Origin: an uncultured Candidatus Saccharibacteria bacterium | GTDB lineage: Bacteria; Patescibacteriota; Saccharimonadia; Saccharimonadales; CAIOMD01 | Reading direction: 5' to 3' | DNA length: 64,000 nt | Assembly (NCBI GenBank): GCA_963716565.1 | Contig: OY970318.1 | Location: 516,284 to 580,283 of the forward strand | Shown here: positions 1-64,000 of the stretch, in pieces | How positions within the stretch are numbered: the first letter of the stretch is position 1 | Layout of the letters: every line of letters begins with the position of its first letter | Notes under the pieces: model-generated | Seen by the model: only the letters and a program-made list of their open reading frames with translations | Database searches by the model: none | What the model was told of the DNA's origin: nothing | Made by a program: the position numbers and the translations under genes

Positions 1-138
1 TTGTGCTGTAATTGATAATGGCGCCAAGCCTTGATCGCTAATTAGCTTAGCCGCCGAACGCTCACTATCGGCCTGCACTTGCGACTTAACTTTTTGACCA
101 GTTTTTGGATCACGAGCTTCGTAATCAAATGTCAGCAT
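1..138 (-). CDS. pilC: Type IV pilus platform protein PilC/GspF family, N-terminal fragment (continues off window)
   Basis: Minus-strand ATG at 138-136, one nt after the pilT stop. It translates MLTFDYEARDPKTGQKVKSQVQADSERSAAKLISDQGLAPLSITAQ, a PilC-like N-terminus. Operon order is pilB-pilT-pilC. Confidence 0.6.
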   Translation of the reverse strand, partial: MLTFDYEARDPKTGQKVKSQVQADSERSAAKLISDQGLAPLSITAQ

Positions 139-139
139 T

Positions 140-1216
140 TTAACCTCTCATTAGTCTATCTAATTCGTCTATATCAACAGCTACCATCCTAGCGTCTTCG
201 TAGGTGATAGTACCGTTATGAATTAAGCTAACTAAGGTTTTGTCCATACTCTGCATGCCATATTCGGCACCAGTCTGGATTACGGCGTCCATTTGGTGGC
301 TCTTGCCTTCGCGAATAATATTACGCACTGCTGGAGTGGCAATTAAGATTTCGGCAGCCACTACCCGACCACCGCCAATAGCTGGCACTAAACGTTGGGA
401 ACAAATAGCCATTAATATGTTAGATAGCTGAGCGCGTATTTGTGGCTGCTGGTGTGGCGGGAATACGTCAACCATGCGATCTACACTTTGGGCGGCACTA
501 TTGGTGTGCAAAGTAGCAAACACTAAGTGCCCTGTTTCGGCTATTGTAATCGCCGAGGCAATTGTTTCTAGGTCGCGCATTTCGCCAATCATTACAACAT
601 TGGGATCTTCACGTAAACAACTCCTTAGGGCGGCCGAAAAACTATAGGTATCGTAGTGTACTTCACGTTGCACCACTATGCTTTTATTGCTTTTGTGAGT
701 GAATTCAATGGGGTCTTCAATGGTGATGATATGTTCTGTACGTTCATGGTTTATCTTGCTTACTAGGGACGCCAAAGTAGTTGACTTACCCGAACCTGTT
801 GGACCAGTAACCAATACCAAGCCCCTAGGAAATTCGGCAAACTTGCTCAGTACCGGCGGCAAACCAAGTTGTTCTATGGTTTGGATTTCGTTAGGTATTA
901 AGCGTAAAGCCGCCGCCAAATTACCACGTTCGTGGAAAGCATTAACCCTGAATCGGCCTAAATCGCCAAAAGCAAAGCTAAAATCGAATTCTTTATCTTT
1001 TAGCAGAATCTGCTTTTGGTCATTATCTAAAATTGCAAAAACTAGAGTTTCAACAGCTTCTTCGTCGAGTATTTCGGCACCGGCAATTGGCTTTAGCGAA
1101 CCATCAACTCTAAGAGTTGGCGGTAGGCCAACTTGCAAATGCAAGTCACTAGCTTTACGCTTTACTACTTCGTCTAGTAAGTTCTCGATTCTTGGTTGTG
1201 CTTGTGTACTGGCCAT
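140..1216 (-). CDS. pilT: Twitching-motility (retraction) ATPase PilT
   Basis: 358 aa. Walker A GPTGSGKST, LHLQVGLPPTLRVDG N-terminus and the AVRNIIREGK motif. Adjacent to pilB. Confidence 0.9.
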   Translation of the reverse strand: MASTQAQPRIENLLDEVVKRKASDLHLQVGLPPTLRVDGSLKPIAGAEILDEEAVETLVFAILDNDQKQILLKDKEFDFSFAFGDLGRFRVNAFHERGNLAAALRLIPNEIQTIEQLGLPPVLSKFAEFPRGLVLVTGPTGSGKSTTLASLVSKINHERTEHIITIEDPIEFTHKSNKSIVVQREVHYDTYSFSAALRSCLREDPNVVMIGEMRDLETIASAITIAETGHLVFATLHTNSAAQSVDRMVDVFPPHQQPQIRAQLSNILMAICSQRLVPAIGGGRVVAAEILIATPAVRNIIREGKSHQMDAVIQTGAEYGMQSMDKTLVSLIHNGTITYEDARMVAVDIDELDRLMRG

Positions 1217-1231
1217 CGTCCCACCTCCTTA

Positions 1232-3010
1232 TTAAGCGCTATCCGATGCTGCAACTCGGTTTATCTCTGACAAAGTTGTCTTTGCGGTTAAAGCCTTAAG
1301 ATATCCGTCTTGGCGCATTGTTATCATGCCCTGCATCTGCGCCAGATTCTGGATTTCGTTACTGGTTGCCCGCTTAATTATTAAATCTTGAATTTCGTCG
1401 GTGACATTAAAGGCTTCGAACAAACCCAACCTGCCTTTATAGCCACTTGGACTGTTAGGGCTTGGCTTGCCCTTGTACAAAGTATAAGCGTTATCACTCC
1501 TAAGTGGCAAGTCGCCATAGCCTAAATCTTCAACAATTGCCTTTTTATTGGAATCGTCTTTGGGCAGTATATTACCAACAACATCGTTAACAGCCCCAAC
1601 TTCTAATTCTGAAGCCTTGTAGGCCTCTGGATTGCCATCTATGCGCCTCACAAGCCGCTGCCCAATAACAGTCCTAACCGTGCTAGCAATTAAGAATGGC
1701 TCAATTTCAAAATCTAAAAGTCTTGGCAAGATGCCGGCGGCCGAATTGGTGTGCATTGTTGATAGTACCAGATGACCGGTTAAGGCAGCTTGGACTGCTA
1801 GGCTAGCGGTTTCTTTGTCGCGAATTTCGCCAACCATAACTACGTCTGGGTCTTGGCGCAAAATTGACCGTAGACCGCTAGCAAAAGTTAATCCAACTTC
1901 GGTATTAACTTGAATTTGGTTAACGCCAGCAATTTTGTATTCAACTGGGTCTTCAAGAGTAACAATGTTAATCTCATCACTCATAATTTCTTGGACTAAG
2001 GCATACATACTGGTTGTTTTACCAGAGCCAGTTGGGCCCGAGGTCAGGACCATGCCGTTAGAGTGCTTAATGCCATCACGTATAGTTCTAAGGGCACGGC
2101 CAGAATAGCCCATTTCTTCAAGTCTTAAGCTAGTACCACTTTTATCTAGCAATCGTATTACTACTTGCTCACCCCAAACTACCGGAGATATGGCAATACG
2201 CAAGTCTATAGCCGAACCCCCAACCGCAATAGTAAACTGCCCATCTTGCGGAATGCGATGTTCGTCAATTTTTAAACTAGATAAAATCTTTATACGAGAT
2301 ACTAATGGGGCTTCAGTAGCCTTAGGCAACATCATAATCTCTTTTAATACACCGTCGATTCGAGCCCTAATTTTAAGCTTATCTTCTAGTGGCTCAATAT
2401 GAATATCGCTAGCCTTATTTTTGGCCGCATAATCTAATATAGATGTTAATGCCTTGCTGATTGGCGAGTCTTGAACCAAAGTTTGTATAGACTCACTACT
2501 ACTAGATACCGACTGGCCCTCGCCACCTTCTCGTTTGTCCACGGCATCTGCTACGTCTTGGCTGACATCAACTTCGTATTGCCTAAGAACGTTTTCTATT
2601 CCTTCTTCACTGGCTAAATAAACCTTTAGCGATCGATTAATTCTATTAGACAAGAAGTCTACGGCCTGTACATTATCGGCGTCTATCATGGCCACTACCA
2701 AGCGGTTTTGCATTTCGCCCAGCGGGACTGCCATGTATCTAGAGGCAATTTCTTGTGGCAATAACTTGAGTATTTCGGGTTTTATACGAACGTTGAGCAA
2801 ATTAACATACGGCACTTTTGTCACTTGCGATATAGCTTTTGTAAGCTCTTCGTTAGTAATATAACCGCCGCCAATCAGCAAAGAAATAAATGGCTCGCCA
2901 GAAGTTTTGGCCTTTTCTTGAATTTGCTTTAACTCTCCAACGCTGATTAAACCTTTTTGGATTAGTAATTCTTCTACTTGTTTTCTGGTATCTGTTAGTA
3001 AGATGCTCAT
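1232..3010 (-). CDS. pilB: Type IV pilus assembly ATPase PilB (GspE family)
   Basis: 592 aa. N-terminal GspE-N-like region, Walker A GPTGSGKTT and GHLVLSTMHTNSA. Confidence 0.9.
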   Translation of the reverse strand: MSILLTDTRKQVEELLIQKGLISVGELKQIQEKAKTSGEPFISLLIGGGYITNEELTKAISQVTKVPYVNLLNVRIKPEILKLLPQEIASRYMAVPLGEMQNRLVVAMIDADNVQAVDFLSNRINRSLKVYLASEEGIENVLRQYEVDVSQDVADAVDKREGGEGQSVSSSSESIQTLVQDSPISKALTSILDYAAKNKASDIHIEPLEDKLKIRARIDGVLKEIMMLPKATEAPLVSRIKILSSLKIDEHRIPQDGQFTIAVGGSAIDLRIAISPVVWGEQVVIRLLDKSGTSLRLEEMGYSGRALRTIRDGIKHSNGMVLTSGPTGSGKTTSMYALVQEIMSDEINIVTLEDPVEYKIAGVNQIQVNTEVGLTFASGLRSILRQDPDVVMVGEIRDKETASLAVQAALTGHLVLSTMHTNSAAGILPRLLDFEIEPFLIASTVRTVIGQRLVRRIDGNPEAYKASELEVGAVNDVVGNILPKDDSNKKAIVEDLGYGDLPLRSDNAYTLYKGKPSPNSPSGYKGRLGLFEAFNVTDEIQDLIIKRATSNEIQNLAQMQGMITMRQDGYLKALTAKTTLSEINRVAASDSA

Positions 3011-3053
3011 TTGCTAATTTTGTTTAACGCCAAGCTGATAGTTGGCAGATATT

Positions 3054-3296
3054 TTAGTCACTAAGGGCATCCGGGTTATTGTTGCCGCCTATTTGAATGT
3101 CTACCGTTGGGTTTATAGAATTATCATTAAAGTAACGAGTGCTTGGGCTGTTAAACTCAGCACTAATCGGCTCCACTTTTGGCGCTTTTAGGTTATAAGC
3201 TTTGCTGCCACCAAATATTAAACTAGATATCACCATGCTAAATATGCCCGACATGATGGCTATGGCAACTATGACTGTTATGTCTTTCTTTTTCAT
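3054..3296 (-). CDS. Small single-TM protein in the pilus operon (function unknown)
   Basis: 80 aa. It has an N-terminal TM helix (ITVIVAIAIMSGIFSMVISSLIF) and lies between the pilO-like gene and pilB on the same strand. Confidence 0.4.
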   Translation of the reverse strand: MKKKDITVIVAIAIMSGIFSMVISSLIFGGSKAYNLKAPKVEPISAEFNSPSTRYFNDNSINPTVDIQIGGNNNPDALSD

Positions 3297-3305
3297 GGTG
3301 ACTAT

Positions 3306-3995
3306 TTAATTATCTCCTATTATCTGACCGCTCTTACTTACAGTGTACTGTTGGATATCTAATAATTTTTCTGGCTGATAGTAAGTCACTGCCGAAATTT
3401 CTGCTACCATGGCAGTATCAGCCGCCCTAAGCGTAATTGAGGTTATTTCGAATGGCCTAATAGACAATTCGAATCTATCAACCAAGGCCTGGATTGCAGT
3501 CAAGCTACCAGTAACATCAATAGAAAAAGGAATTTCTACGGGCTGTGGATTAATGCTATCATTTTCAGCTTGAGCTTCTTCGTCAATGCCACTTATAGAC
3601 CTTAGGGTCATCCCGCTGTCACGCACTATGGCCTCAATGCTTGCCGTTAACGCCGGGAAGTCATATTTGCTAGGTAGGGCATCGAGTATTATTTTGGGGT
3701 TGTTATCGGCCGTACCAATTACCGATTCCGCAGAGCTCTCGAATTGCCCATAAGCTTCAACTATGGAATCCGTGGCGCCAACATTAACTTTAAGTTGCTT
3801 ATTAGCCTCATCTCTTAGGCCGATTACCTTACCCTGATAAGACATCTGCTTAGAAAGAGCAGCTATCGCAAATATCGAAAAGATCACCACTGCAGTAGTA
3901 ACTGCCGCCGCATATAGAATAATGGAGTTATTCTTGTCTACAAGCAGATGCTTGGCTGATGTTTTTACTTTGGACGACGTAGTGGTAATTTTCAT
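3306..3995 (-). CDS. pilO: PilO-like pilus assembly protein
   Basis: 229 aa. One N-terminal TM helix followed by an extracytoplasmic domain, located directly after pilN. The call rests on architecture and context. Confidence 0.5.
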   Translation of the reverse strand: MKITTTSSKVKTSAKHLLVDKNNSIILYAAAVTTAVVIFSIFAIAALSKQMSYQGKVIGLRDEANKQLKVNVGATDSIVEAYGQFESSAESVIGTADNNPKIILDALPSKYDFPALTASIEAIVRDSGMTLRSISGIDEEAQAENDSINPQPVEIPFSIDVTGSLTAIQALVDRFELSIRPFEITSITLRAADTAMVAEISAVTYYQPEKLLDIQQYTVSKSGQIIGDN

Positions 3996-3999
3996 TATA

Positions 4000-4710
4000 T
4001 TAAAGCTCCTGCGTAGTATTTACATCTTCGCTCTGATTGGTTTCTGGTTGTGCTTGGAATAGTAAATCTGGTTGTTCGGTTTGTGAGCGAGTAGATATAA
4101 TGTTTGGAATTATTAAAGTTACCTGCTCGTAGTCGCTGCTAAATATGTTACTGTCAAAAAATAGAGAGATGGAATAGCTATAATTTGTTGTTGCCTTGCT
4201 AAAAGTATTCAGCACTACCGAAGAAAAAGCCGGCAATTGTTCGTCTGACTGATCGGTGCTATATGCTGTGAATTTTAAAGTATCAACAAACTTATTAATT
4301 AACTCTAACGTCTTTGCTGAGCCATTAATCACAACCGAAGAATCTTCATATTCTAGTGTTATATCGCCAACATAAACATCTATAGGAGTTATCTGTGGCA
4401 TAAAGTCAAACAAACGGCTAGTAACCGGCTTTTGGTCATGCAAATCAGTTAAACTATCTAGTTGATTTTGAATAGTAAGGATTTTATTTAGGCCATTAAC
4501 ACTTTGTAGTTCAGAGCTGCTAGCCACAATTTCTTTATCTAGTTTATTCAGTGTGACTTTTTGGGAGCCATAGGCAATACCAACTAATATCACGACTATG
4601 GCAATAGCCACTCCGCAAATAGCAGTAGCAGTCATTATTGTTAGGTGCTTGGTTCGCTCAGTAGAAATAAACTTGGTTTTAACGTCTGGTAATAAATTCA
4701 GCTGAATCAT
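4000..4710 (-). CDS. pilN: PilN-like pilus assembly protein
   Basis: 236 aa. It starts MIQLNLLPD (the PilN NLLP signature), has a single TM helix and follows pilM. Confidence 0.65.
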   Translation of the reverse strand: MIQLNLLPDVKTKFISTERTKHLTIMTATAICGVAIAIVVILVGIAYGSQKVTLNKLDKEIVASSSELQSVNGLNKILTIQNQLDSLTDLHDQKPVTSRLFDFMPQITPIDVYVGDITLEYEDSSVVINGSAKTLELINKFVDTLKFTAYSTDQSDEQLPAFSSVVLNTFSKATTNYSYSISLFFDSNIFSSDYEQVTLIIPNIISTRSQTEQPDLLFQAQPETNQSEDVNTTQEL

Positions 4711-4717
4711 TTTTTGC

Positions 4718-5759
4718 CTACAGTACCCTCTCCGCTAAGCCCGCCGCTACACTAAAATGATTAGACACAGCCAGTAGCTCATTCTGGTTTTCGGGTGGGA
4801 AGGATACATTGCGCCAAGCATTACCAATTTCGACATTAATGCCAAATTTATTAGCCAGATAAAGAGGAAATTCCGGCAAAACAGAAGCGCCACCAGTAAC
4901 AATAATTTTTTCTAAGTTAGAGCCCTGGTAACGCGTTTGATAGAACTTAATAGATTTTTCTATTTCCGAAACTAGGCCGTCAACCGTGTTAATGATAGCG
5001 TTATATATTTGGCCTTCAAGTTTATCTTGGCTTAAGCCAAACTTATAAACAAATTGTTCAGCTTGTTTTTCGTCTATATTAAGATTTTGGACTGCAGACT
5101 TAATAATCGCGCTATTGCCTACCGAAATATAGCGCATTAATCTTGGGCCACCATTTACACAAATAACTAAGTCGGTTCCGTACATCCCCATGTCTATAGC
5201 CATCTGTGGGCTTACGGCGTCCGTGGCAATAACTGCTCTGGCCATAGCTAGTGGCTCCGGCTCGAAAGCAATAACATTTAGGCCGATTCCCTCTAGCATA
5301 TCTAACCGTTGTTCGATGTATTCATTCGGTACACTAGATAGAAGAATTTCTACTTTATTTGGGCCAGCGGGAGAATCACCTAAATAAGCCCAATCAATTT
5401 TACTTTCGATCAATTGGAGTTGGAATTAAAGTATCAGCCTGGTAGTGGATAGTTTTATCTAGTTCTGACTTACTGAGCTTTTCTATATCAACCACCGTGC
5501 TGAATACCTTCTGAGCCGGTAAACCAACAGCTACATTCTTGGTGGTCACTTTTAATTGGCCCACCAATTCCCTGATGATATTAGCTACTTTTTGCTGGTC
5601 AGCTTTAGCGTCACTTAAGACCAGTTTTGATTCTATTGGTACTAATCCGTATTTTTCCAGTTCTTTAACTGGCCCACCACCTCTTAGTTGTACCAAGCGG
5701 ATGGCCGAAGTTCCAATATCTAATCCAAAAAAGTCCTTGACGCCACTTAGGACACCCAT
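4718..5759 (-). pseudogene. pilM: PilM (actin-like ATPase of the pilus alignment complex), split into 119-aa and 231-aa ORFs by a +1 frame change near 5408
   Basis: The N-terminal ORF 5400-5759 (FFGLDIGTSAIRLVQL, ...LIPTPIDRK*) and the C-terminal ORF 4718-5413 (TTG, IESKIDWAYLG...) overlap by 14 nt. Together they make 350 aa, the normal PilM length. Removing the C of GATCGAA gives a continuous PTPIDESKIDWAYLG. Confidence 0.6.
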
Positions 5760-5816
5760 GCCTTAAATTGTAGCATAAGCTTTATGTAATCAAGAAGTTA
5801 TTTATTGGATTTGGCA

Positions 5817-8096
5817 TTAAAATACAGGCGGCAGGCTTTTGATGCTATCGATACCGTTATCGGTAATAGAGGGAGCATCGCCGCCCATCCATCTACTCAG
5901 CAACATTTCTGGGCTAAAGATAAATTCTTCGGCGGGGATATTAGTGGCAAGCGTACCACCTGTACGCCAGTATTTGATGTTGCCCAAAGCTTCAAAGGCG
6001 CCGTAGACCTTTAGCGTGCCAGTGCAACTGCTATAGCCTGGGAAAGAACCGTCCGAGGAACAGGTATATATATTACCCGTAGCAAAGTAAAAGCCATCTA
6101 GCTGAGTGACACTAGGGCTAATGTAGATATTACCGCTAACTATTAAACGATAGCTGGGTATGTTAGATCTTTCGGTGCCCCAGTCACTTGCATATGTAAT
6201 ATTGCCGTTTATGAAAGCATCGCCGTTAACGTAAGTTGTTTTGTGCTCACCAATGTCTATGGTATCGCTACTTATAGTAAGGTCACCTGCAGCTGGAGGA
6301 CTAGGTAGGGCATAATATTCTTCAGCAAAGTAATCGGTGCAAGCTCCAGTATCACCCCAGTCGGCACCGAATGTGCCACTGGTGTTGGCAAAAGTTAAAC
6401 GCTTAGGGTTGGTCGAGTTGCTAGTAGCGCCCGAGAAGAAGCCTTTTTTGTCGTCTATCCCGTTACCATTTATTTGATCGTATACAAACAAGGCATATTG
6501 GGAGCTAGAGCCAATGTAGGCAGTTTCGGCATTGTTCTTTCTGGCCCAGGTATAAACACTGCCTCCGCCAGCATTACAAAAGTTTACGTCGAGACCTTTG
6601 AACTTAACTATGGGGCGAGCAATAATACGAGCACAAGCCATAGATGGGTTATTGCTAACAGTTGCCGTACCGGCGTCTGTTATATAAAGATATTGGCAGA
6701 TTTGGGAGCCAATAGATACACTTGTTTCGGCGACAGTTAAAGCGTCGACGCCAATAGAAGTATGGCCCCTGGAAGTGACACTAACGGAGCCAGCGCCAAT
6801 AGATATGTTTGTATAGCCGGTTGTAGGCCAGCCGGTTTCTGGGCTAGTATTAGAATCATAGACTTTTTGCCTGACTTGATAGTTAGCCGTGAAATTAGAA
6901 GTGAAATTCTCTACGGATATCCCGTGACTAAAATTCGGCAAATCACCTGCATCATTTGGCTCAACTGCAGTTTTATCGACGCTAGATTGAGGCTCAACGT
7001 CGGCAGTGACAACAAAGTGAGCCGTTAGAGTGACGGGCTCGGCAGGCATATCATACGAAAAATTGTCATCCATAGCTCCTGTATTATCGGCGCTTCTTGA
7101 ACTAGTCCAGTTAGTAAATCTATAACCCTTTTTTTTGGTAAAGCTAACGTCAGGCCAATCCGTATCTAGATAGGTACCGCCACCGCTAATGCTAGTAACA
7201 GCAGCAGATGGATCTGCTACTACCGTTAATGTGTACTTGCTTCTTTTAAAATGAGCCGTTAGAGTAACGTCCTGAGCAGGCATATCATAGTAAAAAAGGT
7301 TATCTTTATGGTCAACATCATCGGCGGCTCTTGAACTACTCCAGTAATCAAAATCCCAGCCTGTATTTTTCCATGCCCCAACTTGAGGCCAGTCGTCGTC
7401 GCTAAAATTGCCTCCACCGGTAGCGCTACCACCTCCGGCTGGGTCCGCCTCTGTAGTTAATAAGTATTGCTGTGAAGTTCTCTCGTAACAAAACCAGGCT
7501 GTACTACCCCAAGTGACGCCCGTTACACCATTATCCGCGATGGCTTTATCAAACGCCGCCTTGACACTGCTACTTCTGTATATTGTGTTGCTAACAAGAT
7601 TGTAATCACCGCTGGGATCGAAACTGGTCAAACTAGCGCTATTAGAACCATCACTATTATATAGATGTTTATAAATTGCCAGTTTCGCGCTTGGATCATA
7701 TCCTCTGCCTATTTCACTGCTAATATTATATATAAAGTATCCGTCGGCAAAAGAACAGGCATTGTCGAGCATATTCTTGAAGTTCTGAAGTGCCGCCGTA
7801 GTTATCTCCAAAGAGCCTCGGTGGTAGGTGCCGCCGATTTTACCCCAAATTCCATGGCTACCAACCGCACGATCTCTAGTCATATAAATCCAATACTCTT
7901 CGCAGCCGGTAGCTGGATAGTATAGAGTATGGCCGCTGCAGTTAGAGCCACCATCACCACCTCCGTCCGAGTCACCCGACGCGAAATCAGCCTTTGTATT
8001 ATTGGTTAGACTTAATAGCGGGACAACAAGGAGTGCAAGAATAAACCCACTTGCTCGAATCGGATGCCAAAACGTGTTCGCTGCTCTTACTACCAA
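5817..8096 (-). CDS. Large secreted or surface protein with tandem InlB-B-repeat-like modules
   Basis: 759 aa. TTG start 2 nt after the upstream stop. Hydrophobic N-terminal signal or anchor (ASGFILALLVVPLLSL). Two tandem 78-aa repeats each end in DMPA..VTLTAHF, visible as a DNA repeat at 7017-7057 versus 7251-7290. The C-terminal half is rich in Gly, Ser and Thr. Confidence 0.6.
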   Translation of the reverse strand: MVVRAANTFWHPIRASGFILALLVVPLLSLTNNTKADFASGDSDGGGDGGSNCSGHTLYYPATGCEEYWIYMTRDRAVGSHGIWGKIGGTYHRGSLEITTAALQNFKNMLDNACSFADGYFIYNISSEIGRGYDPSAKLAIYKHLYNSDGSNSASLTSFDPSGDYNLVSNTIYRSSSVKAAFDKAIADNGVTGVTWGSTAWFCYERTSQQYLLTTEADPAGGGSATGGGNFSDDDWPQVGAWKNTGWDFDYWSSSRAADDVDHKDNLFYYDMPAQDVTLTAHFKRSKYTLTVVADPSAAVTSISGGGTYLDTDWPDVSFTKKKGYRFTNWTSSRSADNTGAMDDNFSYDMPAEPVTLTAHFVVTADVEPQSSVDKTAVEPNDAGDLPNFSHGISVENFTSNFTANYQVRQKVYDSNTSPETGWPTTGYTNISIGAGSVSVTSRGHTSIGVDALTVAETSVSIGSQICQYLYITDAGTATVSNNPSMACARIIARPIVKFKGLDVNFCNAGGGSVYTWARKNNAETAYIGSSSQYALFVYDQINGNGIDDKKGFFSGATSNSTNPKRLTFANTSGTFGADWGDTGACTDYFAEEYYALPSPPAAGDLTISSDTIDIGEHKTTYVNGDAFINGNITYASDWGTERSNIPSYRLIVSGNIYISPSVTQLDGFYFATGNIYTCSSDGSFPGYSSCTGTLKVYGAFEALGNIKYWRTGGTLATNIPAEEFIFSPEMLLSRWMGGDAPSITDNGIDSIKSLPPVF

Positions 8097-8098
8097 TC

Positions 8099-8620
8099 TT
8101 AATCCTCTCCATTTATGATAACCCGCAGGGTAGGTATGGAATATAAATCTATGTCGATTTCGCCGTTGACATATTGTCCTTCTTTATTCATCTCCACGAT
8201 TAGACCGGCCGTCTGCTTCATATTGACGACATCGCCTTGACGCTGATAATTAGAAAACAGCATATATTGACAAGTTGGGTCCTTGGTTGAATCCGCTAAC
8301 GCTTGAATTTCATTAGCCAGCTCGTTGAAATCCGCTTCGTATTGTTGGTTTTCTGCGTCTGTTTCGGGTTGTCGAGCTCTAATTTGGTTGTATCTATCGA
8401 TAATATTATTACCGCACACTTGGTAAACCAGGGTAATATTTTGCTTTGGATTTTTGATGCCAATATAAACTAAGCCGCTAAACACCAAGCCGGCTATTAC
8501 GGCAGCTACGACAATCAGCCCGGCGAAAATTAGAATTAATCGTTTATGATTCTTCTTTATGGCTACTAGAGATGTTTTAACCGTTTCATTTATTTCTGTT
8601 TGACCGGATTCATTACCCAT
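8099..8620 (-). CDS. Membrane-anchored hypothetical protein
   Basis: 173 aa. It has an N-terminal TM helix (LILIFAGLIVVAAVIAGLVFSGLVYIG) and no recognisable domain. Confidence 0.5.
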   Translation of the reverse strand: MGNESGQTEINETVKTSLVAIKKNHKRLILIFAGLIVVAAVIAGLVFSGLVYIGIKNPKQNITLVYQVCGNNIIDRYNQIRARQPETDAENQQYEADFNELANEIQALADSTKDPTCQYMLFSNYQRQGDVVNMKQTAGLIVEMNKEGQYVNGEIDIDLYSIPTLRVIINGED

Positions 8621-8738
8621 ATATTCTCAGCCTCTTATTTATATTGGTATTATATGATTAAGCATAAGCAAAGTCTAGGCTCTAACATGTAGCTACTGTG
8701 GTTAATATTTAACTTATGATATCTGTTATACTTGCCGT

Positions 8739-9815
8739 ATGTCCTTATCGATTGGGATAGTAGGATTGCCAAACGTTGGCAAGTCTACCCTGTTTAATGC
8801 CCTAACCAACAACAATATTTTGGTAGCCAATTACCCTTTTGCTACCATTGAGCCCAACACCGGCATTGTGCCGATACCAGATGAGCGATTATTAAAGCTA
8901 GCCGAACTTTATAAGACCCAAAAGATTGTGCCCGCTACCGTAACTTTTACAGACATTGCTGGCTTAGTAGCCGGTGCTAGCGAAGGCCAAGGTTTAGGCA
9001 ATAAGTTTTTGAGCCATATTCGTGAATGTGCCGCCATTGCCCAAGTGGTTCGCGCTTATCACGACGATAACGTGCAGCACGTGAACAACAAAATTGATCC
9101 ATCCAACGACATTGAAATTATTAATACCGAGTTAGTGCTAGCCGACCTGCAAACCCTGCAAAAAAGGCTGCCTTTTATAGAAAAAGAATGCAGAGCTAAT
9201 CCCAAATTAAAACCTCAAGCCGAAGCTTACAAAAAAGCATATGACATCTTAAATGACGGCCAATTATTAAGCTCTGCTAACGATTTAGACTCTGAATTAT
9301 TGGCCGATTTACAACTATTAACAACCAAGCCAATCATTTATGTATTCAATGTAGATGAACAAACCCTAGCCGACGAAGCCATGCAACAAAAACTAGCCAA
9401 ATTAGTACCAAGCAACGAAGCAATTTTTGTTTGCGCCAAGTTAGAAGATGAGTTAAAAAGCTTAGAACCAGAAGAAGCAACCGAGCTACTAAAAAGTTAT
9501 GGGGTTAAAGAGTCTGGGCTGCTTAAACTAATTAATGCCGCCTATAAAACGCTGGGGTTACAAAGCTACTTAACGGCTGGCGAAAAAGAAGTACGGGCTT
9601 GGACTATTCCTACTGGCGCTACTGCCCCACAAGCTGCTGGTGTAATTCATACCGACTTCGAAAAAGGCTTCATTGTTGCCGAGATTGTAGATTATAACGA
9701 TTTGATTACGGCTGGCTCAAAAGCTACCGCCCGTACCAACGGCAAGCTCCGTACCGAAGGCAAAACCTACGTAATGCAACCTAACGACGTCGTCGAATTT
9801 AGATTTAATGTATAA
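8739..9815 (+). CDS. ychF: Ribosome-binding ATPase YchF
   Basis: 358 aa. G1 motif GIVGLPNVGKSTLFNALT and the YchF C-terminal TGS-like end (AWTIPTGATAPQAAGVIHTDFEKGFI). Confidence 0.9.
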   Translation: MSLSIGIVGLPNVGKSTLFNALTNNNILVANYPFATIEPNTGIVPIPDERLLKLAELYKTQKIVPATVTFTDIAGLVAGASEGQGLGNKFLSHIRECAAIAQVVRAYHDDNVQHVNNKIDPSNDIEIINTELVLADLQTLQKRLPFIEKECRANPKLKPQAEAYKKAYDILNDGQLLSSANDLDSELLADLQLLTTKPIIYVFNVDEQTLADEAMQQKLAKLVPSNEAIFVCAKLEDELKSLEPEEATELLKSYGVKESGLLKLINAAYKTLGLQSYLTAGEKEVRAWTIPTGATAPQAAGVIHTDFEKGFIVAEIVDYNDLITAGSKATARTNGKLRTEGKTYVMQPNDVVEFRFNV

Positions 9816-9824
9816 TCCACAAAT

Positions 9825-10163
9825 ATGAATTTAAATAAAAAGCTAAGTGCCGAAACAGCCCTGATTGCAAAAACTTGGGCAATAGTAATTATTGTGGCCG
9901 TAGTGACTGCCACTTTGGCAGGCATAATAGAATTCATGCGTGGCTGGGGTACTCTTTTTGGCGGCACTGGTAATTCACCAGGCTGGATAGATTCTGTATG
10001 GCTCATTCTAAAATCGCCAACAAATTCAATATTTTTTGTAATGTCATTGGCCGCTTTGATTAGTGTTTTGAGATTAGGTTTTAAGTTTAAAAAAATCGAC
10101 AAGTACATCTTTTTTAATGCCCTATTTTTGTTGGCTTCTTTTCTGCTATATCTGTTTATTTGA
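9825..10163 (+). CDS. Small multi-TM hypothetical protein
   Basis: 112 aa with 3-4 hydrophobic segments and no clear SD. Its 3' end overlaps the tlyA 3' end by 18 nt. Confidence 0.35.
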   Translation: MNLNKKLSAETALIAKTWAIVIIVAVVTATLAGIIEFMRGWGTLFGGTGNSPGWIDSVWLILKSPTNSIFFVMSLAALISVLRLGFKFKKIDKYIFFNALFLLASFLLYLFI

Positions 10164-10916
10164 AATTCTAAATAAATAAAAGCGCTCTTGGTTGCCTTTG
10201 GCGCCAGCCACTTCAGAATCGGCCTTATTAATAATGACAAAATAGTTTTTTGCCCAAGCTTCAAAATCTTTAATGATTGCTCTGCGCATAGAGGCGTTTT
10301 TGATTACACCCTTGTTCTTGAGGCTCTCACCAGCCTCAAACTGCGGCTTTAACATGGCCACGATAAAAGTGTCTTTAGAAGCTAGCGTTGTTAAGTGAGG
10401 CAATATCTGTCGGAGCGAAACAAAGCTGACGTCAACTAGAATTATGTCGACGATAGACGATAGACGATAGACGCTAGAGTCTTTTTTTCTATTGTCCAAC
10501 GTCCATGGTCCAACGTCCAATATGTTGGTTTTTTCGTGTAGCTCAATTTTAGGATTGTCATGCAATGACGGATGCAACTGGTCGGTGCCAACATCTACGG
10601 CAATGACTTTTTTGGCGCCATGGCGCAAGGCAAAATCGGTAAAGCCACCAGTGCTACTACCTACATCCAGCACAATTTTATCTTTAAAATCTAGGCCCAA
10701 TGTTTTGGCGATACTAGCTAACTTTAGCCCCGCACGACTAACGTATTGTTCGGCTTGAAGTAACTCTAGCTTGTCGCGCTCATCAACCAAATAGCCGGCC
10801 TTAGCAACGACTCGGCCATTAACCTTAACTTTGCCAAGCTTAATATAACTTTCGGCCTGGCTTCTTGAGGCAACTTTACCTCTGGCAAAGATTTCGTTAT
10901 CGAGGCGCGATTTCAT
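10146..10916 (-). CDS. tlyA: TlyA-family rRNA 2'-O-methyltransferase (S4 domain plus FtsJ-like MTase)
   Basis: 256 aa. S4-like N-terminus (RLDNEIFARGKVASRSQAESYIKLGKVKVNG), SAM motif VLDVGSSTGGFTD and DVSFVSL. Confidence 0.85.
   Translation of the reverse strand: MKSRLDNEIFARGKVASRSQAESYIKLGKVKVNGRVVAKAGYLVDERDKLELLQAEQYVSRAGLKLASIAKTLGLDFKDKIVLDVGSSTGGFTDFALRHGAKKVIAVDVGTDQLHPSLHDNPKIELHEKTNILDVGPWTLDNRKKDSSVYRLSSIVDIILVDVSFVSLRQILPHLTTLASKDTFIVAMLKPQFEAGESLKNKGVIKNASMRRAIIKDFEAWAKNYFVIINKADSEVAGAKGNQERFYLFRISNKQI
10446..10520. repeat. Family A heptamer-repeat element A1 (inside the tlyA CDS)
   Basis: The plus strand reads GTCGAC GATAGAC GATAGAC GATAGAC GCTAGAG, then a T-rich spacer, then TGTCCAA CGTCCAT GGTCCAA CGTCCAA. 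These are two inverted arms built of 7-nt units. Confidence 0.8.
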
Positions 10917-11475
10917 ATTCGCTCTGACATCCTTGGTTTGAAAAAACTGATATTACTCTTTTTATACCATTCATGCTCACAAAAAACTGGAAAGACTCAA
11001 CCTTGATGGTTTGGCCCTCCTCTATTATTCTCTGAAAGTTCGACACGTGAGGATGATAATCTTCCTTAATGTCTACACTGTAACGTTTATATGGGTCTGC
11101 AGATGTCAGCCCGGTTTTAACCATGCCACGATTTTTAATCAAGTAGGTATCATCATAGTCTAGCCCTAGGGCTTCCGTCATACACAAAGCACCGGCATGC
11201 AAAGCTGGTAATTGCATAGAAAACAGTCTTTGCACAGGCCTGTCTTTGTTTGGCCCAAAATAGTCTACGCCGCCCCCGCCAAGGTTGAACGGTAGCCAAT
11301 CCTTTGCGACTTCACCCATCCTTTGATTGATATACGGTATAGTCTCATCTTGAACGGCATGAAGCGGCGACCAAATTGTTATATGAGGTGGGTACTGGCT
11401 AAACTCTTGTCTTAATTCAACGGGCTCTAATGAGATTGCCAGCAGATGTTCTTTTTGACCGTTATTATTGGTCAT
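10897..11475 (-). CDS. Hypothetical protein, possible 2H phosphoesterase (LigT-like)
   Basis: 192 aa with two H-x-(T/S)-x motifs (PPHITIW and YHPHVSNF). The assignment is weak. Confidence 0.4.
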   Translation of the reverse strand: MTNNNGQKEHLLAISLEPVELRQEFSQYPPHITIWSPLHAVQDETIPYINQRMGEVAKDWLPFNLGGGGVDYFGPNKDRPVQRLFSMQLPALHAGALCMTEALGLDYDDTYLIKNRGMVKTGLTSADPYKRYSVDIKEDYHPHVSNFQRIIEEGQTIKVESFQFFVSMNGIKRVISVFSNQGCQSEYEIAPR

Positions 11476-11493
11476 ATTGCTTGCCTTGCTTGG

Positions 11494-12057
11494 TTACTTC
11501 TGGCGTTCGCGGTAGCTACCGTCTTCGGTAGAAACCGAAATAACATCGCCCTGCTTAATAAAAGATGGAACTTTTATTTTAATGCCAGTTTCTAGTTCGG
11601 CGTCCTTTAAAACGCTACTGGTGGTATCACCCTTAACAACGTCTTCGGTGTATACCACTTTCAAAAACACGTTTTTGGGCAACTCAATATTAATAACTTG
11701 GCCATTAAACTTCTGAGCCTTTACCATATCGCCTTCTTTTAGATAACACGAACTATCACTTAACAAATCGGCACTAACATCAATCTGCTCGTAAGTTTCA
11801 TTATCCATAAAGTAGTAACGGGTGCCGTCATTATATAGATATTGCACGTTCTGATTAGTCACTTCGGCAGGCTCTACGGCTTCGTTGCCTTTAAAAGTTT
11901 TATCTAGCACTTTGCCGTCGATCAAACTTTTGATACGCACGTTAACAATAGAACCGCCCCGGCCCATCACTTTCTGGGCGTAGGCCACTACTTTGTAGGG
12001 GTGCTCATCTAACTGAAAAATAGTACCCTTTTTTAAATCGGTAATTCCAAAAGCCAT
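11494..12057 (-). CDS. efp: Translation elongation factor P
   Basis: 187 aa. Typical EF-P N-terminus (DLKKGTIFQLDEHPYKVVAYAQKVMGRGGS). Confidence 0.9.
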   Translation of the reverse strand: MAFGITDLKKGTIFQLDEHPYKVVAYAQKVMGRGGSIVNVRIKSLIDGKVLDKTFKGNEAVEPAEVTNQNVQYLYNDGTRYYFMDNETYEQIDVSADLLSDSSCYLKEGDMVKAQKFNGQVINIELPKNVFLKVVYTEDVVKGDTTSSVLKDAELETGIKIKVPSFIKQGDVISVSTEDGSYRERQK

Positions 12058-12068
12058 TTTTTAACTCA

Positions 12069-12272
12069 CTAATTAGCTGCTACAAATGGCAATAGGCCAA
12101 TGTGGCGAGCACGCTTGATAGCTCTAGCTAGTCGGCGTTGCTGCATTTCGGTTAAGCCTGTGCGTTTACGGACTTCGATTTGCCCAAACTGGTTAACATA
12201 GCGCTGCAAGGTTTTGACGTCTTTGTAGTCAAAATAGATGGAGCCGGTTATTGGTTTTCGCTTATTTCTCAC
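12069..12272 (-). CDS. rpsR: 30S ribosomal protein S18
   Basis: 67 aa. IYFDYKDVKTLQRYV...RKRTGLTEMQQRRLARAIKRARHIGLLPF. Confidence 0.9.
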   Translation of the reverse strand: MRNKRKPITGSIYFDYKDVKTLQRYVNQFGQIEVRKRTGLTEMQQRRLARAIKRARHIGLLPFVAAN

Positions 12273-12286
12273 TATTCTATTCCTTT

Positions 12287-12751
12287 CTAGAATGGTATTT
12301 CTGATAAATCAATTGGTTCGTCACTAATATCTTCTATAACAATATCTTCTTTTTTAGCTGGCTTCTTTTTACTAGAAACATCGCTAGATTCTTCTGGAGC
12401 TGAATCACTGCTGCCTTCTGGGCGACCACCTAAGAAGGTCACGTCTTGAGCAACAACTTCAACTTTACTGCGCTTTTGGCCATCTTGTTCCCAAGAACGG
12501 CTCTGCAAGCGACCACTAACTAAAACTGGGCGGCCTTTAGTTACGTACTGGGCGACTCTTTCGCCCAAGGCTGCCCAAGCCGTAACGTCAACATAGTCGG
12601 TCGCTTCTTGCCAATTGCCGTCAGCACCTTTATAACTGCGGTTTAAAGCTAAGCTAAAACTGCAGACACTCTGACCATTCGGCGTAGTTCTAAGTTCTGG
12701 ATCGCGGGTTAAGTTACCCATTAAAACAACTTGATTAAAACTGCGTGCCAT
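12287..12751 (-). CDS. ssb: Single-stranded DNA-binding protein
   Basis: 154 aa. OB fold N-terminus (FNQVVLMGNLTRDPELRTTPNG) and an acidic tail ending DLSEIPF. Confidence 0.9.
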   Translation of the reverse strand: MARSFNQVVLMGNLTRDPELRTTPNGQSVCSFSLALNRSYKGADGNWQEATDYVDVTAWAALGERVAQYVTKGRPVLVSGRLQSRSWEQDGQKRSKVEVVAQDVTFLGGRPEGSSDSAPEESSDVSSKKKPAKKEDIVIEDISDEPIDLSEIPF

Positions 12752-12753
12752 CT

Positions 12754-13167
12754 TTATTCCTCCTCTTTAGATGTTTCGCTTGTTTTGTCGTCTTCTTTGT
12801 CTTTGCTCTCGGCTTGAGCTTCGGCCCTAGCAGCATTTCTTTTTGCTCTGGCAGCCTTATAAGCCTCAGCCGTTGCGATGGCTTTGTAATCTGGTTTAGT
12901 GATTAAAAAGCGTATTACTTCGTCGGCAATATTAAGATTTTGTTCAACTTTTTTTAGAGATTCCGGAGGCAATTCAGCCGTATAAAAAACATAAACAGCC
13001 GAACTCAGCTTTTTAATGTCGTAAGCTAGCTTACGCTTACCCCAATTATCGGTAGCCGTAATCTTACCACCGTTATCGGTGAATATTCTAGTGATTTTTT
13101 GCGAAGCTTTTTCTAGATCTATTTCAAGATCTGGATGATAAAGCACCGCGATTTCGTAAGTACTCAA
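12754..13167 (-). CDS. rpsF: 30S ribosomal protein S6 with charged C-terminal extension
   Basis: 137 aa. YEIAVLYHPDLE...WGKRKLAYDIKK. The rpsF-ssb-rpsR gene order is conserved. Confidence 0.85.
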   Translation of the reverse strand: MSTYEIAVLYHPDLEIDLEKASQKITRIFTDNGGKITATDNWGKRKLAYDIKKLSSAVYVFYTAELPPESLKKVEQNLNIADEVIRFLITKPDYKAIATAEAYKAARAKRNAARAEAQAESKDKEDDKTSETSKEEE

Positions 13168-13248
13168 AAGAGTGACTCCTTCCCTTGGCTTAACGGCTGC
13201 CTCTCAATTTAGATGACAACCTGAAGTTAATAGTAAGGTGATTATACC

Positions 13249-14028
13249 TTATTCACCACTGTAAGTCAAAAACAAGTCTGGGGTTATTATCTTCTGGCGT
13301 AGGTCTTCAATATAGTCGTGGTGTCGACTGGCAGTTACTACTTTAATGATGCCACTGGGCCGCCTAATATGAGTAGTTGCTAGCTTGTTTTGACGATAAG
13401 CTTTGGCATAAATTGGCTCAATTGGCTCAGTAACCTGTTCAATTAATGCATCAATAATTGTTCTACCAAGTCTTAGGCGCAATTCTTGATCCTTTGTTTC
13501 TAAGAACTGATCCAGGATAGACTGATCTATTTCTTCTATATTTTGGTTGAGCACTTCTGCCATCATAAAACGACCGATGCGTGCAAACCTTTGGGCATTT
13601 ATTTGTTTGCCAATATCATGGCGCTGTGACCGAGGGCCAGTCATTTGTCGATATAGGGCCTCGTCTAAAACCACTTTTGAATCTCTGTCCTCAGACCTAG
13701 TGACATCGATTGCTAGTTCGGGCAAGTATCCTGCAACTGCTAGAACGCCCAATAAAAGCTGGTCTCGCCCCACTTCCGGTATGGGTGGACCGGTATAGAT
13801 TTGGTGATATCTCTCATGCAGCCATTTTGGGGTTAGTTGCAATCGAGAATCCCTCAGGAAGGCTCCACCGTCAGTGCTTGCCAGAATCTCATCGTTGCGA
13901 GGATTGAATAGGTGATGCCAGTTACAGCCCAGTTTCTTGGACCGAACACCCAAATCATCGCTGGCAGGATAAATAGGGAGCGGAAGCCCAGTGTTTTCGT
14001 CTACTGGAGTTTGCCGCTCTGCTGTCAC
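13249..14028 (-). CDS. Hypothetical protein (orphan)
   Basis: 259 aa. GTG start preceded by a GGAGAG SD. Motifs CNWHHLFNPR and WLHERYH. I recognise no family. Confidence 0.5.
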   Translation of the reverse strand: MTAERQTPVDENTGLPLPIYPASDDLGVRSKKLGCNWHHLFNPRNDEILASTDGGAFLRDSRLQLTPKWLHERYHQIYTGPPIPEVGRDQLLLGVLAVAGYLPELAIDVTRSEDRDSKVVLDEALYRQMTGPRSQRHDIGKQINAQRFARIGRFMMAEVLNQNIEEIDQSILDQFLETKDQELRLRLGRTIIDALIEQVTEPIEPIYAKAYRQNKLATTHIRRPSGIIKVVTASRHHDYIEDLRQKIITPDLFLTYSGE

Positions 14029-14098
14029 TTATGCTCTCCGTATTTATCAATATAATTAATAAGGATAATGGAAGCGCTGGGCAATCTCAAGATAAAAA

Positions 14099-16342
14099 TT
14101 ACTCTTGTTCGTCTTCGGACTCAGAGTCAACCGATATTTGGGTAGATTTTTCGTCTATTAATTCGTCTTCGGCTTCTTCTTGATCATCACTCGGGCCGTC
14201 AAAGACTTCTTCGGCACTGCTTACCAACACTTCTCTTGGCCTGGCCCCATCAGCCGGGCCAACAATGCCCCGCTCTTCCATTACATCAATAATACGAGAG
14301 GCTCGGCCGTAGCCGATTCTTAAACGCCGCTGCAGCAAGCTAGTGCTAGCCTTGCCGCTTTCTACTACAATCCTTACGGCATCCTTCCACATATCGTCTT
14401 CGACTTCGCTACCATAATTTTCGACACTACTGCCACGACCATTTAGCTGAACCGGCATGCTGATAACTTCGTCGTTATATTTTGGCTCGCTTTGAGCCCT
14501 TAGGAAATCACAGACTTTATCTATTTCGGCCTTCTCTATTAATGTACCCTGCAAACGAACAGGCTTAGGCATCTCGGCGGTCAAATAAAGCATATCGCCA
14601 GCGTTCAACAGCTTTTCGGCACCAGAGTGATCAATAATAACCCGAGAGTTTATTTGGTTTACCACCGTAAAGGCCATCCTGGCTGGTATGTTGGCCTTAA
14701 TTAAGCCGGTAACAATGTTAGCGTCCGGTCGTTGAGTAGCTAGGATTAGATGAATACCCGATGCACGAGCTTTTTGGGCAATACGGGCAATTAAAGCTTC
14801 CATTTCGCGGCCAGCTGCCATCATAAAATCGGCCATTTCGTCGATTACAATAACAATGTATGGCATCCGTTCTTCGCGCCTAGAAGCATTGTATTCGGCA
14901 ATATCGCGACGGCCTTCGGCAGAAAAGGTTTTAAGGCGCCTTTCCATTTCGGCAACGGACCATTTTAGAGCACTAATACATTTTTCGGGTTCGGTTATTA
15001 CTGGCGTTAGCAGATGCGGTATATCGTGGTAGGCAGCCATTTCTACATGCTTTGGATCAACTAATATAAGTTTTAGATCGGCCGGGCTGTTTCTGTACAC
15101 CAGACTGATTAAAATACTGTTAACCATTACTGATTTACCAGAACCAGTTTGACCAGCTACCAATAAGTGAGGCATCCTGTCTAGGGCGGCTACGATGGCC
15201 TTACCGGCGATGTCTTTACCAACTGCGAACGACAAAGGCCTAGTAGCATTTGTCCACTCGCTAGAAGTTAAAATGCTAGACAACCTAACAGTAGCCGATG
15301 TTACATTTGGTACCTCAATGCCAACAGCTTTTTTACCAGGTATTGGAGCCTCAATACGGATGGATGCCCCGTCTAACTCGTAAGATATATTCGTTTCGTA
15401 AGCCGTGATTTTGCTTAGTTTCTGGCCAGACGAGGGCAACAGAGTGTACTGAGTAACTCTAGGGCCAACATTAGCGCCTTCCATTTCAACCTGAACACCG
15501 AATTCGGCCAATGTTGACTTAATAATCTCGGCTCGGGCTTTGGTATCACCTGGGTCGGCTTTGTCTTGCTTGTCATTTAACAAATCGGTGCTTGGGAACT
15601 GCCAGTCTGGATTGCTATCGGCAGTTAAAGCGGCATGGTCTTCGCTAGCAGAAATTTTTGGTGTTCGCTTAAAGGCGCTTAAAGCGGCCGGTTCGGCTTC
15701 GCGACCATCATGATGGACTACCGGAACACCTTCGCGTACCTTAAAATCAACATCTTTAGCCTTTAAGTCGCCGAGGTTAGTATCGGCATCTTTTTTGCGG
15801 ATAATCCAATCCCGTAGTTTGCGGAGCATGTTCTTGGGCGCGATACCAAACATCACCATAAAAGCCAGCCAAGCTAAAATTAGCAATGTTATAAATACAG
15901 TCATGCTGCTTAAAAAGCTCATTAATAAGTGGCTAAATCCAAATCCTGTATAGCCACCGTACAATCCATCGCTAGCAACTTGCATGGCTTCTTCTTTGCC
16001 TACAAAAACATGCAACATGCCAGATAGACACAATAATAAGAACAGGCTGCTAATAATCACGCTACCTGGGATTTTATGTTTGTCGTCTTTGAGTTTTACG
16101 AATGCCCAATAAATAAGCACGAAAGCTAGCAAGTAAGCGGTTAGGCCAAAGCCTTTGGCCGACCAATCAAACAGCTTTACCGGTAAAAAACCACCCCAAC
16201 CAAAACCACCCAACAACAAGAACAGGGCCAAAATAATTAAGACAACGGCATATATCTGGCGCCACAAATAGTTTTTTTCTTTTGATTCACCCTGGGCCAA
16301 TTTTTTGGGTTTTCGGCCAGCTGGTTTTTTACGTTTTGCCAT
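14099..16342 (-). CDS. ftsK: DNA translocase FtsK/SpoIIIE
   Basis: 747 aa. N-terminal TM helices, Walker A GQTGSGKS and a gamma-domain-like winged helix (LLQRRLRIGYGRASRIID). Confidence 0.9.
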   Translation of the reverse strand: MAKRKKPAGRKPKKLAQGESKEKNYLWRQIYAVVLIILALFLLLGGFGWGGFLPVKLFDWSAKGFGLTAYLLAFVLIYWAFVKLKDDKHKIPGSVIISSLFLLLCLSGMLHVFVGKEEAMQVASDGLYGGYTGFGFSHLLMSFLSSMTVFITLLILAWLAFMVMFGIAPKNMLRKLRDWIIRKKDADTNLGDLKAKDVDFKVREGVPVVHHDGREAEPAALSAFKRTPKISASEDHAALTADSNPDWQFPSTDLLNDKQDKADPGDTKARAEIIKSTLAEFGVQVEMEGANVGPRVTQYTLLPSSGQKLSKITAYETNISYELDGASIRIEAPIPGKKAVGIEVPNVTSATVRLSSILTSSEWTNATRPLSFAVGKDIAGKAIVAALDRMPHLLVAGQTGSGKSVMVNSILISLVYRNSPADLKLILVDPKHVEMAAYHDIPHLLTPVITEPEKCISALKWSVAEMERRLKTFSAEGRRDIAEYNASRREERMPYIVIVIDEMADFMMAAGREMEALIARIAQKARASGIHLILATQRPDANIVTGLIKANIPARMAFTVVNQINSRVIIDHSGAEKLLNAGDMLYLTAEMPKPVRLQGTLIEKAEIDKVCDFLRAQSEPKYNDEVISMPVQLNGRGSSVENYGSEVEDDMWKDAVRIVVESGKASTSLLQRRLRIGYGRASRIIDVMEERGIVGPADGARPREVLVSSAEEVFDGPSDDQEEAEDELIDEKSTQISVDSESEDEQE

Positions 16343-16411
16343 AACTGTTTAATTTTACCACTTAAGGCGTATTAGCTTAAACAGTTTCTACGCCATTTGA
16401 TAGTGTAGTAT

Positions 16412-16440
16412 ATTATACCACACTAGATTGTTTTTGTCTA
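16412..16440 (-). promoter_or_regulatory. Putative sigma70-type promoter for ftsK
   Basis: The minus strand reads TAGACA-17 nt-TATAAT with TG at -15/-14 (TGGTATAAT), about 65 nt upstream of the ftsK start. Confidence 0.4.
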
Positions 16441-16453
16441 CCCCGTAGAAAGC

Positions 16454-18496
16454 TTATTCGTTGCGGGTGTCTTGGCCGAGTAATTGTTGACGCAACTGAG
16501 CAAAGCGGCGAGCCTGGGCAATAGCCTGCTCTTTGGCGTTTTCATCAACAGCCTTACCGTTAACTAAAGTGTTAACTGTAGCAGATGATGGCTTGCCCCC
16601 GCCGATAATATTAATTACCGGTATAACAATTGGCGAACGTTGAGTCCTTTCGAACAAAAAGTGTGTAACATGTTCTTTAATTTCTTGCTTAAAGCGGTCT
16701 GGATCAATCCGGCTATAACGCTGGGTGACTGCTCGACGTAGCTCATTGCGTAGTTCATTCATTAATTCTTCATTATCGCGTATATATATGAAGCCGCGGC
16801 TAATGATGTCTGGGCTGGTGATACAGGCGCCAGTTTTACGGTCAATAGTCAGAACTACCACCACCAGGCCATCTTGAGCCATCATAATACGATCTTTAAC
16901 TACTACGCTCGATACAATAGCGCCAGTCTGATCAACTAAAACTGTACCGTGGGGTACTTGGCCGGCATGTTCCATTTTGTTACTGCTAAATTCCAATACA
17001 TCGCCGTTTTCGGCGTTATAGGTATTTTCGCGGGGCACGCCTTCTTCTACTGCCATTTCAATATGTCGTTGTTTAGACTGATAGGATCCATAAACCGGCA
17101 CAAAAAACTTGGGCCGAATTAAATTAATCATTTCCCTGTACTCGTCCATACTGCCGTGACCCGACACGTGCAACGAACCTATGTGGTCAATATCGTGGGT
17201 TACGTGCTGAAAAACGTGTACACCCTTACGCATCAGATCATCTACCATGGCTTCAATCAAAGCATCGTTGCCGGTATATGGAATCGGCGTTGAGCTTATT
17301 ATGGCTGTGTCGCGGGGCTTCATCTTAATGTGCCTATGATCGCCAGTACTCATTCTCATAAGTGCCGAGCTAGGCTCGCCCTGACCACCAGTACAGATTA
17401 TTACAACTTTGTTATCTGGCAAGTTACCAGCGCTAGCGATGGGTATAAATGTACCCTTAGGCACCCTTACAAAGCCATTGCGTACAGCCATTTCTAGAGT
17501 GCTTATCATACTGCGACCATCAAGAGCGATTTTACGGCCATGATGTACTGCAGCATTAATAATCATCTGGATTCTGTTAATGTTCGTCGAAAATATGGCT
17601 ATAAATACCCGGCCAGGGGCATTATCTAATAGCTGGATATAAGTCGGCTCAATGGTGCTTTCACTAGGCGTATGGCCAGGTCTATCGGTTGTGGTACTTT
17701 CTGATAGCAAGACTAAAACGCCCTCTTTGCCAATTTGGCCTAAGCGTTCTATGTCAGTACGTTCGTGATCAAGCGGTTGCGGATCAAAACGGAAGTCACC
17801 GCTAACAAAGACTCGGCCAACTGGCGTATCGATAACTGCGGACGTAGAGCCGGGTATAGAGTGAGTCACCCGTACTAGCTCAACAAAAAAGTTACCAATT
17901 TTGAGTCGTTCGTGAGTGACCTCATTCATCTCAACTGTTTTTAAAACAAACCCTGGAGGCATTGGTAACCCAAAATTTTCGAAGATTTCTTTAACTCGGC
18001 CAACTGTAAACTTGCTACCGTAAATTGGGGCCGGTACTCTAGGCAAAATGTGCGGCAAGCCGCCAATGTGGTCTAGGTGGCCGTGAGTAATAACATAGCC
18101 ACGCACCTTGTTGCGAATACTTTCTAGGTAGGTAATGTCGGCAATTCCATAATTAATGCCAGGCAGATCGACACCTAGATCGTTTCCAGAATCAACCACT
18201 ATGGCATCGTTTAGGTATTCAATAAGCAGCATGTTTTTGGAACCACCACCATCCATACCGCCTAGGCCGATTATTTTTAATCGCGGGTTATCGTCGATAA
18301 CATTGGCCCGCCTTTGTAGCTTGGTGGCCGAAGCGTCAAGATACTCGTTGGCTAATTTAGTAGCCATTTCAACATTACGTTTTTGAGCTCTAATGGCTGC
18401 TCCCCTGGAAGCCGATCTACCAATAGCTGGCCGGTTGGTTGGAGCCTGCGGCCTTTGGTTATATTTGTTTTGGTTAGTTTTTTCTAAATTTGTCAT
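16454..18496 (-). CDS. rnj: Ribonuclease J
   Basis: 680 aa. Metallo-beta-lactamase motif HGHLDHIGG, a beta-CASP region, and a basic N-terminal extension. Confidence 0.9.
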   Translation of the reverse strand: MTNLEKTNQNKYNQRPQAPTNRPAIGRSASRGAAIRAQKRNVEMATKLANEYLDASATKLQRRANVIDDNPRLKIIGLGGMDGGGSKNMLLIEYLNDAIVVDSGNDLGVDLPGINYGIADITYLESIRNKVRGYVITHGHLDHIGGLPHILPRVPAPIYGSKFTVGRVKEIFENFGLPMPPGFVLKTVEMNEVTHERLKIGNFFVELVRVTHSIPGSTSAVIDTPVGRVFVSGDFRFDPQPLDHERTDIERLGQIGKEGVLVLLSESTTTDRPGHTPSESTIEPTYIQLLDNAPGRVFIAIFSTNINRIQMIINAAVHHGRKIALDGRSMISTLEMAVRNGFVRVPKGTFIPIASAGNLPDNKVVIICTGGQGEPSSALMRMSTGDHRHIKMKPRDTAIISSTPIPYTGNDALIEAMVDDLMRKGVHVFQHVTHDIDHIGSLHVSGHGSMDEYREMINLIRPKFFVPVYGSYQSKQRHIEMAVEEGVPRENTYNAENGDVLEFSSNKMEHAGQVPHGTVLVDQTGAIVSSVVVKDRIMMAQDGLVVVVLTIDRKTGACITSPDIISRGFIYIRDNEELMNELRNELRRAVTQRYSRIDPDRFKQEIKEHVTHFLFERTQRSPIVIPVINIIGGGKPSSATVNTLVNGKAVDENAKEQAIAQARRFAQLRQQLLGQDTRNE

Positions 18497-18509
18497 TATA
18501 AAAATTCCT

Positions 18510-19241
18510 TTAATTTTCTCTAATTAGTTTTAATATCTCTGGGATACGATTAAAATCGTCGCTCAAAGTTTGACGCATGGCGCCGTTATATAGGGCTGCT
18601 GCCGGATGATACAACGGCAGGATCACTACGGACTGCACGACCTGCTTTTGGGCAGAGCCCAAAACTCCGCCGTGCTTTGTGGCACGCTGCTGTGTTGCAG
18701 ATTCCGATTCTCGCTCACCGTATTGTTCATACGGCTCGCTGCGATTCTCATCTGCGCCTTGCATCGCGCTCACTCCGTAGCGCCCTGTTACGTACTTAAG
18801 GCGTTTTGGTTGGCCGTGAACTTGGCTTATTTGTAGGTCTGGCAAGAAACAGGTCATAGAATGCCGGCCCAAGGTTATAACCAACAGTGGCCTTATAACC
18901 TCTAGCTGGCGTTCTAAATATGGAAAGAACGCTTGCTTCTCTTCTGGCAGTGGGTCGCGATTGTTTGGCGGACGGTACTTTACGATATTGGTAATGTAAA
19001 CCTGAGCTCGCTTTAAATTAATACCACTAAGCATTTCGTCTAAGAACTTGCCAGCGGCACCCACAAAGGGCAAGCCTTGTTCGTCTTCGTTTTTACCAGG
19101 TGCTTCGCCAATAAAAACGACATCGGCGTCTGGATTGCCATCGCCAAAAACTAAGTTAGTGGCCGTTTTGGCCAGCTCGGGACAAACTTTGTCTTTAACA
19201 ATATCAGCTTTGATATCGTCTAATTGTGATTGCTTTGACAT
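18510..19241 (-). CDS. Uracil-DNA glycosylase, family 4, with internal insertion
   Basis: [20 protein letters not shown] and LYHPAAAL motifs. I prefer the ATG at 19241 (MSKQSQ) over the TTG at 19274. An extra segment of about 50 aa lies between the HG and HP motifs. Confidence 0.8.
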
Positions 19242-19260
19242 ACTCTTTAATGATTTATAA

Positions 19261-19292
19261 CTCGCTACTAGCAACTAGTTAACTTGCCAACT
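19261..19292. repeat. Family B element B1 (pnp-UDG spacer)
   Basis: After the pnp TAA, the minus strand reads ATAGTTGGCAAGTTAACTAGTTGCTAGTAGCGAG. Confidence 0.7.
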
Positions 19293-19294
19293 AT

Positions 19295-21415
19295 TTATTC
19301 AGCTTGCTTCATCGAAAGCACCAGGCGGCCACGGTCGTCTATAGCAACCAGCTTTACGGTTACTAAATCGCCTTCTTTGACTAGATCGCTGGGGTGGTTG
19401 GTGCGCTCATTGGCCATTTCGCTAATGTGCACTAAGCCCTCTATGCCAGGTAAGATTTCTACAAAAGCACCAAATTCCATGATTTTAATTACTTTGGATT
19501 TTTCGTAGATTTTGCCAACTTCTGGAGTAGCAGTTAGGTTCTCAATCCAAACTTTAGTAGCATCAATCGATTTCTTATCTGGCGAAGAAATAAATACCGT
19601 ACCATCGTCTTTAATGTCTATATCGGCTCCGGTTTCGGCGATGATTCTGTTAATCATTTCGCCACCCTTGCCAATAACATCGCGAATTTTATCGGGGTTT
19701 ATTTGTATAGATTCTACTCGCGGAGCATATTGGCTCATTTCGGTTCGGGGCTTATCTATGGTTTTGACCATAACGTCTAAGATTTCGGCTCGGCCACCTT
19801 TGGCTTGTTCTAGAACTTTGGCCAAAATGCTTACTGGCAAACCGTGAACCTTCATATCCATCTGCAAAGCCGTAATACCCTTAGAAGTACCGGCTACTTT
19901 AAAGTCCATATCGCCAGCAAAATCTTCGGCATCGGCAATATCGCTTAAAATATATGGCTTGTCGCCGTCCATCATCAGGCCCATAGCTATACCGCTTACT
20001 GGTGCCTTCAAAGGCACGCCGGCATCCATTAAAGCCAAACAGCTGGAACAGATTGCTGCCTGCGAAGTACTGCCATGCTGGCTCATAATTTCGGTAACGC
20101 TGCGGACAGCGTACGGAAACTCAGCTTCGGCAGGAATCATCGGCAATATGGCTCTTTCGGCTAAGGCGCTGTGGCCAATTTCTCGGCGACCCGGGCTACC
20201 CAAGCGGCGAATTTCGCCAGTAGTGTAACCAGGTGCATTGTAATGGTGCATGTAGCGCTTTTCGCCCTCAAATTCCATGGTATCAATCATTTGCGCAAAA
20301 CTTAGTGGAGCTAACGTAACAATGTTCATAGCTTGGGTCATACCCCTAGTAAACAAACTTGAGCCGTGAGCTCTTGGCAATAATCCAACTTCGCAACTAA
20401 TTTGCCTTATTTCGGTCAACTTACGGCCGTCTGGACGCAAACCTTCCTTAACGATACCCTCACGAACATCTTTGTTAGTGGCGGCAGCAAAAGCCTCTTC
20501 GTATTCTGAAGCTACGTTGGCAAAACCTTCTTCGCCCAATTTTTGTTCAAAATGAGCTAGGCAATCTTGCCTTATAATATGCATTTTTTGGTGACGCTCG
20601 GGGTAGTTTGTTCGAATACTAGCGCCAAATTTACCCTTAAGATAAGCATCTACTTCGGCCTGGATGTCAGAGCTCGGCAGTTGCAATTTAAACTCTTGCG
20701 ACTCAACGCCAACTTTTTTAACAAGCTCCTGCTGCAATTTAATTGCTGGTTGCATCTCTTTTTGGGCGTATTCTAGAGCACTAACAACCTCTGCTTCGGA
20801 GCATTCATTAGCACCAGCCTCTAGCATCATAATAGCGTCTTGTGTGCCAGCTACAACAATGTCTAGTTTGGCACCAGCTAATTCGCTGGCCGGGATAAAC
20901 GTTTTGAACTCATCATTCACCAATCCCACTCTTAAGCCAGCCACTGGGCCCTCAAAAGGCGCACCGGTTAACATCAAGGCTGCGCTAGAAGCAATCATGG
21001 CAATCATATCTGGTCTAAAGCTGGGGTCTAAACTCAAGATAGTGGCAACGCACTGAACTTCATGGCGATAGCCCTTGGGCCACAACGGCCTAATAGGCCT
21101 ATCGATTATTCGGCCGATCAAAACTGCCTCGTCGCTGGGTTTGCCTTCGCGCTTAACATAACGACTGCCACTGATTTTGCCGGCTGCATACATTCTTTCT
21201 TCGTATTCGATGCTTAGCGGGAAATAATCCATTCCAACCATCTCATTAGCACTGACCATCGCCGTAGCTAATATAACCGTATCGCCATATCTGGCAATTA
21301 CGCTCGAAGTGGATCTAAATCCAACCCGACCGACTTCTAAACTTAAATCTTTACCGCAGAATTTTGCTTCTACTTTAATAATATCTTTACCGAATGGGTT
21401 AATAGTTTGTCCCAT
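19295..21415 (-). CDS. pnp: Polynucleotide phosphorylase
   Basis: Two RNase PH domains, then KH and S1 (FGAFVEILPGIEGLVHISE). Start chosen at MGQTINPFGK, preceded by AAAGGAA. The upstream 23 codons of the ORF track are probably not translated. Confidence 0.9.
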   Translation of the reverse strand: MGQTINPFGKDIIKVEAKFCGKDLSLEVGRVGFRSTSSVIARYGDTVILATAMVSANEMVGMDYFPLSIEYEERMYAAGKISGSRYVKREGKPSDEAVLIGRIIDRPIRPLWPKGYRHEVQCVATILSLDPSFRPDMIAMIASSAALMLTGAPFEGPVAGLRVGLVNDEFKTFIPASELAGAKLDIVVAGTQDAIMMLEAGANECSEAEVVSALEYAQKEMQPAIKLQQELVKKVGVESQEFKLQLPSSDIQAEVDAYLKGKFGASIRTNYPERHQKMHIIRQDCLAHFEQKLGEEGFANVASEYEEAFAAATNKDVREGIVKEGLRPDGRKLTEIRQISCEVGLLPRAHGSSLFTRGMTQAMNIVTLAPLSFAQMIDTMEFEGEKRYMHHYNAPGYTTGEIRRLGSPGRREIGHSALAERAILPMIPAEAEFPYAVRSVTEIMSQHGSTSQAAICSSCLALMDAGVPLKAPVSGIAMGLMMDGDKPYILSDIADAEDFAGDMDFKVAGTSKGITALQMDMKVHGLPVSILAKVLEQAKGGRAEILDVMVKTIDKPRTEMSQYAPRVESIQINPDKIRDVIGKGGEMINRIIAETGADIDIKDDGTVFISSPDKKSIDATKVWIENLTATPEVGKIYEKSKVIKIMEFGAFVEILPGIEGLVHISEMANERTNHPSDLVKEGDLVTVKLVAIDDRGRLVLSMKQAE

Positions 21416-21536
21416 TAATAGTTCCTTTCTTTTTGTAAGGTGACAAGGTTCAGATATACGCGTGGTATAGCTGTGCTCTGCCACCTTAACCTTAAAATTA
21501 CATTCTTATTCTACTACAAATTCTAACCAAGTATAA

Positions 21537-21830
21537 TTAGCGCCTTAAACCAAGCTTCTTAACCAAGGCTAAATAGGCGTTGCTGTCTTGCTTAGCTAAA
21601 TAACTTAACTGGCGACGGCGTTTGCCAACTAACTGCAGAAGGCCGCGACGAGCCATGTGATCTTTTTTATTAATCTTTAAATGCCCCGTAATTTCATTAA
21701 TCCGGGTTGTCATAACTGTTACTTGAGCTTCTGGTGAGCCAACATCGGCTTTAGCCACCAGCTTTTTGGTAACTGGCTTAACAGTAGTTTTCTTAGCTTT
21801 TGTAGCTGTCTCTTTAGTCTTAGAAATCAT
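21537..21830 (-). CDS. rpsO: 30S ribosomal protein S15 with Lys-rich N-terminus
   Basis: 97 aa. GSPEAQVTVMTTRINEITGHLKINKKDHMARRGLLQLVGKRRRQLSYL. Confidence 0.85.
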   Translation of the reverse strand: MISKTKETATKAKKTTVKPVTKKLVAKADVGSPEAQVTVMTTRINEITGHLKINKKDHMARRGLLQLVGKRRRQLSYLAKQDSNAYLALVKKLGLRR

Positions 21831-21854
21831 ACGCCACGGGATTGTATCACTATT

Positions 21855-22547
21855 TTACTCATTTTTCAAGAGTTTAATTAACGATTGCTCAATTTGAATG
21901 TACGTTATACCCTCTAACGGCAAGGCCGAACTAACTTGATATTCGCCAATGCTTAGCCTCCTCAAATCACTGGTGTAGGCCCCGGTTTGCAGAGCTTGGC
22001 CGATATCTTCTACCAACGACCTGATATATGTCCCACTAGACACCCGCGTTCTAATAGACAACTTTGGATATTGGTAATTTAACAATTCGATACTATATAT
22101 GGTTACTTGTCTTTTGGGCATCTCAACCGGCTTATTTTGCCTAGCTAAATGATAGGCTCGCACACCGCCAACTTTAATTGCACTGTAAATTGGCGGAGTC
22201 TGCTCAATTACACCGCTAAACTGTTTTAAAACATCTTCGATTTCTGACCTAGAAGGCTCTTTGCTACTAATCACTGTTAGCTCGCCTTCTTTGTCGCCAG
22301 TTGAAGACTGCAGCCCAAGGGTAACTTCAGCTTCGTAGGTTTTATCTTGCTTAATTAACTGCGGTATTTTTTTGGTATAGGCGCCAATTGCTAGAATTAA
22401 CAGCCCGGTAGCAGCCGGGTCTAAAGTACCACTATGGCCAACTTTTAATTTTTGGCCCGTAACAGATTTAATAGTTCCTCTAACTTTTGCTACAACGCCA
22501 AAGCTAGAAACACCAGTTGGTTTATCAATTAATAGCAAGCCTTGCAT
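21855..22547 (-). CDS. truB: tRNA pseudouridine55 synthase TruB
   Basis: 230 aa. GLLLIDKPTGVSSF and the catalytic motif GHSGTLDPAATGLL. Confidence 0.9.
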   Translation of the reverse strand: MQGLLLIDKPTGVSSFGVVAKVRGTIKSVTGQKLKVGHSGTLDPAATGLLILAIGAYTKKIPQLIKQDKTYEAEVTLGLQSSTGDKEGELTVISSKEPSRSEIEDVLKQFSGVIEQTPPIYSAIKVGGVRAYHLARQNKPVEMPKRQVTIYSIELLNYQYPKLSIRTRVSSGTYIRSLVEDIGQALQTGAYTSDLRRLSIGEYQVSSALPLEGITYIQIEQSLIKLLKNE

Positions 22548-22552
22548 AAGGA

Positions 22553-22625
22553 TTAGTATCTAGTAGCGAGTGCCGAGTTGGCAAGCAATAAATACAAAAA
22601 GATTCATCTTTATTTCTTGCTAACT
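22553..22625. repeat. Family B element B2 (DHH-like gene / truB spacer)
   Basis: The plus strand reads TTAGTATCTAGTAGCGAGTGCCGAGTTGGCAAGCAATAAATAC...TTCTTGCTAACTA. The arms are inverted. The DHH-like gene's stop TAG lies at the element edge. Confidence 0.7.
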
Positions 22626-24333
22626 ACAGTGTTGCCGGCAATGGTAAATCTGGTGCCGAGCCACCGTTGCCGCCAGTATTTTGAGGGGGAGTAGGCGTAG
22701 GCGCGGGCGGAGTTAAATCTGGCTGGTCGGCTGATTCTTCAACAGCTGGAGACATAGGCAATGGTGGCGGAACAGTTGGTGGCTCTTCGGTTGGCTCCAC
22801 CGCCCCAGACACTAAAGGCTCAACGCTATCTTGATCACTATCTGCTGGCTTGGTTTGTACGGCATCTATTACCGCTTGGCGGGCAGCAGTCTCATTATCT
22901 GCCATTGCCATAGCTTGATCACTTGGCGGCTGGCTGTTGGCTTCAATAGAAGACTTCAAATCGGCCATGCTTTGTTCTACCATCTTGCGTCCATCGGTTT
23001 CGTCTAAAGCCGGTGTGGCCGATAAGTCAGGGTTGGTATCATCGCCAGATGTTTCGGTGCTGTTATCTTGCTGATGATCTTCCGACAGATACGAATTAGC
23101 CGACTCTGATGAAGCAGTTAGCGGATCGATGCTGGGCTCTAGCCCTTCCGCATTAGCGTTGGCAGTCATAACGCCACCCATACTAGGCGGTGATGTCATG
23201 TATCTTTCGTAAGCTGGAGGTTCTTCGGCGGGAGGAGTAACATCTGGACCTTTTTCGATAATCGCATTTCTGGCTGGCATAGGGGCGTTGTTAGCAAGTT
23301 CTGCCAAATCACCAACGTGATATAGAGTACCCTGCTCATCGATTTTTATTTCGTTGGGAGCATTTAATGCGCCGTCCCCTTCTGGAGCAGGCGGCAATAA
23401 AATAGGTGGTGCGATTTCTTGTTCTACAACAGCCGGAGGTTCTTCGACTGGTACTTCTGGTGCTGCGGGCACCTCAGGAGCAGTCGGTACTTCCGAAACT
23501 GGTGGCTCCGAGTGATCAAATTGAATTGTGTCGGCCGGCATTGGTGCCGGTTCTGCTGCTATCGGTGCTATAGGGGCTGGTGGTGGAGTTGGTATTAGGG
23601 CATTAGAAATCAATTGCTGGTTAGCGCCAGCAGCCATTAACTGAGCTGCCATGGTCATAACTTTAGGCGAAGTTTTGTCGTTGCTAAACCGTTCCGTGCA
23701 AGCCACTATACCAGTCAAGAAAGCTGTGGCTATCTGGCCATCGAGGATTCCACTTTGCAAAGACTCACTAACACTTACTAGCATTTCGCACAAACTGCTA
23801 GCAGTTGGATCCATCCAATTAATACTGCCAACATCGGTCATCCCTTCGCCGGCCATTACGCCAATAACTGTTGCGTCATGCAAAATACGGCCATGAGCAG
23901 TAACAGCTTGATCGATATGCTCTTGCTGGTCTACGCCTAAAGCAATAACCAAATCAACATTATAGTCACCTTGCTCAAAATTAAAGTCGGTTTGGCTAAG
24001 TGATGTCTTGTACGGGGTAATAAAGATTTTAACTACGTCTTCTTCGACTTTATAGCGCAACTTGTCGGCTTTGGCTTTATCAAGTGAAATAATAAAATCG
24101 CGCAAAGACTCAGCATTTTGCTCTAGGGTGTTTTCGGGCTGCAAAAATTCGATAGTAGACGGTATGGCGCCACTAAAAATGGCCGTAGTATGTTTGGTTA
24201 GCTTGTTTAACATCAATGCCAACCCAATTGTGGCTGCCAGTTGGTCAACCGAAGGATTATTGCTTACAGTAATCAAGACGTTTTGAGCTTGGCGCAAACG
24301 TTCGACTACCTGATTTTTGGGGTTAGCTTCCAT
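22624..24333 (-). CDS. DHH/NrnA-like N-terminal domain protein with long Pro-rich disordered tail
   Basis: 569 aa. The first 240 aa or so resemble a DHH-family fold, but I cannot find an intact DHH motif. The remaining 320 aa or so are Pro/Ala/Glu/Thr low complexity. Confidence 0.4.
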   Translation of the reverse strand: MEANPKNQVVERLRQAQNVLITVSNNPSVDQLAATIGLALMLNKLTKHTTAIFSGAIPSTIEFLQPENTLEQNAESLRDFIISLDKAKADKLRYKVEEDVVKIFITPYKTSLSQTDFNFEQGDYNVDLVIALGVDQQEHIDQAVTAHGRILHDATVIGVMAGEGMTDVGSINWMDPTASSLCEMLVSVSESLQSGILDGQIATAFLTGIVACTERFSNDKTSPKVMTMAAQLMAAGANQQLISNALIPTPPPAPIAPIAAEPAPMPADTIQFDHSEPPVSEVPTAPEVPAAPEVPVEEPPAVVEQEIAPPILLPPAPEGDGALNAPNEIKIDEQGTLYHVGDLAELANNAPMPARNAIIEKGPDVTPPAEEPPAYERYMTSPPSMGGVMTANANAEGLEPSIDPLTASSESANSYLSEDHQQDNSTETSGDDTNPDLSATPALDETDGRKMVEQSMADLKSSIEANSQPPSDQAMAMADNETAARQAVIDAVQTKPADSDQDSVEPLVSGAVEPTEEPPTVPPPLPMSPAVEESADQPDLTPPAPTPTPPQNTGGNGGSAPDLPLPATL

Positions 24334-24406
24334 TTTTGATTTTTATTAGAGCTATTACTTCTAACACATTACCATAAAAACTTTGGGCAAGCAAGATAAA
24401 CATAAT

Positions 24407-24435
24407 TTGTCAAACAGTGTTTTTTAGGGTATACT
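24407..24435 (+). promoter_or_regulatory. Putative promoter of rpsT
   Basis: TTGTCA-17 nt-TATACT, followed by the SD AAGAGGAG at 24472-24479 and ATG at 24485. Confidence 0.5.
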
Positions 24436-24484
24436 TTGCCCCGAAGTAAAATATAATTTACTCTAACAATTTAAGAGGAGTTCT

Positions 24485-24877
24485 ATGCCAATAATCAAGT
24501 CCGCTAAAAAGCGGGTAAAAGTAGCCGCCAAAGCTGCTACCAGAAATTCCAAAACTAAGCGAGATTTAAAAGACGCTTTAAAGAGCTTTTACGCTGCCCT
24601 AACCGGTGGCAAAGCCGAAAAAGTTTCGGCTGCACATGTAACGGCCGTTAGCGCTATTGATACTGCTGCCAAGAAAAACGTCATTCACAAAAATAAGGCT
24701 GCTCGCAAAAAGCAGCAACTAGCCGTTGCCATGAAAAAGGCTAACTTTAAACCCCTGGTCGGCAAAAAAACAACCGCTAAGCCAGCTAAAGTTACCGTTG
24801 CCAAAAAAGCCACCGTTAAACCTGCTGCTAAAAAACCAGTCGCTAAAAAGACTGCTAAAAAACCCGCCACCAAATAG
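24485..24877 (+). CDS. rpsT: 30S ribosomal protein S20 with Lys/Ala-rich C-terminal extension
   Basis: 130 aa. MPIIKSAKKRVKVAAKAATRN is an S20 N-terminus. The C-terminal 45 aa or so are AKKP/AKK repeats. Confidence 0.85.
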   Translation: MPIIKSAKKRVKVAAKAATRNSKTKRDLKDALKSFYAALTGGKAEKVSAAHVTAVSAIDTAAKKNVIHKNKAARKKQQLAVAMKKANFKPLVGKKTTAKPAKVTVAKKATVKPAAKKPVAKKTAKKPATK

Positions 24878-25015
24878 TTGGCAAGTTAATAAGTAGCTAG
24901 TGGCGAGTAGTTAGCTGCAGAAAATAATTAATCATCTGTTGTTTTTATAATTTTCTAAGTTCTGTTTGATTTGCGGGACCAAATTAAATCTAGTTACTCG
25001 CCTACTTGCTAACTG
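24875..25015. repeat. Family B element B3 (rpsT / YYY-protein convergent spacer)
   Basis: The left arm is TAGTTGGCAAGTTAATAAGTAGCTAGTGGCGAGTAGTTAGCTG. The right arm is AGTTACTCGCCTACTTGCTAACTG. GGCGAGTA and TACTCGCC are complementary. Both gene stops are TAGs inside the arms. Confidence 0.7.
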
Positions 25016-26975
25016 AATATATTGCATAACGGGCATTGTCGAAGACTGGCTGGCCAAAGGCGCCATTGAAGATATCCCGGTTAATTTTATAGGCGTTTAG
25101 TTCATCTGGCCCAACTAATATGTAGGCCACCTTCACAGCCTCAGCTTTAGCACACAACTCTTGGGAATCAGTCGATTCATAGATGGCCTTAACTTCATTG
25201 CTGCGATAGCTTATTAAACTCCAGGCCTCAGAACTATAGCGCCAACCCCACTCATGGGATTGCCAGCCAATAATCGTTGGCAGGCCACTATAGCTAGCTA
25301 GCCAGCTTTGATCGGTATAGCTTTGCCCGACTGCCTGTAAAACAATCGACTGACCTATAATGTTTTTGCTTGCCCAATCAACGGTTTCTAACTTGGCCGG
25401 ATCTTGAGTTTTAAGATAAGCTAGCCCGTTTAAAGTGTTAGCCCTGTAATCGTTCAAAGTCTTTATGCCAATTACCAAGCCAAAAGATAAAGCAACGCAA
25501 GCGGCGATTATAATTACCCTGAGGCCAAAACGCCTGAGTTTTGTTTTTAGATTGGTGTCTAACAAAACTAGTAATGAAGCGGCAGATACGGCAATTAACG
25601 GCCAAGCGCTGTACCACACTTTAAATACCGTGTTGGCTCTGGCAAACGGCGGATTCTGGTAATAATAAATATCCTTTAAATATATAAATTCGGGCAGAAG
25701 AATCAAAGCTATGCCACCGATAGCCAATATCCAGATTAAATCTGTTTGTTTGTGGCGTTTTAACCACCGCTTTCTCCATAGTATTGCAGCGGCAACTAGA
25801 CCCAAAATAAGCGGTAGCCCAAATTGCCAAAGAATGTGTTTAATTGGAGTTTTAAACAGAGCCACGCCAACACCACCAATAGCTGGGTTAAAGTGCGTCA
25901 AAAATACGATTGCTAGCAGAATAAACGCTAGCACGTAAGCCATTATTAAAGTCAGTAGCTGGTAGTTATCAACCTTGTGGCGCCAACGCATAAACACCAT
26001 CAACAACCCAAAAACTATTGAACAACTAATTACGTCAAAACTATTGGTGGCGCTGAGCAAACCAACCAAACCACCAGCGATGGCCGCCAATGTAATACGG
26101 CTGTTTTTAAAGGGCTTTTCTAGATACAAAAGAGCAACTGTTAGGTAAAACCCGAAGCTTAAAACTAAAGCCATCATGTGAGCATGCAAATCACCCAATA
26201 TTAATGAATACAGCGGATATTCGTTAATCACCTGTTCAATAAAGCGACCGGAATTAAAAAAGAAATAATGATTTTGAGCCGTTAAAGTCATTAAGAATGG
26301 ATGCAAGTTAGAAGCAAAGAATGTTAAGAACAAGGCCAAAAATCCAGCCAGTTTGCGCTTAGCAATTTGCCACCCTAATATATAAATTGAAGTACCAGCC
26401 GTTGCCAGTACGGTAGCAAAACCAAGATTGAAAGCATAAGCCAAACCCGTACGGCTCATTTTAGCTATTGTTGCTACCAGCCAATGCCCAAAGTAATAAT
26501 AATTAAGGCTATCCGGCGCATACCAAGTATCTACCGGAACGCCGGCTGTATGACGCAGTAAATTGCTTAAAATGGCACTGTCCATCATTTTTTCAATGCC
26601 CTCTATTTTGGGAATGGATGATCTTAGGGCGACTCCAACAATAAATAAAGCAATAAAAATTGCTTCGATAAACAGATAGCTCCGCCAATGGGCCTTAAAA
26701 CATTGCTTAAGTGTTTTACGCCGAAAGATAAAGGTTAAAACATATAAAACTAAGATAATTAGCCATATCCACAAGGCGGTAAAAGGTACTATCCTTATAA
26801 GCGATAAAACCCAGGTTATAGCACCCAGCCCAACCAGCCCGATCACCCTGCCAAGGCCATAGCGCAAAAGCGAAAGGTCCCCTGGCCGTATTAAGGCTAG
26901 AACCCCCCAATATGAGGCAACATACAGAGCCCCCAACCAGGCCAGAGCAATTAGCACATCACCAAACGGAATCAT
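25002..26975 (-). CDS. DUF2298 / YYY-motif polytopic membrane protein (GT-C-like, putative glycosyltransferase)
   Basis: 657 aa with more than 12 hydrophobic helices. It carries DSLNYYYFGHW, the motif characteristic of chlor_Arch_YYY/DUF2298 proteins. Confidence 0.6.
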   Translation of the reverse strand: MIPFGDVLIALAWLGALYVASYWGVLALIRPGDLSLLRYGLGRVIGLVGLGAITWVLSLIRIVPFTALWIWLIILVLYVLTFIFRRKTLKQCFKAHWRSYLFIEAIFIALFIVGVALRSSIPKIEGIEKMMDSAILSNLLRHTAGVPVDTWYAPDSLNYYYFGHWLVATIAKMSRTGLAYAFNLGFATVLATAGTSIYILGWQIAKRKLAGFLALFLTFFASNLHPFLMTLTAQNHYFFFNSGRFIEQVINEYPLYSLILGDLHAHMMALVLSFGFYLTVALLYLEKPFKNSRITLAAIAGGLVGLLSATNSFDVISCSIVFGLLMVFMRWRHKVDNYQLLTLIMAYVLAFILLAIVFLTHFNPAIGGVGVALFKTPIKHILWQFGLPLILGLVAAAILWRKRWLKRHKQTDLIWILAIGGIALILLPEFIYLKDIYYYQNPPFARANTVFKVWYSAWPLIAVSAASLLVLLDTNLKTKLRRFGLRVIIIAACVALSFGLVIGIKTLNDYRANTLNGLAYLKTQDPAKLETVDWASKNIIGQSIVLQAVGQSYTDQSWLASYSGLPTIIGWQSHEWGWRYSSEAWSLISYRSNEVKAIYESTDSQELCAKAEAVKVAYILVGPDELNAYKINRDIFNGAFGQPVFDNARYAIYSVSK

Positions 26976-27013
26976 TAATATAAAGCATAAACCATTTGCG
27001 CACTAGACCAAGC

Positions 27014-27928
27014 TTAAAACGCCATAATTAACGACTGCAAAGCATCATCGGCATTAACCGAAGTCCGCTTTAACATCTTATCGGTTTCAATCGTCAAATC
27101 TAACATCTGCTCGAGCTTTTGGTTGGTGATTCTTTTGGCAGTGTTCTGGTTTTTGCGCACCACAAACGGGCTTAATTTGGCTTTAGTGGCAATCTCGCTA
27201 GCCGGCATTGCGTTAGCGGCTTTAACTATGTTTAGGATATGGATTTGCCAAATAATCATAGCCAAAATAGCAGCCGGTTCCATGCCCAAAGCCCGCTGTT
27301 CCCCGTAAAGTTGCAAGGCTTTGGCCGTTTTGCCCTCAAAAGCAGCGTCTAACATTGCAAAAATGCTGCTTTGTGGCGAACGGACAGTTAACAGTTGGAT
27401 TGTTTCTAGGGTGATTTGGGGTTGATACAAAACCAGTTTTGTTAGTTCATTATTTAGCAGTTGGTGATTCACGCCTATTCGTTCTATTAAGGCATTTGCC
27501 AAGCTATGAGTAATTTGCCCACCTAACTTTCTTACTTGCTCAACAACCCAACTTGCCAGCTCTTCACCCTGCAAGTGGTTAAACTCCCTAATTTCGGCAA
27601 GTGTGCGCAAGTTAGTTTGGTATTTACTGCGGCTATCTAAATGGCTCTCAATAACTACTAAGTCGGTAGTGTCGGCCATGCTTTTATGAATATCTTCAAT
27701 GTTATCGGCTAGTTCTTTATTAGCACTTAGATTCCTAACCACCACCAAACGCCTGGCCGATAAAAACGGTAAGGTCGATATTGCTTCTTTTAGGTTAGCC
27801 AAATTAATGTCTTCGCCAGAAAATTTATCTATAGCTACAGCGCCGTGCAAGCCGGTAAAGCTAGCTACTAGCTCTTTGGCAGCTTGTTCTTTGGAGTGCC
27901 CGTTGTCACCTATAAAGGCCATCAACAT
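27014..27928 (-). CDS. holA: DNA polymerase III delta subunit
   Basis: 304 aa with a delta-like layout (LPFLSARRLVVVRN, LNNELTKLVLY). Recognition is moderate. Confidence 0.7.
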   Translation of the reverse strand: MLMAFIGDNGHSKEQAAKELVASFTGLHGAVAIDKFSGEDINLANLKEAISTLPFLSARRLVVVRNLSANKELADNIEDIHKSMADTTDLVVIESHLDSRSKYQTNLRTLAEIREFNHLQGEELASWVVEQVRKLGGQITHSLANALIERIGVNHQLLNNELTKLVLYQPQITLETIQLLTVRSPQSSIFAMLDAAFEGKTAKALQLYGEQRALGMEPAAILAMIIWQIHILNIVKAANAMPASEIATKAKLSPFVVRKNQNTAKRITNQKLEQMLDLTIETDKMLKRTSVNADDALQSLIMAF

Positions 27929-27930
27929 AA

Positions 27931-28815
27931 TTATTCTTTGCCTTTTTTATATAGAGTCTGGCATTTGGGGCAAACATGTGTGCCCCGGCCAGCCACTCTT
28001 ATTTTTATTATCTCACCCTTACAGTTTAAGCAGAGTTGTTTTTGACGCCTAAAAACTTTTGTATGGTCCATGTAATTGCCTTTTTGGCCCAAAGCATCAA
28101 CGTAGTTTCTGTCGGTGGTACCACCGTACTCAATGCTAAGATTCAAAATACGGCGCAATTCTTGGTAAAGTTTTTCTAATTTGGCTTTTGGCACAGCACT
28201 TACGATGCTAGCCGGATGAATGCCAGCCGCAAATAATGATTCATCAGCATAAATATTACCCACTCCGGCAATTACGCTTTGGTCTAACAGCACGGCCTTA
28301 ATATTAGATTTTTTGCGTTTTTGTAAACGTTCAATAAGATCTTTAGCGCTAAAATTTTGTTCGAGCGGTTCAGGGCCAACTTTGCGCATAAAATCCATAC
28401 TACCTATCTCGCTGGTTGGTAGTAATTTCATCCAGCCGAATTTACGCTGATCGTTAAAAAATAACTGGCTATCATCTATGAAAGTTATGGTTACTCTCGT
28501 GGATTTGTCTGGCAATTCGCCAACTAAACTCTTTGTAGGGTGCCCCGCTCCAAAGTTTTGTTTGCCCCTAAAAACTAGTTGGCCGGTCATTTTTAAATGA
28601 ATTATTAAACTGTACTCGGTTGATAAATCTATCATTAAAACTTTTGCTCGGCGTCGAACGGTAATAACTTTTGCACCGACCAAAAACTTCTTTACGTCAG
28701 CTTGAGCGTTCGGAAAGCTTTTGTCCCAATTATGATTCACCGATTTAACAGTTGAGCCGGGCAATAGTTTAACAAGGCCCAATTTTACAGTTTCAACTTC
28801 TGGCAACTCCGGCAT
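27931..28815 (-). CDS. mutM: Formamidopyrimidine-DNA glycosylase (Fpg/MutM)
   Basis: 294 aa. MPELPEVETV catalytic N-terminus, H2TH domain and a C-terminal zinc finger (CLNCKGEI...HVCPKCQ). Confidence 0.9.
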   Translation of the reverse strand: MPELPEVETVKLGLVKLLPGSTVKSVNHNWDKSFPNAQADVKKFLVGAKVITVRRRAKVLMIDLSTEYSLIIHLKMTGQLVFRGKQNFGAGHPTKSLVGELPDKSTRVTITFIDDSQLFFNDQRKFGWMKLLPTSEIGSMDFMRKVGPEPLEQNFSAKDLIERLQKRKKSNIKAVLLDQSVIAGVGNIYADESLFAAGIHPASIVSAVPKAKLEKLYQELRRILNLSIEYGGTTDRNYVDALGQKGNYMDHTKVFRRQKQLCLNCKGEIIKIRVAGRGTHVCPKCQTLYKKGKE

Positions 28816-29077
28816 GTCTATACATTATAATGAAGAGACTATGGATAGTTTAAAAGATATTTTGGCTAAAAAAGATTTAGACGAGCCAACCGAAGTTACG
28901 GCCCTAAAAGAATACTGCCAAGAGCTGTTCAAGTTCACGCCCAAAATCTCTATTAGAAACGACCTTATCTGGATGAACGTACCCAACGGCATTTTAGCTA
29001 CCGAACTTAGAATGCGCTTGCCAGAAATCCAGCGCCGCTGCGATTTAACCAAAAAACTAGTTATTCGAATCGGCTAA
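28814..29077 (+). CDS. Small hypothetical protein (weak DUF721/DciA-like resemblance)
   Basis: 87 aa. The ATG overlaps the fpg ATG head-to-head (CATG at 28813-28816), with an alternative start at 28841. Its 3' end overlaps the convergent HAD gene by 21 nt. Confidence 0.35.
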   Translation: MSIHYNEETMDSLKDILAKKDLDEPTEVTALKEYCQELFKFTPKISIRNDLIWMNVPNGILATELRMRLPEIQRRCDLTKKLVIRIG

Positions 29078-29641
29078 TAGTTTTTCTAGCTCATTTTTGA
29101 ATTGTTCAAAATCTTTATATTGAATTGCTTGCATGCCAACGGCTCGGGCACCGTCACAGTGCCTCATTTGATCATCTATCAACACGCACTCTGCCGGTTT
29201 TATGTTTAATTTATTTGTTATTAATTCAAAAATCTCTGGATGAGGTTTAATCATCTTATACTTGTAGGAAAGAACTATTTCGTCAAAGATTTTGATATCT
29301 TCTGGGTCAAGCTCTTCACTCACCCAATCTTGGGCAGAGTTAGATAAAATACCAACTTTATAATGCGGTTTTAGCTCTGTTCTTATGTAATTAATGAGCG
29401 ATCTGTTTGGATAGTCATTGTCTAAATATTTTTCGGCAACATCTTTTGTTGTACCGGCAATTTGAGCCAGTTGTTCTAAAAACTCATCGTAGGTAATTGC
29501 AGAGTTCTTATCGTAATCATCAATTAATTTTATAGCTCCCTGGCGCTTAGTAGAATTTACAGGGCAGAAATTATCTAAGAAGGATGTCACTCCTTCCGAA
29601 ACAATCACCCCAAAATAATCGAATATTATTGCCTTGATCAT
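29057..29641 (-). CDS. HAD-superfamily hydrolase-like protein
   Basis: 194 aa. AIIFDYFGVIV (motif I with only the first Asp), SNS motif II and LIDDQ motif IV. Confidence 0.65.
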   Translation of the reverse strand: MIKAIIFDYFGVIVSEGVTSFLDNFCPVNSTKRQGAIKLIDDYDKNSAITYDEFLEQLAQIAGTTKDVAEKYLDNDYPNRSLINYIRTELKPHYKVGILSNSAQDWVSEELDPEDIKIFDEIVLSYKYKMIKPHPEIFELITNKLNIKPAECVLIDDQMRHCDGARAVGMQAIQYKDFEQFKNELEKLLADSNN

Positions 29642-29647
29642 AGATTA

Positions 29648-29692
29648 CTTTCTATTATCTAACGTCCAACGTCTATCGTCTAATGTCTATTT
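29648..29692. repeat. Family A element A2 (dut-HAD spacer)
   Basis: The minus strand reads AAATAGACATTAGACGATAGACGTTGGACGTTAGATAATAGAAAG. Its first TAG is the dut stop codon. Confidence 0.8.
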
Positions 29693-30121
29693 TCCGGTGC
29701 TACCAAAACGGCCTTCGCCACGAGCGGTCTCATTTAGCTCTGCCACTTCTTGCCACCGGGCCTTTTCGTATTTAGCAATCACCATTTGGGCAATGCGATC
29801 ACCATGATTTATCACAAAATCTTCTTGACCATGATTTATTAAAATCACCGCGATTTCGCCACGATAGTCGGCATCCACCGTACCCGGCGTATTTACAACT
29901 GTGATTCCATTCTTAATTGCCCAACCGCCGCGAGGCCGTACTTGCGCTTCGTAGCCTTCCGGCACCGCTATGGCAATGCCAGTCCAAACAGCAGCTCTTT
30001 CGCCAGGTTTTAAAGTTAGTGATTCTTCCAAGCAGGCATGCAAATCCATCCCCGCACTATGCTCGGTCTGATACTCCGGCAATATCGCATTCGGTCGTAA
30101 TTTTTTAACTTCAATTTTCAT
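29687..30121 (-). CDS. dut: dUTP diphosphatase
   Basis: 144 aa. [36 protein letters not shown] and GRFGSTG. Confidence 0.9.
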
Positions 30122-30534
30122 GGTTCTATTCTATCAATTATCGCCTTAAGTTTCTCTTTGTTAATTTCTTGCCAAATACATGTAATAAATTCTTTTTTTG
30201 CCATCCACTTATAACCAATATGCTCCTCGTTCAAAACAATATCAGTATTTTTAACTAAGGCCGCGTAGCATGGTTCATGAAAAAGTCGTTTTTTATATTC
30301 ATAATCAAATGTATCGTTTAAGTCTTGCAACTGCTTAGCCTCCAGTCCAGTCTCCTCTTGCACTTCACGTACAGCAGCTTGTTCAAATGTTTCACCATTT
30401 TCTACGTCACCAGTTACTACGTAATAGTCGTATGGATATTCTGGACCAGGCGTTGGCTTTAAGGCCAAATATCTTAATCCGTCTTTCGTTTCTTTATAAA
30501 TAACTACCCAAACCTTTTTATATATTTTTGCCAT
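30118..30534 (-). CDS. NUDIX hydrolase
   Basis: 138 aa. Nudix box [23 protein letters not shown]. Its TGA stop overlaps the dut ATG (ATGA). Confidence 0.8.
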
Positions 30535-30538
30535 TGGT

Positions 30539-33172
30539 CTACAGTTCGCCCCAGTTTTTACCAGTATGGATTTCTACCGCCAAACGTACACCTAAATCGG
30601 GGTAAATGTTTTCCATTATGTCTTTGAGCAGGTCAGAAACTTGGCCAGCTTTTTTGGCTGAACATTCCACCAGAATAGAGTCATGGATTTGCAATAATTG
30701 GTGGCAATCTTTTGGCAAAGCTTCTTCAATTTTTATCATCGCCATCTTCATTAAATCGGCTTCGGTGCCTTGGATCGGCATATTCACAGCCTGGCGCAAA
30801 GCAGCTTCGCGAACAACATAAACTGGCGATTTTACATCTGGCGTTGGGCGGCGGCGGCCAAACATAGTTTGCACATAACCTTGCTCAAACGCCTGTTTTT
30901 TAAGCTCGTTAATATAATCGACTAACGGCTGGCGGGTAGCAAAATAGCGTTCAATGAAACCTCTGGCGTCGTCAAAGCTCATACCCGTAGCAGCCGCCAA
31001 GCCGTGCGGGCTCATGCCATAAAGTACACCAAAGTTAATAGTTTTAGCATTGCTGCGTTGCTGAGGCGTTACGTTTTCTAGGGCGATGCCATAGATTTCG
31101 CTGGCCGTACGAGTATGAATGTCTGCCCCATTGTTAAACACTTCTATCATATCGCCGTCGCCGGCCATACAGGCCGCCAAGCGCAACTCAAATTGGCTAT
31201 AGTCGGCCGAAACAAATACATTGCCCTTATCGGCCACAAAAGCCGTGCGGATAGTTTTGCCTAGCTCGCTACGCACTGGAATATTTTGCAAGTTTGGGTC
31301 GCTCGAACTTAACCGCCCAGTTTGGGTAACTGTTAAGTTAAAAGTGGTGTGAATTCGCCCGTCTTTAGCTACTAATTTTGGCAGGGCATCTACATAAGTA
31401 CTCTTTAGCTTGGTATATTCGCGGTATTTAGTGATGCAATCGATTACCGGGTGGATGCCGCGTAGTTTATCTAGTTCGTTAGCGGCCGTAGAATAAACAC
31501 CGGTTTTGCCTTTTTTAACACTAACGGCCGGCAACCCCATGTCTTCGAACAATACGCCGGCTAACTGCTGCGGGCTAGAAATATTAAACTCTTGGTTGGC
31601 ATAGCCGTAGATTGTCTGTTCTATATCGCTGATTTCGTCTTCCATTTTTTGGCTCATCTTTTTTAAGTAACCAATATTTAGGGCTATGCCTAATTCTTCC
31701 ATGCGAGTCAATACGCTAATTACCGGCCACTCTACTTCGGCTGCCAGTTTAGCTAGTTTGGGCAATTCAGCCAGTTGCTTTGCTTGTTTTTTATGTAAGG
31801 CCATTAACATGCCCACTAACTCAGTAGCATGCTGGGGTATATCGTCTGGCGGGATGGTTGCGGCATCGACATGCTGGTAATCAATTTCGTGTTCGGCTAA
31901 GTCATGCAAAGCCTTTGAGACGTGCAAACTATCCAGCAAAAAGGCCGCTACCTGGCAGTCGTGAGCAACTTTTTTGGCGTTTAGCCCTAATTCGTGCAAA
32001 CTTTTTAACTGCTTCTTTAAGTCATACCCAACCAACGAAGCTCCTTCTATGGCTGTTTTGAGCTTTTTTAAAGCCTTAACGTCTTTAGGTAGCTCAAAGG
32101 TAGCAACTTGACTCTCAGTGCCCAGCACCACAGCGTATGGGTCAGCCCCGCTGGTACCGTGAGCAAAAACATTAATATACAGAGTGTCTTTGTCAGTAAT
32201 GTGAAATATTTCGGGTTTCACAAGAGGTGGTAGGCTTAAATTCCCACTTGGCGCAATGCCGTCGGCAATTTCTTTAGCTTCTTCACTTATTTCGGGTAAT
32301 TGCCTTAGTAAGCTCTTAAATTCCAGTCTTTCTAGATTGGCTTTTAATTTGGCAACATCAAAGTTTTTAATATCTAGGGCTTTTAAATCTAGCTTGATTG
32401 GGGCATCCGTAAATAGTGTTACTAATTTTTTACTCAAATAAGCCATATCTTTGCCGGCCACTAATTTATCGTGCACAGATTTTGGCAAAAGCTCTATATT
32501 TTCATAAACAGCATCGAGCGTTTGGTATTTTTTAAGCAATTCTAGAGCTGTTTTCTCGCCAATGCCTGGTACGCCCGGAATGTTGTCTGACGAATCGCCT
32601 TTTAAGGCTTTTAAGTCTAGGAATTGATTAACTTCGATGCCATATTTAGCCTTAAAGCTTTCGGGGTGGAATTCTTCTATATTGCTAAAACCTTTTTTGA
32701 GGGCGTAAACCTTAACGTGGCCATTAACACACTGCAAAACATCTAAATCGCTGGTAATTAAGTCGGTTTCTATGCCTTTAGCGCGAGCTTGCTCGGCTAG
32801 GGTTGCCATAATATCGTCGGCTTCGTAATCGTCTAGTTCGTAAAGCGGCCAGCCAAAGGCCTCTAAAAGCTCATGTAAAATAGGAATTTGAGCATAAAAG
32901 TCTGGCGGCGCCGGTTTGCGCCCAGCCTTATATTCGGGGTAAATTTTTAGGCGGCTACGAATATTAGTTTTAGCTTTGTCCCAAGCTACAGCTACATAAT
33001 CAGGGTGCAAATGCCTAATAGCCTCTAGGCTTAGTGCCGTAAAACCATAGACTCCGCCTGTTGGCGTACCATCTTTGGTGGCTAGCCCGGGCATCGCATA
33101 ATAACCGCGGTAAAATATGCTTTTACCGTCAATAATGACAAGTCTTTTATTCGGAGTGCTCGCAGCTATAAT
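30539..33172 (-). CDS. polA: DNA polymerase I (5'-nuclease, 3'-5' exo-like and polymerase domains); start probably non-canonical ATT/ATA
   Basis: The ORF track begins at Met 33094, but the conserved 5'-nuclease N-terminus KRLVIIDGKSIFYRGYYA is encoded in frame upstream. That stretch has no ATG, GTG or TTG between the in-frame TAA and this motif. GGAGG at 33180-33176 is followed by ATT (33172) and ATA (33169). Confidence 0.85.
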   Translation of the reverse strand: MIAASTPNKRLVIIDGKSIFYRGYYAMPGLATKDGTPTGGVYGFTALSLEAIRHLHPDYVAVAWDKAKTNIRSRLKIYPEYKAGRKPAPPDFYAQIPILHELLEAFGWPLYELDDYEADDIMATLAEQARAKGIETDLITSDLDVLQCVNGHVKVYALKKGFSNIEEFHPESFKAKYGIEVNQFLDLKALKGDSSDNIPGVPGIGEKTALELLKKYQTLDAVYENIELLPKSVHDKLVAGKDMAYLSKKLVTLFTDAPIKLDLKALDIKNFDVAKLKANLERLEFKSLLRQLPEISEEAKEIADGIAPSGNLSLPPLVKPEIFHITDKDTLYINVFAHGTSGADPYAVVLGTESQVATFELPKDVKALKKLKTAIEGASLVGYDLKKQLKSLHELGLNAKKVAHDCQVAAFLLDSLHVSKALHDLAEHEIDYQHVDAATIPPDDIPQHATELVGMLMALHKKQAKQLAELPKLAKLAAEVEWPVISVLTRMEELGIALNIGYLKKMSQKMEDEISDIEQTIYGYANQEFNISSPQQLAGVLFEDMGLPAVSVKKGKTGVYSTAANELDKLRGIHPVIDCITKYREYTKLKSTYVDALPKLVAKDGRIHTTFNLTVTQTGRLSSSDPNLQNIPVRSELGKTIRTAFVADKGNVFVSADYSQFELRLAACMAGDGDMIEVFNNGADIHTRTASEIYGIALENVTPQQRSNAKTINFGVLYGMSPHGLAAATGMSFDDARGFIERYFATRQPLVDYINELKKQAFEQGYVQTMFGRRRPTPDVKSPVYVVREAALRQAVNMPIQGTEADLMKMAMIKIEEALPKDCHQLLQIHDSILVECSAKKAGQVSDLLKDIMENIYPDLGVRLAVEIHTGKNWGEL

Positions 33173-33222
33173 AAACCTCCCAATGCGTACACATTTATTA
33201 TACGCTAAAGGGGTAGATTACT

Positions 33223-33864
33223 CTAATTAAGGCTCTTTACTAGCTGCTGAGCGCGGTCTAGAAATTCTTGTTTGTCATTGCCGTTGTTTTCAATTGTGAT
33301 AGTAGCATGAGCTTTTACGTAGCTAGTGTTCATCTGAACTTCTTCTGGGATGCCCGGCTGAGGGTTATACTGCAGATTCTCGTGAGCATTAAACTCTTCC
33401 AGGCTAATCGGCTTCTCGCCCGCCCTAAGGTTGGCTAGCTTTCTGTTGTGCCGTACAACATCACTGGCCTCAACCCAAATAAGCTCACCGCCATGCCCTA
33501 AAATATAGCTAACTTCTATTGGGGCACGGATGCTGAACATTACCAACCCCTTATGATGGTCTTTTACTTTTTCAAATTTTTCTAAAGCGATCTTTAGGGC
33601 AAAGTCCGAGCCATTGGTACTACGTAACCAGTTTGACGTTTCGGTCATATTAGCAACAGAGGCTGGGTCTGAGTCATTTTGGTGTCTTTTGCGAGATTCT
33701 TCACGCACGATATCACCTAGTGAGACCCCGAACCAACCATCTTGCATGAACAGTTCAGCCAGCGTATCTTTGCCGCTGCGAGTTAGCCCACCAATCCCAA
33801 CTAGACGTTGGACGTTAGACGTTGGAAGTTGGGGAATTGTTTGTTTCTTTCTATCGTCTATCAT
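33223..33864 (-). CDS. P-loop kinase, dNMP/NMP-kinase-like
   Basis: 213 aa. Walker A GIGGLTRSGKDT. The ATG and the first 20 codons or so lie inside repeat element A3. Confidence 0.45.
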   Translation of the reverse strand: MIDDRKKQTIPQLPTSNVQRLVGIGGLTRSGKDTLAELFMQDGWFGVSLGDIVREESRKRHQNDSDPASVANMTETSNWLRSTNGSDFALKIALEKFEKVKDHHKGLVMFSIRAPIEVSYILGHGGELIWVEASDVVRHNRKLANLRAGEKPISLEEFNAHENLQYNPQPGIPEEVQMNTSYVKAHATITIENNGNDKQEFLDRAQQLVKSLN

Positions 33865-33884
33865 CTAATGTCTATCGTCTATTT
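33801..33884. repeat. Family A element A3 (rpoD / kinase-like gene junction)
   Basis: The minus strand reads AAATAGACGATAGACATTAGATGATAGACGATAGAAAG, a 23-nt spacer, then TCCAACGTCTAACGTCCAACGTCTAG. The first TAG is the rpoD stop. Confidence 0.8.
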
Positions 33885-34994
33885 TATGTAATCTAGTAAT
33901 CGTTTTGAGTCTTTGTGCTTACGCAACTTAGCCAAGGCTTTGGCTTCAATCTGGCGAATACGTTCGCGGGTAACACTAAATTCCTGGCCAACTTCTTCTA
34001 GGGTGTGACTTTTGCCGTCTTCTAGGCCAAAGCGCAATCGGATAATCTTTTGTTCGCGCTCGCTTAAAGAACTTAGCAAATCTTTAACTTGCTCTTTTAG
34101 CAACTGGGTAGCGGCCGATTCTTCGGGGCTAACGGTGTCTTCGTCTTCTACAAAATCACCCAGTACACTGTCTTCGTCGTCATCGCGCACGCTTTGATCG
34201 AGCGAGTGAATATCTTGCTTAATCTTCATAATGTGCTCAACTTTTTCGACTTCAATCTCCATTTCTTTGGCGATTTCTTCGTTGGTTGGTTCGCGATTTA
34301 ACTCTTGAGTTAAGCGGCGCTGAGTGCGAAGTAGTTTATTAATGGTTTCTACCATGTGCACCGGAATGCGAATAGTACGAGCCTGGTCGGCAATGGCGCG
34401 GGTTATGGCCTGGCGAATCCACCAAGTAGCATAGGTACTGAACTTAAAACCTTTATCGGGGTCGAATTTTTCTACAGCCCGAAGCAAACCGGTGTTGCCT
34501 TCTTGAATAAGGTCTAATAAATCCAAACCGCGCCCCACATAACGTTTGGCGATAGAAACTACCAAACGCATATTGGCTTCAGCCATTTTGTCTTTGGCGC
34601 GCTTGTCGCCACTAACAACTCGGTGGGCCAGTTCTAGTTCTTCTTCGGCATTTAAAAGTGGAATTTTGCCAATTTCGCGCAAATACAAGCGCACCGAATC
34701 GTCAGATACGTCGTCTAAATAAACGTTTGGCTCGGCAACAATTGCCTCTTCGTCTTCTTCTTTAACCCATTCGTCGCTAAAATCATCGGCTTCTGGTTCT
34801 TCGGTAGCCAAAAGTTCAATACCTGCTTCGCTCATTTCGCCGTACAAAACATCTAGCAAGTCTAAGTTGTCTGGGGTATCGGGGATTTCTTTAAAGATTT
34901 CCCGTTGCTCTAAATGACCGTCTTTTTTGCCTTTTTCGACTAACTTGTCTTTAGCCGCTGTTAATTCGTCGGCAGTTAAACTATCGTCTACCAT
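33879..34994 (-). CDS. rpoD: RNA polymerase primary sigma factor (sigma-70)
   Basis: 371 aa. Regions 1.2-4 are present ([52 protein letters not shown]). Confidence 0.9.
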
Positions 34995-35001
34995 TTTTTA
35001 C

Positions 35002-36747
35002 CTATTCTTTCTTGAGTAAGTCATTAAATTGATCTAGCAGTTTGGCTATTAGCTTTTCGTTACCGACTTTTTCGGCCTCGCGAATAGCTAAAGTTAATTC
35101 TTCTTTTTGTTGTTTTTGGTATTTTAATGTCAATTTGCGGATTAAATCTCTTAGCTCTCGCAGGCGCTCGTTGGCGTCAAAATTTTCGTAGAGCTCTTCC
35201 GCTTTGAATAGTAGTATTTTTACATAGTCTTCAACATCTTTCAAATCTTCTGGTATAGATTCGTTCAAAGAAACCTGCGGATTGGCTTCAATATATTCGT
35301 AAACCCGCTGTCTTTCGGGGTTACTAAACACCAACCTAGTACTTTCGGTTTCTAACGACCGCCTAGTGAGCGAAAAGGCCGCCAGCAGACACAATAGCTG
35401 GTCTTCAAATATATATGGGTCGTTATTTACGTGTTCGATACTTAATAGCTTGGCCCGCTTAATTGGCAAATCTCCGCCACCTTGAATAGTCTTTAATTTG
35501 CTACGCATTGCAGCTTCACTAACTTCTGTTAGCTTGGCTAACTCTAATAAATAATGATCTTGCTCTACACTATCTTCTAAACGGGCAATAGTTTCTAGCA
35601 AAACATCCGTAAAAGTGCGCTTGCCATGAGCGGTAGTAATGTCGTAAATGCCTTGATAGCGCTCCATTAGCCAGTCCATAGCGTACTTAGGACTATTAAT
35701 GGCCTTCTCCCACAATAAGGGATTTTTTTGGATCAATTCATCGGGGTCTTTGGCTTTTTCGACAGTAACAATGCCAAGCTGTACATGCACGGCTTGGGCA
35801 GTAGCGATAGCGCGCTCAGCAGCCGCAATGCCAGCCCGATCTTGGTCAAAACTAAGCCGAATGTCATTAGTAAAGCGTTGCAAAGCCTTCAAGTGATAAG
35901 TCGTTAAGGCCGTTCCAGCCGTGGCCACTACGTTTTTATATCCGGCCTGATGGCTGCTAATAACGTCTAGATTGCCCTCTACAATCACCACAAAACCACT
36001 GCGCCTAATGGCATCCTTAGCCAAATGCAGGCCAAAAACGTGCCGGCTTTTGTCGTACAGCATTGTTTGTGGCGTATTTATGTATTTCGGCGCATCGGGG
36101 TCATCAGTTAAAATCCTAGCCGTAAAACCTATTGGCAAACCCTGAGGATCCATCAACGGGATCATAATACGACCCCTAAACATATCGCCCAAGCCGTAGT
36201 AGCGCTGAGCAGTCAGGCCGGCAAATTTTATAGAATTTTCATCGAAATTACGTTTTTTTAAGAAGTCGATTAAAGCCGTATTAGAATTTGGGGCATAACC
36301 GATTTTAAAATCATTTAAAGTTTGGCGGTTAAAATGACGCTTTTTAAGCACATAATCGAGCGCTCCGGGATTTTTTAATAGAGTCTGCTGGTAATACTTG
36401 GTAGCTAGTTCTAGGGCAGCCTGGGCTTTGTCTTTATTTTGCTTGGCGTGGCCATCACCTTTTTGGTACAGGCTTAAATCAACACCAGCCTTGCGGGCTA
36501 AGATTTCTAGAGCCCCCTTGAAATCGGTGCCCTCCATCTCCATGACAAAGCTGAACATGCTGCCGCCCTTACCCGAACTAAAGTCATGCCAAATCTGTTT
36601 ATCAGGACTCACCATAAAACTGGGAGTACGCTCTGAATTAAACGGCGACAAGGCCTTAAAGTTACGGCCGGCTTTTTTAAGTTCTATGTAGTCGGCAATA
36701 ACATCCTCGATTAAAAGGCGTGATTTGATTTCTTCCACTGCGTCCAT
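35002..36747 (-). CDS. dnaG: DNA primase DnaG (zinc-ribbon ligands substituted)
   Basis: 581 aa with a TOPRIM core (VIVEGNLDVIS). The N-terminal ribbon region reads ALSPFNSERTPSF...WHDFSSGKGG instead of C-x-x-H...C-x-x-C. Confidence 0.9.
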   Translation of the reverse strand: MDAVEEIKSRLLIEDVIADYIELKKAGRNFKALSPFNSERTPSFMVSPDKQIWHDFSSGKGGSMFSFVMEMEGTDFKGALEILARKAGVDLSLYQKGDGHAKQNKDKAQAALELATKYYQQTLLKNPGALDYVLKKRHFNRQTLNDFKIGYAPNSNTALIDFLKKRNFDENSIKFAGLTAQRYYGLGDMFRGRIMIPLMDPQGLPIGFTARILTDDPDAPKYINTPQTMLYDKSRHVFGLHLAKDAIRRSGFVVIVEGNLDVISSHQAGYKNVVATAGTALTTYHLKALQRFTNDIRLSFDQDRAGIAAAERAIATAQAVHVQLGIVTVEKAKDPDELIQKNPLLWEKAINSPKYAMDWLMERYQGIYDITTAHGKRTFTDVLLETIARLEDSVEQDHYLLELAKLTEVSEAAMRSKLKTIQGGGDLPIKRAKLLSIEHVNNDPYIFEDQLLCLLAAFSLTRRSLETESTRLVFSNPERQRVYEYIEANPQVSLNESIPEDLKDVEDYVKILLFKAEELYENFDANERLRELRDLIRKLTLKYQKQQKEELTLAIREAEKVGNEKLIAKLLDQFNDLLKKE

Positions 36748-36755
36748 ATCAGCTT

Positions 36756-36812
36756 TAGTTTACAGTAAACAGTTTACAGTTAACAGTAATCATTGGTTAA
36801 CAAGCTTTCGCT
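36756..36812. repeat. Family C heptamer repeat C1 (CAGTWWA units)
   Basis: TAGTTTA CAGTAAA CAGTTTA CAGTTAA CAGTAAT CATTGGT TAACAAG, immediately upstream of the dnaG start (minus strand) in a divergent spacer. Confidence 0.7.
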
Positions 36813-36845
36813 TAAAACTGCGCTCAAATCGTATATCGTGCTTAA

Positions 36846-36930
36846 GTTGGCAAGTTACTAGTAGCGAGTGGCAAGCAAATCACAAAATACTTTTTCTCGC
36901 TAACTTGTTAACTCACCGACTTGCGGCTAA
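36846..36930. repeat. Family B element B4 (dnaG upstream region)
   Basis: GTTGGCAAGTTACTAGTAGCGAGTGGCAAGCAAATCAC ... CTCGCTAACTTGTTAAC, with the arms inverted. Confidence 0.7.
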
Positions 36931-36979
36931 ACATAAGCGTTGAGTGTCAGCCAAAAATACTCTATGCTAATTGGTAGCA

Positions 36980-37579
36980 ATGGCCTTAAACCCAAACAAT
37001 CCCTACGAGTTCATAATGAGCGAGCCCAACAAGGCTCATCATTTGCCGATTAAAGTTGATAATAACAGCCTAAAAGGCCGCTTATTAGTTGTTGTTGGTG
37101 GTGCGATAATTTTTATTATTATCATGGTTGTACTATTCGGCGTAATACTAAAACCAAGCACCAAAGGCGCAGAATCTATGTATCAGGTGGCCGCTGCCCA
37201 ACAGGACATTATTGGCTTGACAGATTTAGGCAAAACCAACGTTAAAGGACAAGAGCTGCTGTCTTCAACGGTAACTATCAGCGCTGTTATCAACAGCCAT
37301 CGTTATTCCACCAATAGTTCAATTTCTAAAAGTAGCTTTAGCAAAAATAGTTCTACTAAAATTAAAGCGCTACTTAATAGCCAGTACAAAGCAACTTTAG
37401 ACGCCGCCAAGATTAGCGGTACTTATGATGACACTTATAAAACGCTGTTATCTAGTCGCCTAGACACATATCGTTCGTACCTGCAAGCAGCCCATGCCAA
37501 TGTTTCTAGCCAGACCCTCAGAACCCAGCTAGATGTTGAGTACGTCCAAGCTAACGCGTTAACTTTGAGTGCTGACTAA
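36980..37579 (+). CDS. Single-TM hypothetical protein
   Basis: About 199 aa from the ATG at 36980 (MALNPNNPYEF); the ORF track starts at the TTG at 36971. One TM helix (LLVVVGGAIIFIIIMVVLFGVIL) and no recognisable domain. Confidence 0.45.
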   Translation: MALNPNNPYEFIMSEPNKAHHLPIKVDNNSLKGRLLVVVGGAIIFIIIMVVLFGVILKPSTKGAESMYQVAAAQQDIIGLTDLGKTNVKGQELLSSTVTISAVINSHRYSTNSSISKSSFSKNSSTKIKALLNSQYKATLDAAKISGTYDDTYKTLLSSRLDTYRSYLQAAHANVSSQTLRTQLDVEYVQANALTLSAD

Positions 37580-37906
37580 GTTATAACTTAGGCGAATCAA
37601 ATCTTGCACTTCCGGCCAGCTTAATTGGCCGGTGAGTAAAATGGTATTCCAATGTTTTTTGTTCAGATGATAACCGGGCAAAACCGTTTCGTATTTTTCG
37701 CGTAGTAATACAGCTAATTGTGGATCGCATTTTAAACTAAGTTGAATAGGGCTAGGGCCTTCTTGAATAAGTGCGAACATTTTGCTATGCCCTGTTTTAT
37801 CTTCGGCATTATCTATTTTATATACGGCTACTTCCTTGCCAAACGGGTAACCCAGCTTGGCCTTCGGCATCGATAAAATAAACTCTTCTACAGTTTTATG
37901 ATCCAT
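37559..37906 (-). CDS. MmcQ/YjbR family protein
   Basis: 115 aa. PGYHLNKKHWNTILL and the SYNLV ending are typical of MmcQ/YjbR. Confidence 0.75.
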   Translation of the reverse strand: MDHKTVEEFILSMPKAKLGYPFGKEVAVYKIDNAEDKTGHSKMFALIQEGPSPIQLSLKCDPQLAVLLREKYETVLPGYHLNKKHWNTILLTGQLSWPEVQDLIRLSYNLVSTQS

Positions 37907-38462
37907 CTTCAGAATTCTTAAAATAGTCCAAATAAAATTTTAGTTCAGCTATAGATTCTTCAATATCACCTAGCGCGCGATGAGCTTCTTTTTTGGTATA
38001 TTCCACGCCGTATTTGCTCTGCATTAAGATTTTAAAAGAAGTAACGTCTAGCATGCGGTAATGCAGTAGGGCTTCTACTTTTGGCCAATAAGGCTTTATA
38101 AAATTCCTGTCGTTATATACCGAATTGCCGGCTATTATGGCTGGCGCATCTTTAAAATGCTCACTTATTAGCGCAACTAGTTCTGTTTCCGCTTGTTCGA
38201 TAGGCTTAGCGCTATCAAAATTATTCAAAAAACTATCACGGTTTTGGGGTACTGTTGCCCAAAACGGGTTAGCATTCATTAATCTTTCGGCTTCGTCTTT
38301 GTCTTGCTTGATACTGGCTTCATAACGAGCTAGCTCTTTAAAATCAAAGTCTGTAATAATAACGGCAACTTCTAAAATCTTATCCACTCGCGGGTCTAAA
38401 TTAGTCATTTCTAAATCAACCCACAGTAGTTTGGTGGTTGGTGAAAGTTTTAAATCAATCAT
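37896..38462 (-). CDS. orn: Oligoribonuclease
   Basis: 188 aa. DEDDh exonuclease motifs (LLWVDLEMTNLD, GNSVYNDRNF, HRALGDIEESI). Confidence 0.85.
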   Translation of the reverse strand: MIDLKLSPTTKLLWVDLEMTNLDPRVDKILEVAVIITDFDFKELARYEASIKQDKDEAERLMNANPFWATVPQNRDSFLNNFDSAKPIEQAETELVALISEHFKDAPAIIAGNSVYNDRNFIKPYWPKVEALLHYRMLDVTSFKILMQSKYGVEYTKKEAHRALGDIEESIAELKFYLDYFKNSEDGS

Positions 38463-38512
38463 ATCTAAAAGTATACCGTAAAAATATGAAGCATCATCAT
38501 AAACTAGAGATA

Positions 38513-38552
38513 AAACACAAGGCTGGCAACTTACGCTACCAGCCTTGTGTTT
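38513..38552 (-). terminator. Perfect 14-bp inverted repeat hairpin downstream of the 169-aa gene
   Basis: AAACACAAGGCTGG-12 nt loop-CCAGCCTTGTGTTT. It lies between the stop at 38575 and the orn start. A/T runs on both sides allow function in either direction. Confidence 0.55.
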
Positions 38553-38574
38553 AACTATTTCGATTATCTATTTA

Positions 38575-39084
38575 TTATGCAGCAAGTAATTCCCGTTTTG
38601 CTTCTAAAGCCTCTAATTCAGCTCTCTTTTTAGCTATTTCGTCATCAATTCTGGCAGGGTCTTCTTCTAGGGCCCTTTTCTCGGCCTGCCTAGCTTGGCT
38701 CTTTTCTAAACTGACAAGCAAATCCTCCGCGGCTGTCTCGGCTTCAACCTTGCTTGAAATAGGATGTTCGTGCCTATATTGAGGCGTTTGCGATTTTTCC
38801 TGTACATACTCAGTCATATCGGCCGCCAATGTCTCGTTGGTCCTTTCTGTAGCTTCAGCTCCCAGCTTCCTGCTTGCCGGATCAATAGCTCGGAGTTCCT
38901 CTTCTTTTCTAGCCAGCTCCTCTGCGTATCCCACTTCATAATACCTTTCCGCACCAGGTTGCAATCCAAGCATAGTTTCATTTGTCACCCTGTTTACGTC
39001 TTGTGAATTTCTATCAACCACAAGGTGTTTTCTGGCCCAATCTCTAGCCGCTTCTTTTGGTGTTTGTTCTAATCTTTCGCCCAT
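38575..39084 (-). CDS. Hypothetical charged/coiled-coil protein
   Basis: 169 aa, Glu/Ala/Arg-rich with a helical C-terminus (DDEIAKKRAELEALEAKRELLAA). Confidence 0.4.
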   Translation of the reverse strand: MGERLEQTPKEAARDWARKHLVVDRNSQDVNRVTNETMLGLQPGAERYYEVGYAEELARKEEELRAIDPASRKLGAEATERTNETLAADMTEYVQEKSQTPQYRHEHPISSKVEAETAAEDLLVSLEKSQARQAEKRALEEDPARIDDEIAKKRAELEALEAKRELLAA

Positions 39085-39177
39085 TTTTTTGTTTTCTTTC
39101 TTTCTGTTTTATTTTGAAAAGATAGCAATATGCTAGCATATGCTTGCTGTTTTGTCAACTAAGGTTTTAGCTATGCT

Positions 39178-39549
39178 TTACTTATTGAGCCAGGCCAGTA
39201 CGTCTTTGACGGCTTCTTTTGGAACGCTCAATATAATGCGGCGGTAGCGGTCTTGATTGGTTTCTATAACTAGTACGTTGTGTACAAATGGGCGTCGAAA
39301 GCCATGGGGCCGTTTTAAGTACAAAAAATCCCAGCCTTCTTCTGTCCAGAATGAACCAGCAACCAATATGCCCGGTGCACCAGTACCTGGTAAGCGCACT
39401 TCCCATTTGCGCCAATCATTAAAGACTTCCTTATATTCAATTTTAGTAACATCTTCTTTAGCAACTACAATCTTAGCTTTTAGGGCCCACACTTGCTCAC
39501 GGCCGTGCAAAGCTATGGTAAGTTCTTTTTTGGTAGTGGTAAGAATCAT
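39178..39549 (-). CDS. Hypothetical protein
   Basis: 123 aa with no recognisable motif. The overlapping ORFs 39182-39415 and 39257-39634 look like shadows of it. Confidence 0.4.
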   Translation of the reverse strand: MILTTTKKELTIALHGREQVWALKAKIVVAKEDVTKIEYKEVFNDWRKWEVRLPGTGAPGILVAGSFWTEEGWDFLYLKRPHGFRRPFVHNVLVIETNQDRYRRIILSVPKEAVKDVLAWLNK

Positions 39550-39648
39550 GTCTTTTCCAAACTCCTACTTATATTTTAGTCGCAAGCATAGGGATAAACC
39601 TAACAAAAAACGGCGTAATTTATACAATCTTTAAGATATAATAACCCT

Positions 39649-40455
39649 ATGAGCAAACATACACTTAACTCTGGCATAGATTTTGAGCTTGGTAAAAGTA
39701 AACTGATTTATGATAAAAATGGATTCCCCAGGGCTGAGGATTGGATAAAAACATTCGAAGCTGGTAAGTATGCCTATGCAAACTCGGCAACTGGGCCAGA
39801 CGTTCTATATGGCGGTACAAGATATATGGAAGCAGCGGCCGATGAACCGACGCTTAAAGATTACGACTACATGTGTGATGTTACTTTTTTGAACGCCGGA
39901 TTCGTGGGCGATGAGTACATTAAAACTGTTGGACATTATCATGGGGACGTAACTGGCCGAACTGTGGCTTATCCTGAAATTTACGAACCGCTAAGTGATG
40001 GCATCGAGTACTTGCTACAAAGTGAGCCCGACGAAGACGGCTATATTGACACCATCTGGGTTCTGAGCGAACCCGGTGATAAAGTTTTTATGCTACCAAA
40101 CTTTGGACATGTCAGTATAAATGTTAGCGACAAGCCGGTAGTTGAAGTAGATGTACAAAAACGATACAACCCCGACAATTCTATCTATTGCATGTACAAA
40201 GAAAAGATTGGCGGTGCAATTTATCGCACAAAAGACGGCCTTGCTAAGAACCCCCATTACAACATCAAATCTCTAAGAATCATGCGACCAAAAGAAAAGC
40301 CCGAGCTAGGCTTAACGCGAGGCACCCCGCTTTATACTTCACTTGTAAAAAACCCCGAAAAATTTAGATTCATTGACCGCCCACAAGACTACAGTTTTGC
40401 AGTGGATGAATTCTTTAGTGAAGTTACCCCACCGTTCGCTGTCTTTAAAGTTTAG
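39649..40455 (+). CDS. Cupin-type glucose-6-phosphate isomerase-like protein (archaeal-type PGI family)
   Basis: 268 aa. KTVGHYHGDVTGRTVAYPEIYEPL and LPNFGHVSINV resemble the TxGHxH...E.Y...H metal-ligand pattern of cupin PGIs, with a longer spacer. Confidence 0.5.
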   Translation: MSKHTLNSGIDFELGKSKLIYDKNGFPRAEDWIKTFEAGKYAYANSATGPDVLYGGTRYMEAAADEPTLKDYDYMCDVTFLNAGFVGDEYIKTVGHYHGDVTGRTVAYPEIYEPLSDGIEYLLQSEPDEDGYIDTIWVLSEPGDKVFMLPNFGHVSINVSDKPVVEVDVQKRYNPDNSIYCMYKEKIGGAIYRTKDGLAKNPHYNIKSLRIMRPKEKPELGLTRGTPLYTSLVKNPEKFRFIDRPQDYSFAVDEFFSEVTPPFAVFKV

Positions 40456-42129
40456 CTACATGTGTTCTGGTGCTGGAATGCGCAAGATAGTAAGACCGTT
40501 TTTAAGCACGGTAGCGTAGGCTTGCACAAGAGTTAGCCGACCTTCTTCGCGCTCGTTGCCAATAATACGATTCTTTTCGTAAAAACGATTAAAAACTTGA
40601 GCTAAATCATATAAATAAGTGCAGATTAAATGTGGCGCTAACTGGGCTACGGCCTCTTTTACGATTTCTTCGAACTCGCTGATTTTAGCAACCAGTGCGC
40701 GTTCGTCAGCTTCTAAATTGCTAAGCTGGTTAGGTTGTTTTACGGCCTTGGCTAAAATACTACGCGCCCTAGCATGGGCATACTGCAAGTATGGGCCACT
40801 ATTGCCTTCTAGGCTTAACGACTCATTAACGTCATAAATGATATCGCCGCCAATGCGATTCTTGAGAAAGGCATATTTAATAGCCGCCAGTGCAACGTCA
40901 TGGTTGGGCGCATCGTTTTTATCAGATAATTTTTGGGCGGTTTCTTCGGTTGTGCTAAGCAAATCGAGCGCCTTAACGACTTGGCCGGTGCGACTAGCCA
41001 TTTTACCGGTAGTTAATTTAACCAGGCCATGAGCAATATGAGTGGTTTTTTGAGCCTGTTCAGGCGCAAATTGTTCTAAGGCTTTAAGCATTACTTTAAA
41101 ATAGTCTGATTGTTCTTCGGCGGTAATGATAATTGAGCGATCGTAGTGATAATCTTGCCATTTAAGCATAGCGTTACCTAGGTCTTTAGATTCGTAAGTC
41201 GGTAATCCTTGGGAATTAACAAACACCCTGGTGTGCAGGCCGTATTTTTCGCCAGCAAAAATGATAGCACCCTGGCTCTTAGTAAATACCCCGTCGGCCA
41301 AATGTTCGTTGACCAGTTTTAAGCCCTCTTGCGCTACGGCGCCTTCCATATAATTCTTTTCAAACGGCGAAAAATCAAATTGTTTATAAGCTTCTTCGAA
41401 ATATGCCATGCTCCAAGTTTTACAAATATCATAAACTTGGTTGATTAGTTCATCGCTGCGTTCATAAACTTGTTTGTTAATCTTAACTATTTCGTCTTGA
41501 GCTGTTGGATCATCTTCGTAAGCTTTGGCTCCAATCACATAGGTCTCGCCTAAAAACTGCGGCTTGTTATCAACTCGCTCAAGCTGAGCTGGGTCATGAT
41601 CAATACGCTGCAAAATGCCATAGATGGCCTTGCCGACATGCAATCCAACATCGCCTTGGTAGGTTACGCGGTGAACATTAGCGCCAGCAGCATGGAATAA
41701 ACTGGCAATAGCGTCACCAATGGTGCCTGAATAAGCGTGGCCAATATGAAGTTCTTTTAACAGATTAGGGTCTAGGTATTCAACAATAACGTTCTGGCCA
41801 TCAAAATCTGTTTGCTGGCCATACTTATCTTTTTGCTGATCTATTTTATTGAGTTCATCAAGCAAAACTTGATCGCTTAATTTAAGGTTTATGAAGCCAG
41901 GCCCGGCAACCGTTGCTTCGCTCAACCAATCTGGTTTATTTTGATTTAATTTTTCGACTAGCTTATTTGCAACATCACGCGGGTTTTCGCCAACCTGTTG
42001 GGCCAATTTTAATGCAACATTAGTAGCCCAATCGCCAAATTCCGGCGCCGGCCGAGAAATTTCTGGTTCAAGACCAACGCCAAAAACCGACCTAACGGTG
42101 TCTTTGATCGCTTGGCTAACATTTTCCAT
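40456..42129 (-). CDS. argS: Arginine--tRNA ligase
   Basis: 557 aa. HIGH-type motif (LKELHIGHAYSG), an anticodon-binding DALR C-terminus, and an ending of ...APEHM. Confidence 0.9.
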   Translation of the reverse strand: MENVSQAIKDTVRSVFGVGLEPEISRPAPEFGDWATNVALKLAQQVGENPRDVANKLVEKLNQNKPDWLSEATVAGPGFINLKLSDQVLLDELNKIDQQKDKYGQQTDFDGQNVIVEYLDPNLLKELHIGHAYSGTIGDAIASLFHAAGANVHRVTYQGDVGLHVGKAIYGILQRIDHDPAQLERVDNKPQFLGETYVIGAKAYEDDPTAQDEIVKINKQVYERSDELINQVYDICKTWSMAYFEEAYKQFDFSPFEKNYMEGAVAQEGLKLVNEHLADGVFTKSQGAIIFAGEKYGLHTRVFVNSQGLPTYESKDLGNAMLKWQDYHYDRSIIITAEEQSDYFKVMLKALEQFAPEQAQKTTHIAHGLVKLTTGKMASRTGQVVKALDLLSTTEETAQKLSDKNDAPNHDVALAAIKYAFLKNRIGGDIIYDVNESLSLEGNSGPYLQYAHARARSILAKAVKQPNQLSNLEADERALVAKISEFEEIVKEAVAQLAPHLICTYLYDLAQVFNRFYEKNRIIGNEREEGRLTLVQAYATVLKNGLTILRIPAPEHM

Positions 42130-42241
42130 ATCTGTTTTATTGTATCACTAAAGATTATCAAATTATTGTGCTATAAAATGGCCGTTAATTGCTTACGCTT
42201 GCTAATCATCGATGCGCCTTATACTATCTATCAAGATTAAT

Positions 42242-42604
42242 ATGAACCAAGCCAAAGACAGATTAAAAAGATCAGGGTGGGCAATTGGGGCTAAGCTAGA
42301 ACAAGAGTTTCTGGCTATTCCTGAAAGTAGAAGAAGCTCATACAAAGAAGAATTCTTCAGAGAGCTCGGTAAAATTAGCATAGCTACCAGGAAAGAAGGC
42401 GAGCCACCGCTAGTAGGCGTCTATGAATTAGCCGACCTAGATTTAAGTAACCTAGACTTACCTAATAGCCCGACTAATTCAGCAAAGGCCACCAAAGAGG
42501 CGATACATCCCTACTATACTGCGCCCAATAAGATGAATTTCCTAAGAGGCTTGTATGGCTATTTTGGTATGACTGCCCCCTTTGACGAAAAGCCGCCGGA
42601 ATAG
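42242..42604 (+). CDS. Hypothetical protein
   Basis: About 120 aa from the ATG at 42242 (MNQAKDRLKRSGW); the ORF track starts 10 codons earlier. No recognisable domain. Confidence 0.4.
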   Translation: MNQAKDRLKRSGWAIGAKLEQEFLAIPESRRSSYKEEFFRELGKISIATRKEGEPPLVGVYELADLDLSNLDLPNSPTNSAKATKEAIHPYYTAPNKMNFLRGLYGYFGMTAPFDEKPPE

Positions 42605-42967
42605 TCAACCTTTACGTTTTTTGATGATTTCAGCTTTATCTAAATCAAAAATTTCGTCTACGGAAATCATAATGGCATGTTTTGGCTTATAGCCTTCACT
42701 TTTCTGAACGCATAAATCAAAATACTTTCCTGAATCAAAAAGTTCCACGTTGCCACTAATACGATAATAGCCACCAACAGCGCAAATATCCTGATTTTCG
42801 GCCAAGTTTTTAATGGTATTTACCATCTGGCAATTGGCTACTAATAGCCTGCCGTCAACAAAACCTAAAGATATTACAATGTTGGCATTTGGCTGCCCGC
42901 TTTTAGAGGCGGTCGCCAAAACTAGCTCTTTACCTTCTTTAAAACTATCTTGCCATGAATTCGTCAT
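42605..42967 (-). CDS. Pyridoxamine-5'-phosphate-oxidase-like FMN-binding split-barrel protein
   Basis: Start taken at MTNSWQDSF (GGAGA SD 4 nt upstream), because the longer ORF-track N-terminus overlaps the tRNA gene. KELVLATASKSGQPNANIV is typical of the PNPOx-like family. Confidence 0.55.
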   Translation of the reverse strand: MTNSWQDSFKEGKELVLATASKSGQPNANIVISLGFVDGRLLVANCQMVNTIKNLAENQDICAVGGYYRISGNVELFDSGKYFDLCVQKSEGYKPKHAIMISVDEIFDLDKAEIIKKRKG

Positions 42968-42981
42968 ATTATCTCCAAAAT

Positions 42982-43072
42982 TGGCGGAGAGGAAGGGATT
43001 CGAACCCTTGATGCCCTTGCGAGCATACCCGCTTTCCAAGCGAGCGCACTAGACCAACTATGCGACCTCTCC
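42982..43072 (-). tRNA. tRNA-Ser (anticodon GGA), CCA encoded
   Basis: The minus strand reads GGAGAGGTCGCATAGTTGGTCTAGTGCGCTCGCTTGGAAAGCGGGTATGCTCGCAAGGGCATCAAGGGTTCGAATCCCTTCCTCTCCGCCA. The acceptor stem GGAGAGG/CCTCTCC has 7 bp. The anticodon loop TTGGAAA gives anticodon GGA. There is a long variable arm (ATGCTC-GCAA-GGGCAT) and a T arm AAGGG-TTCGAAT-CCCTT. Confidence 0.85.
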
Positions 43073-43147
43073 TTAATACATCAAATTATATCATCGTATT
43101 ATCAGATATAGACTTTTTGAATAATTTAGATAACAATATGTCTCAGT

Positions 43148-43963
43148 ATGAGCGATCGGAAGATACAATGGCCGATCGTTACAAGTGGTGGTGACTTTGT
43201 AACCGATCAGCAACGAGAAGAACTGATTCTGGAAGAACGAATTGCTGAAATCACCGATGATCTACGGGCAATCGACGATTTTCATCTATTACATGAATGC
43301 AATTCAATTTACCATAACTGGAATCACTATCTTAAACAGCTATCAACAGTATTGGCTTTAGCGGAAAAACAGGGGCTTGAATTAAGTTATGCCAGTCTTT
43401 ACGAATTCGGTGCGCACCAGTTCGAATGCGATATTGATCAGGGCGGCCCATATAACCCATGTATTGCTCATTTTTTTGCCATGCTCGGCGCCGATAATTA
43501 CCACGCAGTCGATCCAGATTATTCCGATTATGACTTCGTACTCAATGCTGAAACTTTTGAATTACTCAAACAAAGCGCATGGATCGAGGGATACACACCA
43601 GCTCACGCCAATATAAATTTGGAAGAATTAGGCGAAAAAGTGGCCGGAGTTAGCTTAAGCTATCCAAAAGCAGAAGAACAGCTAACTGAGCAAGATCGGT
43701 CAAAAAATTTAATATTCTCTACATCTGTTTTAAATGATCCATATCTTAAGCATGAGTTGTGCTTTTGGCATTTGCCTGGTTATCACGTGCATCTGGCCGA
43801 TGCTTTTGAAATGGGAATAAAAGATAGCGGGAGAATCGGCGCCACAGATTTAGCAGTTCACGTAGAGTCATTTAAGCAAAAATTTGGAGTGGCTGAAGAT
43901 GTTAAAACATTCTTCTTGCCAGATGAAGATTACGATACAATCGCCTACTATTGGGAAGCTTAG
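43148..43963 (+). CDS. Hypothetical protein
   Basis: 271 aa, acidic and cytoplasmic-looking, with no recognisable domain. Confidence 0.45.
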   Translation: MSDRKIQWPIVTSGGDFVTDQQREELILEERIAEITDDLRAIDDFHLLHECNSIYHNWNHYLKQLSTVLALAEKQGLELSYASLYEFGAHQFECDIDQGGPYNPCIAHFFAMLGADNYHAVDPDYSDYDFVLNAETFELLKQSAWIEGYTPAHANINLEELGEKVAGVSLSYPKAEEQLTEQDRSKNLIFSTSVLNDPYLKHELCFWHLPGYHVHLADAFEMGIKDSGRIGATDLAVHVESFKQKFGVAEDVKTFFLPDEDYDTIAYYWEA

Positions 43964-45783
43964 AATTGCTTACGTTTTAAGGCTAATATGCCCGCTAGTG
44001 GCAATAAACCAAGTAGGTATGTCCACGCAGTTGTACCAGTATTGGGTAGAGTATTGCCTAGATTAACGGTAACGGTGCGATTTAGGGCGACCGAACGGTT
44101 GCCGGTGGTATCGACAGCGATAACTTGAATGTCTGAATGGTATAAGGATGTATCCCAGTTGCAGGAATAAATGCCATTACTATCGGCCGTATTGTCAGTA
44201 CAAATTAGCACGCCATCTACGTAGAACTCTACATAGTCTACTTCTGTATCGTATTCCGGCTTTACATTTATAACGTAGGGGTTAGTACTTACCACTTGTC
44301 CGTCAGTGAGGTTGATGGGGATGACGAGGCCAGGGAGATTGGTAAAAGTGGGAAGAGTGGAATCGTCGGTCGATAAATCGTAGGCCCAGAGTTCGTAACC
44401 GTGCGTACCGTCATCGGCGCCGAAGAATAGAGTATCGCCAATAACTGTAAGATCATAAGGCCAAGACTCTTCATTCGGATTAATATCATCTACTATCATC
44501 GTGCCGTCGGTAGTACCATCAGACTCCCAGAGTTCGTAACCGTAAGTACCGTCTTCGGCGCCAAAGTATAAAACACCGTTAAGCTCGACGAAACTATCGG
44601 GAAATGAGCCGCCGTCGGGGTTTATGTCTTTCAGCATTACCGTGCCCCCAGTGGTGCCGTCAGATTCCCAGAGCTCAACACCGTTCATGCCATTGTCAGC
44701 ACTAAGGAGTAATTTTCCATTAAACAAGCATATCGCACTACCGGAGCCACTGTTAGTATGGATCCCGTCCCCTGCAGGGTTTATATCCTTCACCATCACC
44801 GTGCCATCGGCGGTACCGTCAGACTCCCAGAGCTCAACACCGTTCGTGCCATCGTCAGCAATAAAATATAGCGTATCGTTGAAGTCGGTAAAATAATCAA
44901 GAGCATCCCAAGAACGACCGGTAGGGTTTATAGTTTTTACCATCACCGTGCCATCGGCGGTACCGTCAGACCTCCATAGAGCAGTGCCGCCGGTGTCGCT
45001 ATCAACACCACGGAAATACAGAGTGTCGTTAACTACAGTAAAATTCTGATTAGATACCTGAATATTAGAGTTTAGATTTTTCACCATCACCGTGCCGCCG
45101 GCGGTGCCGTCGGACTTCCAGAGTTCGTAATCACCGGTTCCACTATCACAACCAACAAAGAACAAGGTGCCGTTAAAATTGGTAGTATTTAAAAACCAGC
45201 CGATGCCTGCAGAGTCGTCAATCACTTTTACGGTGCCGTCGGTGGTACCGTCGGACTTCCAAAGTCCATCAACACCGTATCCCTGGGTTGTAAAAAATAG
45301 GGTACCGTTGACATTAGTAAAAGTATGATGGTCGAATTGTGTACCACCGTCGGGGGTGATATCTTTCAAGATGAACGTACCGTCGGCGGTACCGTCAGAC
45401 TTCCAGAGTTCGTTACCGTGAACGTTATCATAAGCTACGAAAAACAAAGTTCCATTGATGTTCATAAATCTAGATGGATCGCCCTCACCCGTTGGATCTG
45501 TCACTTTTACCATCACCGTACCGTCGGCGGTACCGTCGGACTTCCAAAGTGCAGATCCATGCGTTTCGTCGTAAGCACTAAAATAGATAGAGCTCTTAAA
45601 GTTGGTGATATTGTAGGGGTTCGAATCGTTCGGATAAATTTCACCCTCTTCTTCATACGTACCAGAATAAATGTCTTTTACTAGATATGGCTCGGGGTTC
45701 GAGGTGGCTGAGACATTGAATGGCAAAAGAGCAGTACAAACCAGCCCGCAAATCATTGCTATAGCTACAAATAATTTTTTCAT
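43960..45783 (-). CDS. ELWxxDGT-repeat surface protein with LPXTG cell-wall sorting signal
   Basis: 607 aa. Signal peptide MKKLFVAIAMICGLVCTALL. About 8 repeats of ...G.ELW(K/E)SDGT(A/T)(D/G)GTVMVKDI.... The C-terminus has LPNTG, a hydrophobic stretch and KRKQF. Confidence 0.75.
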   Translation of the reverse strand: MKKLFVAIAMICGLVCTALLPFNVSATSNPEPYLVKDIYSGTYEEEGEIYPNDSNPYNITNFKSSIYFSAYDETHGSALWKSDGTADGTVMVKVTDPTGEGDPSRFMNINGTLFFVAYDNVHGNELWKSDGTADGTFILKDITPDGGTQFDHHTFTNVNGTLFFTTQGYGVDGLWKSDGTTDGTVKVIDDSAGIGWFLNTTNFNGTLFFVGCDSGTGDYELWKSDGTAGGTVMVKNLNSNIQVSNQNFTVVNDTLYFRGVDSDTGGTALWRSDGTADGTVMVKTINPTGRSWDALDYFTDFNDTLYFIADDGTNGVELWESDGTADGTVMVKDINPAGDGIHTNSGSGSAICLFNGKLLLSADNGMNGVELWESDGTTGGTVMLKDINPDGGSFPDSFVELNGVLYFGAEDGTYGYELWESDGTTDGTMIVDDINPNEESWPYDLTVIGDTLFFGADDGTHGYELWAYDLSTDDSTLPTFTNLPGLVIPINLTDGQVVSTNPYVINVKPEYDTEVDYVEFYVDGVLICTDNTADSNGIYSCNWDTSLYHSDIQVIAVDTTGNRSVALNRTVTVNLGNTLPNTGTTAWTYLLGLLPLAGILALKRKQF

Positions 45784-45861
45784 TTACCCTCCAAGAGTTA
45801 AAATTGCCTCACAACTTGCCCTAATTCTATACGAAGTGATGTGGAGTGTAAATGATTGTGC

Positions 45862-47088
45862 TTATTCGTGGCGCAGGGCTTCTATGGGGTCTTTGCGGGC
45901 GGCTTGCATGGCTGGTGTCATGCCAAAAATAACTCCAACAATTGTAGAAACGCCAGTTGCCAACAAAATAGTAGTTATAGAAATCACCGGTTTTATGTCG
46001 GTCGTCAGCCTTAGTGTGTAAGCCAAAATAAACGACAAAATAATACCAATTATTCCGCCAAGAACGCTAATTACCATCGATTCCACCAAAAACTGCCCTA
46101 AGATTTGTTGGTTGCTAGCACCAATAGCCTTACGCACCCCAATTTCGTGAGTTCGTTCGCTAACGCTAACCAACATAATATTCATAATGCCAATGCCGCC
46201 AACTAACAGTGATATGCCGGCAATGGCAGCCACTAAAGCCGTTAATAAATCGAAAGCCTGGTTGGCCGCTTGTAAATATTCAGACTGTTTTACAATCGTA
46301 AAATCCTCTTGCCCGCCATGATTTTTAAACAATGCCTGGCGTACTGCCTCGCCCACAGCATCAACAGTGTAACCGTCTTGAACTTTGACGTTCAATTCAC
46401 TTATTGGCAGATTGTCGCTGGTTAACTGGTTGCCAGATTCAATCGGGATATAAACAATATCGTTGTAATTGGTACCTAAATTTAGAGGATTTTCGGGTGA
46501 TGGAGTTAATACGCCTCGTACCATAAAACTTTCACCTTTAATGTCTATTACTCGGCCGATTGGATCGCGTTGGTTATACAAACCGGTAGCCACGTTGCTG
46601 CCAATCACGGCCATTTTTTGCGAAGCGTCATTAGATTGATAAAATTCGCCAAATTCAACTTCTTGACCCAAAACCCCAAAGGTCTCGGCTGGCGTGGCAA
46701 CAATAACCGTGTTGCCATATTCTCTATTTTCGTAACTATTAACCACGCCGGTTATAACCGAGCTGTAAGTAACTGCGTCAACGCCTGCTAGCTGCTTGAT
46801 GCTTGCTATGTCGGCAGCCGTTAAGGTGCTGGTGCCTACAGCGTTACCAGAATTTACTCTGGCTAGTTGCCCTGAACCATTACTAAAACCGCGGCCCGGC
46901 TGAACCGAAATAATATCGCCACCGAACTGATTAATCTGGTCGAGTACTTGCTTTTTTACCCCCTGCCCAATAGCCACAATAATCACCACGCTAGCCACAC
47001 CAATAATTACGCCCAGCATCGTTAACAAGCTACGCGCTTTGGTGCTTTTTATACTGGCCATAGCCATTTTTACATTGGTATGAATCAT
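45862..47088 (-). CDS. ABC transporter permease, MacB/FtsX family
   Basis: 408 aa. N-terminal TM, a large extracytoplasmic MacB-PCD-like domain and a C-terminal FtsX 3-TM bundle. Confidence 0.85.
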   Translation of the reverse strand: MIHTNVKMAMASIKSTKARSLLTMLGVIIGVASVVIIVAIGQGVKKQVLDQINQFGGDIISVQPGRGFSNGSGQLARVNSGNAVGTSTLTAADIASIKQLAGVDAVTYSSVITGVVNSYENREYGNTVIVATPAETFGVLGQEVEFGEFYQSNDASQKMAVIGSNVATGLYNQRDPIGRVIDIKGESFMVRGVLTPSPENPLNLGTNYNDIVYIPIESGNQLTSDNLPISELNVKVQDGYTVDAVGEAVRQALFKNHGGQEDFTIVKQSEYLQAANQAFDLLTALVAAIAGISLLVGGIGIMNIMLVSVSERTHEIGVRKAIGASNQQILGQFLVESMVISVLGGIIGIILSFILAYTLRLTTDIKPVISITTILLATGVSTIVGVIFGMTPAMQAARKDPIEALRHE

Positions 47089-47891
47089 TTTTTACGCGCC
47101 TTTTTAGATTTGTGGCGGGCTTGCTTTTTAGCTTTGCGCTTAATGGCAATTTCTTTGCCACCCACTTCAGGAGCATTATGTAATTCGGTAATGTTGGCTA
47201 CTTCGTGTTCAGCTAGTTCTACATCCTGATGTATGCGACCATCGCGCATGTAAAGTACCCGGCTAGCATAAACCGTTAAATCTGGATTATGCGTGACCAT
47301 AATAATGGTGTTGTCGCCCTTATGAACCTCTTTTAGCAGATCCATAACGACCTTACTACTGGCAGAATCTAAATTACCAGTTGGCTCATCAGCGATAATC
47401 AGGCTAGGCCGATTAATTAAAGCTCTGGCAATGGCCACTTTTTGTAACTGGCCGCCACTTAATTGTTTCGGCAAATAATACTCACGATTTTTTAAGCCAA
47501 TCCTTTCTAATATTTCGCTGGCCCTATATATGCGCCTAAGATTGCCCATTCCCTTGTAAGCCAGCGGCAAAGCCACGTTTTCTAATGCCGTCATGCGTGG
47601 CAACAAGTTAAAGTTCTGGAACACAAAACCAATTTTATTGCGTCTAACCTTGGCTCTAGATTTGTTGCGCAAATGCGACACCAAACGACCATCTAACGCA
47701 TAAACGCCCTGACTAGGCTTGTCTAAAAGACCAATAATATTAAGCAGCGTGCTCTTGCCCGAACCGCTCGGACCCATCACGGCAATAAACTCGCCTTTTT
47801 CTACCTCTAAGCAAACATCGTCCAAGGCAACAGTAGTAGCGTCACCCAAACCATAAACCTTACTAACGTTATTCAGCTTAATCAGAGACAT
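47085..47891 (-). CDS. ABC transporter ATP-binding protein (MacB/LolD type) with basic C-terminal tail
   Basis: 268 aa. Walker [10 protein letters not shown], signature LSGGQLQKV and Walker B LIIADEPT. The tail is [18 protein letters not shown]. The TGA stop overlaps the permease ATG. Confidence 0.9.
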
Positions 47892-47928
47892 ATGAGCCTA
47901 GTTTAAGATTAGATAGCCAAATTAACAA

Positions 47929-48954
47929 CTATGTTTTATTCAGTTCGGCACTGAGTTTTTCTAAAATTTCGGCAGCCAGTGGGTTCATACCATTCAAAAT
48001 GCTCAAATAAATTGCTACGAAATCGGCGAAAACAACGCCCCAGAGCAACTGTTCTGCCAGAGTTTTGCCATTAGGCTCAACAATGTACGGCGCCGGTCGC
48101 CTACCCGACAATAAGCGCTGAGTATTATCGTAATATTTTTGAACATCAGGCTCTTCAAATTCGGAGCGCATTTGTACCACAACGTACGGCTTGTGCAAAG
48201 GCTGGCTAGTCCAGCCCATAAAGTCATCGTACGAAGGCAAAGTTACGAACCAAGCTAAGTTTCTGGCGTAGCGGTTAACATTGGATTTTAAATGCCCCGC
48301 CACGGGTAACATTTTATGGCCACTAGTTACAACAACCGACTTACCAACCAGTTCTAATGCTAGTTTTTTAGCTGGATTATTTTTGGCTGCTACATCCGAC
48401 CGCCAATCACCAACAGCTAGCTTCAGGGCCTCTACCGCTTCTTCGGCCTGCAAGCCAAAACCGCTGCTCAGCTTTAAGGCATCAAATGCCGTAGCTAGCG
48501 CCTTTATGAAAAATAGCGAAGCAAAATCTTCGTTTGCGCCATCGGGTAATTCGATTGCTTGGTGCCCATCTTTTGTGGCCTTTTTTAACAACTCGCTGTC
48601 AGTAGAAATAACTAGCACCTTGGCGCCAGCAATCTCAGCTTGAGCTAGCATACTCAAAACTAACTTTGTCTCGCCAAGATAATCGGCCACGATTACCAAC
48701 GTTTTTGGGCCAACAAAACTGGGAATTTTAGAATTCTGGTTAATTATTAAGGGTATGGGGCAATCGCACCACGAAGCTAAAAAGTTGATGGCTGTTATTG
48801 AGCTATCAGTGGCACATAATAAAACGCTATCGAAATCTTTTATTTTGCCTAGGTCGGCATTAAAACGACACAGCAATTGTTGCCATTGTTTTTCGGCCAT
48901 GCCCAATGCATCATTTTTATCGCGTTCGTGGATTAATCTTAAGTCGTCTAACAT
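47929..48954 (-). CDS. SIS-domain bifunctional phosphoglucose/phosphomannose isomerase family protein
   Basis: 341 aa. The length, the MLDDLRLIHERD...ALGMAEKQWQQL N-terminus and the two SIS-like halves fit the bifunctional PGI/PMI family. Confidence 0.6.
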   Translation of the reverse strand: MLDDLRLIHERDKNDALGMAEKQWQQLLCRFNADLGKIKDFDSVLLCATDSSITAINFLASWCDCPIPLIINQNSKIPSFVGPKTLVIVADYLGETKLVLSMLAQAEIAGAKVLVISTDSELLKKATKDGHQAIELPDGANEDFASLFFIKALATAFDALKLSSGFGLQAEEAVEALKLAVGDWRSDVAAKNNPAKKLALELVGKSVVVTSGHKMLPVAGHLKSNVNRYARNLAWFVTLPSYDDFMGWTSQPLHKPYVVVQMRSEFEEPDVQKYYDNTQRLLSGRRPAPYIVEPNGKTLAEQLLWGVVFADFVAIYLSILNGMNPLAAEILEKLSAELNKT

Positions 48955-49020
48955 TTGGCCGTTTCTCCTAAGCTACTTATAAGTTAACACGCCCTTCTGT
49001 TCCATGATAGTGATTTCTCA

Positions 49021-49076
49021 CAAGTAGTGAATTAGCAAGTAAGCGAGTGGCGAGTTAATAACTTGCTACTAAGCAA
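49021..49076. repeat. Family B element B5 (upstream of the 206-aa ORF)
   Basis: CAAGTAGTGAATTAGCAAGTAAGCGAGTGGCGAGTTAATAACTTGCTACTAAGC. Confidence 0.7.
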
Positions 49077-49140
49077 TGTTTAAAAAATATTGCGCTTATG
49101 CTATCTTTAGAGTAAAGAATTATAAAAACAAGGGGGTGGA

Positions 49141-49761
49141 ATGTTCGGTCAAAATCAAGACGATCAGCAAGCGGTGGTACCGCCACCAGATAATATGGCC
49201 AGCGCGCCTGCTAATCCTATGGCCGTAGTGCCAGAACCGCCAATGCCCGGTGATCCAAATATTGTTAGGCCATATACGGCTAGTTTGGCAGAATTAGAGC
49301 CCGAGGTTCAGCCTATTTCGCCAGCGCCTCAAGCAGACGATTTAGCTATACCAAATGATATTAAAGACGAAGATGTAGCGCCAATGCCGGTTTCTGAGCC
49401 AGCAGTTCAGCCAGTTGCACCACAAACTACCGACGAAGAAGATGATGAACCAGAAGCAGCCTTTTCTAAAGATGGCGGTACTTATAAATCCGATTCGCAA
49501 GATGACGATAGGCCAACCACGGATACAGATTTAGATGAATTAAAACGCAAGGCTCTAGAAGCTTTGTCGCCATTAGTTGATGAGCTCGATCAAACCCCGG
49601 AAGAAAAATTCCACACCACTATGATGATGGTTCAGGCCGCAGACAATAAAGATTTGCTACCAAAAGCTTACGAAGCAGCTCAAGCTATAGATGACGACAA
49701 AGTCAAAGCCCAGGCTTTACTAGACGTTGTTAACGAAATCAACTACTTTTCTCAGAATTAG
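49141..49761 (+). CDS. Acidic Pro-rich hypothetical protein
   Basis: 206 aa. SD AAGGGGGTGGA. The N-terminal 130 aa or so are Pro/Asp/Glu-rich and the C-terminal 70 aa or so are helical. Confidence 0.45.
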   Translation: MFGQNQDDQQAVVPPPDNMASAPANPMAVVPEPPMPGDPNIVRPYTASLAELEPEVQPISPAPQADDLAIPNDIKDEDVAPMPVSEPAVQPVAPQTTDEEDDEPEAAFSKDGGTYKSDSQDDDRPTTDTDLDELKRKALEALSPLVDELDQTPEEKFHTTMMMVQAADNKDLLPKAYEAAQAIDDDKVKAQALLDVVNEINYFSQN

Positions 49762-49866
49762 ATGTTAGATATTAGACGTTAGACGTTAGAAATATCGAAA
49801 GTTATTAATTAAAATTAGCTCCCCGAATGGGAGCTAATTTGCTTAGTATCTATCGTCCAGCGTCTA
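49759..49866. repeat. Family A element A4 (convergent gene pair, flanks the terminator hairpin)
   Basis: The left arm is TAGATGTTAGATATTAGACGTTAGACGTTAGAAA. The right arm is TAGTATCTATCGTCCAGCGTCTA. The outermost TAG and CTA triplets are the stop codons of the two convergent ORFs. Confidence 0.8.
49812..49840. terminator. Bidirectional intrinsic terminator between convergent genes
   Basis: AAATTAGCTCCC-CGAAT-GGGAGCTAATTT is a perfect 12-bp stem. An A-run and a T-run flank it, so a U-tract follows the stem on either strand. Confidence 0.7.
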
Positions 49867-50178
49867 TTCTGGTTCCGGCCCAGTATTAGGAATAGTATCA
49901 GTAACTTGTTCGATTACTATTGCTGGAGTGGGGGTTGGGGTTGGCGTTGACGTGGGCGAAGGGCTCACTTCTACTATTGCGGGCACTGGCTGATCATCGC
50001 CGGCGATTTTTCTATATATCCAGCGACCGCCAATAAATATGCTAAATATCAAAGCTGCACCCACAAACGCCGCTACCAAGCTAAACAGAACAGCCATCGG
50101 CCGGCTTACAACCTCGGCATCTTTTGAGTTTAATAAAAGATCATCTTCTTCCTTGTTTCTAAATAAACGCCATTTCAT
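49864..50178 (-). CDS. Small single-TM protein with Pro/Thr linker
   Basis: 104 aa. TM helix MAVLFSLVAAFVGAALIFSIFIGG, then SPSPTSTPTPTPTP, ending IPNTGPEPE. Confidence 0.4.
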   Translation of the reverse strand: MKWRLFRNKEEDDLLLNSKDAEVVSRPMAVLFSLVAAFVGAALIFSIFIGGRWIYRKIAGDDQPVPAIVEVSPSPTSTPTPTPTPAIVIEQVTDTIPNTGPEPE

Positions 50179-50262
50179 AGGTAAACTCCCTTATCTGCCG
50201 TCATTATATCGCCGCATCTTTACAAACACAAATTATCATTTTGTACTAAGCGTTAGCGTAAT

Positions 50263-50288
50263 AAAAAGCCCCCAAACGGAGGCCTTTT
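50263..50288 (-). terminator. Intrinsic terminator of the groES-groEL operon
   Basis: The minus strand reads GGCCTCC-GTTT-GGGGGCTTTTTATTA downstream of the groEL stop. Confidence 0.6.
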
Positions 50289-50331
50289 ACTTTTTATTTA
50301 CTACTTATCACCTATTGTTTGCGATTAGCGT

Positions 50332-51960
50332 CTAGTAGTCCATTCCCATGCCGCCGCCAGCTGGCATGGCTGGAGCAGCTTTTTCGGGGATATCTACCAC
50401 CAACGCACCCATAGTCATAGCCGTACCGGCAATGCTAACTGCGTTTTGCAAAGCTTCTTTGGCAACACGCGTTGGGTCAACAATACCGGCAGCTTTTAAG
50501 TCAACTAGTTTGGCTGGATTATTAACATCTAAGCCTAGACCAGTCTTACCATTTTTAACCTGCGGCAACCATTCGTCGGCATTTAAGCCAGCGTTAGATA
50601 GCAATATCCTAAAGGGCTGTTCCAGGGCGTTCTTTAGCAACTGAGCGCCTGGTTCTTCGCTTTTTACAGTACTGCCTAAGTTGATGTAAGTTACGCCCCC
50701 GCCAGGTACAATGCCTTCGTCTAAGGCGGCTTTTACAGCTGCTACGGCATCATCCACGCGGTATTTCTTTTCTTCTATTTCGGTTTCGGTAGCGCCGCCA
50801 ACTTTAATAACGGCTACTTTTCCACTTAGTGCAGCTCGGCGCTTTTCTAGATTTTCTTTATCGTATTCGCTAGAAGCATTCTTAATTTGAGCGTTGATTT
50901 GGTCAATGCGCGCCTTAACTTCACTAACACTGCCGTTACCTTCTACAATCGTGGTGTTATCTTTGTCGGCGATAACTTTGCGAGCCGTACCCACAAAAGT
51001 TAAGTCGGCATTTTCAAAACTGTGCCCTTGTTCTTCGCTAATAACAGTGGCACCGGTAAGAATAGCGATATCGTTTAAGATGTCTTTTCGCCTATCGCCA
51101 AACGATGGAGCCTTAATGGCTAAGGTATTAAACACACCTTTTAGCTTATTAAGTACCAATGTGGCCAAGGCTTCCCCTTCTATATCCTCAGCAATCAAAA
51201 CTAAATCTTTTTTACCAGCCTGAGCCATTTTTTCTAGTAGCGGTAAGAATTCTTGAATAGACGAAATCTTTTTATCGGTAATAACAATGGCTGGCTTTTC
51301 GTAAACAGCTTCCATGCGAGCAGCATCGGTTACAAAGTATGGGCTAGCAAAGCCACGGTCGATGGTAAAACCCTCTACTACTTCGCTTTCTAGTATTAAG
51401 CCCTGGCCTTCTTCTACGGTTACTACGCCGTCTTTGCCAACTTTATCCATAACCTCGGCAATTAGCTTGCCAATAAGCTCGTCGCCAGCAGAAATTGTAG
51501 CCACTTCGGCAACTCGCTTATTATCACTTTTAATGTCTTCGCTTAAGGTAGCTAGCTTGGTAATGGCTTCGTGACCAGCAGCCTCTAGGCCTTTGCGCAA
51601 TTGCATGGGGTCATGGCCGGCGGCAATTAGGCGATTAGCTTCCTTTAAGATGTGGTAAGTCAATATTGTAACGGTGGTAGTACCATCACCGGCTACATCG
51701 TTCATTTTGTTGGCGGCTTGCTTAATAAGTTCGGCACCAACTTTGTAGCCCAAAGTTTCGTCGTTGTCTTCGGGTAAATCTACGCCCTTAGCTACAGTTA
51801 CGCCGTCGTGAGTAACGCTTGGGCTGCCATAACTCTTGCTAATAACCACGTTGCGCCCTTTGGGGCCCATAGTGGTTTTAACGGCGTTATATAAAATTTC
51901 GGCTCCACCTAATACACGGCGGCGAGCATCATCATCATAAAAAACTTTCTTAGCCATCAA
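50332..51960 (-). CDS. groL: Chaperonin GroEL
   Basis: 542 aa. AKKVFYDDDARRRVL..., VAGDGTTTVT and a GGM-type C-terminus (GGGMGMDY). Confidence 0.95.
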   Translation of the reverse strand: MMAKKVFYDDDARRRVLGGAEILYNAVKTTMGPKGRNVVISKSYGSPSVTHDGVTVAKGVDLPEDNDETLGYKVGAELIKQAANKMNDVAGDGTTTVTILTYHILKEANRLIAAGHDPMQLRKGLEAAGHEAITKLATLSEDIKSDNKRVAEVATISAGDELIGKLIAEVMDKVGKDGVVTVEEGQGLILESEVVEGFTIDRGFASPYFVTDAARMEAVYEKPAIVITDKKISSIQEFLPLLEKMAQAGKKDLVLIAEDIEGEALATLVLNKLKGVFNTLAIKAPSFGDRRKDILNDIAILTGATVISEEQGHSFENADLTFVGTARKVIADKDNTTIVEGNGSVSEVKARIDQINAQIKNASSEYDKENLEKRRAALSGKVAVIKVGGATETEIEEKKYRVDDAVAAVKAALDEGIVPGGGVTYINLGSTVKSEEPGAQLLKNALEQPFRILLSNAGLNADEWLPQVKNGKTGLGLDVNNPAKLVDLKAAGIVDPTRVAKEALQNAVSIAGTAMTMGALVVDIPEKAAPAMPAGGGMGMDY

Positions 51961-51973
51961 CTTATCCTCCTAA

Positions 51974-52240
51974 TTATTTAACAACCGCATAAATATCTTC
52001 TTCTTTGATTAGAAGATATTCTTTTGCTTCGACTTTAACTTCGCTATGGCTGTAACCACCATAAATAATCTTGTCACCGACTTTTACTTCTTTTACATCT
52101 TTGCCAACAGCTAAAACTTTAGCGATTTTGGGCTTTTCGGCCATTTTATCTGGCAAATAAATGCCACTGGCAGTTTTAGTTTCGGCTTCTTCTTGAGTAG
52201 CCACGACGTATTGGGCAAGGGGTTGGATTTTTGCGCTCAT
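51974..52240 (-). CDS. groS: Co-chaperonin GroES
   Basis: 88 aa. IQPLAQYVVATQEE..TASGIYLPD. Located directly upstream of groEL. Confidence 0.9.
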   Translation of the reverse strand: MSAKIQPLAQYVVATQEEAETKTASGIYLPDKMAEKPKIAKVLAVGKDVKEVKVGDKIIYGGYSHSEVKVEAKEYLLIKEEDIYAVVK

Positions 52241-52276
52241 TAAAACTCCTCCAATTTGCTTATATTACTGCTTATT

Positions 52277-52303
52277 TTAGCACTTTAGACGTGCGAGTGC
52301 TAA
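52277..52303 (-). promoter_or_regulatory. CIRCE operator (HrcA binding site) upstream of groES
   Basis: TTAGCACTT-N9-GAGTGCTAA matches the CIRCE consensus TTAGCACTC-N9-GAGTGCTAA at 17 of 18 positions. It lies 37 nt upstream of the groES start. Confidence 0.8.
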
Positions 52304-52342
52304 CTTTTACACTCATATTTTAAACGTTCTAAAAATTTAATG

Positions 52343-53692
52343 TCAAGATTTGGTTTTAATAATTTGTGTAACTTTTTTAACGTAACTATCTAATTTTTCT
52401 TTGGTGTCGGCTTCGGCATTTAGGCGCAACAACGGCTCGGTATTGCTGGGCCGCACATTAAACCAGCCATCTTTAAAAGTTAAGGTAACACCATCCAACC
52501 AATCAACTTCTGCGCCTCCAAAAGAATCGGCGAGTTTTTTCATGGTAGCTTCTTTATCGGTTACTTCAAAATTAGTTTCTTCGATTGAGTAGTATTTTCT
52601 GAATCTGTCGGCCAGCTTACTGAGTTTTGTATTGCTTTTACATAGCAATGCCAGTGCCACTATGGCAGAAATCAAGCCACTGTCGGCCATAAAATTATCT
52701 TTGAAGTAGTAATGATGGCTGTGTTCGCCAGCAAACAAAGCATTGTGGGTACGCATATCGTCTTTGATTATGCTATGCCCAACCCTTGTGCGAACAGCCT
52801 TACCGCCATGTTTTTCGATAGCTTCGCGGGCCACACGGCCAACGATAGCGTTATACAAAATGGTCGAACCAGGCTTTTTACCTAAAAAGTATTCGGCCAA
52901 TATAGCGGTCATTACGGTCCCACTTATGGGCTCACCTTTTTCGTCTACCAATACCGCTCGGTCGCCGTCACCGTCGAAGGCTAAACCAGCGTCGCATTTT
53001 TGATCTTTTACAACTCTAATTAAATCTTGGAGGTTCTTAGATTCTATAGGGCTGGCCGGATGATTCGGAAAAGTGCCATCTAGCTCAAAATACATTTCGG
53101 TTACTTCAAAAGGCACATAGGGCTCAAGTTCGGGGAACACCTTGCCCATCATGCCATTGCCAGCATCAACGGCAATTTTTAATGGCTTTAAATCGTTTAC
53201 GTCTACAAACGTTAAAACGTGGCTTATCCAATCTTCGGTAATATCTTGCTTGGTAACTGTGCCCTTTTGGGTAGACGTCTTAAATTTACCAGCTATAACG
53301 TTGTCTCTGATTTCGGCCAAACCAATATCTAAACTGATTGGCTTAGCTTCTTCTCGGCAAAATTTTATACCGTTATATTCGCCAGGGTTATGACTGGCGG
53401 TAATAACTGCTCCACCGGCTAAACCATAATTGCCGGCTGCAAAATAAACCATATCACTCGATATTAAGCCAACATCAATAACATCCCGCCCTTGCATGGT
53501 GAGCCCTTTTATCATGGCCTCCGCCAGCTCACTGCTATCTGGCCGCATATCGTGGCCAACTGCCACCGGCCCATCTTTTGGCAACCAATCAGCCATGGCT
53601 TTGCCTATTTTTTCTACCGTTTCTACAGTTAGCTCTGTGCCGACCTTGCCACGTACATCATAAGCTTTAAATATATTATTTATGTCATTCAT
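52343..53692 (-). CDS. Alpha-D-phosphohexomutase (phosphomannomutase/phosphoglucomutase or GlmM-type)
   Basis: 449 aa. Phosphoserine loop TASHNPGEYNGIKF and metal loop FDGDGDRAV. Confidence 0.85.
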   Translation of the reverse strand: MNDINNIFKAYDVRGKVGTELTVETVEKIGKAMADWLPKDGPVAVGHDMRPDSSELAEAMIKGLTMQGRDVIDVGLISSDMVYFAAGNYGLAGGAVITASHNPGEYNGIKFCREEAKPISLDIGLAEIRDNVIAGKFKTSTQKGTVTKQDITEDWISHVLTFVDVNDLKPLKIAVDAGNGMMGKVFPELEPYVPFEVTEMYFELDGTFPNHPASPIESKNLQDLIRVVKDQKCDAGLAFDGDGDRAVLVDEKGEPISGTVMTAILAEYFLGKKPGSTILYNAIVGRVAREAIEKHGGKAVRTRVGHSIIKDDMRTHNALFAGEHSHHYYFKDNFMADSGLISAIVALALLCKSNTKLSKLADRFRKYYSIEETNFEVTDKEATMKKLADSFGGAEVDWLDGVTLTFKDGWFNVRPSNTEPLLRLNAEADTKEKLDSYVKKVTQIIKTKS

Positions 53693-53759
53693 AGCACTCT
53701 ATTGTAGAGCATTTTGGTCTGTAATAAAAAAGTGGCAGGTATGACAGCATTATTATGTA

Positions 53760-53788
53760 TTGTCAATCTTTTCATTTAGGTGTATAAC
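53760..53788 (+). promoter_or_regulatory. Putative promoter P1 of island cassette 1
   Basis: TTGTCA-17 nt-TATAAC in the AT-rich spacer, about 90 nt upstream of the GTG at 53881. Confidence 0.45.
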
Positions 53789-53880
53789 ATAATTTATCTC
53801 GCTAAAGGGGTACGCCCTAATAGCAGACGCACCGCCAAGCTGGGGAGCTTGGCAAAACCGATCGAAAGGGGAAACCGACC

Positions 53881-54417
53881 GTGTGCAAACCAACAGGCGC
53901 AAGATGGTCAGACAATGGAGTGGCAGTAAGGACCGACCCCGAGAAGTACGGCCTGAATCGCGAACAGGCTATCGGGCTCGCCACGAACGTCCTGAAACTC
54001 CCACTCGTAGACCAGTTGCCTGAGGGCGACGAGGCCTGGTGCTACATCAGGGATGAGCACTTCGGTGGCAAACCCACCGAAAGAGCAGCACAGGAAGTAG
54101 AACAGAGTCTGGCAGCTCTGTTCGGCAAGGTGCATGGGAAAACCCATGACCTAGTGGTGTTCGAGAACGACACCAATGCATGCAGGGTGAAGCTGTCTTC
54201 GGTCAGTACTATCACTGCTGACAGCCGAGAGGTCATCGCGAGAGCAGTACACCGAGTCAAGGGCGTCGGCCTAATACGCATACGCGAAGGCAACATCTTC
54301 GCGTGGACGGAGAACGAAGCTGACGCGGCCAACCCCGACATCATGAGCGCCATCAGGAGCGCCGTCAGGGCCAACATGCCACTGGAAGCCTGCGTAGAGA
54401 TCGCGAACCAACCCTGA
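53881..54417 (+). CDS. Island ORF1, orphan 178-aa protein
   Basis: GTG start 8 nt after the SD GAAAGGGGA (53864-53872). GC-rich codons and a balanced, globular-looking composition. No motif I recognise. Confidence 0.55.
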   Translation: MCKPTGARWSDNGVAVRTDPEKYGLNREQAIGLATNVLKLPLVDQLPEGDEAWCYIRDEHFGGKPTERAAQEVEQSLAALFGKVHGKTHDLVVFENDTNACRVKLSSVSTITADSREVIARAVHRVKGVGLIRIREGNIFAWTENEADAANPDIMSAIRSAVRANMPLEACVEIANQP

Positions 54418-54493
54418 CCCTTTCGACACGTCCGAGTGACCATCGTGGCTACCACGTAGCATAGCTGGCCCCTTAGTCACTCAATATCCAAGT

Positions 54494-54522
54494 CCTGGGC
54501 GCCCCCAAAAGGGGTGCCCAGG
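54494..54522 (+). terminator. GC-rich stem-loop after island ORF1
   Basis: CCTGGGCGCCCC-CAAAA-GGGGTGCCCAGG (12 bp with one G-U pair). No clear U-tract follows, so its role as a terminator is uncertain. Confidence 0.4.
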
Positions 54523-54577
54523 ACGGTCGTATAAACTTTAAGCCACAATTTTGCATTACAGACAAGATGATTACATC

Positions 54578-54606
54578 TTGTTTTTTTATTTACTTTATTG
54601 TATAAT
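54578..54606 (+). promoter_or_regulatory. Putative promoter P2 of island cassette 2
   Basis: TTGTTT-17 nt-TATAAT (preceded by TG) in the AT-rich spacer. Confidence 0.5.
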
Positions 54607-54691
54607 ACTGCCCAATGATAGGGAGCATCTGCTCTCTTGAATTGTTCCGTGCCGAGCTGGGGAGCTTGGCAAGATCTAGAAAGGGGATACG

Positions 54692-55123
54692 GTGGCACAT
54701 CCAAGGATAGATTCCGGAGATGCACGAACAAAGGTACATCATTGTCGAGCCTCAAGGCCGGCAGAGGGTGGAGCCCTAAACGCCAGCAGGATGCAGACCG
54801 GCAGAGCCATGAAGCCACTACCGGCATCGTTGCATCCCGAAGAAGTGGTCAGCCGGCTAGATGAAGTCTGTGGGGGCAATCTGTCGGTGATCTTGGACGA
54901 TGGTAGCCAGGTAGAGCTCAAGTGCAAGGCGGCTACTGCTTCCGTCCGAGACAAGCTGTACGTATGCATAGAGTTTGCGGCCGAAGACTGCAAGCTGGAT
55001 CATCGTCGGCGCTGTTTCGACAAGGTCCTCAGTATCATCGAGGGCGTCATGGACGAACTTGGGGTAGACGTCGTGCTCAAGCAATACGAGCAAGAGGCCG
55101 AAGCTTCATCCCGGCCATCATAG
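54692..55123 (+). CDS. Island ORF2, orphan 143-aa protein (start uncertain)
   Basis: GTG 4 nt after the SD GAAAGGGGA (54679-54687), with a leader homologous to ORF1's. The first 39 aa or so are Arg-rich and atypical. Alternative ATG starts are at 54791 and 54809. Confidence 0.45.
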   Translation: MAHPRIDSGDARTKVHHCRASRPAEGGALNASRMQTGRAMKPLPASLHPEEVVSRLDEVCGGNLSVILDDGSQVELKCKAATASVRDKLYVCIEFAAEDCKLDHRRRCFDKVLSIIEGVMDELGVDVVLKQYEQEAEASSRPS

Positions 55124-55251
55124 GCCTTACCCTTTTCTAGAGCGTCACTGAGGTTTCTTGTGTGGCTTGAGGTCGGTGCTGGTATACGCGATATCAGCTT
55201 TCCCCGCTAACCTCTTAGCCCTAGTCAGAACATCTCACACGCCTTTCCGCT

Positions 55252-55305
55252 GAGCCCGCGGGCCTTCTCTACCACAGAGAGGGCCTCGGGCTCGAATTAT
55301 TTTTA
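55252..55305 (+). terminator. Intrinsic terminator of island cassette 2
   Basis: GAGCCCGCGGGCCTTCTCT-ACCAC-AGAGAGGGCCTCGGGCTC followed by GAATTATTTTT. Confidence 0.6.
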
Positions 55306-55424
55306 GCCTTATTTTGATTATTCTTGATTCTTTCTAAAGATATATGCAATTATTTAGTATCTCTAGGCAGTTCCTAGGGAAAGCACAATCTTTGTGCTGC
55401 ACATCAACATCGAAGGGAGTGCAA

Positions 55425-55769
55425 GTGGCACAGACCAAAAGAAGGCCTAAGCGATCGTCCGTCAAGCAGTGTGGCTCAGAGGTAACTCACATAGAGATGC
55501 CCCTGGGCGAGAAGGTATCATCTAAGCACGTCGCGGACATACTCCGCCAGTGCTTAGAAGACAACCCAATCGCTGAGCTCAGCCAACACGGTATCAGGCC
55601 AAAGGTCAAGCCCTTGAGCAACAAGATCTTGGTGATCCTAAGTCACCCCATCTCGAGTAAGCGCTTGGTCGACACGGTTAGGAACCGATTGCAGATGATA
55701 ATCGACGACGCCGTGGCCCAGATCAAGCTCGAAGCTACGCAGCAAAGCGCCATCCAGGCAACGGCGTAG
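55425..55769 (+). CDS. Island ORF3, orphan 114-aa protein
   Basis: I prefer the GTG at 55425, 5 nt after the SD GAAGGGAG (55412-55419). The ORF-track ATG at 55344 lies in the AT-rich promoter spacer. Basic N-terminus AQTKRRPKRSS. Confidence 0.5.
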   Translation: MAQTKRRPKRSSVKQCGSEVTHIEMPLGEKVSSKHVADILRQCLEDNPIAELSQHGIRPKVKPLSNKILVILSHPISSKRLVDTVRNRLQMIIDDAVAQIKLEATQQSAIQATA

Positions 55770-55791
55770 CCAGCCTCCCTCCGTGCACCAA

Positions 55792-55824
55792 CCCGGCGCC
55801 CCTATCGCAAACAGGGGCGCCGGG
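55792..55824 (+). terminator. GC-rich stem-loop after island ORF3
   Basis: CCCGGCGCCCC-TATCGCAAACA-GGGGCGCCGGG, a perfect 11-bp stem. It belongs to a block conserved with the ORF4 terminator. Confidence 0.5.
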
Positions 55825-55848
55825 CCCCTACCATTTAGCCTAAAATAT

Positions 55849-55877
55849 TTGACATTCGTTAATCAAAATTGTACAAA
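55849..55877 (+). promoter_or_regulatory. Putative promoter P4 of island cassette 4
   Basis: TTGACA-17 nt-TACAAA (preceded by TG). Confidence 0.45.
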
Positions 55878-55930
55878 ATATACATCTTGAGTTTTTAGCC
55901 AAGCGAACATCGAGCGGAAGGAGAGCTGCC

Positions 55931-56500
55931 GTGCCCGCCAATAGGTCGTTTACGATCGAACAACAAGGTCCATCGAAGGAGATCTGTCTAACCCTTCACG
56001 GTGATCTTCCTGGCAATCAGAGCGCCTGCAGACAGCTGGCCTCGCGGCTGCGAGGAGGAGAGATGAAGGCGCTTCTTACAGGAGTGAATCTAGACGGCGG
56101 CATCATTACGCTTAAACCCGTACCTGGGGCCGACACCGGCAGGCTGATCATCCAGACCAACAAGATCGCCAACGAGTGGCGCAAGGAGTTCTTTGGAGAT
56201 CAGAAGTACAAGGTCTACACGCAAGAAGGATCGAACACGATCATACTTGAGATCGCCGAGGCCACTCGCAAGAACCTGGGGCCTAGCAGCCTCGAAAGGC
56301 ACTACGGTGAGCTCGTTGTGGCTCTGAAGGGGAGACGGCAATACGCTACCTCTGCCATCAGCGATGTCACTCGCCTTAGGCACACCATCTTCGTAAACGC
56401 TTATCCTGGCCACCTTGAGCAGGTTCGCCAGGAAGTCGTCGAAACAGCGAAGGTTTGGCAATCCCAGTATTTCGGCGACAAACAGTACGTCCAGCTCTGA
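55931..56500 (+). CDS. Island ORF4, orphan 189-aa protein with internal duplication
   Basis: GTG 7 nt after the SD GGAAGGAG (55916-55923). Two halves of about 95 aa end in ANEWRKEFFGDQKYKVY and AKVWQSQYFGDKQYVQL. Confidence 0.55.
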   Translation: MPANRSFTIEQQGPSKEICLTLHGDLPGNQSACRQLASRLRGGEMKALLTGVNLDGGIITLKPVPGADTGRLIIQTNKIANEWRKEFFGDQKYKVYTQEGSNTIILEIAEATRKNLGPSSLERHYGELVVALKGRRQYATSAISDVTRLRHTIFVNAYPGHLEQVRQEVVETAKVWQSQYFGDKQYVQL

Positions 56501-56516
56501 CGGACTCAAGCACCAA

Positions 56517-56549
56517 CCCGGCCCCCTACTAGCTACTGGGGGCGCCGGG
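56517..56549 (+). terminator. GC-rich stem-loop after island ORF4 (right edge of island)
   Basis: CCCGGCCCCC-TACTAGCTACT-GGGGGCGCCGGG. It is homologous to the hairpin at 55792-55824. Confidence 0.5.
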
Positions 56550-56575
56550 CCCCCAACTTTAATAATAAGTTTATT

Positions 56576-56612
56576 TATCTAACATCCAACGTCTAATATC
56601 TATCGTCTATTT
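56576..56612. repeat. Family A element A5 (murE 3' end, island border)
   Basis: The minus strand reads AAATAGACGATAGATATTAGACGTTGGATGTTAGATA. murE reads AAT AGA CGA TAG and stops at the second TAG. Confidence 0.8.
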
Positions 56613-57886
56613 AGCAGTTCCCTGGCGACTTTTCTTTCGTCCCAGGGCATTTTTTTACCACCCATATTACGATAATCTTGATGCCCCATACCGGTAAGCA
56701 AAATCACATCACCCTCTTTGGCGGCTTTAAAAGCGGCTTTAATAGCCTCGTAGCGATCGGCAATTTCTACGTATTTATTCTTGCCACCTGACTTTTCTAT
56801 GCCCTCTCTTACGGCCGTTCGTATAACCTCGCCATCTTCGGTATAGGTTTCGTCGTCGGTTAAATAAACCATATCGGCTAATTTGGCGGCTATTTCGCCC
56901 ATAATTGGCCTTTTTGATTTGTCCCTATCGCCAGTGGCTCCAAAGACAATGCTAAGGTGCCCTTTTGTTAGCCCCTTAAGGGCCTTTAGAGTCCTTTCTA
57001 TGGCATCTGGGGTGTAACCGTAGTCTACGAGCACTGTAAAATCTTGGCCGCAGTCTACGGGCTCTAAACGGCCTGGCACAACTTTGACGTTGGCTACTCC
57101 TAAAGCAATTTGCTGGGGCTTTAGCCCGGCCGTCTGGCCAACTACCACTGCCATGGCCACGTTATAAGCGTTAAAATCGCCCACTAATTTAGTTGACACC
57201 CTTACAACTCCGTCGGTACTTATCAGCTTAAAAGAGGTGCCCTTGGGTTCAACTTTTAGTTCCTTTATCTGATGAGTGGCTTTGGCCTGGCCAATACTTT
57301 TTAGTTTAGTTTCTACCCTTTCGGCAAAATAGCTGTACCAATCGTCGTCGGCATTTAAAATTACTGTTTGCGGCTTAAAATCGGTGATTAACTTGGCTTT
57401 GGCGGCAGCATAATTTTCCATGGTTTTGTGATAATCCAGATGATCTTGGCTTAAATTAGTAACAGCGGCAATTTTTACAGGCACACCATATATACGAAAT
57501 TGATCGAGTGCATGGCTAGTAACTTCCAAAATAATCCAGTCAGCACGGGCCTTTTTGGCTTTTTTAAAAAAACTCTGCACCGACCAAGCGCTAGCTACAG
57601 TCATATGGGTGCGATTAAGCTTATTCACTCCGTTAATCTCGGTAAAAGCGGTGGTATAAACAGCTGTTTTGCAGCCCGCTGCCTTAAAAATTTCGTTTAT
57701 AAAGGCACAAGTTGTAGTTTTACCGTTGGTGCCTGTAACGGCAATAACGTTCATGCCCTTGGCCGGATATAAATTGACAAGATTTGCAGTTTTAGCCTTA
57801 CTCAAGCGACTAAAGTTCTCTATCTGGCGCATCTTTGATGGCGGAATCAATTTACGAATTATCTTCTTAACTTTACTCATTAGCAT
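56600..57886 (-). CDS. murE: Mur ligase, MurE-like (UDP-MurNAc-tripeptide synthetase)
   Basis: 428 aa. VIAVTGTNGKTTT, and a C-terminal domain with LLTGMGHQDY...PWDERKVARELL. The N-terminal domain is short. It could be another Mur-family member. Confidence 0.75.
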   Translation of the reverse strand: MLMSKVKKIIRKLIPPSKMRQIENFSRLSKAKTANLVNLYPAKGMNVIAVTGTNGKTTTCAFINEIFKAAGCKTAVYTTAFTEINGVNKLNRTHMTVASAWSVQSFFKKAKKARADWIILEVTSHALDQFRIYGVPVKIAAVTNLSQDHLDYHKTMENYAAAKAKLITDFKPQTVILNADDDWYSYFAERVETKLKSIGQAKATHQIKELKVEPKGTSFKLISTDGVVRVSTKLVGDFNAYNVAMAVVVGQTAGLKPQQIALGVANVKVVPGRLEPVDCGQDFTVLVDYGYTPDAIERTLKALKGLTKGHLSIVFGATGDRDKSKRPIMGEIAAKLADMVYLTDDETYTEDGEVIRTAVREGIEKSGGKNKYVEIADRYEAIKAAFKAAKEGDVILLTGMGHQDYRNMGGKKMPWDERKVARELLNRR

Positions 57887-57930
57887 TTAGTATACAGCCA
57901 AAGCTAAAAGGCTTTAACTACTATTCGATT

Positions 57931-57946
57931 GCTGTAAACTGTTAAC
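57931..57946. repeat. Family C repeat C2
   Basis: GCTGTAAACTGTTAAC is the reverse complement of GTTAACAGTTTACAGC. It lies in the 61-nt divergent spacer between murE and tsaD. Confidence 0.55.
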
Positions 57947-57947
57947 T

Positions 57948-58979
57948 ATGATTGTTCTAGGAATAGAAAGCAGTTGCGACGAAACCGCTGTGGCCATAGT
58001 AAAAGATGGACGCCAGATTTTAGCTAATGGCATTGCCTCTTCGCTAGATTTACATGCCCAGTACGGCGGCGTAGTACCCGAAATCGCCGCTCGCAGCCAC
58101 ATTGAAGCCATTATTCCCCTTGTAGAAAGCGCCTTAGCTGATTCGAAGATGGGTTGGGAAAATATTGATGCTATAGCCGTTACCCAAGGCGCTGGCCTAA
58201 TGGGTAGTTTGCTAATCGGCCTTTTAACTGCTCGAACACTGGCTATAACCAATCAAAAGCCCTTGTATGCTATTAATCATGTTGAGGCCCACGTTTACGC
58301 CAATTTTTTAGTTGAGCCAGCACCTAAGTTCCCCCTGCTATCTTTAATTATTAGCGGCGGCCACACCCAGTTGGTTTATTTTAAAGATCATTCTAATTAC
58401 CAAGTACTAGGCAAGACCGTAGATGACGCCGTTGGTGAAACCTACGATAAAGTAGCTAGGATTATTGGGCTACCCTACCCTGGCGGGCGCAGTATTGATG
58501 TCGCCGCCCCTTCGGGCGACGGCTCGAAATATCAGTTGCCAAAAGCCAAACTAGATATGCCCTATAACTTCTCTTTTTCGGGCCTTAAAACCGCTGTTTT
58601 AAGGTTGGCTCAGCAGGTTGTGGGGCGAGATTACACCACGCCTAGTTTTGAGCTGCCTGCCCTGTTAAACGACAGTCAAAGAAACGATATTGCCGCCAGC
58701 TTCCAACGCGTAGCCATTGAAACCTTGGTTGAAAAAACTAAACAAGCTTACGAAGAATTCAAGCCAAAGAATGTGGTTATAGCCGGTGGAGTAGCTGCCA
58801 GCCAAGAATTAAGAAGGGTACTGGCCCAATCTTTACCGATAGAAATCACCTACGCCCCCATGAACCTTTGCACCGATAACGCCGCCATGGTCGCCGCCCT
58901 CGGCTTTTACAAAGCCAAACAGGAAACCGACCCATCCGATCCTTATGCCCTAGAAATAGACCCCAACCTCAAAATGTAA
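57948..58979 (+). CDS. tsaD: tRNA N6-adenosine threonylcarbamoyltransferase TsaD
   Basis: 343 aa. MIVLGIESSCDETAVAIV, HVEAHV and GGVAAS. Confidence 0.9.
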   Translation: MIVLGIESSCDETAVAIVKDGRQILANGIASSLDLHAQYGGVVPEIAARSHIEAIIPLVESALADSKMGWENIDAIAVTQGAGLMGSLLIGLLTARTLAITNQKPLYAINHVEAHVYANFLVEPAPKFPLLSLIISGGHTQLVYFKDHSNYQVLGKTVDDAVGETYDKVARIIGLPYPGGRSIDVAAPSGDGSKYQLPKAKLDMPYNFSFSGLKTAVLRLAQQVVGRDYTTPSFELPALLNDSQRNDIAASFQRVAIETLVEKTKQAYEEFKPKNVVIAGGVAASQELRRVLAQSLPIEITYAPMNLCTDNAAMVAALGFYKAKQETDPSDPYALEIDPNLKM

Positions 58980-59285
58980 TCTTCCTACCGCTTTTGACAC
59001 CAAAAGTACCTAGAGTGTCTCTTGTGAATATGATAGTTTCTTGTGAATTTTGCAAAATAATATCGTAATATGTTTTTTGCTATCTGGGCAAGAACTCCTT
59101 GCATAACCCTTTTCGTTTGCGAAAACCCTTTATTGGCAGGGCAAAATTGGCGTTCTTGCGACAAAGCATATCTAAAGATACGCTGCGAAGCAAAACGCCA
59201 ATTTGGCACGTCAAGAATGGCTTGAAGTAGAAAGAGAGTTTTGAAAGGAGTTCTTAAAGTTGTAAAATGCTAAAAGAGTAAACCA

Positions 59286-61865
59286 ATGAAACTATCCAAA
59301 ACCTACGAGCCAAAACAGTACGAAGACGACATTTATGCCCTCTGGGAAAAGAGCCAGGCTTTTTTGCCAAACCCCAAGGCGAAACAAAAATACAGTATTG
59401 TTATGCCGCCGCCCAATGCCAATGCCGATTTACACGCCGGTTTTGGTTTGGTTAACGCCCTAGAAGATATCGCCACCAGATATCATCGGCTAAAAGGTGA
59501 GTCGGCTCTATTTTTACCCGGAGCTGATCACGCCGGTTTTGAAACTTGGGTGGTCTACGAAAAGCAACTAGCTAAACAGGGTAAAAGCCGATTCGATTTT
59601 AACAGGGAAGAGTTATATAAACAGGTATGGGATTTTGTACAGCAAAACAAAGCTAATTTTGAAACGCAGATTAGGCGCATGGGTGCCAGTTGCGATTGGA
59701 CTCGCTTTACATTTACCCTCGATGACAAGGTTGTAAAAACCGTATACAGCACCTTTAAAAAGATGTGGAACGAGGGGCTTGTTTACCGCGGCGAGCGCTT
59801 AGTTAACTTCTGTACCACCCACGGCACCTCGTTTGCTGATGTTGAAGTGCAATATCAAGACATCCCAGGCAAACTTTGGACTATTAGTTACCCCTTATCT
59901 GACGGCGAAGGTAACGTTAAGATAGCCACAACCCGCCCCGAAACCATGCTAGGCGACACGGCCATTGCCGTTAACCCTAATGATGCCAGATATAAAAAAC
60001 TGATTGGCAAAACCGCTCATTTACCCCTGACAAATCGTGACATTCCCATAATTGCCGACGAGATGGTGCAGACCGATTTTGGCACCGGTGCCGTTAAAAT
60101 AACTCCGGCCCACGACTTTGCCGATTTTGACGTAGCCGAAAGGCATGATTTGCCACGCATTAACGTAATCGACCACCAGGGCAATATCACTCGGGAGATG
60201 CCGCCAGCTTACGCCGGCCGGCCGTATCTAGAGGCCAGGGAACTGGTTCTAAAAGATCTAAAAGCCCAAAAATTATTAGTTAAAGAAGAGGTTTTTAATC
60301 ATCAAGTTGGCCACTGTTACAAGTGCGGCAACCCCATCCAACCGCTAATCCGCGACCAATGGTTTGTAGATATGAAAAAGCTGGCCAAAGACGCCATAAA
60401 AGCCCTTGAACAAGATAAGATTAAATTCTACCCAGAATCTAAAAAGAGCCAATTGATTGAGTATCTAAAGGGGCTGCGCGACTGGAATATTAGCCGCCAG
60501 ATTGCCTGGGGCATACCAATCCCCGCTTTTCAGAATATCGACAACCCCGATGATTGGATTTTTGACGAACGCGTAGGCCAAGAGACCATAGAAGTAAATG
60601 GCAAAACCTACCATCGCGACCCAGACGTATTTGACACCTGGTTTTCTAGCGGCCAATGGCCTTATGTGACCCTAGATTACCCCGATGGCGACGATTACAA
60701 GAACTTTTACCCGCTGTCGCTAATGGAAACTGGCGGGGAAATCTTGTACCCTTGGGTTTCCCGCATGATTATGCTGGGGCTTTACGTTACTGGCAGCATT
60801 CCATTTAAAGAAGTTTATATTCATGGTTACGTGATGGCCGAAGATGGTTCTAAGATGAGCAAGAGCGTTGGCAACACTGTTAGCCCTATGGAAATCATCG
60901 ACCAATTTGGCTCCGATGCCCTGCGCATGGGTATTATTAACGGCCGCGTAGCCGGGGTAAATCAGCCCTTTAATAACACCAAGTTTATTTCGGCCCGCAA
61001 CTTCTGCAATAAGCTATGGAATGTCGCCCGCTACACCGAAGACTGCTTAGGCAACGACGACAAATCAGCCAATAAACCAAAGCCTCAAAGCTTAGCCGAC
61101 CATTGGATTTTAGGCAAACTAAAGCAAAACATCGAATTAATAGCCGACGATTTAGATAATTATCGCTTTAGCGAAGCCTATAACCGTCTATATCACTTTG
61201 TTTGGAACGATTACGCCGACTGGTACATAGAAGCCAGCAAAGTTAACAAAAACCCCTCTGTTTTGGCCTATTTATTAGATGCCGTACTAAAACTAGCACA
61301 CCCGTTTGCGCCGTTTGTAACCGAAACTATTTGGCAAACTTTGGGTTGGAATAAAGACACTCTGTTAATTAGCCAAAACTGGCCAGAAGCAGCTAGGTTC
61401 GACGAAAAAGCCCTTAAGCAGTTCGATGATGTTCAGGCTATCGTTAGTGAAATCCGCTATATAACCAAAGCCCTAGAGGTAAAATCCCCTAGCCTGTATT
61501 TCACAAAAGAACCATTTTTGACCGCCAGCGCCGATATAATCAAACATCTAGCCAAACTAAGTGGCTGCAAAGAAGTAGAATCCGGTCAGGGTATGTATTT
61601 GACCCAAACCACTCTAAGCTGCTGGCTAGATATCGACCTCAACACCGCTCAAAAATACACCGCTAAATTACATGTTAATAAACTGCAGCACGAAGGTGTA
61701 ATAGATAAGCTGCAGCAGCGTTTAGATAATAAAAGCTACACCAAGAACGCTCCCGCCGAAGTTGTTCAGCAAACCAAAGACCAAATGGCCGCCGAACAGG
61801 CGCTACTAGAAAAACTAGACCAAGAGCTAAATAGATTCTCTAGTTTCGGTGCCAACGAAAAATAA
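59286..61865 (+). CDS. valS: Valine--tRNA ligase
   Basis: 859 aa. PPPNANADLHAGF (HIGH region), a CP1 editing domain, KMSKS (SKMSKSVGN) and a C-terminal coiled coil. Confidence 0.95.
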   Translation: MKLSKTYEPKQYEDDIYALWEKSQAFLPNPKAKQKYSIVMPPPNANADLHAGFGLVNALEDIATRYHRLKGESALFLPGADHAGFETWVVYEKQLAKQGKSRFDFNREELYKQVWDFVQQNKANFETQIRRMGASCDWTRFTFTLDDKVVKTVYSTFKKMWNEGLVYRGERLVNFCTTHGTSFADVEVQYQDIPGKLWTISYPLSDGEGNVKIATTRPETMLGDTAIAVNPNDARYKKLIGKTAHLPLTNRDIPIIADEMVQTDFGTGAVKITPAHDFADFDVAERHDLPRINVIDHQGNITREMPPAYAGRPYLEARELVLKDLKAQKLLVKEEVFNHQVGHCYKCGNPIQPLIRDQWFVDMKKLAKDAIKALEQDKIKFYPESKKSQLIEYLKGLRDWNISRQIAWGIPIPAFQNIDNPDDWIFDERVGQETIEVNGKTYHRDPDVFDTWFSSGQWPYVTLDYPDGDDYKNFYPLSLMETGGEILYPWVSRMIMLGLYVTGSIPFKEVYIHGYVMAEDGSKMSKSVGNTVSPMEIIDQFGSDALRMGIINGRVAGVNQPFNNTKFISARNFCNKLWNVARYTEDCLGNDDKSANKPKPQSLADHWILGKLKQNIELIADDLDNYRFSEAYNRLYHFVWNDYADWYIEASKVNKNPSVLAYLLDAVLKLAHPFAPFVTETIWQTLGWNKDTLLISQNWPEAARFDEKALKQFDDVQAIVSEIRYITKALEVKSPSLYFTKEPFLTASADIIKHLAKLSGCKEVESGQGMYLTQTTLSCWLDIDLNTAQKYTAKLHVNKLQHEGVIDKLQQRLDNKSYTKNAPAEVVQQTKDQMAAEQALLEKLDQELNRFSSFGANEK

Positions 61866-61916
61866 CTTACACCGACCAGGCTCAACCCGGTAAATACGTT
61901 TAGCCTAAGTTAAAAG

Positions 61917-62870
61917 CTACGGCTCAAAATTTTGGACATCAATGGCGTTTCTCATCTCGTAGGAGTGATTGATGTTATCGCTACGATGTACTATTTCCAT
62001 ATGGAGAGGATTAGCACAAGGCCTAAAACCGCATACGTGATTCAATTCTAGATGTCTTGGTGGAAGTGATCTGCCCGTTGCCACCCACGCCACCCTATGA
62101 GCCAAGGCATCACCACGGTGGCTAAAGCCCCTCATGGTTATTCTTGGATAAAGCCGTCCGTAACCATCAACCTGCGAGTTAAAACCATCTAGTCGAGTGT
62201 AATAAGATCGCACCGGCCAACAGCCAGTATGCTCATCGATTGTTATTTTAGAAACGCTATTTGCCGTTAAGGCCCCTGTTTTTTCGCTCTCATAAGGGTG
62301 GCAAGCCCTCTGCAGCTTCCTTAATTCTTCAATTGATTCTTCAATGCTGGGCAGAATACTGCCCCAAGCAGTTTGGATCCTGCCGTCTGGTAATGTTTTA
62401 AATAGGCGCTCATCTGGCTCGAGTAGTTCCCATCGATTTCTTAATCTAGGAGTAAAGTCATAATGCCTAGGATTCAAACAATTAACACCATCACACAATT
62501 GAATCTGCTGCTTAACTGCTAGCGTAGCTAGGTTCAGAACTCCACGGGCATCGTATTCTGCGATTCCCCATAACGTTTCGGTGTGTTCGCTATCATTCAT
62601 CCCGACATCTGGCATCCAGCAGCCAGTATCTTCATTTAGTTCGCAAGACTCTAAAGAGTTGAAGCCTGGCCTGTTTACCCCTATTATGGCCTGTTTTGCC
62701 AGGTTCTTAAAAATGCCCAACTCTTTGGCGGCGACCTCCATAGGAGGCAACCATAAATCATCTTTGCTCTTTAAAAAATCCTCGATTTTAAAACCGGTTA
62801 CTGGCAAATAATGTGAATATCCGACTCCAGAACGAGTAAGAGAGGGGTGCAAAGACTCCTTTAAGATCAT
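61917..62870 (-). CDS. Tandem HNH_3-like endonuclease-domain protein
   Basis: 317 aa. The C-terminal module is DEHTGCWPV...AHRVAW...LELNHVCGFRPCANPLHMEIVHRSDNINHS. An upstream degenerate copy reads NEDTGCWMPD...CDGVNCLNPRHYDF. Confidence 0.6.
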   Translation of the reverse strand: MILKESLHPSLTRSGVGYSHYLPVTGFKIEDFLKSKDDLWLPPMEVAAKELGIFKNLAKQAIIGVNRPGFNSLESCELNEDTGCWMPDVGMNDSEHTETLWGIAEYDARGVLNLATLAVKQQIQLCDGVNCLNPRHYDFTPRLRNRWELLEPDERLFKTLPDGRIQTAWGSILPSIEESIEELRKLQRACHPYESEKTGALTANSVSKITIDEHTGCWPVRSYYTRLDGFNSQVDGYGRLYPRITMRGFSHRGDALAHRVAWVATGRSLPPRHLELNHVCGFRPCANPLHMEIVHRSDNINHSYEMRNAIDVQNFEP

Positions 62871-62931
62871 TAATGAATCTTATCAAAGCAACGCGCCATA
62901 AACACAAACGCTATTAGATACTGTACGCTTA

Positions 62932-63804
62932 CTAGAATTCTAACGCCTGGCGAATGCGGGCAGCACTTTCGGTGGGCTGATAATCGTCAAACCACAACGA
63001 ATGCCACCCCATCTTGCAAGCCGCCATTAAATTAGAGCTGTTATCGTCTACCAATAAAATGCTTTCGGGGTCCACCTTGGCCAATTCGGCGGCCTTTTTA
63101 AAAATTGCCTCTTCTGGCTTGATTAGTTTGGCTTCTGATGAATCAATAATGGCGCTAAAACCTAAATTGGGGATGGTTCCCTGTTCTAACATCTTACGCG
63201 TTAGCGTAGGCATAGCATTAGTTAAAAGCCCAACCGGGTAATTATCGGCCACCCAGCTTAGTGAATCATGTATATCGGCTATAGGGTCGATGTTTTTAAA
63301 ATAATAATCTTGCCAAGCTATCTGTTCTACGCCAACTTTTTGAGCCAACATCTGGTTAAATTCTTCTAGTGGCATATCGCCCCGACAAACGGCATCGTTA
63401 TAGCGCCAAAAGAAACCTTCTACAGTGTCGGCCGTAACACCGGTGTCATCGGCAATATCGGTAAAGGCTCGCTGAAAGAAACGCACCATCACCCCGTTAA
63501 CATCAAAGTAGACGAACTTTATGCCGTTCTTAGCCGTTTTGTAAGCCCTCTGGGCTGTTTTTAGTCCAAAGTGGTCACCAACACCGGCCAGCTCTTCTAG
63601 CGGCACTCCGGTGGCCTTAGCAATGACAGCAACAGTAAAGACGCTGGGGGTTTTAATGGCACCCCGCTCTATTTTAGCCAACGTCGAATAAGACAAATTA
63701 GCCTTAATACAAAGCTGCTGCTGGGTTAAACCGGCCTTACGACGTGCGTCGCCTATGGCCTTGCCCAACTTGAACTCTAAAGTAGCGGTGCCCTCCCCAT
63801 CCAT
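62932..63804 (-). CDS. XRE-family HTH fused to HAD-like hydrolase domain
   Basis: 290 aa. HTH LTQQQLCIKANLSYSTLAKIERG, then a HAD-like part (FVYFDVNGVM, LLTNA, LLVDDNSSN). SD AGAGG. Confidence 0.65.
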   Translation of the reverse strand: MDGEGTATLEFKLGKAIGDARRKAGLTQQQLCIKANLSYSTLAKIERGAIKTPSVFTVAVIAKATGVPLEELAGVGDHFGLKTAQRAYKTAKNGIKFVYFDVNGVMVRFFQRAFTDIADDTGVTADTVEGFFWRYNDAVCRGDMPLEEFNQMLAQKVGVEQIAWQDYYFKNIDPIADIHDSLSWVADNYPVGLLTNAMPTLTRKMLEQGTIPNLGFSAIIDSSEAKLIKPEEAIFKKAAELAKVDPESILLVDDNSSNLMAACKMGWHSLWFDDYQPTESAARIRQALEF

Positions 63805-63814
63805 GGCCTCTATT

Positions 63815-63832
63815 CTAGCACGATATTGCTAG
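63815..63832. promoter_or_regulatory. 18-bp palindrome, candidate operator of the XRE-HAD gene
   Basis: CTAGCA-CGATAT-TGCTAG, lying 11-28 nt upstream of the ATG at 63804. Confidence 0.35.
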
Positions 63833-63918
63833 CTTGTATCAGGATTTTCAGGCTACTTTAGGGCAATCAATAAAATCACCTTTGTTAAGACTAATATTTC
63901 GTATAAGATTACTTGCAG

Positions 63919-64000
63919 ATGAAAAAACGAATAATGCTAAAAGTGTCTGGCGAACAGCTAGGCAGCGATAATAAAATTTTTGATTACGACAGAGCAGGGC
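63919..64000 (+). CDS. pyrH: UMP kinase, N-terminal fragment (continues off window)
   Basis: MKKRIMLKVSGEQLGSDNKIFDYDRAG matches the (R/K)hhLK(L/V)SGE N-terminus of PyrH. Confidence 0.5.
   Translation, partial: MKKRIMLKVSGEQLGSDNKIFDYDRAG

Follow-up and report, generated by a model that had tools for sequence, protein, structure and literature searches.

Tandem heptanucleotides containing TAG lie at or near the ends of several genes in a stretch of 64,000 nucleotides (the window) from a member of the Saccharibacteria. The question that they raise is whether they represent a mobile family that doubles as a combined stop for translation and transcription, as suggested in a preliminary description, or a repeat of another kind. 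All five loci (designated A1 to A5, and their repeat family A) are present and have a period of 7 according to Tandem Repeats Finder. The unit is T[A/G]GA[C/T][G/A]N, and a register-aware scan resolved 8 tracts of 3–5 units, arranged in pairs at A1, A3, and A4 and as lone tracts at A2 and A5 (Table 1). The degenerate pattern TRGAYRNTRGAYRNTRGA, i.e. (TRGAYRN)x2.5, has 19 matches in the window, all 19 within the five loci, as compared with 0.00 expected from 100 dinucleotide-preserving shuffles, so that the tandem heptamers are real. An Rfam scan of the window matched tRNA only; literature searches returned no relevant match for TRGACGN and no paper that deals with heptamer repeats of Saccharibacteria.

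Table 1. Family A arrays and neighboring features of the window
Feature	Position	Strand	Units or sequence	Remarks
tlyA, rRNA 2'-O-methyltransferase, intact	10146..10916	-		A1 adds 25 codons in frame, in a surface loop
A1 arm 1	10446..10479	+	(TAGACGA)x3 TAGACGC TAGAG	CGTCTAT units on the tlyA sense strand; encodes ...SSVYRLSSIVD
A1 arm 2	10492..10520	- (tlyA sense)	TTGGACG TTGGACC ATGGACG TTGGACA	encodes ILDVGPWTLD
A2 lone tract	29648..29692	-	TAGACAT TAGACGA TAGACGT TGGACGT TAGATAA TAGAAAG	dut stops at the first TAG (29687-29689)
dut	29687-30121	-
A3 arm 2, inverted	33801..33832	+	TAGACGT TGGACGT TAGACGT TGGAAGT	gene strand: PTSNVQRL of the kinase N terminus
A3 arm 1	33850..33881	-	TAGACGA TAGACAT TAGATGA TAGACGA TAGAAAG	first TAG (33879-33881) is the rpoD stop
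rpoD	33879-34994	-
206-aa ORF	49141-49761	+
A4 arm 1	49758..49793	+	TTAGATG TTAGATA TTAGACG TTAGACG TTAGAAA	the 206-aa ORF stops at the first TAG (49759-49761)
Perfect 12-bp hairpin	49812..49840	.	AAATTAGCTCCC-CGAAT-GGGAGCTAATTT	between the A4 tracts
A4 arm 2	49846..49866	-	TAGACGC TGGACGA TAGATAC	the 104-aa ORF stops at the first TAG (complement of 49864-49866)
104-aa ORF	49864-50178	-
Decayed tract past the groEL stop	50298..50334	-	TAGACGC TAATCGC AAACAAT AGGTGAT AAGTAGT
A5 lone tract	56575..56612	-	TAGACGA TAGATAT TAGACGT TGGATGT TAGATAA	second TAG (56600-56602) is the murE stop
murE	56600-57886	-
Tracts, register-aware scan	10454-10474, 33802-33822, 49759-49786	+
Tracts, register-aware scan	56575-56609, 49846-49866, 33854-33881, 29655-29689, 10492-10519	-

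Arrays as stop codons, start codons, and coding sequence

The stop codons of dut, rpoD, the 206-residue ORF, the 104-residue ORF, and murE had been described as the first in-frame TAG of a tract, and this is correct. For the first four it is the first TAG of any kind; for murE it is the second TAG and the earliest one in frame, the first A5 unit overlapping the final murE codons (NRR). A2 occupies the entire 45-nt junction between dut and the gene for a HAD hydrolase. Stop usage among the 61 ORFs of the window is TAA 29, TAG 24, and TGA 8. When periodicity was scored as the lag-7 autocorrelation over 35 nt beginning at each stop codon, 5 of the 61 gene ends reached or exceeded the 99th percentile of the window, and all five are family A, including a remnant at groEL. 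The resemblance of the groEL stop, TAGACGC, to family A had been pointed out before; the tract has decayed here, and full tracts are present at the groEL orthologues of two close relatives. The presence of TAG in all three frames holds as a property of the family, but A4-right and A3-left cover two frames only.

Loci of close relatives, anchored on homologues of TlyA, RpoD, and GroEL, amount to ~150 kb and, with the window, to 215 kb. They contain 22 further tracts (loci L121, L122, L205, L467, L468, and L470), giving 30 in all and confirming a dispersed repeat family. The 30 tracts comprise four groups. (i) Fifteen are at gene 3' ends, of which 12 supply the stop codon and 3 are placed 1–4 nt past a TAA. 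(ii) Eight are inverted arms located ahead of a downstream gene or overlapping its start; two of these are read in frame as the N terminus of a kinase. (iii) Six are arms of the tlyA element. (iv) One is at a contig edge. The 12 tracts that provide the stop of a real gene do so through their first TAG in 11 cases; counted by independent genes, the first TAG is used in 6 of 7 (p ~0.007 under a random-frame model). These loci show that an array in the TAG orientation begins where the upstream gene natively stops, hence the identity of first TAG and stop codon, and that the inverted second array often immediately precedes the start of the next gene or lies within it.

The view that the loci sit on stop codons is supported by these 12 tracts but does not extend to A1 (10446-10520), which is not intergenic; it is inside the intact tlyA ORF and is translated in frame as a loop of 25 codons. 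The ORF runs without a stop through both arms (...ILDVGPWTLDNRKKDSSVYRLSSIVD...) because the units on the sense strand are TGG variants in one arm, each unit of arm 2 being of this type, and CGTCTAT in the other. The TlyA homologues belong to Saccharibacteria/Patescibacteria. About half of the 36 that were aligned have no insert, and the others have inserts of varied length whose peptides are translated heptamer tracts, for example ILDVGPWTLD and, from ACGTCCA units, TSNIQRPTSNVQHLTS. An AlphaFold model of TlyA has good overall confidence (pLDDT 87); its loop of lowest confidence is the insert, located between two strands of the methyltransferase fold. A clean empty site is not definable in tlyA, since the insert-free close relative (P0009, L123) has diverged over ~40 codons in this region. 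At A3, the variant unit TAGATGA contains the ATG (33862-33864) that is the sole in-frame start codon of the downstream P-loop kinase, and ~20 N-terminal residues of the kinase are encoded by the element. As read from these ORFs, array sequence is shown to have been co-opted as coding in two predicted proteins, providing the kinase start codon with ~20 residues and the 25-residue TlyA loop, in which the in-frame TAG has become TGG.

Pairing of arms and the terminator question

The paired loci have the common layout [TAGACGA]n-TAGAAAG-spacer-[CGTCYAA]n. The inverted orientation of the second arm at A1, A3, and A4 had been taken to allow a hairpin, and the three pairs do fold, with z values of -4.4 to -5.7 on the better strand (for A1 that of the mRNA, for A3 the antisense strand); the lone tracts A2 and A5 do not fold. 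However, position N is mismatched between paired arms in every unit. Since the inverted array is near the next start, the pair is foldable as a hairpin that is interrupted at each seventh base. The mismatches mean that the arms are not inverted copies of one another, and copying from arm to arm by template switching is not favored for the same reason. RNAalifold analysis of three A4 orthologues gave 40 pairs, of which several are broken and one shows a clear compensatory change; this compensatory pair, which is between the arms, hints at selection on pairing.

At A4, the outermost TAG triplets terminate both convergent genes and bracket a perfect 12-bp hairpin, as had been described, but a scan for consensus terminators made no call there. 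The hairpin is retained in L467 and L468; it is a separate conserved element outside the repeat and is plausibly a bidirectional terminator. Overall, the scan gave calls at the level of chance (31 versus 23.2, 29 versus 22.3, and 20 versus 20.0) and none for a tract or pair in the sense of its gene; the sole call that touches a tract is on the + strand (10510-10528), antisense to tlyA. An intrinsic (Rho-independent) terminator has a G+C-rich stem-loop and directly after it a U-tract at the end of the transcription unit, and no U-tract follows the arm pairing. The proposal that the elements are combined transcription-stop modules does not agree with these results, in that the lone tracts are unstructured, A1 is within tlyA, A2 and A3 take the place of junctions of -1 to 24 nt in relatives, that of A3 being operon-like, the scan is at chance, and the A4 hairpin is separate from the repeat.

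Comparison with relatives and other phyla

The element between rpoD and the kinase gene has an orthologue in L205. Other relatives do not have it: L204, with an RpoD that is 98.7% identical, has "TAG aactag ATG" at this junction, L207 has TAA and 24 nt, and L206 has CTCCTAA/CTCCAAT heptamers instead. Between dut and the HAD hydrolase gene, the window has the 45-nt tract, L205 has a 1-nt overlap (TGATG), and L207 has "TAG t ATG". Thus, the A2 and A3 junctions, between co-directional genes, are -1 to 24 nt long in relatives. The stop of efp is a TAG with a tract in L121, L122, and L123 and a TAA without a tract in the window, and the C-terminal sequence ERQK is the same in all. At the groEL 3' end, tracts of 4–5 units are present in L468 and L470, and L467 has TAA with GTTAGNA heptamers. 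In four relatives, the 3' end of murE has family A, heptamers of TAACGTA, heptamers of the GTTAGCA type, or no repeat. The C termini of the murE, groEL, dut, 206-residue, and 104-residue proteins are of the same length across relatives, and the L468 homologue of the 104-residue ORF retains its own TAA, 4 nt ahead of the tract. Unit number also varies, with a 10-nt indel in A4 and 4–5 units versus 1 at the stop of the 206-residue homologue. Nearly all of the heptamers that replace each other at the same junctions contain TAG or TAA (TTAGACG, TTAGGAG, GTTAGCA, TAACGTA, TAGGTNT, and GNTAGAA).

These comparisons show that family A arrays are lineage-specific insertions between genes whose junctions measure just -1 to 24 nt in relatives. 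The element is absent in relatives at the rpoD–kinase, dut–HAD, and murE junctions, and in the window at the efp stop, while the gene ends are unchanged, an outcome that, by the preliminary description's own criterion, counts against its dedicated stop module. Among the loci compared, the family is to all appearances confined to a narrow clade of Saccharibacteria: 0.89 Mb of RpoD-anchored loci of 52–81% identity, from metagenome relatives that are too distant for a comparison of junctions, contain no tract and just 7 period-7 arrays of any unit.

Where copies are retained, they are strongly conserved. A4 is identical at 91 of 102 positions in the window and L467 (0.89), as compared with 0.57–0.68 at four-fold sites and 0.58–0.67 in other intergenic DNA, and A3 at 59 of 74 positions in the window and L205 (0.80), with 0.37–0.50 at four-fold sites. 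Direct alignment of the tlyA element gives 70/76 and 68/76 identities (0.89–0.92; four-fold sites, 0.58), and alignment by codons gives 0.87–0.90 versus 0.77–0.82 in the remainder of the gene. Retained copies are therefore far above the conservation of synonymous sites (0.80–0.92 versus 0.37–0.68). Variant units hold their positions among orthologous copies, which argues for descent under constraint and against homogenization by slippage.

A scan of a genome collection of 596 Gb, in which ~1000 matches to the TRGACGN pattern are expected by chance, found arrays and inverted pairs of this unit in many phyla among the matches listed. The tract-bearing loci of these other genomes contain at least 186 period-7 arrays of at least 80 unit classes. 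Of 164 tracts among the matches listed, 61 close an open frame of 80 codons or more on the strand with TAG versus 6 on the opposite strand, a count that is inflated by long spurious frames in high-GC genomes and an asymmetry that is trivial because the stops are on one strand only. The first-TAG rule is not apparent in these phyla, the offsets among the matches listed being 0 in 25 cases, 7 in 9, and 14 in 26. The occurrence across phyla is taken to mean that heptamer repeats are generally abundant in some genomes, like the long simple-sequence repeats (LSSR) discussed below, and not that there is a shared system.

Possible explanations and comparison with known systems

The explanation that we prefer, with somewhat better than even confidence, is that family A consists of degenerate heptanucleotide arrays of the STRR/LSSR/TAACTGA class (see below), which are tolerable exactly at gene ends because of their stops. 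Replication slippage and recombination would create and alter the arrays. Those with stops in all frames would persist only directly 3' of an ORF in the sense orientation, on a stop-free strand, or after TAG-to-TGG changes, and in a genome with almost no intergenic space this restricted survival would make the first TAG the stop codon. All-frame stops would then be a built-in property that renders the arrays tolerable, rather than a demonstrated function. The inverted pairs probably serve as hairpins between cistrons of the mRNA, in stability or insulation, as proposed for STRR, and this action could explain the conservation above neutral. Some features fit this explanation poorly. Pure slippage and decay do not predict high conservation or fixed positions of variant units, the first-TAG rule under passive tolerance needs an extra step of compaction or seeding, and the presence of one unit at many loci requires a mechanism of copying or convergence.

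Selection for a gene-end cassette would account for several of these features, although we consider it unlikely. Such a cassette would stop ribosomes in all frames, on both strands with TTAG/CTAA, and its inverted partner would form an insulating or terminating hairpin that is useful where genes abut or converge. It is consistent with the anchoring of tracts exactly on native stops, the conservation well over the synonymous rate with variant units in place, the compensatory change in A4, the presence of TAG or TAA in nearly all of the alternative heptamer families at the same junctions, and the repeated colonization of gene ends in this clade (groEL, murE, and the rpoD junction). However, relatives with identical protein ends lack arrays at the same junctions, A1 is within an essential-type ORF, and a terminator would be harmful at A2 and A3, where co-directional genes overlap or are 1–24 nt apart in relatives. 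In addition, lone tracts are unfolded, arm pairing is not followed by a U-tract and the terminator scan is at chance, two tracts miss one frame, the groEL tract of the window is a decayed one, and arithmetic alone gives all-frame stops to any heptamer that contains TAG. We are a little more doubtful still of the proposition that the TAG/TAA heptamer arrays of this one Saccharibacteria clade are all such a cassette, combining an all-frame ribosome stop (two-stranded with TTAG/CTAA units) with an interrupted hairpin that insulates neighboring genes, that would be kept by purifying selection (~4-fold slower than synonymous sites) and re-created with TTAGACG, TTAGGAG, GTTAGCA, and TAACGTA at the same junctions. 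A non-autonomous mobile element of the MITE, REP/BIME, or Rickettsia palindromic element kind, a palindrome of ~75–100 nt with a preference for stop codons and a transposase elsewhere, is improbable. The architecture common to the dispersed copies A1, A3, A4, L121 (at the S18–efp junction), L205, and L468, the insertion polymorphism among relatives, and the in-frame insertion in tlyA, which recalls the Rickettsia elements, would suit it. Full-length homology, terminal inverted repeats, and target-site duplications, as in a MITE, are not found: the spacers of the A1, A3, A4, L121, and L468 copies are non-homologous, the arms differ at N, and flanking duplications were looked for and none was seen. 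The partnerless tracts A2 and A5, the variable unit number, and the lack of a clean empty site in tlyA also speak against it, and no transposase or RAYT was matched (Pfam or NCBIfam) in the 57 of 61 window ORFs scanned. The unrelated spacers, the missing duplications, and the absence of a transposase match in these ORFs lead us to abandon the earlier designation as REP/MITE-like.

Least probable, and in our judgment very doubtful, is that the heptamer is the binding site of a sequence-specific protein or RNA, a factor common to many phyla. Arrays and inverted pairs of TRGACGN occur in Saprospiraceae, Chloroflexota, Gemmatimonadota, Acidobacteriota, and others over a GC range of 0.32–0.74, and the second position is dimorphic, with A at 60% and G at 31%, whereas positions 3–6 are conserved at 83–96%, in each case among the matches listed; the conservation of orthologues above neutral is also compatible with binding. 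Against this, the search pattern itself imposed part of the shared features, dozens of other heptamer units are present in tract-bearing genomes, and permuted heptamers gave similar or higher counts in viral contigs (TRGACGN 71, GATGCAN 68, TACAGGN at least 120). Because of these controls, and because matches to such a pattern are expected by chance, the recurrence was not taken to indicate a common mechanism, and a shared factor was rejected. No candidate factor was found. CsrA recognizes GGA, RfaH the ops element GGCGGTAG, Rho the C-rich rut sites, and TadA UACG; none of these motifs matches all unit variants.

The preferred reading of family A as tolerated heptanucleotide arrays can be set beside repeats of known kinds. 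REP/BIME elements of enterobacteria are short extragenic palindromes just past stop codons and within operons, where they may stabilize the upstream mRNA; the REP unit is an imperfect palindrome of 20–40 nt with a conserved GTAG head and a link to RAYT transposases. Family A has a similar location directly after stop codons, but its single tracts are non-palindromic and unfolded, and the ORFs scanned gave no RAYT match. Copies of Rickettsia palindromic elements are 100–150 nt long and homologous over their full length. The tlyA element resembles them as a palindromic repeat in frame in a housekeeping gene that adds a surface peptide without destroying the protein, whereas family A copies share the heptamer arms only, are mostly at gene boundaries, and belong to an unrelated organism, and sequence homology to the Rickettsia families would not be expected.

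The closest equivalents, contrary to the earlier impression that none had been described, are heptanucleotide repeats. STRR are heptanucleotide repeats of cyanobacteria whose inverted arrays form hairpins between the co-transcribed hupS and hupL genes, for which a part in translational coupling or in the stability of the transcript has been proposed (PMC2670836). Like STRR, family A has tandem 7-bp units at many intergenic sites and an occurrence that varies among related strains. It differs in its unit sequences, in its host (Saccharibacteria rather than filamentous cyanobacteria, with a tiny genome in a 799-kb contig), and in that the arrays themselves supply stop and start codons; in the strict sense of described STRR units in (heterocystous) cyanobacteria, it is not an STRR. 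Direct repeats of TAACTGA are known from Beggiatoaceae, Cyanobacteria, and Bacteroidetes (MacGregor 2015, PMC4679880). In the forward orientation they stop all three frames, they overlap the stop of the upstream gene in 13 cases, a few are inside ORFs, and their phylogenetic distribution is patchy, with a mechanism of transfer that is not known (PMC4679880). Family A shares the all-frame stops, the overlap with stop codons, and the occasional location in an ORF. However, TAACTGA repeats are mostly just 5' of start codons in the forward orientation, whereas family A is mostly on stops with an inverted arm before the next start; inverted pairs are frequent in family A and rare in TAACTGA (one indirect repeat), and the unit also differs. 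Among the LSSR, as summarized in a later paper, heptanucleotides are the most abundant class; they are mostly intergenic, genomes rich in them are scattered across phyla, and polymerase slippage is the proposed origin (Mrazek et al. 2007 via PMC4679880). According to that summary, LSSR arrays are longer, near-perfect, and found in large genomes, whereas family A has 3–5 degenerate units in a reduced genome, with orthologues conserved unit by unit.

Family A provides clean cases of repeat DNA serving as coding signals in a reduced genome, namely the stops of at least five genes, the start and N terminus of a kinase, and the TlyA loop, and gene calls in such genomes will begin or finish within repeats, a point of importance for annotation. 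If the conservation reflects selection, the arrays would offer a simple and testable way to study the function of heptamer repeats, a question as old as the description of STRR. With its head-to-tail 7-nt units, its dispersed and mainly noncoding location, and its variation in presence and unit number between strains, the family has the general features of the STRR/LSSR kind. It is best read as a new family within this known kind of heptanucleotide repeat, with a unit for which the literature searches gave no match, and it extends such repeats to the candidate phyla radiation.

Surroundings of efp, tlyA and pilM

In the window, efp and tlyA are separated by a gene similar to 2'-5' RNA ligase (LigT). 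This gene is missing from the efp-tlyA junction of the relatives' loci L121 and L122, in which efp terminates at a TAG with a tract, immediately ahead of tlyA. The TlyA homologues of L122 (P0002) and L123 (P0009) are identical in their N-terminal and C-terminal parts and differ in the insert and about 40 flanking residues (residues ~125-185), as if this central segment had been swapped through recombination. The pilM gene of the window is broken into a 119-residue and a 231-residue ORF that overlap and match PilM_2 positions 1-107 and 110-338, respectively, and a short direct repeat, AATTGAT, adjoins the break; in L121 and L122 pilM is a single gene of 346-347 residues.

Conserved and GC-rich sequences

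Upstream of the 104-aa ORF, a stretch of ~60 nt has 100% identity between the window and locus L467. It includes a TATAAT box together with a ribosome-binding site, GGGAG; the remainder of this spacer has diverged. The identical stretch provides a useful internal standard for constrained intergenic elements. L467 lacks a block of ~40 nt, assigned to the second heptamer family, that is present upstream of the 206-aa gene in the window. Beside A5, the lone family A tract at the murE stop, a segment has a GC content of 0.50-0.58 compared with 0.40-0.46 in its surroundings, and none of its four ORFs (178, 116, 141 and 189 aa) has a Pfam match. This segment may be foreign or non-coding DNA. The G+C-rich palindrome GGGGGCCCGGCGCCCCC is a short distance downstream of A5.

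Additional heptamer families

Nearly all heptamer units of this Saccharibacteria clade contain TAG or TAA. A third family has the TAA-containing units ACAGTTT/ACAGTTA; in the window it is located upstream of dnaG, and in L468 it separates groES from groEL. CTCCTAA, found with CTCCAAT in relatives, has the reverse complement TTAGGAG, that is, TAG plus a Shine-Dalgarno-like GGAG, and in other relatives the junctions concerned either carry family A or are empty.

Coordinates of heptamers and neighboring features
Feature	Window	Relatives
GTTAGCA type	24878-25001; 19255-19294; 49020-49078; 3' of stop at 22624	
ACAGTTT/ACAGTTA	36757-36789	L468 6625-6646, 75-107
CTCCTAA/CTCCAAT		L206 11169-11189, 2496-2525, 19409-19439; L205 14813-14844; L468 48-68
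rpsT	24485-24877	
DUF2298 gene	25002-26975	
LigT-like gene	10897-11475 (-)	
pilM	4718-5759 (-)	
pilM break	~5400-5413	
Identical stretch	50179-50240	L467 1685-1747
High-GC segment	53800-56600	

The second family in the window comprises units of the GTTAGCA, TAGTAGC or GCGAGTA type (for example, TTGGCAAGTTAATAAGTAGCTAGTGGCGAGTAGTTAGC). Such heptamers follow the pnp stop and flank both stops of the convergent rpsT and DUF2298 genes, a layout that is the same as that of the family A element A4 between the convergent 206-aa and 104-aa ORFs.

Follow-up and report, generated by a model that had tools for sequence, protein, structure and literature searches.

Flexible islets and hotspots that carry defence and accessory genes between core genes are known from the pangenomes of E. 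coli and Pseudomonas. The phage morons of Hendrix and colleagues are reportedly autonomous promoter-gene-terminator units of atypical composition, situated between phage genes. Integron cassettes are normally promoterless, and orphan small genes for immunity or antitoxin-like proteins are arrayed in polymorphic-toxin and interbacterial-defence clusters. Here we describe a 2.8-kb block of four small cassettes in a Saccharibacteria window (the whole stretch of DNA that was analysed, 64,000 nucleotides), which lies between the genes for PGM and a Mur ligase. The reading we favour, with roughly even confidence, is that of an accessory islet in a clade-wide variable slot, in which exchangeable foreign coding bodies are expressed from resident signals. 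Four plus-strand ORFs were found where the first-pass annotation had placed them, and the parts of the cassettes are as follows:

53760–53788, plus strand: predicted promoter P1 of cassette 1 (TTGTCA-17-TATAAC), with GGTG upstream of the -10
53834–53872, plus strand: leader of cassette 1, with an 8-bp hairpin with a GGGG loop (53834–53853) and the SD sequence GAAAGGGGA (53864–53872)
53881–54417, plus strand: ORF1, 178 aa, GTG start; acidic, soluble ORFan with in-frame periodicity throughout
54492–54524, plus strand: 3' GC hairpin of cassette 1, with a 14-bp stem; a second hairpin with a T-run lies at 54560–54583
54578–54606, plus strand: predicted promoter of cassette 2 (TTGTTT-17-TATAAT, with a TG extension), a diverged copy of P1
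54651–54687, plus strand: leader of cassette 2, with the cassette-1 hairpin (one A-to-G change, pairing kept as G-U) and the SD sequence GAAAGGGGA
54692–55123, plus strand: ORF2, acidic ORFan of 143 aa counted from the shell GTG, start uncertain
55251–55294, plus strand: GC hairpin of ~19 bp at the 3' end of cassette 2, with a U-rich tail downstream
55412–55419, plus strand: SD sequence GAAGGGAG of cassette 3, in a context (GAAGGGAGTGCAAGTG) similar to AAAGGAAGTGCAAGTG of the related locus L028
55425–55769, plus strand: ORF3, 114 aa, GTG start; soluble, basic ORFan (pI 9.9)
55785–55835, plus strand: terminator block of cassette 3, with a 12-bp perfect GC hairpin (55792–55824); homologous to that of cassette 4
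55845–55877, plus strand: predicted promoter P2 of cassette 4 (ATATTTGACA-17-TACAAA)
55916–55923, plus strand: SD sequence GGAAGGAG of cassette 4, read in the sequence
55931–56500, plus strand: ORF4, 189 aa, GTG start; soluble, basic ORFan that contains an internal repeat (NEWRKEFFGDQKY / KVWQSQYFGDKQY)
56510–56560, plus strand: terminator block of cassette 4, with its hairpin at 56517–56549

The block had been described as a GC-rich island, and both sliding-window G+C and codon usage show it to be compositionally foreign. Spanning 53.8–56.56 kb, it is the strongest G+C outlier within the Saccharibacteria window (0.55–0.59 vs 0.44; window mean 0.439, sd 0.037). In 300-nt windows G+C is 0.55–0.59 within 53.85–56.55 kb and 0.37–0.50 in both flanks, and among 500-nt windows across the whole 64 kb the six highest in G+C, and eight of the top ten, lie inside the block. 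Long spurious ORFs are present on both of its strands, as the annotation had said. GC3 of the four ORFs is 0.60–0.73 (0.68 in ORF1; z = 4.2–7.2), ranking them as the top four of 58 genes. Synonymous usage is reversed, with an ATC fraction of 0.73 in island ORFs vs 0.21 in 47 native genes; the corresponding fractions are 0.79 vs 0.33 for AAG and 0.03 vs 0.30 for TTA, and in ORF3 all NNY codons (100%) end in C. GroEL, unlike the island ORFs, has ordinary codon use. The purine fraction at codon position 1 is 0.62–0.72 in the island ORFs, and their amino-acid composition is native-like.

All four ORFs show in-frame coding periodicity, which is strongest in ORF3, and the gene calls of the source record coincide with those of an independent caller (Logan) for ORF1, ORF3 (GTG at 55425) and ORF4. 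For ORF2 the gene calls differ (78 aa in the source record vs 143 aa in Logan); its coding periodicity begins only near 54760–54800, and its start is therefore uncertain. Across the first 25–35 codons after the shell GTG, neither ORF2 nor ORF4 has coding periodicity, and the N-terminal part of ORF2 is low-complexity. A full-length open frame arose by chance in 0.15–4% of shuffles per unit, and the joint chance of four uninterrupted frames, each reaching from its SD to just short of the hairpin, is ~3e-8 when the four shuffle fractions are multiplied. The internal repeat of ORF4 has a z of 6.5. The bodies are real coding sequence of ~100–190 codons, with a GC3-rich codon dialect that is not the genome's own.

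Sequence searches of 5.8 billion clusters found no relatives of the four proteins. ORF1 is a singleton cluster, and an exhaustive HMMER search with ORF4 returned only repeat-inflated matches among 1.84 billion representatives. None of the four matched Pfam, NCBIfam or PDB; PHROGs gave no match at E < 0.01, PADLOC assigned no defence family to any of the ORFs at E ≤ 1, and AF2 models were of low confidence (pLDDT 51.5 for ORF4). As judged by these searches, the four proteins are effective ORFans and would represent new families without annotation. The proposal that the cargo came from a higher-GC host or its phage was not borne out by phage genomes (tblastn) or IMG/VR, which held no matches to the island. 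The Arg AGG+AGA fraction of 0.46 at 56% G+C is also unlike that of high-GC Actinobacteria.

The expression signals largely agreed with the first-pass annotation, each of the four independent units opening with an AT-rich, promoter-like spacer and a leader. The SD sequences read as claimed (GAAAGGGGA twice, GAAGGGAG and GGAAGGAG); GTG opens four of four island ORFs, set against ATG in 40 of the 47 other genes (first-start rule); and every unit closes with a GC hairpin of 12–19 bp at about −24 to −35 kcal/mol. The 3' region of cassette 1 (118 nt) has a fold-stability z of −5.9. With respect to promoters the outcome was divided: the quoted hexamers are present, but a generic consensus scan calls none of them, promoter-like sites in the block being not above chance in that scan (1 found vs 2.4 expected). 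The predicted promoters are statistically indistinguishable from AT-rich background, and their real support comes from the conservation of two of them in related genomes. The equivalent position of the related locus L002 carries a conserved copy of the P1 block (TTGTCAAT...AGGTGTATAAC), and this conservation extends, less strongly, to L001. Among 157 loci plus the window, the exact P2 pattern occurs in the window and L002 only (L083 being the same organism as L002), and a single one-mismatch site lies in L057. The orthology of P1 and P2 to resident L002 sequence, and of P1 also to L001, suggests that the expression signals are native rather than imported.

It had also been proposed that the cassettes share homologous shells in pairs around unrelated cargo, and this is what we found for the leaders of cassettes 1 and 2 and the terminators of cassettes 3 and 4. 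The leader hairpin GCCRAGCTGGGGAGCTTGGCAA, a 22-nt block, occurs twice (second copy at 54651–54672; 0 expected), with one position differing between the copies and no DNA-level similarity between the adjoining ORFs. The cassette-2 promoter block is ~60% identical to that of cassette 1 by our own alignment count, and cassettes 3 and 4 have a 51-nt terminator block in common. Comparison across loci shows that part of the regulatory shells has orthologous resident counterparts in related species and was duplicated inside the islet.

We then considered the same interval in related Saccharibacteria, of which the nearest other genome is 77–78% identical in PGM (L081/L082 represent the organism of L001, and L083 that of L002). 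The order tsaD-Mur ligase-gap-PGM-groES is found in ~10 genomes, with gaps of 1.1–4.5 kb that differ in content. When window DNA was aligned to that of relatives, the flanks and P1 were alignable and the interior was unalignable. No relative carries the island sequences, so that the block is accessory and lineage-specific as had been claimed; a one-off insertion, in contrast, does not describe it, for the same Mur-ligase–PGM interval gathers GC3-outlier genes across the clade (8 of 9 outlier ORFs, from 1,476 ORFs at 105 loci). Slot genes keep the same strand, position and size class in 6–7 genomes (ORFs of ~125–190 aa), and their RSCU values correlate mutually (r = 0.55–0.69) but not with those of their hosts (−0.24 to 0.08). 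The slot ORFs of L010 and L028 are homologous (31% identity, E = 1e-21), at 71% identity in PGM and 50% in the Mur ligase. The closer pairs window–L001, window–L002 and L001–L002 share no slot ORF by BLAST, phmmer, profile search or permutation tests, a contrast that argues for replacement over divergence. ORF3 and its L002 counterpart show marginal similarity (p about 0.001, uncorrected). The slot of L053 holds a GHKL-ATPase and weak LmuB-like ORFs, and relatives also hold GC-rich units without ORFs. The non-coding GC-rich units that occupy this position in L001 and L002 show extreme structure (z = −5 to −11). Conserved shells, an unchanging orientation, ORFs of similar size and a codon dialect common to several species also fit a resident, very fast-evolving family.

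The borders of the block had been said to lack mobility genes, tRNAs and direct repeats. Consistent with this, there is no recombinase within ~8 kb and no border repeat longer than 8 nt, and the only tRNA of the window lies at 42982–43072. The neighbours are GroES/EL, PGM, Mur ligase, TsaD and ValRS. A family A repeat is indeed present at the right border, where its 17-nt motif can be read (five copies in the window vs 0.06 expected), but it does not mark an island boundary.

A resident, hyper-fast-evolving family, which we hold to be possible but rather unlikely, would derive the block from an ancestral PGM-adjacent gene that gave rise to four copies under diversifying selection with conserved regulatory elements, GC3-rich codons being kept locally by, for example, mRNA-stability selection or GC-biased gene conversion. 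The conservation of P1, P2 and SD-start contexts across species accords with this account, as do the constancy of strand, position and size class in the 6–7 genomes, a codon dialect independent of host GC3, the true homology of the L010 and L028 slot ORFs at so low an identity, and the marginal resemblance of ORF3 to its L002 counterpart. Upstream conservation between cassettes 1 and 2 is also patchy, covering promoter, hairpin and SD only, as in old duplicates under purifying selection. However, genomes closer than L010 and L028 lack detectable ORF similarity, near-identical 22-nt leaders adjoin ORFs that are dissimilar in DNA, and a genome of 44% G+C should pull GC3 low rather than to the values seen. 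The periodicity-free starts of ORF2 and ORF4 would, moreover, fit a fusion junction. Non-functional debris is improbable, although foreign composition, the lack of homologues, the low-complexity and non-periodic N-terminal part of ORF2, low AF2 confidence and the ORF-less GC-rich units of relatives would all suit the remains of a decayed mobile element or prophage fragment that is being lost. Such remnants would hardly be expected to leave four intact frames at the joint chance given above or a strong SD and start in each unit; there is no mobile-element gene or fragment nearby, and a streamlined 0.8-Mb genome rarely keeps 2.8 kb of junk.

In a different account the bodies are GC-rich structured non-coding RNAs, like many G+C islands of AT-rich genomes, and the ORFs are spurious. 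Whole-unit folds do beat shuffles (z = −5.5 for unit 1 and −2.7 for unit 4), and the structured units of L001 and L002 point the same way. Folds of the CDS only (z = −1.5 to −3.2), however, overlap native-gene controls (+0.6 to −3.1), which indicates that the excess stability stems from the terminal hairpins. Rfam gave no match at the gathering threshold and just two chance-level matches at E ≤ 10, and in-frame periodicity, native-like amino-acid composition and full-length ORFs indicate coding, leaving this account very improbable. An integron-type array without integrase (CALIN), or a classical tRNA/integrase genomic island, would explain co-oriented small ORFs, each followed by an imperfect hairpin, and variable cargo. 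Both are largely refuted, and their probability is slighter still: RYYYAAC...GTTRRRY core pairs are absent (0.3 expected), the hairpins form near-perfect GC stems, no unit lacks a promoter spacer of its own, and neither integrase, tRNA nor direct repeats were found. Least probable of all is an assembly or binning artefact through chimeric insertion of foreign reads, a danger that the annotation had raised. The abrupt composition switch would fit it, as would a break of the Logan assembly inside ORF3 (55560–55694 lies outside both contigs). Independent Logan contigs from other read sets nevertheless span both junctions and were seen in two samples, one running PGM-ORF1-ORF2-ORF3' and the other ORF3'-ORF4-Mur ligase, and the block is therefore no chimera. 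The source contig is also 799 kb long, and P1 is orthologous to the promoter of relatives.

Under the favoured reading of an accessory islet, new coding bodies would enter from a GC-richer gene pool, made up of mobile elements or other cells found in the same community, and displace older ones by recombination, for which shell-level recombination is one possible route. With neither recombinase, attC, tRNA nor border repeats in evidence, the sequence reveals no mechanism of exchange. Resident promoters and translation starts would be re-used to express the incoming bodies, the hairpins at the 5' and 3' ends may stabilise monocistronic mRNAs, and the products would be small, soluble proteins of the cytoplasm, of which two are acidic and two basic. 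Rapid turnover of slot proteins suggests a role in conflict or partner interaction, and by pure inference immunity, anti-defence or host-interaction factors suggest themselves as candidates. It is also conceivable, if doubtful, that the interval is a recombinase-independent gene-capture platform, its conserved resident shells of promoter, 5' hairpin leader, SD-GTG and 3' hairpin being fixed sockets for repeatedly swapped, unrelated GC3-rich bodies. Such a platform may follow an integron-like logic via homologous or hairpin-mediated recombination and provide a fast-changing small-protein repertoire for interactions of the epibiont with hosts, phages or competitors.

Saccharibacteria, whose genomes are tiny, rely on host bacteria, and fast-turnover genes in such genomes are prime candidates for the interface with hosts, phages or competitors. 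The slot can be located by its conserved flanks and promoters, which would give a practical handle for cataloguing a fast-changing repertoire in metagenomes, and it could be used to ask whether incoming genes re-use resident expression signals. If the genes prove to be silent debris, the finding would be just a small foreign-DNA remnant.

Compared with described systems, the islet shares with integron arrays and CALINs its tandem, co-oriented, unrelated small ORFs, a hairpin after each, and variable cargo on a fixed platform; it differs in lacking integrase and attC (regex, both strands of 53693–56600: 0 core pairs vs 0.31 in shuffles) and in having its own predicted promoters and terminator-like hairpins. 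Like a classical genomic island it has atypical base composition and codon usage and is absent from relatives, but there is no tRNA insertion site, flanking direct repeat, integrase or transposase here. Immunity-gene arrays offer a functional analogy only, in that their arrayed proteins are small, soluble, highly variable and often compositionally atypical; the islet has no Pfam Imm, antitoxin or PADLOC match and no adjacent toxin gene. As in phage morons, putatively self-contained units with a promoter-like spacer and a terminator hairpin differ in composition from their surroundings. This layout is here read from sequence, cross-species conservation of P1 and P2 being all that backs the putative promoters, and the islet, unlike morons, lies among chromosomal housekeeping genes with no prophage or phage homology and with control regions that are partly locus-native. 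Taxonomically restricted ORFans of CPR bacteria are likewise small proteins with no database homologue, whereas the islet genes are also codon-usage outliers and clustered, with common regulatory shells. With core-gene hotspots the islet shares conserved housekeeping flanks around content that varies among relatives and is non-homologous, atypical composition, and enrichment of GC3 outliers at the interval. It differs from them in being tiny (2.8 kb), in having no mobility genes and in carrying small ORFans as its only cargo, and its resident promoters and starts are apparently re-used and conserved across species.

The window comes from a Saccharibacteria (TM7) chromosome and has an overall G+C of 43.9%; its nearest species-representative genomes are Candidatus Saccharibacteria/Saccharimonadales MAGs sharing at most 78% identity in the phosphohexomutase (PGM) protein. 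At ~53.85-56.55 kb, G+C switches to 0.55-0.59, against 0.37-0.50 on either side, and of the ten 500-nt windows richest in G+C across the 64 kb, this islet holds eight, including the top six. The abrupt switch had been reported by a first-pass annotation, and the four plus-strand ORFs, spurious ORFs on both strands, Shine-Dalgarno (SD) sequences, GTG starts and 3' GC hairpins that it listed were all found as described. We likewise found no tRNA, recombinase or border repeat at the islet, in line with its account of borders lacking an integrase, tRNA or direct repeat.

Features of the islet and its flanks (window coordinates)
Left flank: PGI, hypothetical gene, GroEL, GroES, PGM
53760-53788: P1, predicted promoter of cassette 1
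53881-54417, plus strand: ORF1
54692-55123, plus strand: ORF2
55425-55769, plus strand: ORF3
55845-55877: P2, predicted promoter of cassette 4
55931-56500, plus strand: ORF4
56144-56209 and 56431-56497: ORF4 repeat copies (residues 72-93 and 167-188)
Right flank: Mur ligase, TsaD, ValRS

A chimeric MAG assembly had been raised as a concern. Independent assemblies of public reads (Logan) from two samples gave one contig reading groES'-PGM-ORF1-ORF2-ORF3' and another reading ORF3'-ORF4-Mur ligase-tsaD'; since these carry both flank joins, both junctions exist outside the source assembly, where the contig is 799 kb. The Logan assembly breaks within ORF3 (55560-55694), leaving the junctions unaffected. 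Near this break lie a palindrome (55616-55637) and a 13-mer family, GAGCAACAAGATC, which recurs at 55958 and 56155. The 'family A repeat' of the first-pass annotation corresponds to a 17-nt motif (ATCTAACGTCCAACGTC) with a tandem (C/T)AACGTC repeat, present at five sites in the window when up to 3 mismatches are allowed (0.06 expected). Their coordinates place them, apparently, between genes, several just beyond gene 3' ends, and the motif could be a candidate regulator-binding or termination-associated element.

Sites of the 17-nt motif
29657-29673
33804-33820
49775-49791
49848-49864
56577-56593

Two further ORFs near the islet had no match in Pfam at E ≤ 1e-5, and their composition is ordinary for this genome, which sets them apart from the islet ORFs.

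Further ORFs
49141-49761, plus strand: 206 aa
61917-62870, minus strand: 317 aa

We examined whether the islet encodes proteins or structured RNAs. Rfam gave no match above chance level for the islet, even at E ≤ 10. Codon-position-1 purine content was 0.62-0.72 in the islet ORFs compared with 0.66 in native genes, amino-acid composition was native-like, and G+C followed the order GC1 > GC2 < GC3. A sliding test detected strong periodicity in exactly the ORF frames and was flat on GC-rich non-coding units of relatives, and a stop-free frame across the whole body arose in just 0.15-4% of dinucleotide shuffles per unit. Folds of the coding sequences alone (z = -1.5 to -3.2) overlapped those of native-gene controls (+0.6 to -3.1), so the extra stability seen in whole units is attributable to their terminal hairpins. 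We conclude that the four islet ORFs are protein-coding genes, with two caveats: the coding signal of ORF2 begins only at ~54760-54800, the source record annotating only 78 aa, and the first ~35 codons of ORF4 also have a weak signal. Candidate starts for ORF2 are GTG 54692 and ATG 54791 or 54809.

Codon usage set these genes apart from the rest of the window. GC3 was 0.60-0.73, against 0.41 ± 0.04 in 47 native genes (z = 4.2-7.2), and synonymous choice was reversed between islet and native genes (ATC 0.73 vs 0.21; GTC 0.41 vs 0.09; AAG 0.79 vs 0.33; TTA 0.03 vs 0.30). For C-ending NNY codons the islet ORFs ranked as the top four of 58 genes, ORF3 reaching 100%. Because GroEL reaches only 0.43, this is not ordinary expression-linked bias; translational optimisation was rejected as its source, GroEL and all other genes lying far from islet values.

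Sequence, family and fold searches gave no credible match for the four proteins, which had been described as lacking any recognised motif. Among 5.8 billion clusters ORF1, ORF2 and ORF4 matched only themselves and ORF3 formed a singleton cluster, while Pfam, PHROGs, PADLOC and NCBIfam returned nothing credible for any of the four. ORF1 and ORF4 had no match in PDB sequences or by phage-genome tblastn, IMG/VR scans of ORF1, ORF3 and ORF4 were empty, and full-text literature searches brought up nothing on the slot locus or the sample accession. Single-sequence AF2 models, built without alignment, were of low confidence (pLDDT 51.5 and 40.6), and the better of them gave E ≥ 0.066 and TM ≤ 0.30 in Foldseek against PDB. 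All four are soluble proteins that lack a hydrophobic segment; the first two (ORF1, ORF2) are acidic and the last two (ORF3, ORF4) basic. ORF4 contains a significant internal repeat of ~20 residues (IIQTNKIANEWRKEFFGDQKY / VVETAKVWQSQYFGDKQY; z = 6.5), which suggests a tandem two-module protein.

Several candidate relationships were discarded. An exhaustive HMMER search of 1.84 billion representatives matched ORF4 only to a 1393-aa cadherin/Big_9 protein and a 673-aa Ig-repeat protein, both rejected as repeat-inflated: their scores add together up to ten matched stretches, drawn from near-identical repeats and aligning at 24-33% identity. One IMG/VR match, L161, shared only the scanned 9-mer NEWRKEFFG, within an unrelated small membrane protein. 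A beta-alpha-beta-beta-alpha pattern and W/Y-x-R/H-x-x-F-F/E-x-x-D/Q motif, seen by eye, had seemed to join ORF1, ORF4 and their counterparts in two related loci, L001 and L002; phmmer against 9,685 ORFs gave no cross matches for it, and permutation tests of 36 pairs supported the ORF4 internal repeat alone.

The gap between the Mur ligase and PGM genes was next compared among relatives. About ten genomes keep the order tsaD-Mur ligase-gap-PGM-groES, the gap measuring 1.1-4.5 kb; none of them carries ORF1-4, and a metagenome scan for closer relatives found none. Slot content varies by genome and includes FemAB-like, arginase-like and amidinotransferase-like genes (labels assigned by eye; the FemAB of locus L053 has a Pfam match). 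In six related loci (L001, L002, L010, L028, L048 and L053) a GC3-rich ORF of 125-206 aa lies on the same antiparallel strand, adjoining PGM or its neighbour, gene X. Across 105 Saccharibacteria loci only nine of 1,476 ORFs were GC3 outliers, eight of them in this interval. The RSCU vectors of these slot genes are mutually correlated (r = 0.55-0.69) and uncorrelated with those of their hosts (-0.24 to 0.08); their details differ, making a single donor unlikely. In L053 the slot spans 9.7 kb and encodes a 631-aa HATPase_c_3 (GHKL) protein (E = 1e-8); the LmuB/SMC-like matches of two further ORFs are weak (E = 4e-5 to 1e-3), and this content is possibly defence-related.

Further features of the interval in related loci
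L053 1635-6517: block of plus-strand ORFs, G+C 0.55-0.66
L001 6350-7236, minus strand: GC-rich non-coding units
L002 7665-8485, minus strand: GC-rich non-coding units
L001 7887-8717, plus strand: gene X
L002 9167-9970, plus strand: gene X
L010 9328-9918, plus strand: gene X
L028 9393-9935, plus strand: gene X
L053 9359-9919, plus strand: gene X

Other features of the interval were also observed. In L001 and L002 the stretch separating the GC-rich ORF from the Mur ligase gene contains GC-rich units whose ends resemble promoters and terminators, with no coding periodicity and no Rfam match. These units fold with extreme stability, the z-scores being -7.3 and roughly -10 to -11 for L001, where the segment forms three long imperfect hairpins, and -4.9 and -5.2 for L002; they are possibly palindromic elements or structured RNAs of a novel kind. 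Gene X (180-276 aa; host composition; no Pfam match) immediately precedes PGM on its upstream side, in divergent orientation to the GC-rich ORF, and is homologous between L001 and L002 and likewise between L010 and L028. The window has no gene X at the corresponding position; there ORF1 abuts PGM. The slot-side Mur ligase (56600-57886), compared with the equivalent genes of L006, L021, L028 and L048, shows 45-64% identity in some relatives and ~35-37% in others, and L028 and L048 are 83% identical in Mur ligase and just 72% in PGM. Part of the clade may have a different Mur-ligase paralogue at this position; alternatively, the two flanks may differ in their histories.

The slot could house a resident, fast-evolving gene family, or its coding bodies could be replaced. 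L010 and L028 (PGM 71%, Mur ligase 50%) retain a recognisable slot ORF (31% identity, E = 1e-21), and a profile from this true homologue pair detects nothing else. The window, L001 and L002 are closer to each other in every pairing (PGM 71-77%, Mur ligase 60-66%), yet BLAST, phmmer, profile search and permutation tests found no similarity among their slot ORFs save a marginal one between ORF3 and its L002 counterpart (p ~0.001 uncorrected, ~0.04 corrected), which is suggestive only. Between genomes the flanks and P1 align, whereas the interior DNA is unalignable. These comparisons favour turnover of coding bodies over simple fast divergence, with a resident fast-evolving family as the less likely alternative.

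The shells around the bodies comprise a putative promoter, leader, SD-GTG and 3' hairpin. The proposed pairwise homology held: cassettes 1 and 2 have in common a 22-nt leader hairpin block, whose single difference keeps pairing, together with the SD and a diverged promoter block, and cassettes 3 and 4 share a terminator block and SD-proximal sequence. P1 (TTGTCAAT...AGGTGTATAAC) has a counterpart at the corresponding position in L002 and a weaker one in L001; for the P2 block (TAGCCTA..ATATTTGACA...), L002 is essentially the only match in 157 loci; and the cassette-3 SD-to-start context (GAAGGGAGTGCAAGTG) resembles that of L028 (AAAGGAAGTGCAAGTG). These cross-species matches indicate that at least part of the expression signals is resident, not imported. 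Neither IMG/VR nor the first 80 loci searched contained the leader 18-mer, and the 157 loci gave only chance sites with 3 mismatches. The earlier picture of acquired accessory cargo in conserved shells remains the favoured one for the foreign-dialect bodies and needs amending for the expression signals, which are partly resident.

The islet consists of four monocistronic-looking units with foreign-dialect bodies and partly resident control regions, at a clade-wide hotspot. Under coding-body turnover, the bodies would have been imported from a GC-richer pool and fixed by recombination behind shells that are resident or duplicated; the hairpins at either end of the transcripts would stabilise the mRNA and terminate transcription, and the products might act in conflict or partner interaction. 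No attC or integrase was found as exchange machinery at the islet. A more speculative reading, which we hold to be improbable, sees the slot as a platform for recombinase-independent gene capture in which the expression sockets stay fixed. When compared with known systems, the islet does not belong with integron arrays, classical tRNA/integrase islands, prophage morons, Rfam RNAs or PADLOC systems. In the features compared across related genomes it fits a variable slot between core genes, and it works as a small flexible islet would at a core-gene hotspot, with moron-like units as its building blocks.

Follow-up and report, generated by a model that had tools for sequence, protein, structure and literature searches.

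Why do two neighbouring genes with unrelated coding sequences carry the same short hairpin in front of their start codons? The question arises in a Saccharimonadales genome, where the genes c1 and c2 belong to a GC-rich island of four orphan-gene cassettes between the phosphomannomutase (PMM) gene and murE, within a stretch of 64,000 nucleotides that was analyzed as a whole and is here called the window. As argued below, the hairpin, termed HP2, in all likelihood represents a genuine RNA control element specific to this lineage.

The cassettes and their leaders

The features of the c1 and c2 cassettes, together with the hairpin of the c3 leader, were located as follows.

53760 to 53788, plus strand: c1 promoter, with −35 box TTGTCA (53760–53765), 17-nt spacer, −10 box TATAAC (53783–53788) and GGTG before the −10 box
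53798 to 53826, plus strand: c1 leader hairpin HP1 in the full-length mRNA fold, outer stem GCUA/UAGC, inner GGGG-UACG-CCCU
53834 to 53853, plus strand: HP2 copy 1, GCCAAGCU-GGGG-AGCUUGGC, then AAAAC; covariance-model score 68 bits
53881 to 54417, plus strand: c1 ORF, 178 amino acids, GTG start, TGA stop, with the codon-position GC pattern of a real coding sequence
54434 to 54482, plus strand: conserved structured element of the c1 3′ UTR, outer stem GAGUGAC...GUCACUC, in the consensus fold of the window and the related sequences L015 and L021
54492 to 54591, plus strand: c1 3′ end, a GC-rich hairpin (54492–54524), then an AT-rich terminator hairpin (54560–54583) with a T7 run
54601 to 54606, plus strand: −10 box TATAAT of the c2 promoter, preceded by TTG and conserved in L015 and L020
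54613 to 54644, plus strand: c2 leader hairpin HP1 in the mRNA folds, AGGGAGC-AUCU-GCUCUCU plus an outer stem
54651 to 54670, plus strand: HP2 copy 2, GCCGAGCU-GGGG-AGCUUGGC, with one G·U pair; covariance-model score 58 bits
54692 to 55123, plus strand: c2 ORF, 143 amino acids, GTG start, TAG stop, of an orphan family with three members
55382 to 55398, plus strand: c3 leader hairpin, AGCACAA-ucu-UUGUGCU, at a position equivalent to HP2, conserved in fold but not in sequence

Transcription start sites were placed purely from the promoter consensus, at about 53796 for c1 and about 54614 for c2. The c1 promoter was read from the sequence, a simple promoter scanner not having listed it, and its blocks TTGTCAAT and AGGTGTATAAC are invariant in the window, in L020 and L021 and in the more distant L023. 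Because the upstream −35 and −10 boxes are invariant in these four genomes, we place HP2 in the 5′ UTR. In both leaders it lies ~38 nt 3′ of the conserved promoter, starting at +38/+39 and spanning about +38 to +57 from the presumed start site, with a further 11–16 nt to the SD of an ORF that begins with GTG.

The original prediction had described two copies of a leader module, and both are present with the sequences it quoted. Copy 1 occupies 53832–53883 as given, and copy 2 ends at 54694, also as given, but starts at 54648 and not at 54649. The stem, put at 7 bp, is in fact one of 8 bp (GCCAAGCT/AGCTTGGC) around the GGGG loop, for a hairpin of 20 bases overall, and a ninth U-A pair is possible in copies of the c2 type (T54650 with A54671 in the window). 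As had been proposed, copy 2 has a G·U pair where its A-to-G change falls, and the stem is kept. Together, the two copies define a 22-nt block, GCC(A/G)AGCTGGGGAGCTTGGCAA, at 53834–53855 and 54651–54672, with one mismatch between them. Without mismatches, the 18-mer AGCTGGGGAGCTTGGCAA is found at two places in the window, and allowing up to three mismatches adds none; shuffling gave an expectation of 0.07 and two matches in 0 of 100 shuffles, so the repeat is not random. In silico folding, suggested earlier as a check, produced the hairpin in local folds and with a pair probability of ~1.0 in the full-length mRNAs, and the fold was predicted in every context tried. The shared SD was also correctly described, with GAAAGGGGA at 53864–53872 before the GTG at 53881 and at 54679–54687 before the GTG at 54692. 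A strong SD with GTG is found 3′ of HP2 in all six copies considered below. One of these, the c2 copy of L015, keeps HP2 with a different SD (GAGGAG), and the link between HP2 and the SD is therefore loose.

Analysis of the whole window with Rfam 15 at the gathering threshold returned tRNA only and no match to HP2, and at E ≤ 5 the island gave a lone spurious lncRNA match (16 bits versus a gathering score of 60). An intrinsic terminator or attenuator was rejected because no U run is present, HP2 being followed by AAAAC, AAGAU or UAAAAC in 6/6 copies, and because it was absent from the terminator scan. A role on the minus strand was discarded as well: the start of the PMM gene is 140 nt away, with an apparent −10 box of its own at its ATG, and the c2 copy has no minus-strand neighbour.

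The downstream ORFs had been called unrelated, which was borne out both by BLASTP (E = 12) and by hhalign between the family profiles (0.1% probability). With no similarity seen at either the sequence or the profile level, paralogy of c1 and c2 was rejected as the source of their common leader. The island genes encode hydrophilic products of 114–189 amino acids. The c1 protein, 29% identical to its orthologues, had only P0126 and P0127 as homologues among 1.84 billion representatives, and thus constitutes an orphan family restricted to the lineage; P0128 was dismissed as a low-complexity artefact. In c2 the N-terminal peptide is kept via synonymous changes. No members of either family were found outside the lineage in protein sets of 5.8 billion and 1.84 billion sequences, and searches for ORF function using Pfam, PHROGs, PADLOC and NCBIfam brought up nothing significant. 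The AF2 model of c1 was of low confidence (pLDDT 41); that of c2 was confident (pLDDT 78), yet no structural match reached E < 0.001 or TM > 0.5. Phage DNA gave no matches to the island and viral contigs no convincing relatives, the sole viral-contig match being one of 37 amino acids at 46% identity to c4.

At this locus, relatives down to 71–73% PMM identity carry small genes on the opposite strand, most of them GC3-rich, which led us to reject recent horizontal transfer as a full account of the island. The cassettes are mosaic: in L015 a c4-type promoter comes straight after the c2 terminator, with a different ORF behind it. In addition, c3 and c4 have a 51-nt terminator block in common; the block upstream of c4 that contains TTGACA recurs in L015; and the L021 island carries an IS element. 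As a separate observation, many genes of this 0.8-Mb genome appear to begin immediately 3′ of a −10-like box and to lack an obvious SD. In contrast to such host genes, the island orphans, few in number and evolving extremely fast, have structured leaders of ~85 nt, strong SDs, GTG starts, anti-SD boxes after the stop codon (see below) and long conserved 3′ UTRs.

Conservation and copy number of HP2

Three related metagenomic contigs supplied four orthologous HP2 copies, for a total of six in four related genomes, all six upstream of ORFs of the c1 or c2 family and scoring 58–70 bits with the covariance model. Across the compared genomes, in which housekeeping genes differ by 20%, mean pairwise identity among orthologues was 97% and 93% for HP2, compared with 84–87% for the promoters, 48–83% for the rest of the leader, and 40% (c1) and 51% (c2) for the coding sequences. 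Nothing else in the locus is thus as well conserved as HP2, and, from its excess of conservation over the surroundings, these alignments indicate that purifying selection on HP2 is stronger than that on promoters or genes.

Over the six copies, 48 of 48 stem cells are paired. The three substitutions found all produce G·U pairs on the mRNA (plus) strand, where the minus strand would have A·C mismatches. The GGGG loop is asymmetric and invariant in every copy, and conservation of the flanks is confined to the 3′ side (AAAAC). Such an asymmetric invariant loop with a one-sided 3′ flank fits a directional RNA element. No two-sided compensatory covariation was seen in HP2 over the six copies; support for RNA structure comes from the three wobble changes, with a chance probability of ~0.005–0.125 depending on the substitution model. 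With no such covariation, it seems to be the sequence itself that is read, and not the fold alone. Nearby helices at equal divergence do compensate. In HP1 the outer stem GCUA/UAGC becomes GCCA/UGGC in L020; the terminator stem 3′ of c1 changes from ACAAGAT/ATCTTGT to ACAAGAC/GTCTTGT in L020; and the c3 hairpin is replaced at the equivalent place in L020 by ACAUGG-uuua-CCAUGU. The inner part of HP1 varies as well, from GGGG-UACG-CCCU to GGGG-UUCG-CCCC in L021. Because the neighbouring helices compensate at the same divergence, the invariance of HP2 points to a constraint on sequence and not to a short divergence time. Gene conversion is disfavoured, since within any one genome no substitution is common to both HP2 copies.

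A search with a covariance model had been suggested, and it brought only orthologous copies to light. With filters off, the model found no extra HP2 in the remaining 61 kb of the window, the search in the organism's own genome covering 64 kb of 799 kb, and 52 kb of sequence from the relatives, flanks included, gave the four orthologous copies and no others. Searches with short probes gave, for the exact 18-mer, 14 single matches among 185,579 species genomes (in unrelated taxa and at about the number expected by chance), 4 matches to a 20-mer in JGI metagenomes (all within unrelated coding sequences) and 60 single matches to a 15-mer in IMG/VR viral contigs. None of these had the HP2 module, their scores being 15–33 bits versus 58–70 for true copies. 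A dispersed palindrome of the REP or MITE type was rejected on the same model searches, which recovered the island pair and no more in 64 kb, and no more than the four orthologues in the 52 kb from relatives. As no non-orthologous copies were found, HP2 would be an element of two genes and not one that is regulon-wide. The original prediction of a shared post-transcriptional element thus stands in part: the leader position, the top conservation, the exclusively G·U changes and the unrelated ORFs agree with it, whereas two-sided covariation and additional non-orthologous copies did not appear.

Predicted pairing of the SD region with a box after the stop codon

A feature overlooked in the first reading of the DNA concerns the ribosome-binding sites (RBS) next to HP2. 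By sequence, the SD regions of c1, c2 and c3 are each complementary over 8–12 nt to a box located just 3′ of the stop codon of the same gene, and we regard this as a new finding. The paired segments are the following.

53862 to 53872, plus strand: c1 RBS, SD GAAAGGGGA at 53864–53872; TCGAAAGGG at 53862–53870 complements the post-stop box
54418 to 54426, plus strand: c1 post-stop anti-SD box CCCTTTCGA, directly 3′ of the TGA, a 9-nt perfect complement of 53862–53870
54675 to 54687, plus strand: c2 RBS, SD GAAAGGGGA at 54679–54687; TCTAGAAAGGG at 54675–54685 complements the post-stop box
55130 to 55141, plus strand: c2 post-stop anti-SD box CCCTTTTCTAGA, 6 nt after the TAG, pairing with 54675–54685 with one bulged U
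55412 to 55419, plus strand: c3 SD GAAGGGAG, pairing with the c3 post-stop box
55774 to 55783, plus strand: c3 post-stop anti-SD box CCTCCCTCCG, complement of the c3 SD region

The 9-nt complement of c1 was matched by 8 of 2000 shuffles, and the 10-nt perfect complement of the c3 orthologue in L020 was reached by 1 of 2000, shuffle frequencies for the cassette complements ranging overall from 0.0005 to 0.016. For c2, the duplex formed with its own box, at −26.6 kcal/mol, was the best among 15 tails tested. Within the c1–c3 families, perfect complements of 8–10 nt (12 nt with a bulge) are found in six of nine cassettes, and c2 of L020 has a 9-nt complement deeper in the 3′ UTR, at ~+70; complements between SD and post-stop region in 44 host genes reached 7 nt at most. 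The SD region and its box, furthermore, covary between strains.

Full-length c1 and c2 mRNAs are highly structured (z = −4.3 and −2.8, respectively), the MFE and centroid structures of each containing the helix between box and SD, and HP2 sits 5–8 nt 5′ of this predicted helix. The folding models accordingly predict that the c1–c3 mRNAs close on themselves with the RBS masked, and the pairing changes the way in which the leader probably works.

Readings of the hairpin and comparison with known systems

The explanation that we favour, albeit tentatively, is that HP2 may act in cis as an RNA recognition hairpin in the leaders of the adjacent monocistronic genes c1 and c2, beside a masked RBS. 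Its stem and GGGG loop do not vary, whereas of the equivalent c3 hairpin only the fold is kept; recognition of HP2 is therefore probably sequence-specific. The reader would probably be a conserved trans-acting factor that co-regulates c1 and c2, for which an RNA-binding protein or a base-pairing RNA (possibly one carrying GCCAAGCUCCCCAGCUUGGC) would be candidates. In the finished transcript the neighbouring RBS would be masked via its pairing with the post-stop box, and either binding of the factor at HP2 or docking of a ribosome on the exposed, SD-like GGGGA would then determine the fate of the closed mRNA, translation or degradation. Counting against an RNA reading, an invariant 8-bp stem is unusual for protein–RNA recognition and typical of DNA operators.

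That the c3 hairpin, at the same position, is conserved in fold but not in sequence implies that a hairpin is needed at this place in the leader whatever its sequence, and raises the thought that HP2 could be purely structural, with no dedicated trans factor. It would then serve as an insulator or 5′ stabilizer against 5′-to-3′ decay and invasion of the RBS, the GGGGA formed by the loop and a closing base being an SD mimic or standby site. The loop pentamer indeed equals the SD core, the real SD is predicted to lie in a helix with the post-stop box, the 11–16 nt to the SD correspond to the 5′ edge of the 30S footprint, and no further copies were found that would point to a regulon. We nonetheless judge this account unlikely, as it leaves unexplained why eight stem pairs are frozen in two old paralogous leaders of four genomes when other stems in the same RNAs covary, and the loops of the c3 hairpin, UCU and UUUA, do not resemble an SD, so that SD mimicry is not required in general. 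The near-perfect dyad symmetry of the 8-4-8 inverted repeat, GCCAAGCT-N4-AGCTTGGC, with an invariant half-site free of compensatory changes and an equal distance from the presumed start site in both genes (+38/+39), would also suit HP2 acting as DNA, as the operator of a dimeric transcription factor that would be a roadblock to elongation at c1 and c2. This we hold to be rather improbable: the central GGGG is asymmetric yet invariant, where operator spacers usually vary; the flank conservation is one-sided; each of the three substitutions leaves a wobble pair on the sense RNA and not on the other strand; and HP2 is embedded in a leader rich in RNA helices supported by covariation. The site, moreover, is well 3′ of the promoter, neither overlapping nor abutting it, and the island has no regulator gene.

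The mosaic cassettes (exemplified by the L015 fusion), the 51-nt block common to c3 and c4, the IS element in L021 and the short inverted repeats (SD region and post-stop box) flanking the ORFs could suggest that HP2 is a relic without function of its own, either left over from the cassette duplication and homogenized since by recombination or gene conversion, or the terminus of a small mobile or recombination element that brings in the variable ORFs. It is, however, very improbable that this is so, considering that the block of identity spans just 22 nt and ends abruptly, shorter than conversion tracts would be, that the two copies within a genome have no derived substitution in common, that HP2 tops its surroundings in conservation in genomes this divergent, that no dispersed copies of the REP or MITE kind exist in the sequences searched, and that no recombinase was seen in the island. 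Hardly any credence is due, finally, to HP2 encoding a conserved N-terminal extension (e.g. MPSWGAWQ). Gene callers did run the ORFs of L015 and L020 through HP2, calling P0130 (178 amino acids) and P0129 (224 amino acids) with starts upstream of it, but the frame differs by copy (PSWGAWQ in L015 and in an out-of-frame ORF of the window; AKLGSLAK in L020 and c1 of the window), HP2 is out of frame with c2 in the window, and each of the six copies is followed by its own strong SD and GTG.

To our knowledge, almost nothing is known of post-transcriptional control in CPR/Patescibacteria, and our literature search on Saccharibacteria leaders, islands or CsrA returned nothing usable. If HP2 is a recognition site, it would offer a handle for finding an RNA-binding regulator in Saccharibacteria and help in explaining the role of the hypervariable proteins. 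A bolder proposal, and a speculative one with little probability as yet, is that c1–c3 represent an undescribed class of self-closing bacterial mRNAs, re-opened only by a terminating or co-transcribing ribosome, with HP2 as the operator for a lineage-specific RNA-binding regulator. Were it true, the hypervariable, GC-rich orphan proteins of episymbiotic Saccharibacteria, possibly host-interaction or toxic factors, would be under tight control of a switch-like kind.

Several known systems resemble parts of this arrangement. In dual CsrA/RsmA sites, one GGA is in a hairpin loop, with the loop consensus ANGGA, and another overlaps the SD. The island leaders similarly have two GGGGA motifs, one on a short hairpin and one in the SD, at 23–27 nt apart within range of bridging by a CsrA dimer; the second GGA is at the SD, within the 10–63 nt spacing of CsrA sites, as GGGGA in five copies and GAGGAG in L015. 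Unlike CsrA/RsmA sites, the loop is GGGG with the A of GGA paired (free only if the closing U-A opens), the upstream A is absent, so that the loop departs from ANGGA, and the stem sequence is frozen, for which CsrA sites have no need. Type I toxin mRNAs (hok fbi/tac and relatives) are locked by long-distance 5′–3′ pairing, and the predicted end-to-end closure hiding the RBS, the very structured mRNA and the weak GTG start are alike here, but the island products are hydrophilic and of 114–189 residues instead of short hydrophobic peptides (under about 60 amino acids). The island proteins had no significant match in PADLOC, and no promoter-like site for an antisense RNA was detected on the island minus strand, a weak negative given that the scanner also missed conserved plus-strand promoters. 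With 5′-terminal stabilizer hairpins and standby sites, as in the ompA and aprE leaders and tisB, HP2 shares a stable stem-loop 5′ of an A-rich linker and SD, and an exposed purine patch adjoining a structured RBS; it differs in not being 5′-terminal, HP1 preceding it, and in the conservation of stem sequence and not merely of stability. Integron gene cassettes (a promoterless ORF plus attC) are an unlikely parallel on promoter and 3′-end features, because c1 and c2 have their own conserved −35 and −10 boxes and the 3′ hairpins either lead into T-run terminators or are plain GC stems.

The closest parallels to the predicted closure are the 5′–3′ UTR interaction in the icaR mRNA of S. aureus (PMC3868564) and the 14-bp 5′/3′-UTR interaction in the hbs mRNA of B. 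subtilis (PMC5737220). Like these, the c1–c3 mRNAs carry 3′-UTR boxes rich in C and U that complement their own SD regions, and they share the predicted masking of the RBS and a highly structured leader. They differ in that the box begins 0–9 nt past the stop codon and not deep in a long 3′ UTR, that the pairing, here a predicted one, is found in three unrelated neighbouring genes and covaries with the SD flank of each, that the host belongs to the CPR, and that an additional, sequence-invariant hairpin, HP2, lies just 5′ of the closing helix. The pairing of SD and post-stop box would thereby add several natural, covarying cases to the very short list of bacterial 5′–3′ UTR interactions.

The orphan-gene island and its relatives

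The leader hairpin studied here, a 20-nt element with a GGGG loop termed HP2, lies within a 2.8-kb island (about 53.75–56.58 kb) made up of four plus-strand cassettes in tandem, c1–c4, between a phosphomannomutase-type (PMM) gene and murE.

Genes of the island and its flanks
52343-53692, minus strand: PMM-type gene, flank
53881-54417, plus strand: c1
54692-55123, plus strand: c2
55425-55769, plus strand: c3
55931-56500, plus strand: c4
56600-57886, minus strand: murE, flank

Within the window only the island forms a sustained GC-rich stretch (53–59% GC vs a mean of 44%), and the composition of its ORFs is that of real coding sequence (GC3 0.60–0.73, as compared with 0.41–0.50 in five flanking or nearby host genes). 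GTG is the start codon of all four, each is preceded by an AT-rich region of its own and followed by a GC-rich 3′ hairpin, and searches of Pfam, PHROGs, PADLOC and NCBIfam gave nothing significant for any of them. The closest named homologues of the PMM were found in Saccharimonadales or Patescibacteria. GGAG precedes only about 10 of the 52 host genes in the window, and by that count the long island leaders, led by a Shine–Dalgarno (SD) stretch, look atypical for this genome. Many host genes of the window have a −10-like box 7–10 nt before ATG and no SD; the box is TATAAT- or TACAAT-like (e.g. starts 53692, 5759, 9815, 28815, 40455, 57886 and 63804), a pattern which suggests that leaderless or very-short-leader mRNAs may be widespread here.

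Close relatives are few in the collections, and five contigs with the corresponding locus were recovered.

Related contigs and their murE–PMM interval (window, 53750-56580)
L015, JGI contig; MurE clusters with window MurE at 90% identity; 1312-3126
L020, ENA contig; PMM 88% identical to window; 7857-10000
L021, JGI contig; PMM 85% identical; 1-1309
L023, more distant; PMM 73% identical; 2714-5195
L024, more distant; PMM 71% identical; 3676-5172

Cassette genes adjoin murE and/or PMM in L015, L020, L021 and L023, oriented as in the window, and L024 has one small gene at the locus in the same orientation. The set of cassettes is mosaic: L020 carries c1, c2 and c3 but lacks c4; L015 carries c1 and c2, after which the c2 terminator runs straight into a c4-type promoter with a distinct ORF of 106 aa under its control; in L021 an IS element has entered after c1, and L023 holds four other ORFs, GC3-rich or unrelated. 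The IS-like element of L021 (1-470) sits just past the point where the c2 promoter region begins and cuts the island short on that contig; its opposite-strand ORF resembles an rve-type transposase by eye. The interval is a lineage-wide hot spot of tandem monocistronic orphan-ORF cassettes in these Saccharimonadales, the ORFs having GC3 mostly of 0.55–0.75 (host genes, 0.32–0.50) and, throughout the close clade, GTG starts. Between PMM and groES, L020 (11416-12139) has a further pair of small genes on the opposite strand, of 106 and 104 aa, which are absent from the window; neither has an HP2-like leader.

The c1 and c2 genes diverge far faster than their flanks. Between the window and L020, nucleotide identity was 80% for PMM, 81% for murE and 79% for c3, as compared with 40% and 51% for the c1 and c2 coding sequences, and identity to the window proteins was 29% for c1 (67% for the partial c1 of L015) and 22–44% for c2. 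An exhaustive HMMER search of 1.84 billion representatives gave no c1 homologues beyond lineage members, and a c2 profile search found three members only. Public gene calls for c2 (window 54692-55123; L015 1952-2488; L020 8559-9233) disagree at 78 aa (NCBI record), 178 aa (L015) and 224 aa (L020), the latter two traversing the hairpin in different frames; the conserved peptide following the SD and GTG supports a probable length of 143 aa. An AF2 model of c2 from a 3-sequence alignment was confident for residues of about 30–140 (pLDDT 78), with a predicted beta-alpha-beta3 fold followed by a long helix; it had no significant match in PDB or BFVD, only a weak START/Bet v 1-like resemblance (TM 0.35–0.4).

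Conservation of the leader hairpin

The original prediction held that a leader module is common to c1 and c2, and the sequences it quoted are present in the window, the second of them starting at 54648. A 22-nt block, GCC(A/G)AGCTGGGGAGCTTGGCAA, is found in both leaders (53834-53855 and 54651-54672). Its exact 18-mer occurs twice in 64 kb, still twice with up to 3 mismatches, against a shuffle expectation of 0.07, and two matches were reached in 0/100 shuffles. The stem, described as 7 bp, is actually 8 bp (GCCAAGCT/AGCTTGGC), with a ninth U-A pair possible in c2-type copies. Both hairpins are indeed followed by the identical SD, GAAAGGGGA, and then GTG, and BLASTP and profile–profile comparison agreed that the two ORFs are unrelated. 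In short local folds the hairpin forms, but with a stability not above that of shuffles (z = −0.8 and −0.7), and the case for HP2 therefore rests on comparison between genomes. That comparison, from the public data reached, covered six copies in three orthologous sets; the search for copies took in 8% of the genome, whose source contig measures 799,209 bp, and its E-values are rough, coming from a short covariance model.

HP2 copies in related genomes
L020 9855-9836: upstream of c1 orthologue
L021 1167-1148: upstream of c1 orthologue
L020 9038-9019: upstream of c2 orthologue
L015 2486-2467: upstream of c2 orthologue

Mean pairwise identity between orthologues (c1 trio; c2 trio)
Promoter: 87%; 84%
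Leader upstream of HP2: 83%; 60%
HP2: 97%; 93%
HP2 to start codon: 57%; 48%

All stem cells were paired (48/48) and the GGGG loop was invariant. Three substitutions were seen, one A to G and two C to U, the latter one in each arm (5′ and 3′), all giving G.U on plus-strand RNA where the minus strand would have an A.C mismatch; no two-sided change occurred among the six copies. L023 has kept the c1 promoter and lacks HP2, which limits the element to the clade in which PMM is at least 85% identical. That promoter is invariant in four genomes (TTGTCA, 53760-53765; 17-nt spacer; TATAAC, 53783-53788), a TATAAT box (54601-54606) is conserved upstream of c2, and from the inferred start sites HP2 would begin at about +38/+39 in both genes.

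Other helices of these leaders behave differently. The first hairpin, HP1, differs between the c1 and c2 leaders, and its c1 orthologues show compensatory or loop-class-preserving changes, in the outer stem (GCUA/UAGC to GCCA/UGGC) and in the inner hairpin (GGGG-UACG-CCCU to GGGG-UUCG-CCCC). The c3 leader has the same two-hairpin layout, and its HP2-equivalent (window 55382-55398; L020 8299-8284, minus strand) keeps position and fold with a wholly different stem, ACAUGG/CCAUGU in L020 vs AGCACAA/UUGUGCU in the window. It is a clean case of compensatory change, unlike HP2 with its frozen stem.

Predicted pairing of the SD region with the post-stop sequence

In c1, c2 and c3 the SD region is complementary over 8–12 nt to a box that starts 0–9 nt after the stop codon.

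SD segments and post-stop boxes
Window c1: TCGAAAGGG (53862-53870) with CCCTTTCGA (54418-54426)
Window c2: TCTAGAAAGGG (54675-54685) with CCCTTTTCTAGA (55130-55141), one bulge
Window c3: 55412-55419 with 55774-55783, one mismatch
L020 c1: AGAAAGGGG with CCCCTTTCT
L021 c1: ATCGAAAG with CTTTCGAT
L015 c2: AGAAGAGGA with TCCTCTTCT
L020 c3: ACGAAGGGAG with CTCCCTTCGT

L020 c2 has instead a 9-nt complement, GGGGAGAAA/TTTCTCCCC, about 70 nt into the 3′ UTR. Segment and box covary between orthologues, also at positions beyond the SD core; such matches were rare in shuffles (1–32/2000 each), and an 8-nt complement was found in 0/44 host genes of the window. The SD:tail helix was present in the minimum free energy (MFE) fold of six of the eight full-length transcripts tested, with 9–12 expected pairs, and for window c1 and c2 also in the centroid; at a length of about 700 nt the finer points of a full-length MFE fold are uncertain, but these helices are explicit perfect complements. 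The window c1 and c2 RNAs folded better than 20/20 shuffles (z = −4.3 and −2.8), with HP2 at a probability of about 1.0 just 5′ of the SD:tail helix. The c1–c3 mRNAs are thus predicted to be self-closing with a masked ribosome-binding site. With the box set right against the stop codon, ribosomes that terminate there would presumably unwind the helix and expose the SD.

Several further features were seen at the 3′ ends. The c1 3′ UTR holds a conserved structured element (54434-54482; outer stem GAGUGAC/GUCACUC invariant), present in the window, L015 and L021, absent from L020, and conserved at about promoter level; that of c2 (55124-55295) is long and partly conserved. Two hairpins end c1, a GC-rich stem with no U run (54492-54524) and an AT-rich stem with T7 (54560-54591), the second showing compensatory replacement of a U-A pair by C-G in L020 and having its T run overlapped by the c2 −35 region. 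The c3 (55785-55835) and c4 (56510-56560) terminator regions have a common 51-nt block with 76% identity, GCACCAACCCGGCGCCCC...GGGGCGCCGGGCCCC; the islands of L015 and L020 end with this block too, adjoining the murE stop.

Interpretation of the hairpin

HP2 is shown to be a transcribed-side, foldable and strongly conserved 20-nt element of two unrelated genes, kept in four genomes. We infer that it acts in RNA, as on the sense strand all its substitutions leave wobble pairs, its loop is asymmetric and invariant with the 3′ flank alone conserved, and other helices of the same leader covary. These features make a DNA roadblock operator rather improbable, even with a stem sequence so well kept. 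The frozen stem would fit sequence-specific reading by a putative trans factor, which we propose tentatively; structure-only stems change at this divergence and HP2 does not, which points to reading of its sequence. A purely structural role, as stabiliser or standby hairpin, is a lesser but real possibility. The factor is neither c1 nor c2, both being hypervariable; c3, though conserved and basic at its N-terminus, is absent from L015, where HP2 persists.

That HP2 is a relic of recombination or mobility seems improbable; gene conversion is not indicated, as no derived substitution is common to both copies of one genome. That HP2 is coding sequence, as the public c2 calls crossing it would have it, is highly improbable. 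HP2 is not a terminator, as no U run follows, nor a dispersed repeat in the 64 kb of the window and 52 kb of relatives' flanks searched; its loop departs from the CsrA consensus, and no Rfam family matched it.

Among known systems, the SD:post-stop pairing resembles the 5′–3′ UTR interaction of icaR (PMC3868564) and the 5′/3′ UTR interaction of hbs (PMC5737220), and the icaR-like self-masking architecture is unusual here in that it recurs in three neighbouring genes and sits right at the stop codon. HP2 is best filed as a lineage-restricted addition to 5′-UTR cis-regulatory stem-loops, inside such a self-masking mRNA.
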